Below are positions 1-49,924 of a stretch of DNA of 49,924 nucleotides, piece after piece. Within the stretch, counting starts at the first letter, position 1, and each line of letters begins with the position of its first letter. Both the position numbers and the translations under genes were made by a program. The stretch comes from a virus. Its lineage: Duplodnaviria; Caudoviricetes. The notes under the pieces are model-generated. The model had not been told where the DNA came from, made no database searches, and saw nothing but the letters and a program-made list of their open reading frames with translations. The stretch covers positions 1 through 49,924 of IMG/VR virus record IMGVR_UViG_3300020207_000040; one strand, written 5' to 3'.

Positions 1-54
1 GAGCAATATGGCTATAAAAAAGATTTAAGACCTTATAAAAAATTATTTAAACGA

Positions 55-597
55 ATGAAAAAACATACATCATCAGACGCTACAACAACATTTAAAATAC
101 CTAAATCAGATTTAAATGGTACGTTTCTAGCAGATTTAGAAATAAATACACCTTATGGAAAATTCAAGCTTGATGCTCAAGATAAAATTGATTGGGTCAT
201 TAGTAATGCTTATACTAGTCAGTTTGGCCCTTCTACCTGTTATATTTATAACAAAGCTATGGCAGAAGCCGGTCCGTTTGAAAAGTATATAGAGTCAAAT
301 GAATTACAAGTATTTGATAAAATAAGAAGCTGGGCTAATGAACGTAATTTAATTAGTCAAGGTGATGTTAAAACACAATTAGTAAAATTATATGAAGAGA
401 CTGGAGAATTATCTCAATCTATTCTTAAGGATGACAAAGACGGGATTATTGATGCTATTGGTGATTGCGTTGTTGTCCTTACTAATCTCGCCGAATTGGC
501 AGGTACCAGAATTGAATATTGTATTGATTCTGCTTACAATGAAATATCTAGTAGAACTGGTAGAATGATTAACGGAACATTTGTAAAAGATGCGTGA
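55..597 (+). CDS. MazG-like nucleotide pyrophosphohydrolase with N-terminal extension
   Basis: C-terminal half matches the phage MazG-like pattern: WANERNL..Q..KLYEETGEL...IIDAIGD.VVVLTNLA...C...AYNEI..R.G.MINGTFVK. Confidence 0.85.
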   Translation: MKKHTSSDATTTFKIPKSDLNGTFLADLEINTPYGKFKLDAQDKIDWVISNAYTSQFGPSTCYIYNKAMAEAGPFEKYIESNELQVFDKIRSWANERNLISQGDVKTQLVKLYEETGELSQSILKDDKDGIIDAIGDCVVVLTNLAELAGTRIEYCIDSAYNEISSRTGRMINGTFVKDA

Positions 598-883
598 TAA
601 AATTATAGAACAAGTAGTAAATAAAATAAAGCGACGTTCTGATGTTGGTTATAAAAAATACGGCGTTACTTTGTATGACGACGACCAGCCATTAGACGCT
701 TGGCTAACTCATTTACAAGAAGAATTAATGGATGCTGTAAATTATCTTGAAAAAGCTAAAATGTCGCTTAGAGATGAAATTGAAGAATGTTATATAAAAG
801 ATATTAATGTAGTTGATCCTGAAGCTGTATCAGCATATCCTGAGCCAGACTTCGGTGATATGTGGACAACAAATAGAACATGA
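590..883 (+). CDS. Conserved phage protein, possibly all-alpha NTP-pyrophosphatase-like
   Basis: Motif R..VG.KKYGVTL...WL.HLQEELMDAV.YLEK; overlaps both neighbours in the operon. Confidence 0.6.
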   Translation: MRDKIIEQVVNKIKRRSDVGYKKYGVTLYDDDQPLDAWLTHLQEELMDAVNYLEKAKMSLRDEIEECYIKDINVVDPEAVSAYPEPDFGDMWTTNRT

Positions 884-1335
884 AAAAAAGATCCAAAAAG
901 CGCGGACCAGTTCAAGCAAAAAAAATATCATATGATGGTATTAAATTTGCCTCTGGTCTTGAGCGCTATACTTATATGGCTTTAAAAAAAGAAAAGCTAT
1001 TTGAGGGTTACGAAAATGAATCTTACCAATTGGTTGAATCTTTTCATTTTCAAAATGAATCTTTTGAAAAGCAATCAAATGGTAAAGGAGAATATAAAAA
1101 CAGAGGTAATAAAAAAATATTAGGCATAAAGTATACGCCTGATTTTGTTGGAAAAGATTATATTATAGAATGCAAAGGAAGAGCAAATGAGTCTTTTCCT
1201 TTGCGCTGGAAATTATTTAAATTATGGCTCACGAAAAACAATATTGGAAAGACGCTTTACAAGCCGCAAAACCAGAAGGAGGTGGATCAAACAATTCTTT
1301 TGATAAAGAACAGCAGAAAAAGCAATCGAGGCTGA
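880..1335 (+). CDS. T7 endonuclease I-like Holliday junction resolvase (PD-(D/E)xK)
   Basis: FASGLE...YTPDF...IIECKG motifs. Confidence 0.8.
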   Translation: MKKRSKKRGPVQAKKISYDGIKFASGLERYTYMALKKEKLFEGYENESYQLVESFHFQNESFEKQSNGKGEYKNRGNKKILGIKYTPDFVGKDYIIECKGRANESFPLRWKLFKLWLTKNNIGKTLYKPQNQKEVDQTILLIKNSRKSNRG

Positions 1336-1448
1336 TGTATAGCAAACGTATATTGCAAAGAGACATTAAACAGTTATTAAATAAAAAAATTATTAGATAT
1401 AGTGACATCGTTAGAATCCACAACAAACACGGAATTCAAGTTACCTGA
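1224..1448 (+). CDS. Hypothetical protein overlapping the endonuclease 3' end (alternative start ATG 1335)
   Basis: ORF track; TGATG stop/start overlap at 1333-1337 gives an alternative start. Confidence 0.45.
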   Translation: MAHEKQYWKDALQAAKPEGGGSNNSFDKEQQKKQSRLMYSKRILQRDIKQLLNKKIIRYSDIVRIHNKHGIQVT

Positions 1449-1518
1449 TCATTACGCAGAGAGAATAGATTTTCATATGAAAATGCTATTATATTATTTT
1501 GAACAAAGTAGATTATGA
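1402..1518 (+). CDS. Small hypothetical protein (38 aa, GTG start)
   Basis: Hand translation (M)TSLESTTNTEFKLPDHYAERIDFHMKMLLYYFEQSRL*; ends in an ATGA overlap with the next ORF. Confidence 0.35.
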   Translation: MTSLESTTNTEFKLPDHYAERIDFHMKMLLYYFEQSRL

Positions 1519-1652
1519 CCGGCTGGGAATTAGGTATAGGTTTATACCCGGGTATACTTTTAGGAGCTAGAAGTTATCCATCAGAGCTATTTGTAGAGCA
1601 TGTTTTTTATGTTCCTTTTGTAGAAATTATATTAACTATATATTATGAATAA
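1515..1652 (+). CDS. Small hydrophobic hypothetical protein (45 aa)
   Basis: Hand translation MTGWELGIGLYPGILLGARSYPSELFVEHVFYVPFVEIILTIYYE*; below the ORF-track cutoff and fills the operon gap. Confidence 0.65.
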   Translation: MTGWELGIGLYPGILLGARSYPSELFVEHVFYVPFVEIILTIYYE

Positions 1653-1794
1653 AATAGAAGAATATTTAATTAAAAATTATCCATCAAGATTTAAACAAGG
1701 GGATGATATAAAAATTGAAGAACGTGATAAACATATAATTGCTTATATTAAGGACGGTTCTCCTGTTTTTTTAAGTAAAAAAATATTAGAATGA
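1645..1794 (+). CDS. Small hypothetical protein (49 aa)
   Basis: Hand translation MNKIEEYLIKNYPSRF...SPVFLSKKILE*; ATGA overlap with the 1791 ORF. Confidence 0.6.
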   Translation: MNKIEEYLIKNYPSRFKQGDDIKIEERDKHIIAYIKDGSPVFLSKKILE

Positions 1795-1997
1795 AAGAGT
1801 CAAAGCTAATTGAAATGCAAAACAGAGTAGAAGCTTTAGGAGGAGCTGTTACAAGACTTATTAATGAAGTAAACAATCTTAAAGATTTAAGTATTGGGAC
1901 TATGGAGCTTGTAAAAAAATTACCTGATTATGATAAAGCTTTAGAAGAACTAAAAGAACAATATAAAAAAGATAAAGACAAAGATGAGTCTATTTGA
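1791..1997 (+). CDS. Hypothetical coiled-coil protein
   Basis: ORF coupled to both neighbours; helical composition. Confidence 0.7.
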   Translation: MKESKLIEMQNRVEALGGAVTRLINEVNNLKDLSIGTMELVKKLPDYDKALEELKEQYKKDKDKDESI

Positions 1998-2952
1998 TGA
2001 AAGAATACCATACAAACCATTTGAATACCCAGAATATTATACAGAAGGGTGGCTTAAACAAGCACAAGCTTTTTGGCTTCATACGGAGATACCAATGTCA
2101 GGTGACGTCAAAGATTGGAATGAAAAACTTACCAAAGCGGAAAAGAACTTGGTTGGAAATATACTTTTGGGATTTGCACAAACGGAATGTGCTGTATCTG
2201 ATTATTGGACCCAAAAAGTTGTATCGTGGTTTCCTAAGCATGAGATACAACAAATGGCCATGATGTTTGGTTCACAAGAAACCATTCATGCCGTAGCATA
2301 TAGTTATTTAAATGAAACATTAGGACTTGAAAATTTTGAAGCATTTTTACATGAGCCCGCAACTGCGGAACGGTTTGAGAATCTTGTTAGCTATAATGGT
2401 TCTGATCCTGTTGGGATTGGTCGTTCACTAGCAATATTTAGTGCATTTGCAGAAGGCGTAAGCTTATATTCAGCATTTGCTGTTTTATACAGCTTTCAAT
2501 TACGTAATCTTCTTAAAGGAATAGGTCAACAAATGAAATGGTCTGTACGTGATGAATCGCTACACAGCAAAATGGGTTGTCGTTTATTCAGACATATGTG
2601 TGAAGAAAACCCTAAATTATTAAAAGATTGCGAAAAAGATGTACTCAAAGCAGCAGAAACAATGCTTAAAGCAGAAGAACAATATATTGATAAAATGTTC
2701 GAGCAAGGAGACATTGAAAATCTTAAGTCCTACGATCTTAAACAATTCATTAGAAAGCGTCTCAATGAAAAATTGCAAGAGCTTGGTTACAGCGACCACG
2801 GGAAACACTTTGAATTTAACGAAAAAGCAGCGTCAAATCTTGACTGGTTCTATCATCTTACCGGGGGGCATACTCATACTGATTTTTTTGCTGTTCGTCC
2901 GACTGATTATTCCAAAGCAAACGAAGGCGAAGATTTTGAAGATATTTGGTAA
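1984..2952 (+). CDS. nrdB: Ribonucleotide reductase class Ia beta (R2) subunit
   Basis: FW...EI.M..DVKDW; di-iron motifs ETIH and DESLH; Tyr in HAVAYSY; EGVSLYSAF; DFF..RPTDYSK. Confidence 0.95.
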   Translation: MSLFDERIPYKPFEYPEYYTEGWLKQAQAFWLHTEIPMSGDVKDWNEKLTKAEKNLVGNILLGFAQTECAVSDYWTQKVVSWFPKHEIQQMAMMFGSQETIHAVAYSYLNETLGLENFEAFLHEPATAERFENLVSYNGSDPVGIGRSLAIFSAFAEGVSLYSAFAVLYSFQLRNLLKGIGQQMKWSVRDESLHSKMGCRLFRHMCEENPKLLKDCEKDVLKAAETMLKAEEQYIDKMFEQGDIENLKSYDLKQFIRKRLNEKLQELGYSDHGKHFEFNEKAASNLDWFYHLTGGHTHTDFFAVRPTDYSKANEGEDFEDIW

Positions 2953-2965
2953 TGAGAAAATGTAA
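2765..2965 (+). CDS. Candidate nested (+1 frame) membrane protein in the nrdB 3' end (longer start at 2639 possible)
   Basis: 108-codon open +1 frame containing hydrophobic GSIILPGGILILIFLLFVRLII. Confidence 0.3.
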   Translation: MKNCKSLVTATTGNTLNLTKKQRQILTGSIILPGGILILIFLLFVRLIIPKQTKAKILKIFGNEKM

Positions 2966-3308
2966 TAAATGTCATAAAGAAAAATCAGTTGATAAATTTA
3001 GATATGGTAAACGCACTTGTAAAAAATGCGAATATCGTTTTAAACAAAGATTTTTAAGAGCTCTTGTATTACAAAAAAAATTATCACCTGTAGAAAGATT
3101 ATCTTTCAGATTAGGGTATATGGGCACTGCTTTTATGATGATGTCTCCTCATTTATTAAGTTATGGTAAGATTGGAGCAATAACATATGTAATAGCTGGT
3201 TTATTATTAACTCCGCAGGTTTTAGTTTTAAAACAATGGAATTTAGTAGCTGTAAATTTGAATGTAGCAATAGGCTATTTAATTTATTTATATAATTATG
3301 TGGGATAA
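2952..3308 (+). CDS. CxxC/CxxC zinc-finger plus multi-TM membrane protein between nrdB and nrdA
   Basis: CNKC...CKKC then ~3 hydrophobic segments (LLTPQV..KQWNLV); TAATG coupling puts the start at 2952. Confidence 0.7.
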   Translation: MRKCNKCHKEKSVDKFRYGKRTCKKCEYRFKQRFLRALVLQKKLSPVERLSFRLGYMGTAFMMMSPHLLSYGKIGAITYVIAGLLLTPQVLVLKQWNLVAVNLNVAIGYLIYLYNYVG

Positions 3309-5040
3309 CGAATGGAAAAAAGGCGAAGATTACCCTATTTGGGGTGATACAGAAGTCTACAAAAAAACAATAACAGGTGGTTATTTATTGCCTGGTGAAA
3401 CGCCTAAAGATGCTTATTGGAGAGTTGCTAAGACTGTAGCTAGAAGATTATATAAGCCAGAAATGGCTGATCGTTTCTTTCAGTATATATGGGATGGATG
3501 GTTATGTTTAGCTTCGCCTGTATTATCAAATACTGGCACAGATAGAGGTTTACCTATAAGTTGTTTTGGAATTGATGTTGGTGACAGCATTAATGAAATA
3601 GGTATGAAGAATTTAGAAATGATGCTATTAGCCAAGCATGGCGGCGGTGTTGGTATTGGCATTAATATGATTAGACCCGCTGGATCTAGAATTACAGGTA
3701 ATGGAACATCAGACGGCGTTGTCCCTTTTTGCAAAATCTACGACTCAACTATACTCGCGACCAACCAAGGTTCCGTTAGAAGAGGAGCTGCAAGTGTTAA
3801 CATCAATATTGAACACAACGATTTTGAAGAGTGGTTGGAAATCAGAGAACCTAAAGGCGATGTCAACAGGCAATCTCTTAACTTACACCAGTGTGCTGTC
3901 GTTGGCGATAAATTTATGCGAAACCTTGAACAAGGAAATCCTGACGCAAGAAGAAAATGGTCAAAGCTTCTCCAAAAGCGCAAAGCAACTGGAGAACCAT
4001 ACATTTTATTTAAAGGAAATACAAACAAAGCTAATCCAGAAGCTTATAAGAAAAACAGTTTAAAAGTGCATATGACTAATATCTGTAGTGAAATTGTATT
4101 ACATACAGATGAAAGTCATAGTTTTGTTTGCTGCTTGTCATCAGTAAACTTAGACAAATACGACGAATGGAAGAATACGAATTTAATTTACGACGCAACT
4201 TGGTTCCTGGACGGTGTGCTGGAAGAATTTATTCAGAAGGCAAAGAATATGAAGGGATTCGAGAACTCTGTACGCAGTGCGGAGAAAGGCCGGGCACTTG
4301 GGTTAGGTGTCCTTGGATGGCACAGCCTGTTACAGAAAAACGGAATAGCGTTCGAAAGTTTATTAGCACAATTCAAAACGCGAGAAATTTTTTCAAAAAT
4401 AAAAATAGAAACTGAAAGAGCGTCTCGTGCTTTAGCTGAGGTTTATGGTGAACCTTTGTGGTGTGTTGGAACAGGCATGCGTAATACGCATTTAAGAGCT
4501 ATTGCGCCAACCGTATCTAACTCAAAACTTTCAGGTAACGTTTCGCCAGGCATTGAGCCTTGGGCGGCCAATGTGTTTACAGAACAAAGTGCTAAGGGTA
4601 CATTTATACGTAAGAATAAAGAACTTAAAAAAGTATTAAGAAAAATTGGTATTGATAATAAAGAAACTTGGGATAAAATTCTGGAAGATGGTGGATCCGT
4701 TCAAGGAATTAAAGAACTCGATGGATGGTTTTATGATCACGGAGGAAGACTTAACCAAGTAGAAGGCGAGTCTGTAAAAAATGTATTTAAAACATTTAAA
4801 GAGATAAACCAATTAGAATTGGTGCGGCAAGCTGGAATACGACAGGACTATATTGATCAATCAGTATCGTTAAATTTAGCGTTTCCATCCGAGGCTACAC
4901 CAAGGTGGCTAAACCAAGTTCATATAGAGGCTTGGAAGCGAGGTATAAAAACACTATATTATACCAGAACAGAATCTGTATTAAGGGGAGATATAGCGGC
5001 AGCGGCTATGGATCCTGATTGTTTAAGCTGCGACGGTTAA
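3298..5040 (+). CDS. nrdA: Ribonucleotide reductase class Ia alpha (R1) subunit, no ATP-cone
   Basis: ASPVLSN, PISCF, GGGVG, NICSEI (NxCxE), RALGLGV, APTVS, TLYY and C-terminal CLSC. Confidence 0.95.
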   Translation: MWDNEWKKGEDYPIWGDTEVYKKTITGGYLLPGETPKDAYWRVAKTVARRLYKPEMADRFFQYIWDGWLCLASPVLSNTGTDRGLPISCFGIDVGDSINEIGMKNLEMMLLAKHGGGVGIGINMIRPAGSRITGNGTSDGVVPFCKIYDSTILATNQGSVRRGAASVNINIEHNDFEEWLEIREPKGDVNRQSLNLHQCAVVGDKFMRNLEQGNPDARRKWSKLLQKRKATGEPYILFKGNTNKANPEAYKKNSLKVHMTNICSEIVLHTDESHSFVCCLSSVNLDKYDEWKNTNLIYDATWFLDGVLEEFIQKAKNMKGFENSVRSAEKGRALGLGVLGWHSLLQKNGIAFESLLAQFKTREIFSKIKIETERASRALAEVYGEPLWCVGTGMRNTHLRAIAPTVSNSKLSGNVSPGIEPWAANVFTEQSAKGTFIRKNKELKKVLRKIGIDNKETWDKILEDGGSVQGIKELDGWFYDHGGRLNQVEGESVKNVFKTFKEINQLELVRQAGIRQDYIDQSVSLNLAFPSEATPRWLNQVHIEAWKRGIKTLYYTRTESVLRGDIAAAAMDPDCLSCDG

Positions 5041-5052
5041 TTAAAATTTATT

Positions 5053-5295
5053 ATGGCAGAACGATTTACGTTTAAAAAAGCAAAGGAGAAGATCAAAGAG
5101 CTAGAAGCTGAACTTGATGAGTTAAAAGCAAAAGCTGGTGATCAATTGGAGGAGCTCAAAGACAAAGCTGGTAATGTGATATTAGATACATCTGACAATG
5201 TATTTACTGGTGCAGAGCTAAGAAAAATTAGAATGCTAGAAGGTTGGGCTATTATTGGTCCGATTGTTGGTCTTCTAATTGGATTGTTATTTTAA
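5053..5295 (+). CDS. Hypothetical coiled-coil protein with C-terminal membrane anchor
   Basis: Charged helical N-terminus, then WAIIGPIVGLLIGLLF. Confidence 0.7.
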   Translation: MAERFTFKKAKEKIKELEAELDELKAKAGDQLEELKDKAGNVILDTSDNVFTGAELRKIRMLEGWAIIGPIVGLLIGLLF

Positions 5296-5338
5296 ATAAA
5301 GAATGGGGTACTGCTTAATTGCAATACCCCATTTTTTT
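5296..5338. terminator. Bidirectional rho-independent terminator at the convergence of the two transcription units
   Basis: AATGGGGTA(5302-5310)/TACCCCATT(5325-5333) stem with inner TGC/GCA; T-run on +, A-rich run on the other side. Confidence 0.85.
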
Positions 5339-5339
5339 A

Positions 5340-5771
5340 TTATGCTATTCTATTATCATATGTATTATCATATCTAAACTCAATTGTTGAAGTTTTTGGA
5401 TCTACTACTTCTGGTTCTTTGTATTCATCTGAAGTTTTAAAAGGATACGTAAGTTCGTCTGCCTCTTTTCGGCTTCTTAATGTTATATTTCTTAAATTAT
5501 CAAAACGATCTCTTGCCTCATTTTTATTTTTAACAATACCTTTTGAAAACATTTTATCAGCATATCTTTCCCGCTTAGCGTCTACTCTTTGTTTGTGAGC
5601 CGCATATCTTGCTTGCTTGTTTTTATCTCTAGCCTCTATACGTTTTTTTCTTTCTTCTGATGCATCTTCGTATGCAACGTATTTTTTAGCTAAGTTTTTT
5701 TGTTTTTGGTCTTCTTGGTATTCAGAAGCTATTCTTTTTTCTAATTCATTTGGATCAGTAATTCCTTCCAT
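5340..5771 (-). CDS. Hypothetical charged protein, last gene of the late operon
   Basis: ORF directly after the giant virion gene, ending at the terminator. Confidence 0.7.
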   Translation of the reverse strand: MEGITDPNELEKRIASEYQEDQKQKNLAKKYVAYEDASEERKKRIEARDKNKQARYAAHKQRVDAKRERYADKMFSKGIVKNKNEARDRFDNLRNITLRSRKEADELTYPFKTSDEYKEPEVVDPKTSTIEFRYDNTYDNRIA

Positions 5772-5773
5772 AT

Positions 5774-8700
5774 TTATACTTTTATATTGTTAGCTGATTT
5801 TTCCCATGGTAAATGTTTATGACCTTCGTCATAAGCAACTCCATCATAAATTATTTTTTTATCAGGTGTTCTTGGATATTTATTACCATCCCAATAAACA
5901 TTAGATGCATCATATCCTAGTTTTCCAGATTTCATATCAGCAATATGCTTTTTTTCATGAGCAATAACTTCTTTCTTTTTTGCTGGTGATAAACCCGGTG
6001 CAACTTGAATAGTCCCATCTTTATGTGCTTTACCTAATACTCCTTCTGGTAATGCTTCTTTTTTATTTAAAGGTGTTCTTTTAGACTTATTTTTATTTGA
6101 TTTTTTAGTTTCAATACCTAATTGATAAGGACTCCACCCTAAGCTTAACAAAATATTTTGCCATGCCGCGTTTTTATCCATATCAATAGCCTTTAAGTTT
6201 TCGGCCTTTTTAAATGCCCTGTCTAAAGGTATATTAGCTATTGCAGCTGTATAATTTGCAATTGCAAATCCTTGATAAAATGGATCGTCTTTATATTGCC
6301 TCCAATTTTCAAATTTTTGAGCCTCTACTATATCACCAATTTTTTTACTTACAGGAGGAGATATTGTAAGACCAGCTTGTATTAAACCTAAAGCAGGGTC
6401 ATATACTCTTTTACCAGCTTTGCGTTTTTGGTATTGATCGTAGTATTCCATGCCAAGGTTTTTAAGAGCAGCAATTACGGCTCCCGAATAACCCATACCT
6501 CTTAAAAATCCATCTAAAAGGCCATTAGCAAAATATCCTAATTGCTTTTCAGCTTTTTCATCATCGTCATTATCGGATAACAATAAGCTAAATATAGCGC
6601 TTTGTAAACCAGAGAATATAATGTTTTGAGCAGCGCCATAATAAATTATTTTAGAAGCATTTGTTTTCCAGTCACCTCTACCATTAATTAAATCAAGTGT
6701 TGCTTTTTTAGTTTCCCTCGCATACTGTAATGGAGTATTAGCAAATGCTAATATAAATCTACCAATTTCAGATGCTTGTTGTCTAGAAATTTTATCTGGC
6801 CTAGACGATTGTTGCGATGTTTCAGCAATTTCTTGGAATTCAAGCATAGCTTGTTCTTTAGCCTCCGCTTCATTCATTCCTTGGTTTACTAATTGGTTTA
6901 TTTTATTTCTATACCAACTAGCTCCTCCAAATGAAATAGCAAAGCTATCTCCCCATTGAGTAGGCTTAAAACCTAACTCTAAAAGCTTTTTATGCGTTCT
7001 TAAAAACCAATTTCCAGGCTCTGAATCAGCAAGATCAGCGGTATTAATTTCAATTTTTAGGCCGCCACGACGCTCGGTTAAAAATGTAGAATTCCAAAGC
7101 TCAATAAAGTCATTGCTAAATTGAGGTACATTTGCCATAGCTTTAGCCATCATAAATGGATTATTAAAACTCCAGTTCATGAAGTTAATAATAGATAATT
7201 GCTGAAGAACAGCAGATCTAAGGTTTATAGCCATAACGTTTGCTACAGATTGGTTAATCCAATTCATAGCAGCATTGAATTCTTTGTCTTTACCTTTCTT
7301 ACGGTTTACGCCAGTTTCCATTCGCTCTAAAACATTTTTCAATGCATCCACAAAATCATTTCCATGCATTTGTTTTATAAGCTTCATATTAATATCAGAA
7401 AATATTTGTTCTTTATTATTAATAAATTCTGTTAAAAATAATTTTCTTTGAGCTTTATTTGAAACATTAGCTAAATCAGTTTGAATATTACCACCTAACC
7501 AATTTTCTGTTATTTCAGGATAGCCTTCTGGTATTTTAGTTATTTTAGCTAAATCATCTGCAAAAGCTTTTAATTCAGCATTTCCTTCAACTATAGAAAC
7601 TAAACCGGCAGCATCAGCTTTATTCATGCCTAAATCATACCCAGCTTTTTCATATAAGTATGCTCTTACTGCTTGTTCATTAGTATATAAACCATCAAGA
7701 ACTTTTTGTTTTAAAAGCTTTTTATTTTTATATCTTTTCTTTAACGCTCTATGATCTCGGGCTAAAGAAACTTTTGCTGCTTCATAAGCGGCTATTCCTT
7801 TAGCAAATGGAGTCATTAAATTATCTTGAAAAAACTTCATTTGAGCTTCGCCAATTGAGCCTTTGCCTAAAAATGTGTATAGCAATCCCATAAAGTCGTC
7901 AGCTCCGGGCGGAACATATATATTAATTTTTCTAAATAAAGAGCCTTTAGTAGGTTTTTTAGATCTTAATATATTATCCATTTCATCTTCGAGAGATGGA
8001 GCTTCAGCCTCTTTAGCAACTTGCACTTTCTTTTTTACGCCTAAGTCAGTAAGCATTTTATTTACAGCAGCTACATTTTTAGGTGCATCATCAGCAAAAA
8101 ACAAATCGTTATAGCCTTCAGCAACTTTTTCTGCCATCCAAAACGCTTTAGCACTCGGAGCCCCGTCACCAAGTCCGGTTATGTTTTCTAATGGTATACT
8201 TATGCCTAAAGCAGAACGTAAAAAACTTTGTATTGCCTGAGCCGAATTAGCCGGTCTAGCCGTTAATACAAACACATCACGATCTCCTTTTGCTTCAGTT
8301 AATTTTTTAGCAAGAACAGCTAAAGGCCCTTTGCTTCCGTCAACAACTTTAGAAAACTCTGAAAAGTCAAATTCTGCGCCGGCCTCCATAAGCTCCTCAG
8401 ATTGAGCCGCAAATTCTGTAGCGTTTAATTTGCCAGTTGTACCGTCTGGAAGCGTATAAAGCACATTAGATTTGCTCTGCGCAAGTGTATCGTCAAAGTC
8501 AAATACTCTTGCTTTCTTTTTAGGTGCTTTTTTATCTAACGCAACATTTCTAGCCTTACGTAAAACATTTAATTTTTCATTAAGCTCTTCAGTGCTTAAT
8601 CCCGTAGTATCTACACCCAAGTCTTTTAATAATCTTTCGCTTTGTAGCCTTACTTGCTCTTGAGCTTTAGCAACGCCCGATTCACTATATATAGATAATC

Positions 8701-11700
8701 TTACCTGTCCTGGCGTTTTTTCATCAATTATTTCCCGCGTAGCAAGGTTAGCAAATTCTAGCCATTCTCGCTCAGTCATATAATTTTTAACAGACTGGTA
8801 TCCGGCATCAATTGCTTTTGCTAAGCTTTTTCCTCCTTTGTATGCTATTTTAACCGCTCTTAATCCTCCGATTAAAACATTTAAACTAACATCTTTTGCT
8901 GCTAATATTAAAAAAGGATCAATAGCAAAACCTTTTGTGCCTGTAAGCTCTTTAAGTTTAGCAATAGCTCTATCAATAATAAACTCAACTTTATCCGCTT
9001 GTTCAGCAATTCCTTCTTGTTGCGTCTTTTTTATATCGGGAGCTATAAGACCGTCAAATCCAACATTGAATTCTTCAGCAATAGTTTTGCCGTTTTCAAG
9101 AATATAATTATTAGGGTTTATGCCTCCATTATTATTACTAACAAATTTATTAAAATATCTAGCCCACACATTATCAGTGACTTTCCAGCCTACAGGTAAT
9201 AGCGATTTATAGTTATAGCCGTCTCCAACTAATTTATTATCATCAATTTCTAATAATTGCCCTTGAAAATAATTTTTTTCTATAGGCTTAAAAGAATTAT
9301 TTATTTCACCCTTTATAGTTTTTTGAAATAAATATTTTGCTACAATGCTTGCAGGCATTGTATGCTCTTCGACTGATTTGCCAGCTATTTTTGATAAAAA
9401 TCTAATAGGAGCTGCAACTCTAACAAAAGTATTTTGATGTCCGCTTGTTTTAGAAAGTATAGCTAAAATAAATTTAGAATTATCCGGGTTATCTTTAATC
9501 ATTTTTTCAAATGTTAAAAATATTTCTTTTAATCCTTGAATTTTCTTTTTATTAAATTCTTTATGCTCTTTTGTACCAAATATATTATTAATAAAATTTT
9601 TACCGTACCCTTGCTTTGTTAAGGCTATGTTTATATTTTCTGATTCTGGTGCAAACTTTTGTGTAGGGTCTATTGAATTTAAAAGATCTTCTGTTGACGC
9701 AAACCACCAATTGCCCTTAGAAAATTCCCGTGGCCCATTTGAAAAACTTGTAGCCATTTTTTGCAGAGCTTCTTTGCTAAAATATTTAGGCAATTCATTT
9801 ATTGCCCAACTTTGTACAGCCGCTCTATCGTTTTCATTTTTTGTTAATAGTCTTTCAATTTTATTTTGTGCGGCTATAGATGACCAGCCGCCTGATTCAT
9901 ATCTATTAAAGTCTTCTTCTGTTAATAAATCACTTTGTTGAAATAAATTTTTAGCTACATTAGACTTAAGCTCATTTAAATCTATAATTTTATTTTTTAA
10001 AGCTTCATTAGTATTAAGTATTTTAATAGCATGAGCAGCCGCCACAGAAACAGTCATAGCCTCTTTAAGGCTCTTTTGTCTATTAGATCTTGCTTGCTTT
10101 TTAAGACTTGGGTCGCTAAAATATTTTACAAATTCATCTTTATTTAAATTTTTAAATGCAACTTTTTCAAGCTGACCATTTTTAAAAACGAGCATGCCTG
10201 CTTCTTCAAAAGGGTTTAAACCACCTTCCATGCGAGCCATTCTCATACCTTCAACAGTTAATGTATCATAAATAGCTTCTGCATTTTTAGCTAAGTTGTT
10301 ATCAAAGTCTTGCTTTGTTTTAGTGTTCTTACCCATAAAAGCATCAATTTTATCACGAAATTCGTTAATAAAACCGGACTTAATATTTCTTTTAAAAGAT
10401 TTAGAGTCTACATCATAGTTTTTAAGTAATTCTTTTTCAACAGTAGCAGTGTCAAGTTCAATACCTAAAGCTTTTGCAGAGTCAATTTTTTCTTGAGCCT
10501 CTTCAACAACCATTTCAGATTGCATTTGAGAGTCAATAGCAGAAACAGCATTATCTATATTGTCTGTAAAAACCTGATCAAACATTTTATTATTAAAACG
10601 CATTGCCCTAAGGTTACCCCTGTTACTTAAAAAAGCATCTAAGCCTTGCTTTTGGGGGTCAAACTCATTTTGAATGAGCATAACCATGTTTCTTTTAGTA
10701 TCTCCAATAAATTGGCTTCTTGTGTAATTACCCCTTGAATCTTTTGGTACGGGATCATATAATCTTTTAGCTATTGATTCTACAATGCCTCCCATAGCAT
10801 TTTGGAATTCTAATGCAGCTTTATTAGGCATTGTTTCGCCTTTCTTAATATTATATTTATCATATATAGCTTGAAGCTTGGTAAACTCCTTAGGTTTGCT
10901 TGCTAATCTGCTTTTTGCTCGTTCAAAAGATTTTCGAAGTTTAGCGTATCTAGCATTATACTCTTCTTGTGTAATTCTTAAATTAGGGTCTTTTGTATTA
11001 AGAAGTTCTAATAATTCTCTGCTACCATTAACAAAATCTAAACTAGCTTTTTTAATACCTTTGGCTGTAGAAAAATCAGTTCCCACAATGCCCATAGCGC
11101 TTGGAACAGAATATGCTAATTGCGCTTGTCTATTTTTTATTTTAAGATCAAGCATAGCTATTCTTTCAGGGTCTTTTACACCCTTTTTTATTTCTTCAAG
11201 ATTTTTTATTTCTTCATTTAATAATTCAACTCTTTTGTTTAAATAAAAATCTCTAGTTAAACCTTTTGTTTGATAACCTTCTAATATACTTCTTTCTAAA
11301 CTAGCAGGATCATAATTATTTTCATTAGCAGACTGTAAAATAGTATCTTTTCTTTGTGTTAAAGAATCGTATTTTTCTTTTAAAGGCTGAATTGCTAAAT
11401 TATATGCGTTTTTTGTTTTAGAATTATTAGAAACTTCAGCTGCATCTAATCTTATTTTACCAATTTCAGAATCAAGTTTTATTAATTCTTGTTTTTGTTT
11501 TGTTGTAAGATTATCAATATTATTTAAATCTTTTGCTAAATATTTTATTTGCTTAGATTTAATATCGTTTACTGCATTGCCTAAAAATTCTATTTGTTTT
11601 TTATCATTTTCAATGTTAGGATCAAGCTTAGCAATTTCTTCATTTAATTCTTTTATTAATTGTTCTCCTCTTGCTATTTCTATTTCACTGTCTTTTGATC

Positions 11701-13618
11701 TAAAAGGATTAAATATTTGTTTAAATATTAATGGGGATTTAAAAACACCTGCACTCATTACAGCACCCGACACAAATGAATCAAGCAAGCCTTCGCTTAA
11801 TTCAATTTTTTTATCAAGCATAAATTTATCAACAAGGTTTTCAGTTCCTTGTGCTAACATTTCTGTTCCGCCTTCACCTATAATGTCAGAAGCTACTCCA
11901 GAAAAAGTTTGATTCTTTATATAATTTACAACAGACTCTTTTAAAGATGGTGATTTTTTAAAAGCTGCTTTTAAAACATTTAATTGGCGTAATGTTATAA
12001 GTTCACTTCCAGCTTCTCCTAAACCAACAATAGCAGGTGCAGCAAATAATTGACCTCTTGAATATTTTATATTTGGATTAGAATCCATTTCAGCCATCAT
12101 TTCAGCATATTTTCCGCCAGCGGTCATTGCTCCCATTCCTACAAGTCCAGAATATCCGCCGCTTGCGGCAAGAGTAGCTATAATTGGTAATTGGTTTCCT
12201 ATTAACTGGGTAAACCAAAGTCCAAAATCATCGGCTTCTAAATCTGAAACAGCTTTAGGCCTTGCGATATCGGATCTAATATCTTCTGATCCAGCTTTTA
12301 AAAAATTTCCCCACTCTAAACCTGTTTTTTCAAAATCGCCTAAGCTTATGTTCTCTTCTGTTAAAGCGTCAACAACGCCCTCAGTAGCGCTAAATAAGTA
12401 TGCAGGAAGCTGCATGGTATTGCCTAAAATATCTAAAGATGTAGCGGCAAAAGAACCTACTAAATTAGATAAAGGATCATAATTTCTTTTTACTAAATCT
12501 TTTATTTCTTTTGATGTATTAGCTTTTTCTATAGAGCTTTTAATTATATCATCAGTACTTTCGTATTTTTTAGAAATATAAGATACAGCATTATTGATAT
12601 TTTCTTGTATTTGTTTTGCTTGATCTAATTCTTTTTGGTTTTTTATTTGAACTTTTGAAAAATTATCAGTATAAGAAACAATATTTTTTATAACATCTGT
12701 ATAAACATCTCGTTCTATTTGTGCATTTTTAGCATCTAATTTTCCAATATCAGCAATGCCTTCTGCTTTTTTAGTTTGTTCTTTTAATAACTCAATTCTA
12801 TTATCAGCTTCTTTTGCAATGTCTTCAGTTTTGTCGTTATATTTTTTTTGTTTTAAATTTTCAATATAAAGATCCTCTGCTTTTGAATATATTTCGCTAT
12901 CTGATATAATAGACCCCGTAGGCTTTTCTTTTTTTAATTCTGCTTTAGCCTGTTCAATAAACCCTTTTTTATTTAAGTCTTTGTCCTCTACTATTGTTTT
13001 AGGCACCCCTCCAATTGTTGGTACGCTGTAAGAATATGTTGGATTTTCAAAATAAGATTTAAATTCTGCTTTAGCATTATTTAATTCATCTTCATTTAAA
13101 GCTTCAAATTGGCTGGATGACTCTTGCCCAGAAGCAATAAGCATAGGATCCTCTGCATATTCATTTACAAATTTACCTTTTTCAAATTGATATTGTAAAT
13201 ATTTTTGTAAGTCTTCTTCTGAATTAATATTTAAACTTTTATCATTAAATAAGTCTTTTTTACTTACAATATATTCACCTTCAAAACTAAGGTTCCCAGG
13301 AATAGTGCCTTTTTCTGCACGAAATATATATTTTTTATCGGCTTCTTTTTGTTCTTTTGCTATTCTATTTGGCAGTGTTTCCTCTAGTGATTCCAAAAAA
13401 CCACCTTCCCGCTGCAAATCCATAACGTTTTGCCCCGCTGCAGGTGCAGCTTCCTCCGCAGCAGGTTCTATCTTTTTTGCTTCATCCAAAGTATTTTGAC
13501 CTAGCATTTCTGCTTTTTTATTATCAATAGCATTTTGAATTTCTTGTTGACTTAACCCTTGCGCTTCTAATTGCGCAGCAAGATTTAGTAATTCTTGTCT
13601 TTGATTTTCAGTTAACAT
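5774..13618 (-). CDS. Giant internal virion/ejection protein (2614 aa) with HAD-like and C-terminal HExxH domains
   Basis: Position after the muzzle and smaller ejection genes; helical with hydrophobic segments; VFDFDDTL...LTAR...FFADD (HAD); IAHEKKH (zincin). Confidence 0.8.
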   Translation of the reverse strand: MLTENQRQELLNLAAQLEAQGLSQQEIQNAIDNKKAEMLGQNTLDEAKKIEPAAEEAAPAAGQNVMDLQREGGFLESLEETLPNRIAKEQKEADKKYIFRAEKGTIPGNLSFEGEYIVSKKDLFNDKSLNINSEEDLQKYLQYQFEKGKFVNEYAEDPMLIASGQESSSQFEALNEDELNNAKAEFKSYFENPTYSYSVPTIGGVPKTIVEDKDLNKKGFIEQAKAELKKEKPTGSIISDSEIYSKAEDLYIENLKQKKYNDKTEDIAKEADNRIELLKEQTKKAEGIADIGKLDAKNAQIERDVYTDVIKNIVSYTDNFSKVQIKNQKELDQAKQIQENINNAVSYISKKYESTDDIIKSSIEKANTSKEIKDLVKRNYDPLSNLVGSFAATSLDILGNTMQLPAYLFSATEGVVDALTEENISLGDFEKTGLEWGNFLKAGSEDIRSDIARPKAVSDLEADDFGLWFTQLIGNQLPIIATLAASGGYSGLVGMGAMTAGGKYAEMMAEMDSNPNIKYSRGQLFAAPAIVGLGEAGSELITLRQLNVLKAAFKKSPSLKESVVNYIKNQTFSGVASDIIGEGGTEMLAQGTENLVDKFMLDKKIELSEGLLDSFVSGAVMSAGVFKSPLIFKQIFNPFRSKDSEIEIARGEQLIKELNEEIAKLDPNIENDKKQIEFLGNAVNDIKSKQIKYLAKDLNNIDNLTTKQKQELIKLDSEIGKIRLDAAEVSNNSKTKNAYNLAIQPLKEKYDSLTQRKDTILQSANENNYDPASLERSILEGYQTKGLTRDFYLNKRVELLNEEIKNLEEIKKGVKDPERIAMLDLKIKNRQAQLAYSVPSAMGIVGTDFSTAKGIKKASLDFVNGSRELLELLNTKDPNLRITQEEYNARYAKLRKSFERAKSRLASKPKEFTKLQAIYDKYNIKKGETMPNKAALEFQNAMGGIVESIAKRLYDPVPKDSRGNYTRSQFIGDTKRNMVMLIQNEFDPQKQGLDAFLSNRGNLRAMRFNNKMFDQVFTDNIDNAVSAIDSQMQSEMVVEEAQEKIDSAKALGIELDTATVEKELLKNYDVDSKSFKRNIKSGFINEFRDKIDAFMGKNTKTKQDFDNNLAKNAEAIYDTLTVEGMRMARMEGGLNPFEEAGMLVFKNGQLEKVAFKNLNKDEFVKYFSDPSLKKQARSNRQKSLKEAMTVSVAAAHAIKILNTNEALKNKIIDLNELKSNVAKNLFQQSDLLTEEDFNRYESGGWSSIAAQNKIERLLTKNENDRAAVQSWAINELPKYFSKEALQKMATSFSNGPREFSKGNWWFASTEDLLNSIDPTQKFAPESENINIALTKQGYGKNFINNIFGTKEHKEFNKKKIQGLKEIFLTFEKMIKDNPDNSKFILAILSKTSGHQNTFVRVAAPIRFLSKIAGKSVEEHTMPASIVAKYLFQKTIKGEINNSFKPIEKNYFQGQLLEIDDNKLVGDGYNYKSLLPVGWKVTDNVWARYFNKFVSNNNGGINPNNYILENGKTIAEEFNVGFDGLIAPDIKKTQQEGIAEQADKVEFIIDRAIAKLKELTGTKGFAIDPFLILAAKDVSLNVLIGGLRAVKIAYKGGKSLAKAIDAGYQSVKNYMTEREWLEFANLATREIIDEKTPGQVRLSIYSESGVAKAQEQVRLQSERLLKDLGVDTTGLSTEELNEKLNVLRKARNVALDKKAPKKKARVFDFDDTLAQSKSNVLYTLPDGTTGKLNATEFAAQSEELMEAGAEFDFSEFSKVVDGSKGPLAVLAKKLTEAKGDRDVFVLTARPANSAQAIQSFLRSALGISIPLENITGLGDGAPSAKAFWMAEKVAEGYNDLFFADDAPKNVAAVNKMLTDLGVKKKVQVAKEAEAPSLEDEMDNILRSKKPTKGSLFRKINIYVPPGADDFMGLLYTFLGKGSIGEAQMKFFQDNLMTPFAKGIAAYEAAKVSLARDHRALKKRYKNKKLLKQKVLDGLYTNEQAVRAYLYEKAGYDLGMNKADAAGLVSIVEGNAELKAFADDLAKITKIPEGYPEITENWLGGNIQTDLANVSNKAQRKLFLTEFINNKEQIFSDINMKLIKQMHGNDFVDALKNVLERMETGVNRKKGKDKEFNAAMNWINQSVANVMAINLRSAVLQQLSIINFMNWSFNNPFMMAKAMANVPQFSNDFIELWNSTFLTERRGGLKIEINTADLADSEPGNWFLRTHKKLLELGFKPTQWGDSFAISFGGASWYRNKINQLVNQGMNEAEAKEQAMLEFQEIAETSQQSSRPDKISRQQASEIGRFILAFANTPLQYARETKKATLDLINGRGDWKTNASKIIYYGAAQNIIFSGLQSAIFSLLLSDNDDDEKAEKQLGYFANGLLDGFLRGMGYSGAVIAALKNLGMEYYDQYQKRKAGKRVYDPALGLIQAGLTISPPVSKKIGDIVEAQKFENWRQYKDDPFYQGFAIANYTAAIANIPLDRAFKKAENLKAIDMDKNAAWQNILLSLGWSPYQLGIETKKSNKNKSKRTPLNKKEALPEGVLGKAHKDGTIQVAPGLSPAKKKEVIAHEKKHIADMKSGKLGYDASNVYWDGNKYPRTPDKKIIYDGVAYDEGHKHLPWEKSANNIKV
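13365..13618 (-). CDS. Predicted 84-aa transframe product of the giant gene (Cys-rich C-terminus)
   Basis: 49 zero-frame codons, then -1 frame DRTCCGGSCTCSGAKRYGFAAGRWFFGITRGNTAK, TAG at 13367-13365. Confidence 0.6.
13411..13478 (-). promoter_or_regulatory. Predicted -1 programmed ribosomal frameshift signal (slippery heptamer plus H-type pseudoknot)
   Basis: In-frame A_AAA_AAG at 13478-13472; spacer AUAGAA; stem1 CCUGCUGCGG/CUGCAGCGGG; loop GCUGCA pairs with downstream UGCAGC. Confidence 0.75.
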
Positions 13619-13619
13619 A

Positions 13620-15242
13620 CTAGTTATCTATATTATATTTTTTTGCTAATTGTTGGTCTAAATAGGATTTTATTCCGTTGTAATCTATTGGTTTATTTGT
13701 AGCGGGATCAGTCCAGGATTCTGATATTTTTTGAAATAATAAATCTGGATTATTAAAATCTTTTATATCGATTTTTATAGGCTCACCTGAATTAAATGCC
13801 TTTGTACCACTGTTCAACTCTATAAATGTTCCGTCATCTTCTGTAACTCTGGTTGCTTTAATTCCCAAATTTCTTAGATCCTCCTTCCAATCACCTGTAT
13901 AAGGTACACCTGATTTAAATTTATTTTTTTGATAAAATTCCATTAATCTTTGCTGTGTAGGAGTCAATTCTAATTCATTAGATTTTTTTGATTTTTGTGA
14001 ATAATCTAATTGAGCGGATCCGGCTTGAGCTTCAGCTTTCCTTGTATTAGCAATATCTTTTCTTAATTCTAATTGAGCTTTATATGTATCAGCGTTAGTA
14101 TTGTTTATTATCTGTTTATTGGCATCTATCACTGCATTTTTACTTTGTTCTAGCCAATCTGCTTTTAGCCCTTGCCCTTTATATTTTTCAGAAGAATTAA
14201 TAAAGTTATTTATATCGGTTAAACTTTTGCCTTCAAGTAATTTATCTAAAGTATCAATTCCATAAGATTCCGCATTACCACCTGCCAATTGATCCATTAA
14301 TTTTCGTCTATCTTCAATTTCAACAGAATCCATTAAGTATTCCTTTAATGCTTTTCTTTTATCTCCTCTACCAAGCCCGTTAAAATATCCATCAAAACTT
14401 TCAGTTGCAAATTGCTTAAACCAAGGGGTTAAAGAGTTATCATCTTTATTATATATTGTTTGAATGTCTTCTTCGTACTTACCTGTTTTAGGGTTGATAG
14501 CCCGCATTGTGTTTCCTTCTTTTGTATCAAGTATATTTTTTGCATCCGCGGCAAGCTGTTCCTTAACATTTGTTTCAGGCTTTGTTGATACAAAAGGCAG
14601 CCTATCCATTTCCGCTAAGGCAGCGCTAATAGGATTATCGTTACCATCAACATCCTTCCATGTGCCATCTAATAATATTTTACCATTATCATCAACTTTA
14701 TAGCTAACATTTGCCTCACCCCTAGCTAAAGCTGACCAAAATTGAAAATCTTTTGCACTTATAGAACCAGATAAAGTTCCATTTTCTAATCCATCTAAAA
14801 ATTGTTCAACACCTGTATATATAACTTTTTCAGCTGATTTAAAGGCTGGTATTTGAGCATTTAAAACTTGTACAGATTTTTGGTAATCTGCACTAGTAAT
14901 ATCACCATTATCTCTAGCAATTTTTAATTGATTAAGTTTATCTACTAGAATATTTGAAAAATCCGTACGAGCATCATTCAAATTATCAGAGCTTGATTCT
15001 GCGGGTAAAATTAAACCTTCTCTAACCTTTTTGTCAATGCTATTTAATGTCATTTCAGCCGCAAGCTCTCTTTGCTTTTGAGCTCTAACGTCTGCTTGTT
15101 GTTTCTTGTTTTGAGCTACAGCTTGCCTAATATTAGCCCCCATTTGCATGCCCTGCTGGAGCCCTCTTTCAATGGCCTCAATATCTTCTGTGTATGTTGG
15201 TCCGTAGTACGTAGCATCGAAGCTACCAAATCCTTGTGCCAT
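13620..15242 (-). CDS. Internal virion/ejection protein (540 aa)
   Basis: Middle gene of a small/medium/giant triplet typical of podophage ejectosomes; helical. Confidence 0.65.
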   Translation of the reverse strand: MAQGFGSFDATYYGPTYTEDIEAIERGLQQGMQMGANIRQAVAQNKKQQADVRAQKQRELAAEMTLNSIDKKVREGLILPAESSSDNLNDARTDFSNILVDKLNQLKIARDNGDITSADYQKSVQVLNAQIPAFKSAEKVIYTGVEQFLDGLENGTLSGSISAKDFQFWSALARGEANVSYKVDDNGKILLDGTWKDVDGNDNPISAALAEMDRLPFVSTKPETNVKEQLAADAKNILDTKEGNTMRAINPKTGKYEEDIQTIYNKDDNSLTPWFKQFATESFDGYFNGLGRGDKRKALKEYLMDSVEIEDRRKLMDQLAGGNAESYGIDTLDKLLEGKSLTDINNFINSSEKYKGQGLKADWLEQSKNAVIDANKQIINNTNADTYKAQLELRKDIANTRKAEAQAGSAQLDYSQKSKKSNELELTPTQQRLMEFYQKNKFKSGVPYTGDWKEDLRNLGIKATRVTEDDGTFIELNSGTKAFNSGEPIKIDIKDFNNPDLLFQKISESWTDPATNKPIDYNGIKSYLDQQLAKKYNIDN

Positions 15243-15246
15243 ATTA

Positions 15247-16503
15247 TTAGTTGTTTAGTTCCGCTAATTTAAGATCCATGTATCCTGATGCAGCGCCTGC
15301 CGCAGCGCTTGTTAAACCACTTAAGAGCATGTTTCGTTGTCTTTCATTAGCAGCTTGTTTTACCCCTGCTTCTTGAGCCTGTAAACTTAAATTAGACCCA
15401 AGTCTATTGTATTCTGCAGCTTGAACGTCTGCAGCTCCTTGAGCTTGTAATCTTTGTGCTTCCATACCCATTTGAGCATTAAATTGAGCGGATTGATTTG
15501 CAGCTTGCATATTAGCTCTGTTTGCAGCATTCTCAGCTTGAAATTGCTGCATTGTGAATTGATTTTGAGCACCAGCGTTAAATCGGTTCATTTGAGCTTC
15601 TTGACCAAATTTGCTTAAAGCAAATTGATTTGCGGCTTGAGCACCAAATCTTGCTGCGTCATTTGCAGCTTGAGCACTAAATTGGGCTGCCTGGTTTTGA
15701 GCATTAGCACCAAATTGAGCGGCTTGATTAGTTGCTGCCGTACTAAATTGCGCTGCCTGGTTGGCTTGAGCTGCATTAAACTGTTCTTGTCCTAAAGAAA
15801 ATTGTGAAGATAAATTACTTTGAGCTAATTGATCTCTTTGTAATTTCATTTCACCTTCGGCTCTACGCATTTCATTTGCTTTAACTTGCCTGTCAATATC
15901 TGAAGCAATTTGCGCTTTAGATTTTGCAGCAGCCGCAGCAAGAGCAGTTGCTCCCCCTGCACCTGTGCCAGCTTGGGCGGCTAAATCTTGAGAAGAGGCT
16001 AAAGCTTGATCAGCTTCTTGAGCGGCTAATTCAGCACCAGCGGTTGAAACCTGTAAATTTGCAAATTCATTTGTAAGTCCAGTCCCCGCTCCTGTTAATA
16101 GTGGTCCTATACTTGTGCCCTGTGCAGTATACCCTTGCGCAGTATAGCCCTTTGCATCGTAGCCTTGAGCATCATAACCTTGTGCATCTGCTAAAGTAGG
16201 CATTTGAGCTGTTTGAGCAGCGCCAATTTGAGCAGCTTTAGTAGCTACAGGATCATAAGCAGCGCCTTGTATTCCTTCAAAAGCATTTTTAAATTTATAA
16301 TTATTTACTTTTGCTAATGAGGTTTGTTTTGCTTTTTCAGCTTTTTCAGCAGCAACTTTTTTCTTTTTGCGCCCGAATAAAGAGCCAATACCCGATATTA
16401 TTCCTGGTGCAGCAGCAGCTAATGCCCCTGCTAATAATACGCCAGCCCCCTTTGTTATTTCGGGTTCAAATAATAGCGTTTCTAATAAAATCATTATAGT
16501 CAT
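15247..16503 (-). CDS. Ala/Gln-rich ejection (DNA pilot-like) protein with tandem repeats
   Basis: Hydrophobic Gly/Ala N-terminus (GVLLAGALAAAAPGIISGIGSLFG) followed by RKKKK; 5-aa and 11-aa repeats; start may be 16494. Confidence 0.7.
   Translation of the reverse strand: MTIMILLETLLFEPEITKGAGVLLAGALAAAAPGIISGIGSLFGRKKKKVAAEKAEKAKQTSLAKVNNYKFKNAFEGIQGAAYDPVATKAAQIGAAQTAQMPTLADAQGYDAQGYDAKGYTAQGYTAQGTSIGPLLTGAGTGLTNEFANLQVSTAGAELAAQEADQALASSQDLAAQAGTGAGGATALAAAAAKSKAQIASDIDRQVKANEMRRAEGEMKLQRDQLAQSNLSSQFSLGQEQFNAAQANQAAQFSTAATNQAAQFGANAQNQAAQFSAQAANDAARFGAQAANQFALSKFGQEAQMNRFNAGAQNQFTMQQFQAENAANRANMQAANQSAQFNAQMGMEAQRLQAQGAADVQAAEYNRLGSNLSLQAQEAGVKQAANERQRNMLLSGLTSAAAGAASGYMDLKLAELNN
15620..15790 (-). 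repeat. 33-bp/11-aa tandem repeat QFxAxAxNQAA
   Basis: QFNAAQANQAA-QFSTAATNQAA-QFGANAQNQAA-QFSAQAANDAA-RFGAQAANQFA. Confidence 0.85.
16117..16185 (-). repeat. 15-bp/5-aa tandem repeat Y(D/T)A(Q/K)G
   Basis: AQG-YDAQG-YDAKG-YTAQG-YTAQG. Confidence 0.85.
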
Positions 16504-16960
16504 CTTTTGTTAATGAATAATTGTAATCTTCTAATTCGTCTAAATTTTTCAATTCAAATGGATTTTGAAAAACATTTTGAAAAATACTATTTTCATGCGC
16601 ATATATAGCTCTTTGAATACCCGATTCGGAAAAACCCATATAAGGCGCTTCAAAAGTATTAGTTCCATTTTTGTCGGATACAGTTATGCACCCAGAAAGC
16701 AAAAACCAAACATGTTCTCTTTTATGAATAGCACTAATAACGGAAGTTCCTTGGTTTAATATCATTTTTCTTAAATAAATACCAGGGACAAATTCGTGCT
16801 TTAAATCAAATAATTGATTGCCATCACGAACAATGCTACCGTCATTGTGAACTAGAAGATCACTGTTTTCTTTTGAATAAGCAACTTTTAAAAGTTTGTT
16901 AACTTTATTTTCAAAAGATTTTGCTATTATTTTATTTTTAATAAATTTAATTAAATTCAT
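16466..16960 (-). CDS. Cupin-fold protein
   Basis: HEFVPGIYLRKM...VISAIHKREH.WFLLSG.I.V...APY...S..G..RAIYAHE; ATG at 16960 sits just after the previous stop. Confidence 0.75.
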   Translation of the reverse strand: MNLIKFIKNKIIAKSFENKVNKLLKVAYSKENSDLLVHNDGSIVRDGNQLFDLKHEFVPGIYLRKMILNQGTSVISAIHKREHVWFLLSGCITVSDKNGTNTFEAPYMGFSESGIQRAIYAHENSIFQNVFQNPFELKNLDELEDYNYSLTKDDYNDFIRNAII

Positions 16961-16961
16961 A

Positions 16962-17201
16962 TTATTGACTTGAATAAACAGCTTCAGAATTAATTGCAAA
17001 TAATTCTGCTTTGTTAATTGATTTTTCTACTGGTAATTTAATACGTGTCCTCATAAAAGTACCTTTGGTTCCGGAAACAAGTTTTGTTGCATCAGCTACA
17101 ATAGCCCCATTAGAAGCTTTATAAGTTGTTTCTTCAGAAACTATAGGTGCAAAATATTTGCCTTCTTTTTCTTCAAAGGGAAATTTAATTATTGTGCTCA
17201 T
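16962..17201 (-). CDS. Small tail protein resembling the C-terminal segment of crAss-like muzzle/stabilisation proteins
   Basis: F.EKEGKYFA.I...SGTKG.FM...K.ELFAINSE...SS; TAATG-coupled to the upstream gene. Confidence 0.6.
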   Translation of the reverse strand: MSTIIKFPFEEKEGKYFAPIVSEETTYKASNGAIVADATKLVSGTKGTFMRTRIKLPVEKSINKAELFAINSEAVYSSQ

Positions 17202-20200
17202 TATGCATTTTGTGTTATAGTAATTGTTTGATTTGCAACAGCAGGTCCTGTAACGCGTGAATTATTATATTTACTTATAGTTAATGTAGCAGTCCTACTA
17301 GACCCCGTTGTATTGTCACTTACATTAATTGCAAAAGGATAATTTGAACCAAGAAGATTTAAACCATCGGGATCAACAACCTTTGAGCCAGGCGAACCAT
17401 TTATTAATACCCAGTTTTGATTAGATGAAATTTGTATAGGTATTGTAGCTCCATTAGCATTTGTTATTAATGTGCTTGGATTAGAATCAGCTGCAAACGT
17501 TATTGAAGGGACGTAGGTTCCAACTGATGCAGTAACTTCGCCCGCTCCAGTTATTGTGGATGTAGCCAAAGTAGTTTCAGAAACTTTTGGTAAAACAATA
17601 GTTTTTTCTAAATATTCCTGAGTACTGCTTTCTACTGTAGATGTTACAGAATATCCGGGTACATCATAAGTAATATCATGGCCATCAGGTAAAAACACTT
17701 TGGTTGAGCCAGAAGCAGTCCATCTTATTGTTGCAGTTCTTGTGTCTGGACTATCATATGGTGTTATGGTGTATGCCACTCCAACCGTAGTCCCGCTTGG
17801 TGTTGTTATTACTCCGCTAGCGGGAGTTGCCCACGTAAGAGTTGGTTTTGCTAAAGCACTACCACTTATACCCAACGAATTGTTTGTTGCAACATTAGGC
17901 ACTGTGATTGGGAACCCAGCTGTTAACGAGCTAGACGTAACAGAAATATTAAATGGAACTATATTAGTAGCTCCGCCCATACCGCTGTGGTTTGAACAAT
18001 AATAATATAAATCAGGAGTAGATTCTGTTATTTCTATTTGTATATATGCACCAGCAGTTCCTGGAGTTCCATTTTCTGTAACGCCAGTTGTGTATTCTGA
18101 ACCGCCTCCGTGTGTACCGTCTGAAGTTGTACTGAATTTTAACGGATGAGATGCATTAGAAGAATCACTCTGATCAAATATATAAGTCTTGCCTATTGTC
18201 ATTGCTATAACAGGCTGTTTTATATCATCTATAACAATTTTGTTACCAGTATAATTTCTTATTATAACATCTTTTGTTACAGTGCCAGATATAGCGCTTG
18301 AATTATAAGAACCTAATGAAGATACATTTGCTGAAATGTAACCTGGGTCAATATAATGAGTGCTTATTGGTGAAACATCAACATCTAAATCCGTATTGCC
18401 TGGGTTTGTAAATGTAGCTAATGCAGGACTTACTGTCCCATTAGAAACAGCATCCCCAACGCTTACAGTAAGAAGACTCACTTCGTAAACCAAATCAGCA
18501 CCAATACCAGATACAGTAATTGTTTTTGTTTCGTTTATTGTGCCTGCGGTATAACTTATTAAAAATACTAAGTTGTTATTTGTTATTTGCGTTGGATTTT
18601 GAATAGTCAATCCGCTACCAGACAAAACAACATCCGTTACAGATTCAAATTGGTAATCGGCGTTTTTAGGCTTAGCAGTAATTACCCATTGGATAGTTTC
18701 ATTTTCTTTTGCATAGATAGATCTTTCACCAGAAACAACGCTATTGTTAACAGCTCCTGATAATTGCAGAGAAATTAAACTATAGCTATCTAGTACTGGA
18801 GCATCACCAACAGAACCTAAATCGGTTTGTAAAAAGTCAAGTTCCCAACCTTCAGTACCTTCATAGCTTATATTATTAAAAGTTTTAACCGTAGAAGGGT
18901 TATCATTTAATATTGGTTCAATATAAGATTCAGCAGCGGCTGCCCCGTAAAAAGTATTTCTATTTACAGTGCTATCATTATGTTTCCATAATTTACCGTT
19001 TTTAAAACTGTAATATACATTATTTAAACTAATGCCGCCCTCTTGTTCAAATGATTTAAAACTTGTCCATCCTTGCGAAGATTCATCAAAAGACAATGTA
19101 AAATAGTTATCACCTGCTGTAGCTATATTGGTGTCATCAAATCCACCATATCCTTCACCTATAATTGTTAAGTGATATAACCCTTGGTATTCATCATAAG
19201 AACCAATAACGTCAGTAGAATTTTTTAAAGCATCTCTAAAAAAGTCTTTCATTCCGTTTCTTGATATTTCAACCAATCCATTTTGAGAAAGGCGCATTAC
19301 AGCTCCTCTATTTTTATCTGTAAAGTATTTAGCATACCCATAATATGCAAATGATTTAGCATCTTTTGAAATACCAAACTCACCAGCGTATGGTGCAATA
19401 GTACCTAAAAACTGCGAACTTGTTGTTACAGGTATCGCTCCGCCTTCAGCAGAAAATATAAAGTTTTTATTTACAGGAGATCTTGAAATCTTATCTTCTT
19501 GAAAAACAACAACTTGCGTGTCATCCGCAAAAAGCTTTTGTATTGATCCATCTTGTGGATCTAAAGATATTGTTAAGCCGCCTTCAGATTCATTAAATTG
19601 ATTTATATAATTTACATTTGTTCTTGAATTAAATAAACCGCTTGAATGAATTAGCGTATTGAATCTTCTTTCTTCTGCAAAGTTTTCTTTTGTAACATAT
19701 GCTCTTACTCCTACATCAAAAGCTTTTTCATTATATCCAGCTCTTAATCTATTTATTTCAATATGAGCACCTGAACTAAATGTAAACAAATAACAATTAT
19801 AAAATTGTATATCTATAGCAGTTGTGGTTAATGTTGAAACCAAACCTCCAGTTGATGTTTCATAGAAAATATCTAAATCAGAAATAATAGGTTCTGTTTC
19901 AAACACGCATATTCCTCCGCTAACTCCATCTGTTGGTACAGTAGCAAGACCAGATGGATTTGCTATAGACTGTATTTTAGATAAACTAGCTGTTGTTTTG
20001 TTTACTCCATTTAATATTTTTGGATAAACAGAAACATTACATGGTGATATTGAGCTACCTGTGCTTGGGGGTATAACAGCTGTTTGATCTCTAGGTATTT
20101 TATTAATACTGTCTCCTAAACGAGATACTGTATTTAATGCTGTAATTCCTGAAATCCAATTATAATATTCTTGCTCTCTTTGTTTTACAACTATTCTATA

Positions 20201-21532
20201 AGAATAACACCAATCTAAGGCTTGTAAAGCATCAATAGAAGCTTGCGAAAATGCTATACGCAATGAATTAAAAGCTGTAGTAGTGGTAGCATCACCTGTG
20301 CTTGCGTCAACAAAAACAGTATCACCACCAGTTTCAGATAATAAAACAGGTGTTTGTCTTCCAAATTTATCAGCTAATACTACGCCAACTTGATATGTTC
20401 TTCTTGACTTTACAGACATTTTATCATCAAGTGCAGTATATCTTGCAGAGCTTTCGCCTGTTCTGGTTACAGTAAATGATAAAGCAGGTATATTATAGTT
20501 TTGTAAATAATTACCATATATTAATCTACCACCAGCTAATTCTTGAGATTTTGCTTTTCTCGGTACGGAATCATATACTCTTGTCAATTGATCCGCGGGT
20601 AATGTTTTGAAGGGGTCTTGTGATTTGTAGAAAAAGTTAACAGAAGTTTCTGTAGTTACAATTTTCTTTTCTACAACATAAAGAGAGTTAGATCCTGTTT
20701 CTTTATATATCAATTCAACCTTTTCAATACCAAAATTTGCAGGCGTAGGTATAGATAATTGTACGGATTTAATTGCATTTACAAATGTTTCAATTTCGCC
20801 AAAAGAATCAATGTTACTGGATACAGTATCTACATTGTCTAATCTTGAAAAGCACACAGGCGTAAAAGGAGCCAGTACGCTATATTCGCCATCTTCAAAC
20901 TGGTATCTATAAGAAAATCTAATTAATTTGTTTTCTAAAAAGTTTGATGTAATAGGATCACCGTTTTCGTCAACGTCTGATACCCCAACTATAGTTGCTG
21001 CATTATACGGAGCATATTTAGCTACCGAAATTAAATTATTAATATTAGCTGCAAGATTATAATAGCCGGGCGTATTTTTTGCCGTTTCAACGTTTATTTT
21101 TCTTGGAGGGTTTCTGTCATCTGTCCAAAACAAAAGTTTATCTACTAGATTAATTCCTGTTATTGGATAATTTTGATGAAAGTTTAAATCCTCACTGTTT
21201 ACTATTATAGTTGATTTATTTGATTTTTGATCGTATTCAATAATCTGGTGAGAGCCAGAATTAATTTCATTATACGAATTATTGTTGGTTACAAAATAAT
21301 ATATTTTTTCGTCACCATTATCTCTGTATTGCCCAATTGTTTTAGCATTAGATATTGTAGTGTCAACAATAAGCTTATTCCCTAATATATTTTCAACTGA
21401 ACCTATATCAGAGCTTTCAGATTTACTAACGTTTATATTTAAAGCTTCTCGATATTCTCCGGGCTTAAGCATTTTTTCATCTAAATCGCGATTCATTCGA
21501 CTCGCGTTAAAGAGTCTTTTGATTTCTGGCAT
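17201..21532 (-). CDS. Tail muzzle/stabilisation (tubular protein B-like) protein with appended Ig-like, cupredoxin-like and BACON-like domains
   Basis: MPEIKR.F...RMNRDLDE.....GEYREALNI, LLFWTDDRNPPRKINV, RFSYRYQFEDGEYS.LAPFT, GRLIYGNY, YFTDKNRGAVMRLS..GL.EIS..GM, GWTSFKSF. Confidence 0.85.
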   Translation of the reverse strand: MPEIKRLFNASRMNRDLDEKMLKPGEYREALNINVSKSESSDIGSVENILGNKLIVDTTISNAKTIGQYRDNGDEKIYYFVTNNNSYNEINSGSHQIIEYDQKSNKSTIIVNSEDLNFHQNYPITGINLVDKLLFWTDDRNPPRKINVETAKNTPGYYNLAANINNLISVAKYAPYNAATIVGVSDVDENGDPITSNFLENKLIRFSYRYQFEDGEYSVLAPFTPVCFSRLDNVDTVSSNIDSFGEIETFVNAIKSVQLSIPTPANFGIEKVELIYKETGSNSLYVVEKKIVTTETSVNFFYKSQDPFKTLPADQLTRVYDSVPRKAKSQELAGGRLIYGNYLQNYNIPALSFTVTRTGESSARYTALDDKMSVKSRRTYQVGVVLADKFGRQTPVLLSETGGDTVFVDASTGDATTTTAFNSLRIAFSQASIDALQALDWCYSYRIVVKQREQEYYNWISGITALNTVSRLGDSINKIPRDQTAVIPPSTGSSISPCNVSVYPKILNGVNKTTASLSKIQSIANPSGLATVPTDGVSGGICVFETEPIISDLDIFYETSTGGLVSTLTTTAIDIQFYNCYLFTFSSGAHIEINRLRAGYNEKAFDVGVRAYVTKENFAEERRFNTLIHSSGLFNSRTNVNYINQFNESEGGLTISLDPQDGSIQKLFADDTQVVVFQEDKISRSPVNKNFIFSAEGGAIPVTTSSQFLGTIAPYAGEFGISKDAKSFAYYGYAKYFTDKNRGAVMRLSQNGLVEISRNGMKDFFRDALKNSTDVIGSYDEYQGLYHLTIIGEGYGGFDDTNIATAGDNYFTLSFDESSQGWTSFKSFEQEGGISLNNVYYSFKNGKLWKHNDSTVNRNTFYGAAAAESYIEPILNDNPSTVKTFNNISYEGTEGWELDFLQTDLGSVGDAPVLDSYSLISLQLSGAVNNSVVSGERSIYAKENETIQWVITAKPKNADYQFESVTDVVLSGSGLTIQNPTQITNNNLVFLISYTAGTINETKTITVSGIGADLVYEVSLLTVSVGDAVSNGTVSPALATFTNPGNTDLDVDVSPISTHYIDPGYISANVSSLGSYNSSAISGTVTKDVIIRNYTGNKIVIDDIKQPVIAMTIGKTYIFDQSDSSNASHPLKFSTTSDGTHGGGSEYTTGVTENGTPGTAGAYIQIEITESTPDLYYYCSNHSGMGGATNIVPFNISVTSSSLTAGFPITVPNVATNNSLGISGSALAKPTLTWATPASGVITTPSGTTVGVAYTITPYDSPDTRTATIRWTASGSTKVFLPDGHDITYDVPGYSVTSTVESSTQEYLEKTIVLPKVSETTLATSTITGAGEVTASVGTYVPSITFAADSNPSTLITNANGATIPIQISSNQNWVLINGSPGSKVVDPDGLNLLGSNYPFAINVSDNTTGSSRTATLTISKYNNSRVTGPAVANQTITITQNA

Positions 21533-21535
21533 ATT

Positions 21536-22459
21536 TTAGTGTTTAATCCACTTTGACTTACCTCTTAATACTTGAGTTAATTCTTCTAGCTTAAGATTAC
21601 TTAATCTTAATTTAGCATTACGCATTTTTGCTGCAGCTTCTTTTTTATAAAGAGCAGCGGTGGGGCCACCTGAAGGGCGCAATTTAGATAAATTATAAAG
21701 CATATTTGCATATACCGCGTCTTCAGCAAGCTTAGGTACTAGTACGTTTTCAAAATTACCATTATCTCCTAGTCCATCTGAAATATATTGAAAAGCTATT
21801 AAATCACCTTCGCTAAAAAATGAATCAAAATATATTTTTCCATTTTCAAGATCCAACACATAGCTTCCATTTATATTTTGGCGTTCAGGCTCAGATCCAT
21901 ATCTTCTACCATAAGCAGAAAGATCGTCATCATCAAAATAACCATCATAATAGTTTTGAAAGTCTTTAGTTGTTAAAAATTTTTCAGAAGCTTGGAATCT
22001 TTCAATAGTTTCAGAAGTTTCATTAAAAGTTAAATTTCCATCCTGATCATAAACATATCTAAAGTCCTGATCTTGCATTACGGCTTTTGTAGGCTTGGTA
22101 TATTTTGCATTTTGTATAGGACGATGATTACCATTAGAATCTACATATGAAACTTTAACATAGTTTACATAGTCAGACGGCAAAGATAATTGTAAGGTGG
22201 AACTTAATTCAATTTCAATATTCTTTTCAGCATGGAAAATATCATAGCTAAATTCTTGAACAGATCTTTGCGCCCAAAATGCAACCTCGTATCTTGGCAC
22301 TTTAGTTAAAACTTTACCATCACCAACATAAGCAATCATAAAGTTATTTATAATATCATTTAAATGTACTCTACTGTAATATCCTGCAATAGCTGTTCCA
22401 GTTCCGCCTTCTGCTAAGGAATAATTATCTACGTCTAAAGGTTTTCTTGATATTGCCAT
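21536..22459 (-). CDS. Tail ring / tubular protein (crAss-like)
   Basis: DIINNFMIAYVGDGK, QEFSYD, LPSDYVNYVKVS, YISDGL, VPKLAEDA, LTQVLRGKSKWIKH; synteny. Confidence 0.75.
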   Translation of the reverse strand: MAISRKPLDVDNYSLAEGGTGTAIAGYYSRVHLNDIINNFMIAYVGDGKVLTKVPRYEVAFWAQRSVQEFSYDIFHAEKNIEIELSSTLQLSLPSDYVNYVKVSYVDSNGNHRPIQNAKYTKPTKAVMQDQDFRYVYDQDGNLTFNETSETIERFQASEKFLTTKDFQNYYDGYFDDDDLSAYGRRYGSEPERQNINGSYVLDLENGKIYFDSFFSEGDLIAFQYISDGLGDNGNFENVLVPKLAEDAVYANMLYNLSKLRPSGGPTAALYKKEAAAKMRNAKLRLSNLKLEELTQVLRGKSKWIKH

Positions 22460-23202
22460 TATTGTTCAGTTGCTTGTAATTGTTGATCTTTTGATTGTGC
22501 AAAGCCAGCCACATCCGCTTGCTTTATAGTAACACCCGCTAAAGTAAGTATTTTGTATACTAATTCGTTTTTTTCAGAAGGGTGTAATTCAAAATTTAAT
22601 GATTTTGCAGCATTGCCATAATCGTCCGTAGATGGATCAAAAACTGTAGAATCATATATAGGCTTATTTGGAACTCCGGATGCAACCTGCTGCGCTGTAG
22701 GCATCAAATAACCCCACTTAGGCTTGTTTGGTTTTTTAAGATATTCCAATAATACATTAGATGCTATAGTAGATGGGTATATTTTTATTGCATTACCATT
22801 TATTGTATATACAGGCTGAGTTGAAACTGGAGCTGTAAGCGGAGATAAATTTATATATTTTAAATCTTTATGAGAAGCTAAATCAGCATCAACATTATTT
22901 ACAGAAACAATACCAACTTTATATAAATCACTTGGTAGTGCCCATAAATTATTTGAAACAGTTAAATTTGAAGAAGCATAAAATATATTTATTTTTTCAG
23001 AATTTGATAAAACAGGATCTGAAAAATCTGCGCTTATTGCAACGCCAGACTCATACATTGCTTGCTTATTGAAATAATTTTCAAATATTTCATTTTGAGC
23101 TTGGTCCGCTAAGTTATTAAACTCTTCTGGAGTTATGTAACCTCTATTGTCTTTATTAGTAATAGTGAGTACAATATTATATACCTCGTTTATGTTTACC
23201 AT
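22459..23202 (-). CDS. Tail ring / head-tail connector protein
   Basis: VY..VL.I.NK.NRGYITP.EFN.LA.QAQ.EIF; Y.KKP..PKWGY; FELHPSE; synteny. Confidence 0.75.
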   Translation of the reverse strand: MVNINEVYNIVLTITNKDNRGYITPEEFNNLADQAQNEIFENYFNKQAMYESGVAISADFSDPVLSNSEKINIFYASSNLTVSNNLWALPSDLYKVGIVSVNNVDADLASHKDLKYINLSPLTAPVSTQPVYTINGNAIKIYPSTIASNVLLEYLKKPNKPKWGYLMPTAQQVASGVPNKPIYDSTVFDPSTDDYGNAAKSLNFELHPSEKNELVYKILTLAGVTIKQADVAGFAQSKDQQLQATEQ

Positions 23203-23221
23203 GCGTATCTTATTAATTAGT

Positions 23222-23252
23222 GAGCATAGGGTTGATTTCTCACCCTATACCC
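23222..23252 (-). terminator. Intergenic hairpin (terminator or mRNA-stability element)
   Basis: - strand GGGUAUAGGGU...ACCCUAUGCUC stem with G-U pairs; no clear U-tract on -. Confidence 0.5.
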
Positions 23253-23258
23253 TTTTTC

Positions 23259-24032
23259 TTATGAAAGTTTTTTCATAATAGACTTCATCAAATCAACACC
23301 TTCATCAGTTTTGAAATATTGTGCTAATGCACCATATGGATGTTGATCAAAAGGTACAGTCATTACCTTTTTACCATTTGCTAATTTAAATACTGTTCCA
23401 TCGTCAGTTAAGTTTAATAAACCAATTTCAACAGCTCTATTAGCTAAATTTCTAAGTTTTATATCTTCGTCTTGTGATAACTCAATAAATAAAGCTGGAT
23501 CATCTTGAGCAAACCTATAAGCATCTCGTTTTAATTCTTTAGAAGACATGCTTGAAACAGCCGAACCTAATTCGGTTCTCATAATTGCTTCTAAATGATC
23601 AACATCTAATGTTCTTACAAGATTTAAAGCTTCAAGTTCTAATTCTAATGATTCAATTTCATCAGTAGCTTCTTTAACTTCATCTATTTCTGTCCACAGC
23701 ATACCCGCTTGCGGGTGATACAAAGACATTAATTTTTGTAAACTTTGTTGTTGTTTTGGAACTTCAAGCACGCCATCATAAAAAATAATGTGACCTAAAG
23801 TAGCATATCCGCTTTGTTCATCAGCAAATAAAGATTTTTGATTTGTTGCATATCGAATTTCTTTTTGTTCGCCGTTTTCTTCATCAAACCAAAACAAAGG
23901 TTTTCTTATAGTATGTTTTGACTGTACAGTCCAGCTAATTGGAGCTTTATTGCCTGTTAAAACATATATTCTATCTTTTATTTCCCAGTTTTTTTCAATC
24001 TTACGTACTGGGGCTTTTTTTGTAGTTTCCAT
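23259..24032 (-). CDS. Conserved protein downstream of the capsid gene (function unknown)
   Basis: KDRIY.L, LFWFDE..G...EIRYA.NQKS.F.DEQ; fixed position between MCP and ring genes. Confidence 0.7.
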   Translation of the reverse strand: METTKKAPVRKIEKNWEIKDRIYVLTGNKAPISWTVQSKHTIRKPLFWFDEENGEQKEIRYATNQKSLFADEQSGYATLGHIIFYDGVLEVPKQQQSLQKLMSLYHPQAGMLWTEIDEVKEATDEIESLELELEALNLVRTLDVDHLEAIMRTELGSAVSSMSSKELKRDAYRFAQDDPALFIELSQDEDIKLRNLANRAVEIGLLNLTDDGTVFKLANGKKVMTVPFDQHPYGALAQYFKTDEGVDLMKSIMKKLS

Positions 24033-24056
24033 AATATAATATAATATAATTAATAA

Positions 24057-24092
24057 TAGAGGTATGGGGCAGCAAAGCCACCCCGTCCCCTA
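24057..24092 (-). terminator. GC-rich hairpin just after the major capsid gene
   Basis: UAGGGGACGGGGUGGC-UUU-GCUGCCCCAUACCUCUA followed by an AU-rich tract. Confidence 0.65.
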
Positions 24093-24099
24093 TAAAGTA

Positions 24100-25626
24100 T
24101 TAAGCTTTAAACAATACGAAATTGTTTGCACCTTGTACAACTAAACATCTTTCAGATAGATAGTGCATTCTCATCTCATCAATTGGAGAGTTAGAAGCGC
24201 CACCAACAGATCCTGTAACCCAAGATTTGTTTTTTCTGTTTTCTGTTTCAGAAGCACGGTAACGTACATGCAAGAATGGTCTCTTGATGTTTTTACCTAG
24301 CACTTGATCGTAAACTGTTGAAGTACCAGCAGGAACTAATACACCTTCAATATCTTTGAAACCTCCACGAGTAGAGAAATCATTTAAGTATTTCCAGTCA
24401 GTTTTATAGAAATCATAAGAACCACGACGGTATCCTGTGAATCCTAAGTTAAGAGCCATATCTTCGCTGTTGTTAAATACCCCGAAAGAAGTACCTCCAG
24501 AATATCCTCCATTTTGCTGTGCAAGAATGTCATCAATTTCTAAAGAAAGATCGCGACCTAAGAAAAGCATGTTTTCTTCGATTGCTCCTTGCTTGTCTAA
24601 TTGCTTAAGAACAGCGTCAAAATCTGTTAATGCTCCACCTGAAGCTTGTGCTCCAAAGTCAGAATATACATTACCACGATCTTCAATAGCAGCAAAGAAT
24701 CCTTGAGAACCTTTAGCAGTAGCTGTGATGTTTGAATCATAGAAGTCTAGAGTAGCTCCAGTACCATTTTGCTCAACACCTTCAACCATTGCCATTTCTA
24801 AGTAATCTTCCCAACGTAATCTATTTTCGTGCTCAGATTTTAGATACCATAAATATCCAGAAGCTCCGTTTTCAGAAGTCACTTCAATCCATCCGATTTG
24901 AGCAGTGTCAGAACCGTTGATAGAATAGTGCTCTTTAAGAATAACAGGGCTGTTCTTAAATGTAGCATAGCTAGGATCTAGCTTTTCAGTAAAGTTAGAA
25001 GATCCTTTTGCAAATTCAGAACCATAAGCAAGAGCTGTGAATCTTTCAGTTGCTAGGATAGCTGGAGTTCCAGTTAAAGTTTTAACTTGGAAGTATTGTC
25101 CAGATACATTTGTTACAATACCTTTAACAACAGACCCAGTACCTCCAATTCCAGAAGTAGCAGAAGACTGTGCTTGGATCATAACTGTTTGTCCTTTTCT
25201 AAAGTTAACAGCTGTTGTTCCTTGAGATGTAATACCTAAGCTTGTTGGCTGAGCAGCAGGAACAGTAAAGTTCATAACTTGTCCACCAGAAGCAGATAAT
25301 GTAGCTGTTCCAGGGGTAGTTCCTGTAGTAGGCATTGTAGCTGCAGAGCTTAAGTAAATAATGTTAGCATAACGAGTATGCAATCTACCTTGCTCAGTCC
25401 AGATAATTTGATCTGAAGTCGAAGGCATTTCTGCTGATACCATACGAAGGAAAGATCCGATAGAGCGATTTCCGTAACGCTCTACTTCTTGTTCGTATAC
25501 ATCAGGTAAAAATTGTTGTGCCCACTGATTAAATGAGCTGTCTGTAAAATCAATATAGTTACCAGTATAAAGAGCTTTGCTTTGAGTTGGTTGCAAAGCT
25601 GCTGGTATTCCACTTGTAAAAGCCAT
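24100..25626 (-). CDS. Major capsid protein (crAss-like HK97 fold)
   Basis: QQFLPDVYEQEVERYGNR, SDQIIWTEQGRLH, YGSEFAKG, QIGWIEV, GYLWYLK, LNLGFTGYRRGSYDFYKTDWKYLND; high-expression codon bias. Confidence 0.9.
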   Translation of the reverse strand: MAFTSGIPAALQPTQSKALYTGNYIDFTDSSFNQWAQQFLPDVYEQEVERYGNRSIGSFLRMVSAEMPSTSDQIIWTEQGRLHTRYANIIYLSSAATMPTTGTTPGTATLSASGGQVMNFTVPAAQPTSLGITSQGTTAVNFRKGQTVMIQAQSSATSGIGGTGSVVKGIVTNVSGQYFQVKTLTGTPAILATERFTALAYGSEFAKGSSNFTEKLDPSYATFKNSPVILKEHYSINGSDTAQIGWIEVTSENGASGYLWYLKSEHENRLRWEDYLEMAMVEGVEQNGTGATLDFYDSNITATAKGSQGFFAAIEDRGNVYSDFGAQASGGALTDFDAVLKQLDKQGAIEENMLFLGRDLSLEIDDILAQQNGGYSGGTSFGVFNNSEDMALNLGFTGYRRGSYDFYKTDWKYLNDFSTRGGFKDIEGVLVPAGTSTVYDQVLGKNIKRPFLHVRYRASETENRKNKSWVTGSVGGASNSPIDEMRMHYLSERCLVVQGANNFVLFKA

Positions 25627-25654
25627 TTTTTAAATGTTTTTAAAAATTAATTAG

Positions 25655-26878
25655 TTATTTCCATTTTATGCGCAATCGATCCGAAGAATCACTTTGTACA
25701 ACTCTTACTTTATTATCTGTAGGTGCTATGGCTGAATTATCAGTACGTGGGCTCATATCAATATTTTTAGACTTAGCTGCAGCTTCTTTTATAGCATCGG
25801 CACGGCCCTGCTCATAAAAATGATTTGCAATTTTATCTGCATTATTAGCTGCAAATAAAGCCTTATGATAATCACCTACTCTTTCCATGTGCCCGTCTTT
25901 ATTTAAAAACGGTGTAATAAAGTTTTCAATTGACGATTGTGAAGTTTTTACTTTTTCTGTATTATCAACTTTAAATCTATATTTCTTTTCTCCAACTTTG
26001 AAATCAAAACCTTTAAAATCATTTTGGAAAAACTTTTCAGATCTAGTATCAAATATTTCTTTTGCTTTTTTAGATTGTTCTTCGTATTCTCTTGCTTCGT
26101 TATAAAACTCATAAGCTTTTTTATAGTCATCAGGAATATCAGTTTGCTTTCTTAACTTAAGATCAGCATAATATTTTTCTTTTGAACTATTAAAAAACGT
26201 CTGCGCTTCATATAGTCTTTCTTTAAATGCAAGTTGTTTTGCTTTAACTTCAGATTGCTCAGCAACCTCTTCGTCATAAGCAAATTCTTTTTGCATTAAA
26301 AAATTTATATCCTCATTATCTAAATGAGGTTTTGTGTTTTTTAAATATTCAAAAACCAAAGTAGTATTATCCATTTTAGAATAATCTCTATTAAGGTTTA
26401 CATAATCCTCAAGACCCCCGCCGGTTTCTTCCATAAAGCTAATTAACTTTTGGATGTCTTCTGGATATTCTATTTGTTGCGGTTGTTCGGGTTCAGAAAT
26501 TTCCTGTTGTTCAGATTGTGTTTTTTGTTCAACAACATTTTCTTCAACAACTTCTTCAATAACTTCTTCTAAAACATTTACCTCTTCTTCTTGACTTGGC
26601 TCTTCTGTATTTTCGACCCGTACTTCTTCGTCCACTTTTTCGCTATCTCCGGCTGGTTCATCCATAGATACGCGCGTTGTTTCTTGCTCTTGAATGGCAT
26701 CTTCTTTTTGTTTTGGTGGGCTATCAACATTCACGCGATATACACCGTCGTCTTGAAACCCATAATTAGAATCTACTTCGCCAGCTTCTATTGCTTCTTG
26801 CAATACAGCAGCTTCTTTTTCTTGTGTTGAAACATTTTCTGTGCCTTCAACAGCTTTTACTTGTACATTTTCTTCCAT
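25655..26878 (-). CDS. Putative scaffolding protein
   Basis: Very acidic N-terminal half; FMEETGG.LEDYV.LN.DYS; HFYEQG.ADA; between portal and MCP. Confidence 0.7.
   Translation of the reverse strand: MEENVQVKAVEGTENVSTQEKEAAVLQEAIEAGEVDSNYGFQDDGVYRVNVDSPPKQKEDAIQEQETTRVSMDEPAGDSEKVDEEVRVENTEEPSQEEEVNVLEEVIEEVVEENVVEQKTQSEQQEISEPEQPQQIEYPEDIQKLISFMEETGGGLEDYVNLNRDYSKMDNTTLVFEYLKNTKPHLDNEDINFLMQKEFAYDEEVAEQSEVKAKQLAFKERLYEAQTFFNSSKEKYYADLKLRKQTDIPDDYKKAYEFYNEAREYEEQSKKAKEIFDTRSEKFFQNDFKGFDFKVGEKKYRFKVDNTEKVKTSQSSIENFITPFLNKDGHMERVGDYHKALFAANNADKIANHFYEQGRADAIKEAAAKSKNIDMSPRTDNSAIAPTDNKVRVVQSDSSDRLRIKWK
26578..26700 (-). CDS. Nested 40-aa basic protein (MPFKS family) in the +1 frame of the scaffold gene
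   Basis: MPFKSKKQRAYLWMNQPEIAKKWTKKYGSKIQKSQVKKKR*; 56/123 nt G+C by hand count, well above the flanks. Confidence 0.7.
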   Translation of the reverse strand: MPFKSKKQRAYLWMNQPEIAKKWTKKYGSKIQKSQVKKKR

Positions 26879-26906
26879 GATATAATATAATATAATAATT
26901 TATTTT

Positions 26907-29330
26907 TTACTTCGGCTCAAATCTTGATAAATCAAAACCGCCTAAAACATCATTTCCTTTTGATTCAAATGATTGTTTTGGTTTTTCTGTTTTTGGTGGA
27001 CCAGAAATAGAGCTAACTGATATTTTTTTGTCAGCTATTCTTTCTTGAGTTTCAGATTGTTTGTCAACCAATTCTTTTTGAGCAGATAATTCTAACTCTT
27101 TTAATTTAACATTTAAGTCATATTCAAATTGCATTAACTGCTTTTTAGTTTCAGCTTCAAATTGTAGTTTCTTAATAGATAGTTCATTTTCAGCTGTTGA
27201 AATTTGAATAGCGCTTTCGGATTTGACTTGTTGCGCTTGTGCTTTTGCATTTTCAATTTCAATTTGTGCTTTACCTTGCGCTTCAGCTTGAGCAACAGCA
27301 GCGGCTTGTGCAGCTTGCTGATCAGTCATTTGCTTTTTAAGTCTTCTGAATTTGAGTAATTGATTAGCAAGTTTTATATTTCTAACTTCTCTAATATCAA
27401 TTGCATCTTCTAAGAAAATACTTTGTTGAGCTAATGCTGCTTGTATATTGTTTTCTAAAGATTGTTTTTCAAGTTCATCTGGCTGTAAATCTAAAAATAT
27501 ACCAAAGTCGTGTAGATGCAAGTTTTCTAATTCTTTTAAAGAACCTACAGAAAATTGCCCTAAACTTGAAATAAACATATCTCTTGTTGGATGGAATTCT
27601 AATATATCCTTAAATCTTAAAGATATTGCTTCTGCCAATGTTTTTGTAATAAATAAGCTTGTCTCTAATATGTGTCTTGTAGCTACATTACTATTAGCAG
27701 CTGCCATTTTTTGAACCCCAACTAATGCTTTTGGATCTGGGTCAGATCCGTCTCTTGCTTCATTTAATCCGGTAATATCCCGAATCATTTGTAAATATTG
27801 ATTGTATGCTCCAATCAATAATTGTACTTGGTTTCCGCCACCACCAGGAAGTTCTTGAATAGGCACTTTGCCTGGGTTCGGATCGCCTTCAACAGTTAAT
27901 GATCTACCTATAATAGATCCTGTTTGGAAATACATGTTTAATGCTTCCTGCGGATTATAGCTAGTGCCGTTTCCTAAATCAATTTCAGCTAATCCATCAG
28001 CATCAATATAAACTCCAGATGGAGTCATTCTTTGTATTGCTTGTTGTAGCTTTAAATGTGTTAGCTGAATTAAATCAGCATAAGGTGTCATTTTAGCAAC
28101 CAAAGAATCAATTTTACCTTTATATATTCTAGGGGCCGCTACAACATAATTCATTAAAACCTTATTCGCATTAGAATGAGGTCTAATCATATTAGTAGCC
28201 TTTTTCCATTTTAAAAGTTTATTAGCTCCTAAAATATAAACACCTTCATATATTACTTCTTGTGCCTTTGCTACTCTTTCAAATCTTGTTCTTTTATCTT
28301 TTGGCGGATCAAAAGAATCATCTTTTTCAATCGCTTTTTCAGCGCCAGAAGCAATTTCTTTTATTTTATAAACGTTATTTTCCCACGTTTTCCAATTAAA
28401 ATATAAAACGTTAACGCTATTATCTGCTGAATCTGTAGTATTTTCTACACTATAATTATTTGAATAATTATTCCAACCGCCGCTTTTATTACTTAAATCT
28501 TCAATATCTTCGTTTGATAAACTTGGAAATTGTTTTTTAAGTTCATTTACTCTTGTTGATTTTATTTCGCCAAAATAATAGCAGTCTTGAAAATAAGGAT
28601 CTTCTGTATATGACCATATTAAGTTTGCGGGATCAACGTAATCCAATTTAACACCATCAGTATTATTAAAAGAATGGCGTGCTGCTCCAATGCCTAATAC
28701 AGCTATATCATAATCAACACGAGATTTTGTATATTCGTATTTGTTTTGATTAAATATATTTGATATTGCTTGTTCTTGTGCTATTTCTATTCCTTGCTTA
28801 TAATTAAGCTGCATAAATAAATCTAACTCTTCGCTTGATCCAGGTAATTTTTCTTTTTCAATATTGCGAACATTAGTACCAAGTTCAGCCTCAATTAAAT
28901 CAAGCATGGCATTAGTATTCATATCTCTTTGAACACCTTCAACATACTTTGTACGTTTACCAGTAGAAATAGGATCTTCACCTACCGCTCTAACATTATA
29001 TAAGCGGTCTTGCATTCCGTTTACAACAATATCAATAAACTTTGGAATGATTGGTACAGGTTTCCAATCTAAATTAAGATATGATAAATCACCATTAATA
29101 GCAAATTCATCTTTATATTTTCTTATTGATTGTTCGCCTCTAGCATATAAACGTAACCTATGAAATTCATCGCGTAAAGCATAATATCTGCCTTGTGATC
29201 CGCGGCCTGAATTAAACCATTCTTGTTCTATGGCTTTTGCAACTTGCGTACCATATTCAACAGTTTTTTTCTCTGAATCAGACACTGCCTGACTTGGAAA
29301 ATTAGAATAGTTATTTTTTATTTTTGCCAT
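26907..29330 (-). CDS. Portal protein
   Basis: RLRLYARGEQS..KYKDE..INGDLSYLNLDWKPVPIIPKF.DIVVNG; IRDITGLNEARDGS; after terL. Confidence 0.9.
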   Translation of the reverse strand: MAKIKNNYSNFPSQAVSDSEKKTVEYGTQVAKAIEQEWFNSGRGSQGRYYALRDEFHRLRLYARGEQSIRKYKDEFAINGDLSYLNLDWKPVPIIPKFIDIVVNGMQDRLYNVRAVGEDPISTGKRTKYVEGVQRDMNTNAMLDLIEAELGTNVRNIEKEKLPGSSEELDLFMQLNYKQGIEIAQEQAISNIFNQNKYEYTKSRVDYDIAVLGIGAARHSFNNTDGVKLDYVDPANLIWSYTEDPYFQDCYYFGEIKSTRVNELKKQFPSLSNEDIEDLSNKSGGWNNYSNNYSVENTTDSADNSVNVLYFNWKTWENNVYKIKEIASGAEKAIEKDDSFDPPKDKRTRFERVAKAQEVIYEGVYILGANKLLKWKKATNMIRPHSNANKVLMNYVVAAPRIYKGKIDSLVAKMTPYADLIQLTHLKLQQAIQRMTPSGVYIDADGLAEIDLGNGTSYNPQEALNMYFQTGSIIGRSLTVEGDPNPGKVPIQELPGGGGNQVQLLIGAYNQYLQMIRDITGLNEARDGSDPDPKALVGVQKMAAANSNVATRHILETSLFITKTLAEAISLRFKDILEFHPTRDMFISSLGQFSVGSLKELENLHLHDFGIFLDLQPDELEKQSLENNIQAALAQQSIFLEDAIDIREVRNIKLANQLLKFRRLKKQMTDQQAAQAAAVAQAEAQGKAQIEIENAKAQAQQVKSESAIQISTAENELSIKKLQFEAETKKQLMQFEYDLNVKLKELELSAQKELVDKQSETQERIADKKISVSSISGPPKTEKPKQSFESKGNDVLGGFDLSRFEPK

Positions 29331-29332
29331 AT

Positions 29333-31561
29333 TTACTTAATTAGCACACTTTGATCTCCTTCATTCTTATATCTTGAGAATGAAAAATTAAGTTTTTTAG
29401 TTGATCTTTCTTGTCTTGGTCTATATAAATGTTTTCTACAAGCCATTATTGCTAAACCACTACTGATTGAAGCATCATGCGCTGTTCTTTTTGATATATC
29501 AAATTTTGCCCAATCTTCTAATGTTCTTTGAAAATACATATTTCCATAATTATCACCAATCTTACCTACGTTTTCTTCTATGTAGGATTCAATTGCTGCC
29601 GCGTGAGCTTGACGTATATCTTCAGAAGTATTCGGTATTCCACCAAGTTCAGCTTCTGTTTTTGATAATGCCCCGCGTAATTTATCTGGTCGGTTCATAG
29701 AGAAACCTCTATAACCTCTTCTTTTAAAATGATATAATAATCTTGGTTTGTTATTTTCCGCTAGTATTGACATCCCATAAAATACACAAGCCATTAAAAC
29801 ATCTTCAAAAAATATTTCAGCTGTTTGCGGTCTTGCAATGTATTCTAAAAAGAATTTACTAGAAGGAAAATCAGGGTTCATTGAAAAAGTTGTTAAACCG
29901 TGTAGTGCCCCATTAGATCCACCACCACCAACTGTTCCTGATATATCATATGAGTCACAGCCAAAATATCCAAATCCTTCATTGCCTGGATATTTTATAC
30001 CATTCTTTTCAATTACATTATTCCTATGTTCTGCTTTTGGTAACCAGCTTATACGGAATCTACCGTTTCTATTTGGTGTCCAAATAACTTCTGTATCTTT
30101 TATTCCATTACGCCAAGAAAAGCTACCTTTAACAACATAACCATTCATTGCCATCTCTTCATTATGATCTATTTGTTCGTAGATTTTTGTAAGATTAAAT
30201 AATGAATTTAATGTTTCATCTCTAAATGCGTGTTTTTCACTTCTTGGAAATTGTCTATAATATTCATTTAAAGCATCGGCGTCATTTCTTAAACCTTCTA
30301 CCTCATTTTCCCAATGTTCAATAACTCCTGTATGTATGAGACCGCCATCAATTCCTTCAACCGCTTCTCGTGGTGTATTGAAGACAGGGAAGCCATACTT
30401 ATCAATGAATCCTTCGTAGCCCCATTCCATAGGAATGAACAAAGCGTATAATCCACTTGTAGTCTGGCCATTTTTATTTCGTGATCTAACGTCTGAGTCA
30501 TAGTACAATTTTTTAAAATTATCCCCGCCTTTATCTAAAGCATTCGACGTAGATCCCATCATGCATTTGCCAACAATCTTAGCTCCTAGTCTTAAACAAG
30601 TTTTTGTTACACGCCAGTTATTTAATATATTATCAGGCCGCTCCCATTTACCAGATTCGTCATGAACTAATAAAATTAATTTTTCACCATCATAACTATT
30701 GTCTCCAGTGTTCTTCCAGTCTATTGTTGTATCGAGCCCCTGCCCCGTGAAATCGTCTTCGGCCTCTTTGAAGGAATTTCTTGTGAGCCTCCTCGAGGGT
30801 ACCTTGTACGATAATTCGGTTTTCGGACGTTCCATTCCGTCCTGTATTGGTTTGAAAAAGAACGGATAGTTGGTCGATATTGGTACAACCTTGTCTGTAA
30901 ACATCTTCTTAGCATCGGATCCTGACTTAGATAATATTCCAAATCGCGAGTCCCTTGATGTTGTAGCAACGTTAACAGTTTCTGAAGACGCCATGAAGCT
31001 AAAGCCAGACCGTCTGTTTTTGAGGTAGCACATTCCATAACATCTGCTATCAGCCTTGCATGCTTCCCAAAAGTAATAGAAGATCCTGTTGGCATGCCTG
31101 AAATCCGGTGCCCCCACGTCAATCTTTGTCCAGTTGAGATACATATAGTGTGATCCTGTAATGTAGCATGGCTCACCGTTGCACATGAACCAATAACCAT
31201 CATTCCTACGAGTAAACTCGGTATCAATATATTTATAGTATTGCTCTTTAGTTTTTTCAGGATGATGTTTAAAATCATGTATGGTTTTTATTTTGCTTAA
31301 TGATTCAGGTCTTTCCCTTCTTATAAATACCTGGTCTTCTTTCTTTAATTCCTGACCATTTATTTTTTCAGGAGTTTTAGGTATTGCTATCTTGAGACCT
31401 TGAATCTCATATATTTCACCAATTGTACCGTCTTTACTTATTACAACGCAATCAAGTTCTTCGTTGTATCCGTACTCGTACTTTTTATGTTTATTATTGT
31501 GCTTTACTTTTTTGGTATCAATATGGTCTATAATTATATTGTAGAGTGATTGTGTATACAT
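29333..31561 (-). CDS. terL: Terminase large subunit
   Basis: Walker A-like KNRRSGFS, Walker B LLVHDE, GSTSN, nuclease FGCDSYD, AENNK, HDASISSG. Confidence 0.92.
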   Translation of the reverse strand: MYTQSLYNIIIDHIDTKKVKHNNKHKKYEYGYNEELDCVVISKDGTIGEIYEIQGLKIAIPKTPEKINGQELKKEDQVFIRRERPESLSKIKTIHDFKHHPEKTKEQYYKYIDTEFTRRNDGYWFMCNGEPCYITGSHYMYLNWTKIDVGAPDFRHANRIFYYFWEACKADSRCYGMCYLKNRRSGFSFMASSETVNVATTSRDSRFGILSKSGSDAKKMFTDKVVPISTNYPFFFKPIQDGMERPKTELSYKVPSRRLTRNSFKEAEDDFTGQGLDTTIDWKNTGDNSYDGEKLILLVHDESGKWERPDNILNNWRVTKTCLRLGAKIVGKCMMGSTSNALDKGGDNFKKLYYDSDVRSRNKNGQTTSGLYALFIPMEWGYEGFIDKYGFPVFNTPREAVEGIDGGLIHTGVIEHWENEVEGLRNDADALNEYYRQFPRSEKHAFRDETLNSLFNLTKIYEQIDHNEEMAMNGYVVKGSFSWRNGIKDTEVIWTPNRNGRFRISWLPKAEHRNNVIEKNGIKYPGNEGFGYFGCDSYDISGTVGGGGSNGALHGLTTFSMNPDFPSSKFFLEYIARPQTAEIFFEDVLMACVFYGMSILAENNKPRLLYHFKRRGYRGFSMNRPDKLRGALSKTEAELGGIPNTSEDIRQAHAAAIESYIEENVGKIGDNYGNMYFQRTLEDWAKFDISKRTAHDASISSGLAIMACRKHLYRPRQERSTKKLNFSFSRYKNEGDQSVLIK
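30298..30501 (-). CDS. Candidate nested ORF (+1 frame) in terL
   Basis: 67-codon open +1 frame coinciding with a C/G-ending codon patch of terL. Confidence 0.3.
   Translation of the reverse strand: MTQTLDHEIKMARLQVDYTLCSFLWNGATKDSLISMASLSSIHHEKRLKELMAVSYIQELLNIGKMR
30721..31278 (-). CDS. Candidate nested lipoprotein-like ORF (+1 frame) in terL
   Basis: 185 stop-free codons; KKLK, then hydrophobic INILIPSLLVGMMV, then IGS-C; local GC rise. Confidence 0.5.
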   Translation of the reverse strand: MILNIILKKLKSNTINILIPSLLVGMMVIGSCATVSHATLQDHTICISTGQRLTWGHRISGMPTGSSITFGKHARLIADVMECATSKTDGLALASWRLQKLLTLLQHQGTRDLEYYLSQDPMLRRCLQTRLYQYRPTIRSFSNQYRTEWNVRKPNYRTRYPRGGSQEIPSKRPKTISRGRGSIQQ

Positions 31562-31809
31562 TATTTTATTCTATCTTCTACTCCAAAAAACTTTACAGAC
31601 TCTTTTTTATCTTTTGTATTATCTTCAGATAATTCTTCTATCTTTTCTATTATTTTAAATGAATCTTCTATTGCAACCCATTTTGCTTGAGCAGCTATCT
31701 TTGCTTTTTCAGGTTCTAGTTCAACTAAATCTATTCGTTGTCTTATAACTTTATCTAATTCTAATAAAGCTACTTGAGCAGCTTCAATTACTTTTTTTCT
31801 CGGATCCAT
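31561..31809 (-). CDS. Small helical protein, possible terminase small subunit
   Basis: Directly upstream of and TAATG-coupled to terL. Confidence 0.55.
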   Translation of the reverse strand: MDPRKKVIEAAQVALLELDKVIRQRIDLVELEPEKAKIAAQAKWVAIEDSFKIIEKIEELSEDNTKDKKESVKFFGVEDRIK

Positions 31810-32362
31810 AGTTTATTGTTATATGATTTGATAAAATTCTATATAATTTTTGATCCTCTATGCTAAACTCATATTCTGAATCAGGTGTAAACCCTACCAC
31901 GTCGCCTACGGTAAATCCTAAGGCTCTTAAATAGCTGTTGCTATACACAAGCTCTCCTAATAATTTTCGCTCGCTGTCAGTAGCCCATTTGGAATCTTCT
32001 TTTAATGGCTTTACAAAACAATAACCTTCTAAGCAGTTCCATTGTCCATCTCTTTTGTAAGCATAAATTTGATCAGGAGCAACCATATATTCCCTATCTC
32101 TTATATAGCTAGAAGAATCTTTTTCATTGCCTCTAATATCAATCCATCTGCGAAATACGTTATGATGCAATATTACTTCATCATTTTTTTGTATTGGCGT
32201 TTGGACCATAGCTGGGGTTGAAATAACTTTGCCAATTCTATTTGTAAACATAAAATCGCGTTCTGTTATTTCTGTATTTAAAATAAGCTCTTGCCCCTCT
32301 ACATCTGTAGAATTATTATATCTTTGATTACAGTAAATAATAAAATTGAAAATTGAACGCAT
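31784..32362 (-). CDS. GroES-like co-chaperonin (two GroES-like halves)
   Basis: G.VISTP...PIQ.NDEVILHHNVF; CFVKPL...GELVY...L...GDVVGFTP.SEYEF.I..QKLYR. Confidence 0.65.
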   Translation of the reverse strand: MRSIFNFIIYCNQRYNNSTDVEGQELILNTEITERDFMFTNRIGKVISTPAMVQTPIQKNDEVILHHNVFRRWIDIRGNEKDSSSYIRDREYMVAPDQIYAYKRDGQWNCLEGYCFVKPLKEDSKWATDSERKLLGELVYSNSYLRALGFTVGDVVGFTPDSEYEFSIEDQKLYRILSNHITINYGSEKKSN

Positions 32363-32580
32363 TAGTAGTCTAGGTTGTACTCAACTGAAATTGCCATGTT
32401 TTTATTAAAATGTTTCCAAGGCAATACTTCGTCATTTTTTTTAATAAATATATTATAAGTTCCGTCTTCTTCTATGATGTCTGAAATAGTATGCCCACCA
32501 TAAACTTCTTGACCAACAGCATAATGCATTGCTTCATTTTTATAATCTTGGCCAATTGATATTTTTCTAATTAATTTCAT
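32362..32580 (-). CDS. Conserved hypothetical protein (72 aa)
   Basis: MKLIRKISIG.DYKN.AMHYAVGQEVYGGH; ATG at 32580 follows the endolysin stop. Confidence 0.75.
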   Translation of the reverse strand: MKLIRKISIGQDYKNEAMHYAVGQEVYGGHTISDIIEEDGTYNIFIKKNDEVLPWKHFNKNMAISVEYNLDY

Positions 32581-32581
32581 T

Positions 32582-32926
32582 CTAGTAAGTCCAAATTGTT
32601 GTTTCAGGTGCGCCAGGATAACCAATACCTACGTGCACAAAGTTATTTTTTCTACTTATACCTATTCTTTTAAATCCAACTTCAATAGCTGCTTTTACTA
32701 ATTTAAAGGTTGCCTCACCACCTACACAAGCAATATCAACTGCAGCACCATAAGTATGTTCGCCTGGTTTTGATTTTTTAGCTTCAATTGGATGATCAGG
32801 AGATCTATAAGTTGATGTTAACTTAATTGGAAAACCATAAGCTTCTCTTAGGTTGTCAAGCATTTCTAAAAGCTTTGGATCCATTTTATCAAATTCATTA
32901 AATTCAGATTCATTAAAGTATTTCAT
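32582..32926 (-). CDS. Peptidase M15 family endolysin
   Basis: MKYF..SEF, LDNLRE.YG.PI.LTS.YRS..H, H..G.AVDI, F.RIG....FVHV. Confidence 0.88.
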   Translation of the reverse strand: MKYFNESEFNEFDKMDPKLLEMLDNLREAYGFPIKLTSTYRSPDHPIEAKKSKPGEHTYGAAVDIACVGGEATFKLVKAAIEVGFKRIGISRKNNFVHVGIGYPGAPETTIWTY

Positions 32927-32930
32927 TGTA

Positions 32931-33083
32931 TTATTTTTTAAGTTTACTATGTATATTAATTAAAGTATAGACAATTGTTAGTAATAAAACCCCTGTCTGT
33001 AACGCGGGATTTAAACCTTCTGCCAGCGGCGAGCTTGCTATTAATGCTGTTATATTTATACCGTATATTTTTAAATCTGTCAT
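32931..33083 (-). CDS. Small holin-like membrane protein (50 aa)
   Basis: Hand translation MTDLKIYGINITALIASSPLAEGLNPALQTGVLLLTIVYTLINIHSKLKK*; ATGA overlap with the upstream holin. Confidence 0.65.
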   Translation of the reverse strand: MTDLKIYGINITALIASSPLAEGLNPALQTGVLLLTIVYTLINIHSKLKK

Positions 33084-33496
33084 TTGTGTCTATTATTACC
33101 CATAATTTTTTCGGCACCGCGTGATCCAAAATATCCTATGAATACAATTGTCATTAATTCTTTCACTGTGTCTAATTGTTCTATTTGCATATACCATCCA
33201 ATAACAAAAGCTACTGTTAAAAATACTAGCGTTAGCGGCCGTACATTAGAAGCTAGCCAAGATCCAGATCTTGCATCAGCAACCCAACGACGTGTTATGC
33301 CATCAATTTCAGTTCTTTCTAATTCTAGCTTTTTAAGTGCCAATTCTTTATCAGCATCTGACATATCAGATCCACCAATAATAGCTTGTATTACAGAGCC
33401 TACAGGGGTGTCTCCTGCGATTGCACCAACAACGTTAGGAATTTTGTCTAATAAAAATTTACCAACGCTGGTATCTTTAAATTTCTTTTTTTCCAT
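33080..33496 (-). CDS. Holin, 3TM (GTA-holin-like) family
   Basis: ITRRW.AD..S.SWL..NVRPLTLVFL...GYFGSRG.EK. Confidence 0.75.
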   Translation of the reverse strand: MEKKKFKDTSVGKFLLDKIPNVVGAIAGDTPVGSVIQAIIGGSDMSDADKELALKKLELERTEIDGITRRWVADARSGSWLASNVRPLTLVFLTVAFVIGWYMQIEQLDTVKELMTIVFIGYFGSRGAEKIMGNNRHK

Positions 33497-33499
33497 TGT

Positions 33500-36400
33500 T
33501 TATGCTATTGCTAAGTAAATGTATGTTGAACCATTTGAGTTAACTTGCCCTTCACCAGCCGTTCCAGCAGGCGCAACTAAAGAAAAACCTGTGTCATCAA
33601 AGTCAACCTGTATAGCCGGATTTCCAGTAGAAGATTCTACCGCACTATCATTTGCTTGTATATTTAAGTTTGCAGGATTAGATGGATTTCTAATGCTATC
33701 AACTATATTCCATCCTTCGCCTGATGTGTTTTTTATCATAACCCATCTTGGTCTAAAACCTGTAGTCACATCATTATTAGGTTGTCCAGTCCCTGTATAA
33801 CTTCCCACTTTCTGATAACCATCTACTGAATGGAAAAAATATCCTATATATGGACTTCCAGTGCCATTTGTATGGGGTTGAGCACCAACGGTAACAATGC
33901 TTGAATCTATTGCGCTCCAGCGAGCAGTGTCGGTTGCCTTTGCAGCAGTGCTATTTAAAATTAAATAATCTCCTGCATTTAAGTTAAATAAAGGCGCTTG
34001 CCATTCTCTTGTTCCATCCAATTGTTTTATAAATGCTAGTTCGGGAGTTGAAGATAATCCGTGTCCAATTGTCTGGGACGCAGTTTCATTGCCTGTCCAC
34101 TTTACAATACTAAACCCTGCATCTTGATTTGCTGAAACAGATGAAGTAATACTGCCATCAGTATTGCTAACAGCTGTTCCCCCCGCTTTCCAACACCAAG
34201 CTACAAAATCTATATTGGTTTCATTAACATTTGCAGAAGTTCCAATTGTAAAGCCATTTGAATCAAGACTTGTAATCCTTGCTGATGAAGTTGCTTCTGC
34301 ATTTGTTAAATTAGTACTTAAATAATTGTATTGCTGCTGAACAGAAGTTGAAAGCATATGATTTCTTGCCGATCCTCTTGACTTTATCCAAACCAAATCA
34401 GGTTCAAATGAAGTTCCTACGAAACTTACATTTGTAGGTGTTCCGTCATAAGCGTAGAGTACATTTGTTGCTGTACCGTTTAAAAATGCAGGGTTAGAAC
34501 TACTATTATAATTTGATACTATAGTGCTATCAGAAAGTACAGAATCATAATATCTAAATTGTGATATATTACCATACATACTTAAGGTATTGTTTCTTGC
34601 AGATCCTATTCTTAAATCATCTGTCAAGCTTGTTGTTGATCCAGGATTAGAAGACTGTCCAGTAATTTTTTGACCATTAACCCAAAAATAAATACCATTT
34701 GTGCCAAATGTCATTGCAATATGATACCATATGTTTGCTTGCCAAGTATAGCTTGGTTGAACGTATTGAGATCCTGTTCCCCAGTCAAAATATATAACGT
34801 TATTTCCAGGTCTAACTAATAGACATAATTCTTCTGAAGCATCACTTGATCCCTTTCCAACTATAGCATTCCATTGGTTTGTTGTACTATCCAATTTAAA
34901 CCAGGTTTCAATAGTAAAGTTGCTATTAACAATATCTGCTGTGTCTGGTATATTAACATAATCCCCAGATCCAAATTTTAAAGAATCCCCATCAAGTGTA
35001 GCACCATATATTGTTCCATCATTTCCATTTGTAGTTAAATCTGACCAAGTTGATCCACCACTATAAGAATCTTCAACTAATGTATTTAGATTAATTTTTA
35101 AATTTGTAGTATGTACATTATCTATATAAGTAGCTGAATTATTAGCATTCCCTTCTAATTCATACAATGCAATACCACTACCATCATCAAATATATCTGT
35201 AGTTGATTTTGTAGCTGATGCTGACGTTTCCCCGTATAAGGTTGTTATTTCACTTGATGATAGCGCTTTGTTAAATAAACGCATTTGATCTATTTTACCG
35301 TTAAATGAGGTGCCTGGATAGCCATCTTGGCGCCCAACAATTATTGGTTGAGAATTTCCTGAATTAATTGTATTAGTATTGCTAAAAGTTTCAGCTACCC
35401 CGTTTATATAAATAATTGTTTGAGTAGAATTTCTTACATAGGCAATATGAAACCAACTTCCCGTTGTAATAGTTGTAGAAGTAGAAGTCATAACATTGGT
35501 ACTACTACCATATTTTTCATAAACAATTAACTTAGTATTATCTGCAGAGCCATTAAAGCCAAAGAAATACGATTGATTAGTTGAAGTAGAACCCCATTTA
35601 GAAATTATGCAAGCATCACTTTGAAATGACGATACATTTATCCAAGCAGATATACTGAAATCTTCAGAAGAAGCATCAAAAGGAGTTGTAGATGTAGAAT
35701 TAATTGTTATATAGCTACTGCTACCATCGAACAGACCAGCTGTGCCAATATATCCAGATACACCTCCAGTGTCTTTTGCTCCCTTTTCAAATTCATATAA
35801 AGCTATACCAGAGCCGTCATCAAAAATATCAGTTGTGGATTTAGTTGATGAAGCATTGTTTTCACCGTATAGTGTAGTAACCTCAGATGATGATAATGCT
35901 TTGTTGAATACTCGAAACTGATCTACTTTTCCGTCAAAATAAAAACCACCCCCACTACGGCCAATACGCATGCCTGTTGTTTGTCCATATGGGGTAGGGC
36001 TTGCGGTACCAATAGAAGAACCATTTAAATAAGCGGTAACTGTTATTGCGCTTGCATAAGAACCTGGTGTATAAGAACTTGCCCATCCTGTATAAATTAA
36101 TACCAAATGATTCCAACCTGAAGTGGCTGTAGTTGAAGAAATTCCTACTATTTCATTAGTTGATATAATGGAATTACTTCCTGTGCCAATAATGGCTATA
36201 TCAATTCTACCACCTTTATTATCAAAATAATACAAATTATCAGTATAATTTGAAAGAGCGCTATCAGCCCAAAACCAAAGTGAATGAGCTATTGTATTAT
36301 ATGATGGAGATAAACTTGTCTGTATATAGCTACTACTACCATTAAAATCAGCGGCAGTACCAATCTTACCCCCTATGCTTTGTGTTGAACCAGTACCGGT

Positions 36401-37099
36401 ATAAGTATTGATTGTAAAGTTTTCTATATCTATAAACTGCTTTTTAACAGTTATAGTAAATGTTCTAGGTGTAGCTTGGCTTTCATCATCTGTAGCAGTT
36501 ACAGTAAAAGTATATAACGTATCTGCAGTTTCTAATGTTGTTGTACCATCAATATTAGCACCTGTTAAAGACAGCCCGGTTGGCAATGCTCCATTAGTAA
36601 TACTAAAAGTAATTGTACCTGCATCAGGCTCTGTAGCCTGCAGAGTTATAGTAGATATAGTTGTATCTGAAGCAAATGTGCCTAAAGATCCGGCTGCTGT
36701 TGTCCATGTTGGAATACCATTATATGATATACCATTAATATAAGTAGCTGATCCTGTATCTGTATTTGTAACTACAATATCATAATCACCAGCAGCTTTA
36801 GCAGGTGTTGTAAATGTTATTTGTGTTTCTGACACATAAGATACTGCAGGGGCAGCGGTCCCCCCAATAGTTACCGTAGCACCAGTTTTAAAACCTGTTC
36901 CAGTTACTGTAATAGTTTCACCTCCAGCTGGATCTGCTGCTGTTACTGAACCTGGGTAAGCTATACTAGTAATGGTAGGATTAATAATAATAGAAGACCA
37001 GGTCATAGTACCATCTCCGTTGGACATTAAAAAATATCCATCAGCGCCATTTCCAATTATACCTTCAAATAATCCAGCTTTTATTTTGGTTTGTGCCAT
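33500..37099 (-). CDS. Tail fibre/receptor-binding protein: IPT/TIG, Ig-like, three LamG (ConA-like) domains and a C-terminal PDLVWIK domain
   Basis: GGETITVTGTGF..GATVTIGG; LPTGLSL; WxHI/L...F.GK.DQ.R.FNKALS repeats; PDLVWIKSR; GFRPRWVMIK. Confidence 0.85.
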   Translation of the reverse strand: MAQTKIKAGLFEGIIGNGADGYFLMSNGDGTMTWSSIIINPTITSIAYPGSVTAADPAGGETITVTGTGFKTGATVTIGGTAAPAVSYVSETQITFTTPAKAAGDYDIVVTNTDTGSATYINGISYNGIPTWTTAAGSLGTFASDTTISTITLQATEPDAGTITFSITNGALPTGLSLTGANIDGTTTLETADTLYTFTVTATDDESQATPRTFTITVKKQFIDIENFTINTYTGTGSTQSIGGKIGTAADFNGSSSYIQTSLSPSYNTIAHSLWFWADSALSNYTDNLYYFDNKGGRIDIAIIGTGSNSIISTNEIVGISSTTATSGWNHLVLIYTGWASSYTPGSYASAITVTAYLNGSSIGTASPTPYGQTTGMRIGRSGGGFYFDGKVDQFRVFNKALSSSEVTTLYGENNASSTKSTTDIFDDGSGIALYEFEKGAKDTGGVSGYIGTAGLFDGSSSYITINSTSTTPFDASSEDFSISAWINVSSFQSDACIISKWGSTSTNQSYFFGFNGSADNTKLIVYEKYGSSTNVMTSTSTTITTGSWFHIAYVRNSTQTIIYINGVAETFSNTNTINSGNSQPIIVGRQDGYPGTSFNGKIDQMRLFNKALSSSEITTLYGETSASATKSTTDIFDDGSGIALYELEGNANNSATYIDNVHTTNLKINLNTLVEDSYSGGSTWSDLTTNGNDGTIYGATLDGDSLKFGSGDYVNIPDTADIVNSNFTIETWFKLDSTTNQWNAIVGKGSSDASEELCLLVRPGNNVIYFDWGTGSQYVQPSYTWQANIWYHIAMTFGTNGIYFWVNGQKITGQSSNPGSTTSLTDDLRIGSARNNTLSMYGNISQFRYYDSVLSDSTIVSNYNSSSNPAFLNGTATNVLYAYDGTPTNVSFVGTSFEPDLVWIKSRGSARNHMLSTSVQQQYNYLSTNLTNAEATSSARITSLDSNGFTIGTSANVNETNIDFVAWCWKAGGTAVSNTDGSITSSVSANQDAGFSIVKWTGNETASQTIGHGLSSTPELAFIKQLDGTREWQAPLFNLNAGDYLILNSTAAKATDTARWSAIDSSIVTVGAQPHTNGTGSPYIGYFFHSVDGYQKVGSYTGTGQPNNDVTTGFRPRWVMIKNTSGEGWNIVDSIRNPSNPANLNIQANDSAVESSTGNPAIQVDFDDTGFSLVAPAGTAGEGQVNSNGSTYIYLAIA

Positions 37100-37111
37100 T
37101 TATATTTTATT

Positions 37112-38092
37112 TTAAGCGAATGCCATGTAGAAGAAACTGGCTCCATTGTTATTATATCTTCCGTTATTTACCGTAAATCCGTCAGAATCAAGTGTAGGAA
37201 TGTTTGTTTCTAATGATTGTGCCTGTGTTAAATTTATATAATGTTCGTAATTAGATCTTTCGGAATCAACAACAACCCAATTGCCAGTTGAATCATATCT
37301 TTTGATTATTAATAATCTAGGCATAAAACCAAAGCCAGTAACTGATAAATTTGTTCCATTTCCAGTAAAAGTGCCAAATTTTGAAATACCAGAAATTTCT
37401 GTAAAACAAAAATATATTATATTAGCTCCAGTTGTTGCGCCTGAACCACCTACTGTAAAAGTTGTTGATGATACTGCTGTAATTTCATTTGAGTCATTTC
37501 TACGGTCAAGGTCATTATTAAACATTAATTTATGAGAACCATAAGATCCAAAAACATTTGAATTAACCGACCAGTTTCCACCTGTTCCATAATTTCTTGC
37601 AATAACAATTTGAGGAGCGGTACCAAGACCGTGTCCAAGTGTGTTGCCAGTATTGGAAGAAGCGCACGTCACAATTGAAAACCCAAGATTTGTATTTGCA
37701 GCAACCTGAGTGTTAACCGATCCGTCTGTATTTGTCACCGGTGAACCACCTGCATTAAAACAATATGCTATAAAATCAATCCCGCTTGCGTTGTGTCTAC
37801 CTCCCGATGAATTAACGTCAAACCCATTTGAATTTGCAGTAAAATAAGAGAACGCAAATTGACCTGACGTTCCATGGGTTTCTAAACCATAAAAAGAAAG
37901 TGTTTTTGGGTCAAACATTCCGCCTTCAGCTTGCCCAAGATTTTTAACCCATATTAAATCAGGAGAAAATTCAAGGTCAGTTGTTACTGTAAATGTTGAA
38001 CCAGTCCCTGTATATGGCACAATAGCTAAATCAGCAGTATTACCACCAGAAGCAATTGGGCCTGCAGCTATAAGTCTTTTATTAGATGCCAT
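37112..38092 (-). CDS. Virion fibre protein, paralogue of the C-terminal domain of the 1199-aa fibre
   Basis: YTGTG, PDLIWVK, NTDGSV.TQV.AN...GFSIV, GHGL..AP, GF.PR.LIIK. Confidence 0.8.
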   Translation of the reverse strand: MASNKRLIAAGPIASGGNTADLAIVPYTGTGSTFTVTTDLEFSPDLIWVKNLGQAEGGMFDPKTLSFYGLETHGTSGQFAFSYFTANSNGFDVNSSGGRHNASGIDFIAYCFNAGGSPVTNTDGSVNTQVAANTNLGFSIVTCASSNTGNTLGHGLGTAPQIVIARNYGTGGNWSVNSNVFGSYGSHKLMFNNDLDRRNDSNEITAVSSTTFTVGGSGATTGANIIYFCFTEISGISKFGTFTGNGTNLSVTGFGFMPRLLIIKRYDSTGNWVVVDSERSNYEHYINLTQAQSLETNIPTLDSDGFTVNNGRYNNNGASFFYMAFA

Positions 38093-38549
38093 ATGTTGGT
38101 AGATCGTATTGAGCCACTTCAGCTTTAGCTGTTAAAGCATTTATTTCAGATTCTTTTGTAGCACATTCAGTTCTTAAATTTGAACGTTCTGTTGATATAT
38201 TTGAAGGAACAGCAGCTCCCCCTTCAACATCACGAACAACCATCCAATCAGTTTTAGCTAGCTCTTTATTGTAAATATATTTTAAATTTTCAATTTTAGA
38301 TGCCTTCATTTCTTCAAGTGTTTGAGGAAAATCTTTATCTAATATGGGGTAAGTAAAAGTATTACTATCAGCATCCCATTCAATATCTCCTAAAACTTGA
38401 ATAGCAGAATTGTAATCAGGAGTAATAACGTCATAAAAACCGTAAGCTTCTCCATCTGTAATATTTAAATGAGTACCATTTTCATCTGTCCAAACTTTAG
38501 GTAATGACGCAAATTTTTTAATTGCTCCGTTTACTTGTATTGCTTTCAT
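38082..38549 (-). CDS. Tail fibre assembly chaperone-like protein
   Basis: L.KTDWMVVR..E.G..VPSNI...R..LRT motif. Confidence 0.7.
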   Translation of the reverse strand: MKAIQVNGAIKKFASLPKVWTDENGTHLNITDGEAYGFYDVITPDYNSAIQVLGDIEWDADSNTFTYPILDKDFPQTLEEMKASKIENLKYIYNKELAKTDWMVVRDVEGGAAVPSNISTERSNLRTECATKESEINALTAKAEVAQYDLPTYGI

Positions 38550-38550
38550 A

Positions 38551-38958
38551 TTATACTGCTTCTTGTGATATTGTTGCCCACTGTTCTGTCGAGCCGTTGG
38601 TTGCTACTATTTGAATTAGGTTGGATACTGTTCCGTCATACGTTCCAGATATAACTTTAACTGATGCCGGAAGTGTTAAAGTAAAGTTTCCAGTAATAAC
38701 AAGATCTTTAACCATGCCCGTAGATACATTTGAAAATGTCAACGTATCATTTGCTACTAATGTTTTTGTAAATACTTGAGCAGTGCTAAAATCTACATCA
38801 CTTGCAGATAATGTAGCAGCTGTTGTAAACTCAGTTGCAAGTTTAGCATACGATATAGCGTCATTAGCTATTTTATCTGAACTAATAGATCCGCTCGAAA
38901 TGTTATCTGTTACAGCTGTTGGTTCTAATACTGCTGCTGTTACTTTAGTTAGTGCCAT
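38551..38958 (-). CDS. Small tail fibre/adaptor protein
   Basis: MALTKV start; short repeats (ISSDKIA, ISYAKLA); beta-rich C-terminus. Confidence 0.7.
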   Translation of the reverse strand: MALTKVTAAVLEPTAVTDNISSGSISSDKIANDAISYAKLATEFTTAATLSASDVDFSTAQVFTKTLVANDTLTFSNVSTGMVKDLVITGNFTLTLPASVKVISGTYDGTVSNLIQIVATNGSTEQWATISQEAV

Positions 38959-38959
38959 A

Positions 38960-39352
38960 TTATTCTGTTATTAAATCCCAAGTTCCCATTTCTTCGTTCC
39001 AAGAATATCGCTGCCCGTCTGTTGGGTATTCAACAGGTGCTTCCCATAAACAAGTTGTTTCATTTAGTATCCAACTATCAAATTCGTTTGGTGGAATAAA
39101 TGCATCTCGAACTTCGTCATAACTGTAGCCAATTCCTGCATAGTTTTTTCTAAATGCTTTTGATTGATCCGTGCTAGGCTCGCCATTTATATAATGTACT
39201 CCCCCGCTTGTATTATAGGATGTACGTTTACAAATTTGCTCTCTGATGTTTCCATAGTGGATTTCCCAGTTTGTTGGTCCATCTGTTTCGTCTTTGCCGA
39301 CTATCACCTCGGTGACGATATTTTGCATGTTTAAAAAAGCGTAATGAGCCAT
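38960..39352 (-). CDS. Conserved partner of glycine-rich fibre proteins
   Basis: MAHYAF...V.EVIVG, KRTSYNT, FRKNYAGIGY.YD..RDAFIPP, W.L.E.TC.WEAP..YP.DG..Y.W.E. Confidence 0.8.
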   Translation of the reverse strand: MAHYAFLNMQNIVTEVIVGKDETDGPTNWEIHYGNIREQICKRTSYNTSGGVHYINGEPSTDQSKAFRKNYAGIGYSYDEVRDAFIPPNEFDSWILNETTCLWEAPVEYPTDGQRYSWNEEMGTWDLITE

Positions 39353-39373
39353 TTTTTTATTTATTAATTTATT

Positions 39374-40624
39374 TTATATTGTATATGATCCAGAACTTTT
39401 AAATACTAATATTTTATTAACACCCTCAGTGTAAACATCTGGCGATCCAGTTGTAGTGCCACTGTAATTTGTTGTAGCTATTCTCAAAATACAAACTCCA
39501 GAGCCTCCATTAGCACCTCTTAGAGGTGATCCATTGTATGCTGAACCGCCACCACCACCAGTATTTGGATCAGCATCTATGGGGCTTGCAGCAGCATTTG
39601 TACCACCACCTAGTCCACCACTACCAAAAGCAGTCCTATTATCACCACCGCCACCACCAGAAAAATAAAGTGACGAGCCAGATTGCTCTCCGATAGATGA
39701 TGAGGCTGCATTTGTGGTAGATATTATTGTGCTAGTTTTTCCTATTCCACCACTTGCTGGCGTACTCGATGCATTTTGTCCGGCTGCACCGGCACCGCCG
39801 CCACCACCACCTTGGTTAGCTGAAGGAGAACCATTTCCTCCATTGTAACCTTGACCTGCAGTCCCTGAACCTCCGGTTTGTGGTGCAGATCCTCCAGCAC
39901 CACCTCCACCAGATCCTCCATCACCAGCCTGTACAACATTATTGTCTGATGCTCCACCACCACCTCCATAAGCGGTTATTGTTGTAGATGCATAAGATAT
40001 AATACTATCACTACCATTATTCACTGCTGCTGGGGTTTTTGTACCTCCAGCTCCCCCACCGCCTACAGTTATTGTTAAAGTTGTACCAGAATTAATAGTA
40101 CCAGTGTTAGACTCCAAAAATCCCCCAGCTCCCCCGCCTCCAGCATCTTGGTAACCACCGCCACCGCCACCACCTATTAGTAGATAATCTACAGAATAGT
40201 CTAAACCAGCTACCGATAAAGCATCAGCAGTTTCATTAGCGGCTGATTTTACTAGCCATCCCTTTGTGGCACCAGAATAAAATAACACCACTGATCCTTT
40301 ATCATAATTAATTTTAAAATCAAGGGTGCTGTCTTGTATATCATCAGAGCTAGTTAAAGTAATATTATTAGTTCCAGCATTAGCACCATAATCTACTAAG
40401 GTTACCTCATCACCTACACTAGGCGAACTAGGCAGCGTTACAGTTATGGCACTACTAGAGGTATCAATTAAATAACCTTCCCCAGCAACAGCTGTAAAGT
40501 CTGCTGTTTTTGGAGTAGCTTGCCAATCTGTACCAGTTTCTAATGTAACAGCGCCTGTGCTACCATTAACGCTAGTAACTATTGTACTGTCAATTAAATC
40601 TGTCGTAAGTTTTGTTAATGCCAT
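39374..40624 (-). CDS. Glycine-rich tail fibre protein
   Basis: FTAVAGEGY.IDT...ITVTLPSSPSVGD; then GGGGGGG...GGGGAGG...GGSGVCILR domain. Confidence 0.8.
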   Translation of the reverse strand: MALTKLTTDLIDSTIVTSVNGSTGAVTLETGTDWQATPKTADFTAVAGEGYLIDTSSSAITVTLPSSPSVGDEVTLVDYGANAGTNNITLTSSDDIQDSTLDFKINYDKGSVVLFYSGATKGWLVKSAANETADALSVAGLDYSVDYLLIGGGGGGGYQDAGGGGAGGFLESNTGTINSGTTLTITVGGGGAGGTKTPAAVNNGSDSIISYASTTITAYGGGGGASDNNVVQAGDGGSGGGGAGGSAPQTGGSGTAGQGYNGGNGSPSANQGGGGGGAGAAGQNASSTPASGGIGKTSTIISTTNAASSSIGEQSGSSLYFSGGGGGDNRTAFGSGGLGGGTNAAASPIDADPNTGGGGGSAYNGSPLRGANGGSGVCILRIATTNYSGTTTGSPDVYTEGVNKILVFKSSGSYTI

Positions 40625-40626
40625 GG

Positions 40627-43458
40627 TTAACTAAATGATATTGTTCCTGTTCCAGCCGTGAATGTGGTTACTTTGTCGCTTCCATCTGTAGTGGTAGAGC
40701 TTGTTAATCCAGCTCCTACTGTTATTGTTTTAGTATTAGGATAACGCAGTATAACTATACCAGAGCCTCCAGAAGCTCCATATTGCCATCCTCCGCCGCC
40801 GCCGCCACCTGTATTAGCAGTACCAGCAGTTCCGTAATCGCTTCCAGCGCCGCCACCTCCTGTTCCGCCGCCGCCGCCAGCACCCCAACTGGTATACATA
40901 CCACCACCGCCACCGCCAGCATAGGTTATTGAAGAGCCTGTTATTGAAACACTAAGACCATTACCACCACCGCCACTAGAATAAGCAGCACCATTTTGGC
41001 CTGCAGCGCTTGCGCCACCGCCACCACCGGTAGCGTAACTTTGAGATGGGCCAGGTAGAAACCCAGCTCCGCCTTGGTATCCTTGGTTTGCTGTTCCCGC
41101 AGCGTTTGCTGTTGAATTATATCCGCCACCACCGCCAGAACCGCCTGATAGTCCATCTGTATAGGTCGCGTTAGAATCCGCGCCGCTGCCGCCGCCGCCG
41201 GCTGATGTTATAGTTCCAAATACTGAATCTCCTCCATTTGTTCCTTGAGATCCAGCGGCATAACCTACTCCATTTGCTCCTCCGCCCCCTACGGTTAATG
41301 TATAATTAGTTTGAGGCAACCCTGAAAAAGTTGTTTCAGCAGAAGAGCCTCCTCCTGATGTAGAACCATAAGATGTGCGAAGTCCTCCGGCGCCACCACC
41401 TCCAGACCAGTTGCCGCCAGCACCGGCGCCACCCGCAACTACCAAAAAGTCAATATCAAAATTAGCCTGTGTTGATGTTAACCCAGATATAACAAGATTT
41501 GTATTTAAACTATTTGCCGAAGGAAAAACACCACCTAATGTTATAGTTAAAATGTTACCTGGACCTGAATTGTCATACGATTGACTTGCTGTTAACCCAT
41601 TAGGTAACCCAGAAATTGATGCCGTGCCGCTTAATATATATGCAGCTCCGCCTGTTATTGTAAATGTTTGAGGCCCATATACTGATTCTGCTTGACCTAC
41701 TGACGATGGCGGTGTTGTATACGTTAAACTTTGCCCAGTAGGCGTATTAAATGATACGGTAACGTCTACAAGTGTATTTTCAATTGTAAAATTATTACTT
41801 GAATTTTTTGTAATACTAATACCTGTTCCAGCGGTTAAAGTAACCTCTCCTTTAACACTTGCTACAAATTGATGTTTAACCTCAATGGTTGAACCATTTG
41901 GAGGCGCCGTAGAAAATGTTAATGTATTTCCAGATAAACTAAATGTATCTTTTTGCTGATATAATCCATTAATATAAACATCAATAGCGTTTTCAGTACT
42001 TGGAGTAGATGTTAAAACAAAATCTACTTGAGAACCTGTACCGCTAAAGTTATCGATATCTATAGTATCAGGAAGCATCGAAACTTCACCTACAGTTATC
42101 ACTTCAATACTATAGCCGTTTTGTGGCGCTGTGGTGAAAGTAAGTGTTGTTCCGCTTATGCTATACGTGCTTTTCTCCTGATATATCCCCTGTAAAAATA
42201 CAAAGGATTTATCTTCATCTACTTCTTGTGTTAAAGTAAAATCTGTTTGCGACCCTGTACCAGTGAACTGGTTACTATTCAAAGTTGAATAAGTTGCAGG
42301 CGTAAAATGTACGACTTCTATCGCACTACCACTTGGAGGTGCGGTGGAAAAAGTGATAGTTGTCCCAGAAGTCGTATAATTGTCTTTAGACTGATAAACT
42401 CCGTCTATGTATACTTGTGTAACGTTTTCATCCGTAACGTCCTTAGAAGCTGTGAAATCAACTGTAGTGCCGTTTCCAGTAAATGTATCTGTATACACCT
42501 TTGATAATACAGATATAAAATGGATTACTTCTACTTCAGATCCAGCCGGAACTCCAGTTGAAAATGTTATTGTTGATCCGCTTGTTGTATAATTGCTTTT
42601 AGCTTGATATACACCATCAATATATACTTGTGTATTACTTGATGCTGTTATAGCGGATGATATTGTAAATGCCGTTTGGTTGGCTGTAGCAGTAAATACA
42701 TTTCTTTCAATAGAAAGTTCTGTACCGCCGCCACCACCACCGCCACCAGAAACAGTGCCGTTTTTCCAATAGTTATTTGCAGCATCCCAAACTAATGCTT
42801 GACCGTTTTGTTTAGAAGAAACAGTTACATTAGATATGTTTTCTACAGTATGAGCTGTTGGCGTTGCTACACCACTTGAATTACCAAGCCATAATTGGTC
42901 TTGTGGAATATTCGGAACATCATTTGATCTGCCTGCTCCAAACACTTCAATGCTACCGTTTGTAGCATGAATTTTAATTACCTGTCCTACTCTTTGTATT
43001 AATGCAGTCCCTGTTGGCTTTGTACCTGTAAACGCACCGCTTGTTCCAACCCATATAGGGTCTCCTTCGGTATAGCCTGATGTGGAAAAACCTGAAGCTC
43101 TACCAAAAGCAACACAGTCACCTTCGGCTTGATCAGCAATAGTATCTGTTATTATACCAATAGCAGGCATTGTAGATGCAGATGAATTATCTGCAATATC
43201 AACTTCTAAAACATTGCCAGATGGAGGCGTAGCCGTTGGAGCTACTCTTACTAAAGTTCCAGGGCTAAGTGAACCGCCTGATACATTCTTAACAGTTAAA
43301 ACTATACTCAATGCAGAAGTAGCGGTTGTTGACGCTAAATCCTGAAAACTTAAATTTCCGGCACCGTCAGTTACTATTCCCTGCCCATTAGTTCCATCAG
43401 TAGATGGTAATGTATAGGCGTCGTTTATTGTTATATTATTTAAATAACGACTTGCCAT
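40627..43458 (-). CDS. Tail fibre with four V(Y/F)I.G.YQ repeats and a glycine-rich C-terminal domain
   Basis: Four ~70-aa repeats F.G.G.Q.DF...VYIDGVYQ...Y..SG.TLTF.TAP..GS.IEV; VVAGGAG...GGSGIVILRYP. Confidence 0.85.
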   Translation of the reverse strand: MASRYLNNITINDAYTLPSTDGTNGQGIVTDGAGNLSFQDLASTTATSALSIVLTVKNVSGGSLSPGTLVRVAPTATPPSGNVLEVDIADNSSASTMPAIGIITDTIADQAEGDCVAFGRASGFSTSGYTEGDPIWVGTSGAFTGTKPTGTALIQRVGQVIKIHATNGSIEVFGAGRSNDVPNIPQDQLWLGNSSGVATPTAHTVENISNVTVSSKQNGQALVWDAANNYWKNGTVSGGGGGGGGTELSIERNVFTATANQTAFTISSAITASSNTQVYIDGVYQAKSNYTTSGSTITFSTGVPAGSEVEVIHFISVLSKVYTDTFTGNGTTVDFTASKDVTDENVTQVYIDGVYQSKDNYTTSGTTITFSTAPPSGSAIEVVHFTPATYSTLNSNQFTGTGSQTDFTLTQEVDEDKSFVFLQGIYQEKSTYSISGTTLTFTTAPQNGYSIEVITVGEVSMLPDTIDIDNFSGTGSQVDFVLTSTPSTENAIDVYINGLYQQKDTFSLSGNTLTFSTAPPNGSTIEVKHQFVASVKGEVTLTAGTGISITKNSSNNFTIENTLVDVTVSFNTPTGQSLTYTTPPSSVGQAESVYGPQTFTITGGAAYILSGTASISGLPNGLTASQSYDNSGPGNILTITLGGVFPSANSLNTNLVISGLTSTQANFDIDFLVVAGGAGAGGNWSGGGGAGGLRTSYGSTSGGGSSAETTFSGLPQTNYTLTVGGGGANGVGYAAGSQGTNGGDSVFGTITSAGGGGSGADSNATYTDGLSGGSGGGGGYNSTANAAGTANQGYQGGAGFLPGPSQSYATGGGGGASAAGQNGAAYSSGGGGNGLSVSITGSSITYAGGGGGGMYTSWGAGGGGGTGGGGAGSDYGTAGTANTGGGGGGGWQYGASGGSGIVILRYPNTKTITVGAGLTSSTTTDGSDKVTTFTAGTGTISFS

Positions 43459-43466
43459 AATTTATT

Positions 43467-44423
43467 TTAGTCTATTTTAGTGATCAATACTCTAATTGCG
43501 CCAGCAGATGGAGCCGTGGCAAAATCAATAGTTACTGTATTTGTATTTGTTCTTACAACATCTGCGTAAACAGTATCTTTTGTTGTGTTGTCAAATAATT
43601 GTACAATAACATCTTCACTGCCTAAATTATGAGTAACTGCAACTGATGTTGCACCGCCAATAGATGTTTTATAAGTTTTTGTTGCTAAAGATACAAATCC
43701 TGATGACACAGAAAAGTCTGCTGAATCATAGCCTGAGATACCTTTAACTGCAGCCCCGGCTGTAGCAGCCGCTGTTGCTAAATCAACATTAGATTGAACA
43801 ATTGTAAAGTCTGCTAAAGTACCACCTGTTGATGCTGCAATTGCCGTTTCAGCAATAATAACATCACCAATACGAACTTGCTCAGTAAAGAATAAGCCGT
43901 CAGCAGTAACTGTATATGTATCTCCTTTAGCAATTTCAATATTTGAAGAGGTATCTAAATCAGGGCTGTTTGTGCTAGCATCATATCCACCTTTGTATTC
44001 TAATAAACCTGTTGCAATTGTATCAACATAGTTTTTAGTAGCAACATCTTGTGCATCAACTGGATCTGTAATATTTTGAATACGAGCATTAACACCAGTT
44101 GTTACAAAATCATATATTTGCTGCCCTGTAGCTAAAGCAACACCTGAACTTGTCACCGCCCCTGTTACAATATCTACATTAGGGATTGGCCCCTGACCGT
44201 CTGTAATAGTAAGTTGATCCGCAGTAGCTGTAGTAATTTCCGTTAAATCACCGCCTGCTGATACCCAAGCTGTGCCATTATAGAATTTTATTACATCATC
44301 CGTAGAATCGTAATATACCTGTCCTTCAACTGGGCTTCCTGGCGCAGTTGCTAATACCTGAATTACGGCATTTTGTAGCTCATTTTTAGTTAGGTCTACA
44401 CTGTTTAAATATTTTATTGCCAT
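43467..44423 (-). CDS. Virion structural/fibre protein
   Basis: DL.KNELQNA....L.TAP.SP.EGQVYYD; DP.DAQD.ATKNYVD; VTHNLG..DV.VQL.D. Confidence 0.75.
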   Translation of the reverse strand: MAIKYLNSVDLTKNELQNAVIQVLATAPGSPVEGQVYYDSTDDVIKFYNGTAWVSAGGDLTEITTATADQLTITDGQGPIPNVDIVTGAVTSSGVALATGQQIYDFVTTGVNARIQNITDPVDAQDVATKNYVDTIATGLLEYKGGYDASTNSPDLDTSSNIEIAKGDTYTVTADGLFFTEQVRIGDVIIAETAIAASTGGTLADFTIVQSNVDLATAAATAGAAVKGISGYDSADFSVSSGFVSLATKTYKTSIGGATSVAVTHNLGSEDVIVQLFDNTTKDTVYADVVRTNTNTVTIDFATAPSAGAIRVLITKID

Positions 44424-44434
44424 TTTTTATTTTT

Positions 44435-45145
44435 TTAGTTTAAATAAGCCTTTCCAGAAAAAGGTGCAGAAAAATTTATTATTAAGTTGTTTTCGTCTGT
44501 ATATGTGGTGTTTCCATAAACTACATTATTTGCACTGTCAATTACAGTAACGCTTGGAAACTTTTCTAAATTATGTTCAATAGTCCATGTTGCAGAAGAG
44601 CTGGCTTGGGTAAACGTGAAAAATTTATCTGGTTTAGTTAATGCTGTATTTGCAAAAGTAATTGTAGATGCCTTAGGTTCTCCAAAACTACCCTTATGTA
44701 TTAAGGAAAATAAATAAGCATCTGTTAACGCAGATATGCCGGTTACTTCATAAGTGCCGTAGTTTCCATTACTATCACTTATATCAGTAATTTTTATTAT
44801 TTGATTTTGAAATAAGCTAACTATAGGCGCAATATCAACAAGGTTTATATTGTATCTTGAAAAAGCAAATCCTATTATATTAGCCCAGCCATATTGCGAC
44901 GGAGCGGTAGGATCTATTTGGTATCTAAATTCGCCGCTGTGTATAGCATTATTTAAATATGTTCCAGCATAATTATATTGGTAACCTAGCTGCGTACCAT
45001 CAGCACTGCCTGTTTTTGAAAAATATTGACCAATAGTTTCTACTTGGTACGACTTAGTTGCATTATTACCACCTACATCCGTTCCTACTAGTTTATCTCC
45101 ACCAGTGATAGTGGTATCTAAGGAATAATTTTTTATTCTAGCCAT
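44435..45145 (-). CDS. Virion structural protein
   Basis: MARI..Y..D......DKL.GTD; C-terminal WTI.HNL.KFPSVTVID...FS..FSGKAYLN. Confidence 0.75.
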   Translation of the reverse strand: MARIKNYSLDTTITGGDKLVGTDVGGNNATKSYQVETIGQYFSKTGSADGTQLGYQYNYAGTYLNNAIHSGEFRYQIDPTAPSQYGWANIIGFAFSRYNINLVDIAPIVSLFQNQIIKITDISDSNGNYGTYEVTGISALTDAYLFSLIHKGSFGEPKASTITFANTALTKPDKFFTFTQASSSATWTIEHNLEKFPSVTVIDSANNVVYGNTTYTDENNLIINFSAPFSGKAYLN

Positions 45146-45897
45146 TATGGATATAAGTCTGTTGTAGTTTGGTCATTTGCAGAATAACAGCTTGTTTCGT
45201 ATATATAAATATTAGCATTTACATAATCAGGTGTACCAGAAGTTATTGTTGCTGTAAATGATGTGCTTCCCCCAGCGCTAGAAACAGTCTGCGTTCCTGA
45301 ATAACTAAAAGTTGTTCCAGAACCAAACGCTTCAGCCATATAATAATCTACCCTTGTTGCATCTGCTGGTGCAGTAAAAGAAACTGTAAATTCAGCTCCA
45401 GGCGCCCATTTCAAAGTACCATTAACAGTAGTTGTTACTCTCGTTATATTGGTTATAGTTTTTGTAATTGATGGAGTAAATGATATTATACCTGATCCTC
45501 CGTCTTGTGTAAAACTACCTGAAATATTAGCAGCCCCTCCTTGAATTGTTGTAGAGTTTGTTGGCGTTAAAGTTGTTGTAATAGTTCTATTAGAACCACT
45601 AAAACAAGGTGATGATCCATTACTATCTATTACTATTGGCTGATCATAAGGGGATGAAGATAGAATGTAATTACCTGCTCCATAACCAGTTAAACTGTAT
45701 GTAGCTCCAATTTCTCCTGTTATTCTTAAATATCGCGTTCCTCCACTTGCATCTAAAGTTGACGTATCAGTAAATGCAGCACTTACTATTTCTCTAGTGT
45801 TTGGATACACTATAGTATGCCCAGCATAACTTGCCGCGATAGACTCAATACCTAATTTAATATCGGCTATGTTTACATGCTGATTATTTAAAGGCAT
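45145..45897 (-). CDS. Ser/Thr-rich fibre/receptor-binding protein
   Basis: N-terminal I.DIKLG...I...YAG...VYP; beta-rich. Confidence 0.65.
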   Translation of the reverse strand: MPLNNQHVNIADIKLGIESIAASYAGHTIVYPNTREIVSAAFTDTSTLDASGGTRYLRITGEIGATYSLTGYGAGNYILSSSPYDQPIVIDSNGSSPCFSGSNRTITTTLTPTNSTTIQGGAANISGSFTQDGGSGIISFTPSITKTITNITRVTTTVNGTLKWAPGAEFTVSFTAPADATRVDYYMAEAFGSGTTFSYSGTQTVSSAGGSTSFTATITSGTPDYVNANIYIYETSCYSANDQTTTDLYP

Positions 45898-45898
45898 A

Positions 45899-46282
45899 TT
45901 AAGGTACTATTATGTATAATGTTTTAGGGTCATATAAATCAATCTGATACCCTGTAGATGCTGCAGAAGTGTATGCTGGTGAAAAATCGACAGTTACTTC
46001 AGTAGCAGATCCAATATTTGACACTGTGCCTTCTGTTCTTATTGTATTGCCACTTGTGCCGGTAACATATACGGTATCATTTACAGAAAATATACTTGAA
46101 GAAGTGACTGTAAAAACAACAGAAGATGCAGCCGAAGGGTTACCTGAAGTTGAAGCTCCTGTTTGTTTTAGGCCATCATATTCAGATTGTGACCCTTTCC
46201 AAAATTCTAAAAGGCTTTTTTTATTATTTGCAGCAGCGTCATAAAAAAACTGCCCGCCTATTTTTGATGTTAAATTTGCCAT
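45899..46282 (-). CDS. Fibre adaptor with split W.G...EY / .D..TLY motif
   Basis: FWKGSQSEYDGLK ... YDPKTLYII. Confidence 0.65.
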   Translation of the reverse strand: MANLTSKIGGQFFYDAAANNKKSLLEFWKGSQSEYDGLKQTGASTSGNPSAASSVVFTVTSSSIFSVNDTVYVTGTSGNTIRTEGTVSNIGSATEVTVDFSPAYTSAASTGYQIDLYDPKTLYIIVP

Positions 46283-46285
46283 TTT

Positions 46286-46441
46286 TTATTTTTTATATGG
46301 TATTTTATTATTTAACCATTCTTGTCTTTTATTACAACCGCAATCAGGAGCAATTGCTTTTACTATTTTAGCTATCCCTGTTGCATGTGTCATTTTAGCT
46401 ATTGTATCGCCTAGTCCTTTAGATTCGTTTTCTAATTTCAT
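46286..46441 (-). CDS. Small conserved CGC-motif protein (51 aa)
   Basis: Hand translation MKLENESKGLGDTIAKMTHATGIAKIVKAIAPDCGCNKRQEWLNNKIPYKK*; missed by the ORF track. Confidence 0.8.
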   Translation of the reverse strand: MKLENESKGLGDTIAKMTHATGIAKIVKAIAPDCGCNKRQEWLNNKIPYKK

Positions 46442-46628
46442 ATAATATTGCATTTATCGCTGCACCATCCCAAATTTGTATTCCATCATTTATTTCTAAA
46501 ACAGGAACTGATGTAGGCGTTAAACCCTCGTATTTAGAATTGTCTACTTCAATAATTTTTAAATCAGTAATACCTTCGATTTTTAAAGCCGAACAATGCG
46601 GACATTCTTTTTTAGTAAATAATTTCAT
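46419..46628 (-). CDS. Glutaredoxin/NrdH-like thioredoxin-fold protein (CPHC)
   Basis: KLFTK..CPHC..LK and cis-Pro motif SVP.L. Confidence 0.8.
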   Translation of the reverse strand: MKLFTKKECPHCSALKIEGITDLKIIEVDNSKYEGLTPTSVPVLEINDGIQIWDGAAINAILYEIRKRI

Positions 46629-46648
46629 TATATTTAATTTTATTAATA

Positions 46649-47644
46649 TTAAGTTGAAGCGCTGGCGCTGGCTTCCACTTGCCCAGCCCCATTTGTTATT
46701 CTACCATTCCATGTTCCAGAGGCGGTGCCATTTAGATCCCTACCGACAAGACTGTATCCATTCGTACTAGGAGGAGTAATTTCACAAGAAGGAGCACTTC
46801 CACAACTAGAAGAAGCCGAATACCCGCCGGAGTAGCTTCCTCCAGGGCTTTGCATTGAAATAGAGTAACCTCCACATATGCTACTCGCGCTTCCCGTATT
46901 TACAGTAGCGCAGTACATTACGCTTTTCCATCCGGTTGGATTATTAGAACAATAAGTAGGCACGGCGATCATATTTAATGATGCGCTTTGGCTTGAAGTA
47001 CCGCCATTAGTATTACATGAGCTACTGCCTCCTGAGCTGCTAATAGATACACTACAACCTTGGGTACATGAGTTTGCTCCGTACCCTCCAGTTCCAGAAG
47101 CGCTACTATTCCAGTATTCAAAATGCCCTGCATATTGCGAGTTACTAGAAACGCCACAAGAACTTCCAGCAAAAGTTATGCAGCTCGTTGATCTACCTAA
47201 ATCTCCAGTGAATGTATAATAATAACTAACCACTTGGCTTTGCGGTAAACTTATTGATAAATTATTATAATCTACAGAAACGCTACTTGTTGGAAATACA
47301 GAAGGAGCATAGTTTACACGTGGACTAGTGGTAGTATTAGATGTAGAACCTTGAGCACCTGCTGTAAAAGTAAAATCTGTTGGTAATCCAACAGCTGTTT
47401 GTGTTCCGTTAAATGCGTAACCTGAAGAAGCTGAAGCTGTCCATTGCTGGTATCTGTTGCCTGGAATAGTCTCCCCAGGACCTCCTGTTATACTATAATC
47501 AGAAACACCAGGAAAATTTAAAAATGATATAGTTACTTCGTTTATATAAAATGAAGTTGATTCTTTATAACCATTCTCAATGTTAGTATCCGCTTTATAC
47601 AGATTTCCACTGGCTATTTCTGCAGTTCCTTTATATAGTGGCAT
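46649..47644 (-). CDS. Ser/Gly/Cys-rich fibre/receptor-binding protein
   Basis: MPLYKG..EI....LYK....I..GY N-terminus; 10 Cys in the C-terminal half. Confidence 0.7.
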   Translation of the reverse strand: MPLYKGTAEIASGNLYKADTNIENGYKESTSFYINEVTISFLNFPGVSDYSITGGPGETIPGNRYQQWTASASSGYAFNGTQTAVGLPTDFTFTAGAQGSTSNTTTSPRVNYAPSVFPTSSVSVDYNNLSISLPQSQVVSYYYTFTGDLGRSTSCITFAGSSCGVSSNSQYAGHFEYWNSSASGTGGYGANSCTQGCSVSISSSGGSSSCNTNGGTSSQSASLNMIAVPTYCSNNPTGWKSVMYCATVNTGSASSICGGYSISMQSPGGSYSGGYSASSSCGSAPSCEITPPSTNGYSLVGRDLNGTASGTWNGRITNGAGQVEASASAST

Positions 47645-47645
47645 A

Positions 47646-47867
47646 TTAAGCTGTTACAAAATATAATGTATTCGCGTCTTTAGTACCTATTGCAGCGTAT
47701 TCAGCAGCTGTTCCTGTCCAAATTAATGCATTGCTTGCTGAATTTTGATCATCTACGTTGCTTGCAGTTGTAGCATTAGTAGCATTAGTAGCATTTACAG
47801 AGTCTGTTGCATTATTTATAGGGTTAGCAGCATCTGCTCCTGGATAAAATGTAGAAATATCTGGCAT
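47646..47867 (-). CDS. Short fibre adaptor protein
   Basis: NAT repeats and WTGTAAEYAAIGTKDANTLYFV motif. Confidence 0.75.
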   Translation of the reverse strand: MPDISTFYPGADAANPINNATDSVNATNATNATTASNVDDQNSASNALIWTGTAAEYAAIGTKDANTLYFVTA

Positions 47868-47871
47868 AGCT

Positions 47872-48186
47872 CTATGTTATTACCCAGCCAAATGTGCTAT
47901 TTACATACAAGCATCTGATTGGCTGATTATTAGTTATTGTTATTGATTGGCTGGATCCTTCAATGGTATCAGTATTAATTGTAACCACAGCACTACCTAT
48001 CTTTTTAAGTACTACTTCATCGCCTGCATTTAATTCCGTTGATGGTAATGTGACTGCAAAATCAACACTACCTTCTAAAATATAAATTGCATTTTTGTTT
48101 AAAGATGTGGTTGTACTTATTTGATAAGCTGTTGCGTTGGTAATACCTAGTAATCCAGCGGTTGGTAAGTCTATTCGTAGTCCCAT
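47872..48186 (-). CDS. Small virion protein with VTLP...GD motif
   Basis: VTLPS..LNAGDEVVLK...Y.NSTFGW, shared with the 39374 and 48186 proteins. Confidence 0.7.
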   Translation of the reverse strand: MGLRIDLPTAGLLGITNATAYQISTTTSLNKNAIYILEGSVDFAVTLPSTELNAGDEVVLKKIGSAVVTINTDTIEGSSQSITITNNQPIRCLYVNSTFGWVIT

Positions 48187-49922
48187 TAGCTAATTCCGTT
48201 TATTACCCAACCATTAGCAGCGTCTGCATAATACAGCTCAAAAGACGAAGTTGATTCATCTAATACTAAATTGCTGGCTCTCATTATTTTTTCTGATCCA
48301 TTAGGATTTATTGTCCAAGTAAAAGATGGTGCTGCATAATTGCCGCTGCTGTCAAAAGCAGACATATTGACTATCTTAATACTATCTCCTGCACTACCTG
48401 CTGGAAGCGTAAGCGTACTGTCGGCTGATATGTTACTTAATATATAAAGTTTCCAAATATCAGCAGTAGCACTAGACGTTAATGCTCCTCCGTATGCATA
48501 ACCTTGTTTAATTACAACCTGTCCATTAGCAGGCGCTGTAATTTGCAGGTTATCAAAATCTATAGAATTTACAGCTACATCAACATTTCCTCCATAATCA
48601 TATGAAGCTCCGTTTGCGGTTGCTAAAATACTTAATGGACTTTGGCTAACTGCCTTTGTAGCACTGTCGTAAAATAGATAATTACTTGTAGTTCCAGATG
48701 GAATATCATTTAGCTTTAACACTTCTGAATTAATATTTAATTCGCTTGTGCTAATAGTCATTATACCATCTCCTTGCTTACCAAATGTAATTGTAAAATT
48801 ACTTTCATTTTCAGCAACAATTTGATATATGTTTACAGTAGTGTCATTTATCAAACCACCAACAGCTGGAAAAGCAGTTGTATAAGTGTCTTCTACAAAA
48901 TATAAAGCTTGATTAGCGGGTGTAGCATCAAATAAAGTTTGTAAAGTTGAAAAATTTGATGATGATAAAACCACTGTAGTTTCGCTTGCTGTTATATTAA
49001 TACCAGCAACAGTAGCTGGTGATGTAGCAGCTTGGAATAAAGCACCGTTGCTTTGACGAATACCATAAAATAAACGCCCCATTGTAATATTGCCACTAGG
49101 GCCAGCTAATTGCTCTGATAAACCAGGTAAAGCAGAAGCTACGCCAGATGCTAATTCTGGTAGATTAAAATAATCATCACCAATTTGCAATTGTGCAAGC
49201 AAACCTTGTTCTGTTAATCCAGCAACACTAGCAGGGTTACCTTCAATAGGTTTTATTTGTGCTCCAGTTTCAACGCCAGAAGAATTCTGTAAAGAAACAC
49301 CTGATGCAGAGTAAACAGCTCTTGTGCCGTCTGTAGCAATTGCAGTAAACTCATTTTGCCCCATTACAGTTCTACCATCAGAAGAATCTGTATTTGAGTC
49401 TCTTACAATATCAGTTGTAAAGCGAGTGTCATTAGAAATAATAGTAGACCCGCTGCCTGTTATTGTTAAGTTAGTACCATCTGTTGCTAAAGTAACATTT
49501 GGCGCTGTATCTCCAAATACAATTGAAGATTCAGTATCTTTTACATTAATAGGGCCATGTACCGTTAAAGATCTAGGGTCGTTATTTGGATTATCTGTTC
49601 CAATAACTACATTTCCTTTATCAATAATTAAGTCTCTAGTTATTTTTAAATCACCAATAACCTGTGTTTCAATTTGTTGAGCACCTGTTAAAAAAGTGAA
49701 TTCACTAAAAGCTACTAATCCCCCCGTATATACTTGAGGATCATCTAAAGTAACATTAAAAGCCCAGTCTGTATATTTTACGTTACCATTAACAACGTAT
49801 TGAGATACGTTTGGTTCTGCAGATGCAGAGGTAAAGGTAGGGGCATTAAATGAAGTTACGGTGCCTGAATAGCTTGCGCCACCCAAAACACCGGAAAATG
49901 TAGCTGAGTTTGTTGCAAAGTC
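48186..49922 (-). CDS. Large tail fibre/virion protein, 5'-truncated by the window edge
   Basis: Frame stays open from 49886 to the edge; C-terminal TLTLPAGSAGDSIKIVN...YADAANGW. Confidence 0.75.
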   Translation of the reverse strand, partial: DFATNSATFSGVLGGASYSGTVTSFNAPTFTSASAEPNVSQYVVNGNVKYTDWAFNVTLDDPQVYTGGLVAFSEFTFLTGAQQIETQVIGDLKITRDLIIDKGNVVIGTDNPNNDPRSLTVHGPINVKDTESSIVFGDTAPNVTLATDGTNLTITGSGSTIISNDTRFTTDIVRDSNTDSSDGRTVMGQNEFTAIATDGTRAVYSASGVSLQNSSGVETGAQIKPIEGNPASVAGLTEQGLLAQLQIGDDYFNLPELASGVASALPGLSEQLAGPSGNITMGRLFYGIRQSNGALFQAATSPATVAGINITASETTVVLSSSNFSTLQTLFDATPANQALYFVEDTYTTAFPAVGGLINDTTVNIYQIVAENESNFTITFGKQGDGIMTISTSELNINSEVLKLNDIPSGTTSNYLFYDSATKAVSQSPLSILATANGASYDYGGNVDVAVNSIDFDNLQITAPANGQVVIKQGYAYGGALTSSATADIWKLYILSNISADSTLTLPAGSAGDSIKIVNMSAFDSSGNYAAPSFTWTINPNGSEKIMRASNLVLDESTSSFELYYADAANGWVINGIS

Positions 49923-49924
49923 AG

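Follow-up and report, generated by a model that had tools for sequence, protein, structure and literature searches.

A candidate programmed −1 frameshift at the start of a giant podophage ejection-type gene and the short product that it would encode

Why should a giant phage gene carry, 49 codons from its start, what looks like a signal for leaving its own reading frame? The gene lies in a 49,924-nt stretch of DNA (IMG/VR record IMGVR_UViG_3300020207_000040, positions 1 to 49,924; hereafter the window) from a salt-marsh phage, and its frame 0 product is a protein of 2614 aa (5774–13618; this and all features below are on the minus strand). It is the third gene in a putative ejection/cargo cluster behind a muzzle-like tail gene (17201–21532; Pfam crAss_MUZ, E 9.8e-14), and upstream of it stand two putative cargo genes of 418 aa and 540 aa (13620–16503), the first product with a hydrophobic N-terminal segment, which by position would correspond to crAss001 C1/C2 and T7 gp14/gp15. 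Gene order around the giant gene matches that of phi38:1, phi18:3, elemo and crAss001, and the terminase and ring protein of the window are 31–45% and 29–37% identical, as a measure of similarity only, to those of cultured podophages related to Pachyviridae, Pervagoviridae and Elemovirus. The giant protein matched no Pfam or PHROG family, its conserved region had no PDB relative and no NCBIfam family, and tblastn with the giant gene gave weak matches to elemo and Tenacibaculum phage proteins. No tRNA genes were found in the window, Rfam returned nothing at gathering threshold across it and chance-level matches only around the frameshift site, and a promoter/terminator scan near that site stayed at chance level.

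At codons 48–49 (Lys48-Lys49) the gene reads GCA AAA AAG in frame, presenting the slippery heptamer A_AAA_AAG (13472–13478), followed by a 6-nt spacer (13466–13471) and a predicted H-type pseudoknot. Stem 1, supported by folding and by relatives, pairs 13456–13465 with 13434–13443 over 10 bp, two of them G-U, and stem 2 pairs GCUGCA in loop 1 (13445–13450) with the complementary UGCAGC (13411–13416). The stem 1 hairpin has a computed energy of −19.8 kcal/mol (z −3.07; 1 of 200 shuffles equally stable), and stem 2 in the window alone is modest evidence because 2.4% of shuffles give a 6-nt loop match. Of the 23 in-frame A_AAG motifs in the giant gene, only the codon-49 site combines a strong stem with more than 18 codons of open −1 frame. 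An earlier note on this DNA had placed heptamer, spacer and both stems where direct reading confirms them, and had described a GC island and an 84-aa −1 product; of all 60-nt segments of the gene, the element is indeed the richest in GC (60% versus a mean of 32%), and the product comprises 49 plus 35 residues with a TAG at 13367–13365. The copy number of one word at the element is a separate observation: UGCAGCGGG is present twice, which allows a competing nested fold of −20.3 kcal/mol, against −17.7 kcal/mol for stem 1 by itself, and the second copy is not retained in most aligned relatives.

The −1 frame tail, delimited by translation and family alignment, consists of 35 aa and the stop codon (13365–13472). 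Independent initiation in this frame was ruled out in the window, where a stop three codons upstream (13484–13482) closes the frame and no ATG of its own exists. With little doubt on our part, ribosomes would pause at the pseudoknot, tRNA-Lys would re-pair from AAG to AAA, and translation would stop 35 codons on.

Relatives were compared as 138 genes, that is, 141 distinct 5′ ends minus L002, L025 and L098, in which the wrong gene had been picked. The cassette lies near the 5′ end in 83 of these 138 distinct relatives, a tally that counts L121 and L171 as carriers even though they failed the cassette regex, and it is accessory because 55 of 138 lack it. At least seven gains or losses, including those within the near-sister pairs L177/L186 and L178/L182, are forced on a tree built by a quick method from the 79 of 138 genes having the C-terminal region. 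An in-frame A_AAG is found in 76 of the 83 distinct cassettes, where chance predicts about 8% (8.4%), as G_GGA_AAG (30), G_GAA_AAG (19), A_GTA_AAG (15), A_AAA_AAG (6), A_GCA_AAG (5) or A_CTA_AAG (1), and the seven others carry G_GAT_TTT (2), A_AAA_AAA (2), G_GGA_AAC (1), G_GGA_AAT (1) or an ambiguous site. This usage agrees with the ranking of slip motifs in E. coli, A_AA.G > U_UU.Y > C_CC.Y > A_AA.A, as given in the cited part of PMC4066793.

The structure downstream is conserved as well. Among 73 stem-bearing relatives the spacer before stem 1 is 6 nt in 54, 5 nt in 13 and 7 nt in 6, and both stems score above threshold in 66 of the 76 A_AAG cassettes versus 2.4% of 1974 background sites; three of the 76 lack a stem by the criteria used, and about ten have a weak or absent stem 2. 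The native stem-2 score was 16.3 versus 12.6 with partners swapped between phages. In an alignment of 22 hand-picked sequences of similar layout, five of them in another stem-2 register, 92% of cells are paired, with double-sided change at 9 of 16 pairs, the values for stem 1 alone being 98.6% and 6 of 10.

What is encoded in the −1 frame is conserved in its own right. The core of the tail, R-Y-G-F-x-x-G-R-W-F-F-G-I (13389–13427), is predicted to form a beta-hairpin with one fully hydrophobic face, and the corresponding motif of the family, [RK]YG[IF]xxG[RK][WY]F[FI]G, occurs 72 times in the 138 genes, always in the −1 frame and within the first 200 codons, and never in other frames or further along these genes. 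Sites chosen on the RNA signal alone carry the peptide motif in 64 of 68 cases, and sites chosen on stem 1 alone have a −1 frame of 28–43 codons in 72 of 79, as against at least 28 codons at 21 of 1974 background sites. By a motif-free similarity score, −1 translations are twice as alike (60) as frame 0 translations (28). The pN/pS values were 0.29 (−1), 1.21 (0) and 1.69 (+1) in a set picked using the peptide motif and hence partly circular, for which the set picked by RNA signal and the similarity score serve as motif-free checks. The invariant glycines are encoded by all four Gly codons, and no conserved RNA fold was found over the WFFG block (mean z −0.3). Judged from these substitution patterns, purifying selection acts on the −1 frame, not on frame 0.

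Found together in this family are the features of the −1 frameshift class, namely an in-frame slippery motif, a covarying 3′ structure 5–7 nt downstream and a selected −1 product. The heptamer core, the compensatory stem changes and the −1 peptide that the earlier note had proposed to look for in homologues are all there, and its central proposal of a programmed −1 frameshift with an H-type pseudoknot and a selected short product gains strong support from conservation, covariation and frame-specific selection. On these sequence comparisons, programmed −1 recoding at codon 49 giving a selected 84-aa product is very likely.

In the tail, six alternate positions are 92–100% hydrophobic, acidic residues are nearly absent and the median net charge is +5, which describes a predicted cationic beta-hairpin, and the AlphaFold model of the tail was of low confidence (mean pLDDT 64) and gave 0 Foldseek matches. 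The 83 tails gave nothing below E 0.028 against Pfam and nothing against PHROG, the best E against PDB sequences was 0.14, and the top score in the ESM Atlas, 0.83, was uninformative. A profile search of 1.84 billion proteins returned 25 matches, one unrelated and 24 in which the tail is read in frame, usually after an N-terminal domain of the giant type. The ten of these 25 proteins that were looked up are each a single-member cluster on one contig, with scattered junctions, and database proteins of this kind were not counted as natural fusions, since indels from assembly or gene calling may have produced them. Contigs of RNA libraries, from three runs, span the frameshift site without an indel; they show presence only, are possibly DNA-derived, and, as contigs drop rare variants, would not make rare indels visible.

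In a distant clade a product of this kind probably arises through RNA-polymerase slippage, as suggested by an A9–A10 run and an aromatic −1 tail at the equivalent place in 22 of 24 genes, the background count of such runs being 6 in 871 kb; ribosomal slippage on A_AAA_AAA may account for it instead. The A-run and aromatic −1 tail are also present in the cultured elemo, phi38:1, Calle and Gundel phages, including Calle_1 and Gundel_1, whereas the first 500–700 nt of crAss001 gp45, 46, 47, 49 and 50 contain neither. RNA folding downstream of the A-runs is weak, and in L389, L381 and L349 the same peptide occurs without any pseudoknot. Three of 25 A-run tails match the tail HMM (E 2.8e-10, 5e-8 and 1e-5), and for most of them homology rests on position and composition because 20 of 25 fall short of E 0.01. 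Tail length and layout vary between clades; tails of the elemo type are longer and repeat the Gly/aromatic strands, as would suit a generic target.

What the short protein does may be approached through the domain that it shares with the giant protein. Codons 1–49 (13472–13618) form a small N-terminal domain common to both, and the domains preceding the cassette fall into many BLAST clusters and are interchangeable among relatives; in L007 the same cassette follows an unrelated N-terminal domain. The cassette is thus patchy and exchanged between N-terminal domains, and the short form always bears the giant protein's own domain, whichever type that is. Our best guess, a tentative one, is that the shared domain would bring the short protein into the virion together with the giant one, and that the basic hairpin with its one hydrophobic face may bind LPS or membrane on entry. 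More broadly, we speculate, with the odds rather against us, that a large group of aquatic Bacteroidota podophages encodes, hidden in the giant-gene linker by overprinting, a fourth ejection protein, which might represent a new membrane-protein family of the cationic beta-hairpin kind, made by ribosomal frameshifting or RNA-polymerase slippage according to clade, equipped with interchangeable N-terminal domains and co-injected to breach the envelope. The invariance of Gly and Phe would be explained just as well by a specific protein partner, and strands of this length are short for crossing a membrane.

Such a partner is central to the possible, if somewhat unlikely, alternative of a short protein that serves as an adaptor in virion assembly, much as lambda G/GT do, its tail binding a conserved virion protein (portal, capsid interior) and its N-terminal domain recruiting the giant protein. 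Invariant Gly/Phe positions would suit a fixed interface, the N-terminal domain is always shared, and a cargo domain of crAss001 is anchored on the portal in the structure described in the cited part of PMC10172136; but the cassette is missing or has been gained and lost repeatedly, near-sister pairs included, no stand-alone copy was found in the flanks examined, and tail length and layout are not constant across clades. The earlier note had offered a packaging chaperone; an essential one is unlikely because 55 of 138 relatives do without the cassette.

It is more doubtful that the short protein acts inside the infected cell rather than as part of the virion, as a late membrane-bound accessory that disrupts the outer membrane at lysis or excludes superinfection. 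A cationic, amphipathic tail on a patchy, exchangeable cassette would be in keeping with this, no spanin was recognised by eye among the ORFs of the lysis region, and phiKT gp28 reportedly provides a precedent for lysis by a cationic peptide; lysis, however, does not need fusion to the N-terminal domain of an ejection protein.

The earlier note had seen in the product a metal-binding or disulfide-forming Cys-rich mini-protein, which we consider improbable as its core function, the metal-binding case being weak because the Cys cluster is variable and at times absent. Three to five Cys do occur in 61 of 73 tails, conservation reaches at least 90% in one Cys column, and one subgroup retains a Cys codon in an unpaired loop. 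Against this, instead of a fixed ligand spacing there are 12 spacing patterns plus 7 of 83 tails that are Cys-free, the cluster is missing from homologous A-run tails, and Cys codons are enriched solely at base-paired positions of the pseudoknot, T standing before GC or GT at 169 of 245 paired positions versus 39 of 116 unpaired ones, the latter not enriched over the background of 38%. The selected part is the C-terminal aromatic/Gly hairpin.

That the element only reduces the output of the giant protein or sets its pace of synthesis through a pause or early termination, the −1 peptide being a by-product of RNA structure, is a reading with very little left to it and is already largely refuted: many sequences do have stem 2 lying over the YG[IF]x codons, but selection is specific to the −1 frame, the WFFG block is conserved where no RNA structure is, and the peptide persists in the three genes without a pseudoknot. 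Hardly credible is polymerase slippage during transcription in the window itself, for which the A9–A10 runs of the distant clade would be the model, given that the run here has only 6 A's, that G_GGA_AAG or G_GAA_AAG, neither of them a homopolymer, stands at the site in most relatives, that a pseudoknot at a constant distance of 6 nt belongs to ribosomal frameshifting, and that the RNA-library contigs cross the site without an indel, though contigs drop rare variants.

The preferred reading, programmed recoding at codon 49, would give rise to a family of overprinted proteins missed by gene callers; the 84-residue product is unannotated, and no paper describing the site was found in the open-access literature. 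From the matches listed, about 1200 viral stretches are estimated to match the giant-gene family. The reading also explains or corrects five GenBank records that annotate the giant gene as split at the recoding site, and it can be tested at once, because the cultured elemo, phi38:1, Calle_1 and Gundel_1 have the A-run version and published virion proteomics of phi18:3 can be re-searched. Nature provides an unusually clean experiment in one peptide reached by two recoding devices, and the family offers dozens of natural pseudoknot variants for studies of −1 frameshifting on Bacteroidia ribosomes that do not read SD.

Among known recoding systems, E. coli dnaX resembles this gene in its A_AAA_AAG heptamer, in having a structure on the 3′ side and in giving a shorter product, and, with Thermus thermophilus dnaX using polymerase slippage on a run of nine, the dnaX family likewise obtains a short product through two different devices (both as described in the cited part of PMC5009743). 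In dnaX, however, the stop lies one codon past the shift and the upstream stimulator is SD-like, whereas here a tail of 28–43 residues is itself selected and the stimulator is a pseudoknot, SD-like words (five were sought) being found upstream in at most 2 of 76 regions, in line with the statement in the cited portion of PMC10798248 that Bacteroidia ribosomes do not read SD. The IS3 family likewise combines an A_AAG core with a pseudoknot and shows the same preference among slip motifs (PMC4066793, in the part cited), but there the shift yields a longer fusion transposase and here a short product within a phage structural gene. In E. coli copA, a −1 shift near the 5′ end likewise frees a small N-terminal domain, of 70 aa versus 834 aa (PMC5009743 and PMC6771820, as excerpted). 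CopA(Z) is made by premature termination, is essentially the shared domain and acts through it; here the conserved part is the −1 tail, and the shared domain is interchangeable. As in lambda G/GT, T7/T3 gene 10 and Ig-like capsid extensions, a morphogenesis gene would give two proteins sharing an N-terminus, and G_GGA_AAG, the lambda frameshift site, is the commonest slip site among the cassettes. The typical lambda G/GT site belongs to a small gene situated between the major tail and tape-measure genes. Those phage shifts, according to the cited part of PMC5009743, affect tail-chaperone, capsid or tail genes close to the 3′ end and make the protein longer; here the shift would occur at codon 49 of 2614, at the 5′ end of an ejection-type gene within a podophage cargo cluster that follows the muzzle gene, truncating the product by 97% through a cassette that is dispensable in 40% of relatives.

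The giant gene (5774..13618, − strand) very probably undergoes a real, programmed −1 frameshift near its 5′ end, and this recoding would yield a new small-protein family. Direct reading of the window bore out every element position that the earlier note had proposed: on the − strand, the slippery heptamer A_AAA_AAG (13478-13472) lies in frame at codons 48-49 of the 2614-aa gene and is followed by a spacer of six bases and a 10-bp stem (folding z of −3.07 against shuffles), whose loop hexamer is complementary to 13416-13411. The tail encoded in the −1 frame is 35 residues long, ends at a TAG and, because a stop three codons upstream of the slippery site closes that frame, is reachable only by a frame change. 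Among the giant gene's 23 in-frame A_AAG sites, only this one combines a strong stem with a long −1 frame, and no other 60-nt window of the gene is as GC-rich as the element, described earlier as a GC island. A second copy of UGCAGCGGG at 13417-13408 makes a nested alternative fold possible, which may compete with the pseudoknot in the window and in one relative locus (L007), but is not general among relatives. A second A6 run lies 40 nt upstream of the slippery site (13519-13512); one RNA-library contig (run X13, depth 3) carries an additional base at this run, perhaps erroneously, and the resulting frame meets a stop ahead of the cassette.

Ranking giant-gene starts by A_AAG plus hairpin brought out a recurring −1 peptide with the core [RK]YG[IF]xxG[RK][WY]F[FI]G. 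From 169 starts, 141 were distinct and 138 remained after removal of three wrong picks, 83 of which carry the cassette. The conserved −1 peptide anticipated for homologues was found: across the 138 genes, the strict motif had 72 matches, exclusively in the −1 frame and within 200 codons of the start. An HMM search of 125,402 six-frame fragments added further members, and matches below E 0.001 fell at the same place every time, wherever the giant gene could be assigned. Over the 11-codon core, third positions of −1 codons had the highest entropy (1.3 vs 0.5-0.8 bits), all four Gly codons were in use, and pN/pS was 0.29 in the −1 frame, 1.21 in the 0 frame and 1.69 in the +1 frame. The set behind these values was selected by the peptide motif, and the test was repeated from the RNA signal alone: the motif was present at 64 of 68 sites, a −1 frame of 28-43 codons at 72 of 79, and likeness among −1 translations was double that among frame 0 translations. 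Frame 0 across the core is a variable Ser/Glu/Asp-rich linker, and a search for a conserved RNA fold over the WFFG block, the latter part of the motif, found none.

The slippery site and both stems are likewise conserved. Among 83 distinct cassettes, counted separately from the 83 carriers, an in-frame A_AAG was kept 14-25 codons before the motif in 76, compared with a chance of 8.4% per 12-codon stretch, and six of the seven exceptions carry a different known slippery word, T_TTT at similar spacing among them (motif rankings drawn from PMC4066793). A G precedes GGA_AAG at 30/30 chosen sites (background 3/54) and GAA_AAG at 19/19 (background 15/316), as tandem re-pairing would favour. Shine-Dalgarno-like words were not enriched upstream of the slippery site among the 76 A_AAG carriers, in agreement with Bacteroidia ribosomes not reading Shine-Dalgarno sequences (PMC10798248). 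Stem 1 was present in 73 of these 76, beginning 6 nt past the slippery site in 54, and both stems exceeded thresholds in 66, versus 2.4% of 1974 control sites. Stem 2 scored at least 15 in 79% with the native partner and in 25% with partners swapped among phages. In 22 sequences picked for similar layout, five of which use another stem-2 register, pairing held in 92% of cells (slid controls, 25-55%), and 9 of 16 pairs had changed on both sides, supplying the compensatory changes sought. A small Cys-free subgroup (for example, loci L117, L137, L142 and L153) has a short hairpin only.

The selected unit of the tail is a predicted β-hairpin with strands at 14-21 and 24-31 (mean pLDDT 64), one face fully hydrophobic, the other Gly/Phe, with basic flanks; family, sequence and structure searches matched no known family or fold. 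In 24 database proteins the tail is carried in frame, which may reflect indels from assembly or gene calling, and these proteins do not count as natural fusions. Carriers and non-carriers are interleaved, forcing at least seven changes on a 79-row tree built by a quick method, and six N-terminal domain clusters hold both. The same cassette accompanies different N-terminal domains in L001 versus L007, in phi13:2 versus phi18:3, and in a contig from run X14. Given this patchy carriage and domain swapping, the short product is accessory and modular. The N-terminal domains of the giant protein are of many unrelated types, often tandemly duplicated (L103, L146, L202, L204, L244, L246). Our tentative best guess for the short product is a fourth ejection protein, packaged together with the giant one and binding membranes; an adaptor within the virion is slightly less probable, and a lysis or exclusion accessory less probable again. 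The metal-binding, Cys-rich protein of the earlier note is improbable: most tails have 3-4 Cys, but their spacing varies, 7/83 have none, and the T making the Cys codon is enriched only where base-paired (69% at paired positions vs 34% at unpaired ones and 38% background). Much of the Cys cluster may simply follow from the pairing needs of the stems, with co-selection of the two conceivable.

A second device occupies the same place in another clade. An in-frame A10 run leading into a basic, aromatic −1 tail is present in cultured elemoA 7-9A, phi38:1, Calle_1 and Gundel_1, and the environmental record ctfjg026 has the equivalent with A11. Among distant loci collected anew, A-run plus tail occurred in 22 of 24 distinct starts (21 A10, one A9), one of the two misses looking like a wrong gene pick; the background was 6 runs in 871 kb. 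Of 25 extracted A-run tails, three reached E 1e-5 or better against the HMM and a further two fell below 0.01; the elemo-type tails, which are longer, had no match. Elemo-type tails have three or four Gly/aromatic strands of the W-F-[IF]-G kind, and the Panino tail (L245:27500-27610) has this word twice. Because runs of nine A or nine T support polymerase slippage, as in Thermus thermophilus dnaX (PMC5009743), the A-run clade would by analogy use polymerase slippage. Ribosomal slippage could operate instead. Downstream folding was weaker than the pseudoknot-class mean in 24/25 cases. The crAss001 cargo genes gave no A-run or aromatic −1 tail signal within the initial 500-700 nt of gp45, 46, 47, 49 and 50. 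Five GenBank records (phi18:3, phi19:3, phi46:3, phi13:2 and Panino) were deposited with A9 and a split-gene annotation, so that the giant frame becomes −1 and the tail frame +1 (L247:21310-21640 in phi18:3; L250:11119; L251:12056; L252:6119; L245:27360-27560 in Panino). Their relatives have A10 with the giant gene in frame, and the A9 runs are most simply read as homopolymer under-calls; the Cellulophaga phage set was presumably pyrosequenced. A9 may also be genuine, in which case recoding would be needed to make the giant protein.

Searches of open-access literature brought up no published description of the site, a point on which proteomics supplements could bear. The word "frameshift" is absent from the main text of PMC8776804, PMC10172136 and PMC8954989, and its sole mention in PMC7886860 concerns intron-disrupted RNAP genes.

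The window holds a podophage structural module of terminase, portal, structural genes, a crAss-type muzzle (Pfam E 9.8e-14) and then genes of 418, 540 and 2614 aa. Its nearest cultured relatives are Elemovirus, Pachyviridae, Pervagoviridae and Panino, whose hosts are Flavobacteriaceae, and the sequencing runs containing this DNA are salt-marsh metagenomes. The slot between muzzle and first cargo gene (16466-16999) is filled by interchangeable genes among relatives: some loci encode a protein of 165-186 aa, others an unrelated one of 135-150 aa, and L003 and L007 have no gene at this position. At codon 18 of the 418-aa gene (~16450-16350), A_AAG is followed by a fold of −14.9 kcal/mol and by a −1 frame of 34 codons containing Cys and Trp; its Lys is not evident among the relatives compared, and the signal is probably a by-product of an Ala/Gly-rich segment. 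The lysis region (31561-33496) encodes a holin and an M15 endolysin and contains a hydrophobic ORF of 50 aa (32931-33083); inspection by eye revealed no spanin. Since the 418-, 540- and 2614-aa genes are placed like crAss001 C1/C2/gp47 and T7 gp14-16, as given in PMC10172136 and PMC8954989, their products would, by analogy of position, be ejection proteins.

Follow-up and report, generated by a model that had tools for sequence, protein, structure and literature searches.

Does the long stop-free stretch in the +1 frame of a phage terminase gene encode a protein, and what would such a protein do? We addressed this question in a 49.9-kb phage fragment (49,924 nucleotides; hereafter the window), in which a first-pass annotation had described a lipoprotein-like gene overprinted on the large terminase subunit gene, terL. 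By TerL, the nearest cultured relatives are Flavobacterium elemoviruses (45%), together with Maribacter phage Panino, Pachyviridae and Pervagoviridae (31-40%), so a flavobacterial host is likely. The features discussed below are listed in Table 1.

Table 1. Features of the overprinted terL locus and of the neighboring lysis cassette, in window coordinates.
Feature	Position	Strand	Remarks
terL, terminase large subunit, 742 aa, host gene	29333..31561	-	phrog_6681, E 4.5e-173; cultured relatives annotated terL
Overprinted gene, 185 aa, ATG start	30721..31278	-	+1 frame of terL codons 95-280
Predicted signal peptide, residues 1-31	31186..31278	-	basic n-region; hydrophobic h-region, residues 16-31
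Cys32, predicted lipidation site (I-G-S-C)	31183..31185	-	encoded by TerL Met126-Cys127 codons
Core, residues 33-130	30889..31182	-	hydrophilic, variable; open in all functional-looking forms
Dispensable Arg/Lys/Pro-rich tail	30721..30888	-	relatives terminate anywhere between terL codons 225 and 330
Raised third-position GC stretch in terL	30724..31201	.	attributed to hydrophilic residue choice in +1 frame
Portal gene	26907..29330	-	directly downstream of terL; phrog_6547
Three genes: 72-87 aa protein, GroES-like protein, 82-aa protein	31561..32625	-	between lysis cassette and terL
Endolysin, peptidase M15	32582..32926	-	PF08291, phrog_894
50-aa membrane protein of lysis cassette	32931..33083	-	no family match; putative holin or antiholin candidate
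Holin-like gene	33080..33496	-	weak PF11351 GTA_holin_3TM match (18.3 bits, cut-off 24.8); phrog_3427

The elementary observations of the first-pass annotation held. The open reading frame (ORF) is the longest gene-overlapping one among the window's 62 ORFs of at least 80 aa, and the GC rise described at about 30720-31200 is evident as a GC content of 0.415-0.465 over 30600-31200, compared with mostly 0.27-0.37 around it. The KKLK segment, the hydrophobic stretch, IGS-C32 and the Arg/Pro/Tyr-rich tail are all present as described; the signal is long, at 31 aa, and its first Lys is residue 8. In the +1 frame of terL, the stop-free stretch extends over 188 codons, the next longest being 78. The overlapped part of terL encodes the N-terminal ATPase part of the protein, including a motif near 30998-31024 that we take to be Walker A-like. 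TerL itself had no match by sequence to a solved structure.

A codon-shuffle null, which had been proposed as a check, argued against chance. With TerL fixed and gene-wide codon usage, none of 20,000 recodings was stop-free, about 6.7 stops being expected; permuting only the region's own codons gave a stop-free fraction of 0.0002, and a frame this long appeared anywhere in terL in 2 of 5,000 synonymous recodings. Among the 23 window genes tested, only terL, nrdA and nrdB contain a +1 frame of a length never reached in 300 recodings.

The frame was then traced through terL homologues. Our first scan, restricted to the 70 of 81 rows that covered codons 113-229 (the window and one identical locus among them), gave a bimodal result: 44 rows lacked any +1 stop in these codons, and 26 contained 2-7 stops. 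The other four frames of terL were not open in the same rows, and a stop-free 117-codon window starting outside codons 91-211 was found in none of 61-69 sequences. In a pooled set, 150 of 275 distinct terL sequences were open over codons 113-229 (46 of type A and 104 of type B, two forms defined below by their signals), as were 71 of 143 clusters at 95% identity; both counts include only loci covering these codons, and since the pooled set mixes differently biased scans, they are not population frequencies. In the remaining 125 sequences (hereafter closed), the first stop occurs by codon 149 in 116, at 196-198 in 3 and at 225 in 6; these last six keep an intact signal and represent the shortest such forms. 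No such frame was found in the five cultured relatives or in one environmental genome at 63%. An estimated 7300 or so stored stretches of the viral collection match the window's terL, and the hidden gene is narrower in distribution than its host gene. The absence of +1 stops in many diverged relatives makes a genuine gene that arose over an older one very likely, and we regard the protein-coding nature of the frame as very probable on these comparisons.

An open frame does not by itself demonstrate a protein, and the frame and the GC rise might instead be by-products of a DNA or RNA signal, of codon preference or of a GC-rich import. The homologue comparison offers this view some room: purifying selection on the +1 amino acids was not found, Cys32, Cys83 and Cys126 all follow from TerL dipeptides, no conserved mature-chain residues beyond those forced by TerL were found, and nrdA and nrdB too have long +1 frames. 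However, only the +1 frame is open, and the base shifts of open sequences track +1 hydropathy, moving in opposite directions in the signal and in the mature part, and are visible even at codons where no stop is possible. The shift reaches codons 281-312 only where the frame runs that far (85/130 versus 7/30). The mature part is thereby displaced toward hydrophilic residues (hydropathy -0.4 versus +0.3), and we ascribe to this choice the rise in terL third-position GC, which is 0.51 in codons 121-280 and 0.21 downstream. Moreover, a nucleic-acid signal would require conserved third positions, and these are not conserved. Among close, disjoint pairs, third-position change within the overlap was 0.19 in type A (13 pairs) and 0.28 in type B (23 pairs), compared with 0.12-0.19 in the flanks of open lineages; closed pairs showed 0.15 in the overlap and 0.13-0.15 in the flanks. 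Overlap change fell below that of the flanks in only 10 of 36 open pairs (p = 0.011), compared with 7 of 16 closed pairs. On this evidence, a GC-rich import or an RNA signal was rejected, and the absence of any protein function appears highly improbable.

We therefore return to the hidden frame as a gene, whose two forms differ in the placement of their hydrophobic stretches, 16 codons apart. Type A, which includes the window, is hydrophobic at terL codons 110-125 (mean hydropathy 2.00 in 16 sequences), where type B and closed sequences score -0.15 and 0.14, respectively; at codons 127-139, by contrast, type B is hydrophobic (2.48), type A hydrophilic and closed sequences intermediate. At the four-fold sites of codons 127-139, the base that yields a +1 Leu is used at a frequency of 0.94 in type B, 0.45 in closed sequences and 0.02 in type A. 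All 47 type-A and all 103 type-B sequences that cover the region have an upstream start codon; 35 of 46 type-A sequences retain the first ATG, and in one subclade the start is at codon 109. Later starts (TTG at terL codon 112, ATG at 120/121) were considered and rejected, as they would leave the protein without a basic n-region. Programmed frameshifting was likewise set aside: it is not needed, because starts and signals are present, and the fused proteins among the database matches look like assembly indels.

The lipidation site itself depends on TerL. At residue 127, 220 of 229 sequences that are either type B or closed have Asn, and the 46 type-A sequences have Cys (44) or Arg (2); Met126 followed by Cys or Arg produces a +1 Cys, and Met-Asn can yield a +1 stop. 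A change of TerL residue 127 in the window's clade is thus, as read from these alignments, what created the predicted lipobox Cys. Most type-A sequences (37 of 48), but few closed ones (16 of 125), use TTC for the preceding Phe125, which puts Ser at -1. Our lipobox test, a PROSITE-like pattern, was passed by the window and by 37 of 48 type-A sequences, the other 11 forming a basal subclade with Leu at -1; type B passed in 0 of 104 at the first Cys and in 7 of 104 at the second. Apart from the hidden ORF, no frame of the window contains an ORF with a plausible lipobox. Thus, the expectation that frame and lipobox Cys would both be conserved was borne out for the frame in 150 of 275 sequences and failed for the lipobox across most of type B. 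Given the Leu-bearing subclade and the type-B failures, export would be the trait of the family and a canonical lipobox that of the window's subclade. We consider it very probable that the protein is exported or membrane-anchored and, with less assurance, probable that it is a lipoprotein in the window's clade. The original proposal of a hidden lipoprotein within terL accordingly survives as a selected gene with an export signal, most likely of lipoprotein character in that clade.

Beyond the signal, the core contains Cys83 and Cys126 together with one predicted helix. AlphaFold2 returned no confident fold (mean pLDDT 43 with 34 sequences and 53 with 116 sequences; pTM 0.17), its models comprising the signal helix and one helix near residues 92-111. 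The shortest natural forms end just past the second of the two TerL-forced cysteines, which would allow a putative disulphide. A C-terminal hydrophobic stretch (17-residue hydropathy of at least 1.6 after the signal) was present in 1 of 150 open frames, and the window has none. Lys plus Arg is hardly raised in open frames, at 15.8 and 13.0% versus 14.0% in closed ones.

As for origin, the hidden protein matched no Pfam, PHROG or NCBIfam family and had no Atlas match. A profile search of 1.84 billion proteins yielded 147 matches; of the 145 new ones, 142 correspond to +1 translations of closed terL, and the other three are weak matches to long unrelated proteins. No free-standing ancestor was thus found in the proteins searched, as would be expected of overprinting, and the gene is likely a de novo overprinted one. 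Some copies have been called, unnamed, by database gene callers. A fast tree built from 107 rows placed closed sequences in the outer lineages and type A as one clade within the type-B range; open and closed states alternate at least 13 times in this tree, which includes the overlap and has many weak forks. A tree from residues outside the overlap (omitting L001, L056 and three short rows) required 6 state changes, 1 of them forced by well-supported branches. A single origin followed by repeated losses is the simplest reading of these trees, with recombination also blurring the picture.

What, then, might the protein do? The hidden frame lies 1.3 kb downstream of the endolysin gene on the same strand, in what would be a late lysis-packaging operon; the 82-aa gene upstream of terL is possibly the small terminase, judging from its position. 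The holin-like protein has an apparently short periplasmic loop between its two clear membrane helices. The first-pass annotation had noted that nested lipoprotein genes are typical of o-spanins (Rz1) and that the nearby lysis cluster has no recognisable spanin. An Rz1-type o-spanin was not supported: the host gene is a terminase, type B mostly fails the lipobox pattern, and no i-spanin-shaped gene was found in the window, itself a fragment, where two membrane-helix ORFs passed the scan and neither had that shape.

We next consider the genes with which the frame co-occurs. In the 22 records at least 90% complete, all 15 open ones carry a PF11351-like gene and no u-spanin-like gene, whereas the 7 closed ones comprise 4 with a PF11351-like gene, 2 with a u-spanin-like gene and 1 with neither. 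The difference in PF11351-like gene content (15/15 versus 4/7; Fisher p = 0.023) is not phylogenetically independent, and the window's nrdA served as the route to 14 of the 15 open records. In addition, the holin-like gene is present in 36 clusters whose frame is closed. Since the open frame always accompanies a PF11351-like gene in these near-complete records and the reverse does not hold, the frame appears to depend on that gene, not the gene on the frame. Among clusters with at least 2 kb of upstream sequence, and leaving out loci fetched with the u-spanin query, a free-standing lysis-cassette gene of u-spanin topology, with a lipobox and a C-terminal membrane helix, was seen in 7 of 58 closed ones and in none of 54 open ones (p = 0.008); at 5 kb upstream, the same comparison gave 4/29 versus 0/26 (p = 0.07). 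All 22 u-spanin-fetched loci with terL coverage are closed, and in the family's lineages that have a u-spanin-like cassette and lack the PF11351-like gene, the frame has been lost in all.

This exclusion would fit the idea of the first-pass annotation that the hidden protein is an outer-membrane lysis factor; it would be a lipid-anchored flexible chain that replaces a spanin by itself or in partnership with the PF11351-like protein in the inner membrane. In keeping with this idea, o-spanins are often unstructured and embedded out of frame (PMC6139136), and a chain held to a minimum length but free in sequence would be suitable as a periplasmic tether. Yet the exclusion is confounded by the PF11351-like gene: none of 120 loci (many of them near-copies) has both that gene and a u-spanin-like gene, and the latter often occupies the former's place after the endolysin. 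The PF11351-like gene is thus a simpler substitute than the hidden frame, and simple replacement of a u-spanin by the frame was set aside as a confounded correlation. Furthermore, the holin-like gene stands alone, with no open frame and no u-spanin-like gene, in 4 of the 7 near-complete closed records, and all three are missing from another. The lack of an i-spanin-shaped gene in the window and the rarity of C-terminal hydrophobic stretches count against this role, and the near-unchanged Lys and Arg content weakens a cationic, disruptin-like action. An outer-membrane lysis factor is therefore improbable, and the hidden protein is probably not the missing spanin of the original proposal.

Superinfection exclusion, or receptor masking, was the other function first suggested; here, a periplasm-facing outer-membrane lipoprotein similar to T5 Llp would block a phage receptor or DNA entry, and an arms race would drive its fast change. 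Lipoproteins with few acidic residues after the Cys face the periplasm rather than being exported to the surface; in the window's clade, acidic residues after the Cys number 0.02 per sequence, so a periplasm-facing position is likely. The lipobox of the window's clade, the faster overlap change seen in open lineages only, and the patchy loss of the frame are all consistent with exclusion, although the raised rate could also reflect selection opposing AT-biased mutation. The distribution of small free-standing lipoproteins points both ways: closed whole records G006, G007, G009 and G017 have them and open G001 (94% complete) has none, but open G013 has one and closed G008 and G018 have none. 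The idea that the frame replaces small early lipoproteins was dropped on this mixed pattern in 16 whole or partial records and the window. Against exclusion, the protein has no confident fold, and the frame lies in a presumably late operon, with no Bacteroidetes-type promoter motif found in terL codons 1-125 of 44 type-A sequences. T5 Llp, in comparison, is reported to appear soon after infection and to bind a specific receptor (10.64898/2026.03.26.714494). We consider exclusion less likely than not, although it comes close to the reading favored below.

From its linkage to a PF11351-like holin gene and its repeated loss, our best guess is that the protein is an optional regulator of lysis, a proposal we put forward tentatively, above all in its full mechanism, with some probability left to roles other than those considered here. 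The protein would be made from the late message that covers the lysis and packaging genes; after export, a lipid anchor at Cys32 would leave a largely unstructured chain in the periplasm. Its target might be the PF11351-type holin, and its effect would most likely be a delay of lysis in the manner of the antiholins T4 RI or ICP1 ArrA, both of these steps being guesses. In common with antiholins, it has a predicted export signal or membrane tether, is non-essential to judge from its repeated loss, and is encoded with a holin-like gene. Several points speak against this role: a chain that has no conserved residues of its own and changes faster than its flanks would be an odd binder of a conserved holin, the apparent loop of the holin-like protein is short, and the 50-aa protein encoded next to it would make a more conventional antiholin. 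Lipoproteins are sorted by default to the outer membrane, away from an inner-membrane holin. Moreover, the PF11351 match is below its cut-off, the co-occurrence lacks phylogenetic independence, Leu stands at -1 in 11 of 48 type-A sequences, and a canonical lipobox is mostly absent from type B.

The terL frame has counterparts in this lineage. Within nrdA (3298-5040), 46 of 57 clusters keep a +1 ORF open at 3701-4063, each time with the same initiating Met, and the other 11 have 5-12 stops there; the +1 frame of nrdB at 2639-2965 is open in 19 of the sequences covering it, with a less clean split. Overprinting in conserved enzymes seems to be a habit of the lineage. In the literature searched, which comprised openly available main texts, we found no report of a gene overprinted on terminase or nrdA, and the terL gene is apparently unreported; none of these terL-frame genes appears in standard annotation. 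Taken together, a speculative picture can be drawn, in which we place limited confidence: the family may repeatedly invent proteins inside its most conserved enzyme genes (terL, nrdA and perhaps nrdB), and the terL product may be a new de novo class of envelope protein, at first a membrane-anchored chain and later a lipoprotein in one clade through a 16-codon move of the signal and a residue change in the packaging ATPase, forming with a PF11351-type protein a spanin-free lysis or lysis-inhibition system in flavobacterial phages. The locus provides a natural series of gene birth, with the gene absent in outer lineages, present in two signal forms, and shortened or lost elsewhere. Overprinting here visibly recodes an essential motor gene, a caution that two genes in use as phage markers, terL and nrdA, can be under selection at a second level. 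The locus further offers a lead on how spanin-less Bacteroidota phages open the envelope or time lysis.

Among known systems, the phiKT disruptin gp28 (10.1101/515445) acts in spanin-less phages as a cationic, amphipathic 56-aa peptide; the hidden protein differs in having a signal peptide and a basic charge that is mostly a by-product of the frame. Unimolecular spanins of the T1 gp11 type (PMC6139136) share an N-terminal lipoprotein signal and a link to the lysis region. The hidden protein lacks their C-terminal membrane helix (1/150) and has no homology to them, and the u-spanin-like genes of closed relatives (L012, L027, L350 and L393) were never seen in the same genome as the hidden frame. 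T5 Llp is likewise a phage lipoprotein at the inner face of the outer membrane, a location predicted here; Llp is early and binds a known receptor, unlike the product of our gene, which lies in a presumably late operon and for which no confident fold was predicted.

O-spanins nested in their i-spanin genes are the known case of an embedded lipoprotein gene, and the word "terminase" is absent from the paper describing them (PMC6139136). Lambda Rz1 in Rz resembles our gene in being a lipoprotein-type gene wholly inside another in the +1 frame, with an unstructured mature part, and in being missed by gene callers. The host of the hidden gene, however, is a terminase and not a partner i-spanin; furthermore, its mature part is 98-205 aa, it is absent from many relatives, and its type B lacks a canonical lipobox.

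In ICP1, the PF11351 holin TeaA is controlled by the non-essential antiholin ArrA (10.1101/790493); in T4, the antiholin RI is located in the periplasm and carries a cleavable signal (PMC9636201). ArrA is a conserved membrane protein adjoining its holin gene and RI is folded, whereas the hidden protein is overprinted 1.8 kb from the holin gene, variable and predicted to be unstructured, with no sequence likeness found to either. What it shares with ICP1 TeaA/ArrA and T4 T/RI is a holin of or near the PF11351 family encoded in an operon together with an exported or membrane-anchored, non-essential companion, here a predicted one.

The slot after the endolysin can hold the PF11351-like gene, a holin-like gene whose family match is weak, or a u-spanin-like gene, and none of the 120 loci carried both. 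This mutual exclusion and shared position hint that, in some cassettes, the outer-membrane step may fall to the PF11351-like protein. The u-spanin-like genes, typified by that of locus L012, form an unnamed family with u-spanin topology (a lipobox, a Lys/Thr/Val-rich middle and a C-terminal helix). Database searches gave 462 homologues for this family, and it matched no PHROG. In many relatives, the holin-like gene adjoins a free-standing gene of 100–147 aa, which the terminal HExxH segment of the window's 2614-aa protein resembles by eye and which may encode a wall-degrading enzyme.

A second overprinted ORF, within nrdA, was stop-free in 46 of 57 clusters, all 46 of which retained its start Met, and the remaining clusters contained 5–12 stops. 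Its product displayed no evident signal peptide, and no family match exceeded the cut-off. Of the two other long out-of-frame ORFs, that in nrdB lacked stops in 19 homologues, and its distribution of open and closed copies was blurred. The +1 frame of nrdA codons 301–418 was open in 22/80 relatives and closed in the window itself. Five more same-strand out-of-frame stretches (107–145 codons) were observed in replication-region genes of the type-A (open-frame) genome G001, which includes L089 and L090; comparable stretches were absent from all four closed records scanned.

Features considered in the window and in homologous loci (recodings, synonymous redraws with the protein kept fixed)
Feature	Position	Strand	Remark
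Second overprinted ORF	3701-4063	+	+1 frame within nrdA (3298-5040), 120 aa
Long out-of-frame ORF in nrdB	2639-2965	+	reached by 0/300 recodings
Long out-of-frame ORF in nrdA	4128-4415	+	reached by 0/300 recodings
C-terminus of 2614-aa protein	5774-6050	-	HExxH segment at end
GroES-like gene	31784-32362		adjoins terL
PF11351-like 'holin' gene	33080-33496	-	window
u-spanin-like gene	L012:1729-2208; L027:395-829		also L350, L393

Several gene copies were broken: terL was interrupted in L056, its match stretching over 3.2 kb; L021 and L054 each had a split terL, and G011 had a split nrdA. These breaks may reflect insertions or assembly errors. Some relatives encode GroEL and GroES further upstream, and a GroES-like gene beside terL also occurs in cultured Pachyviridae, Pervagoviridae and elemoviruses.
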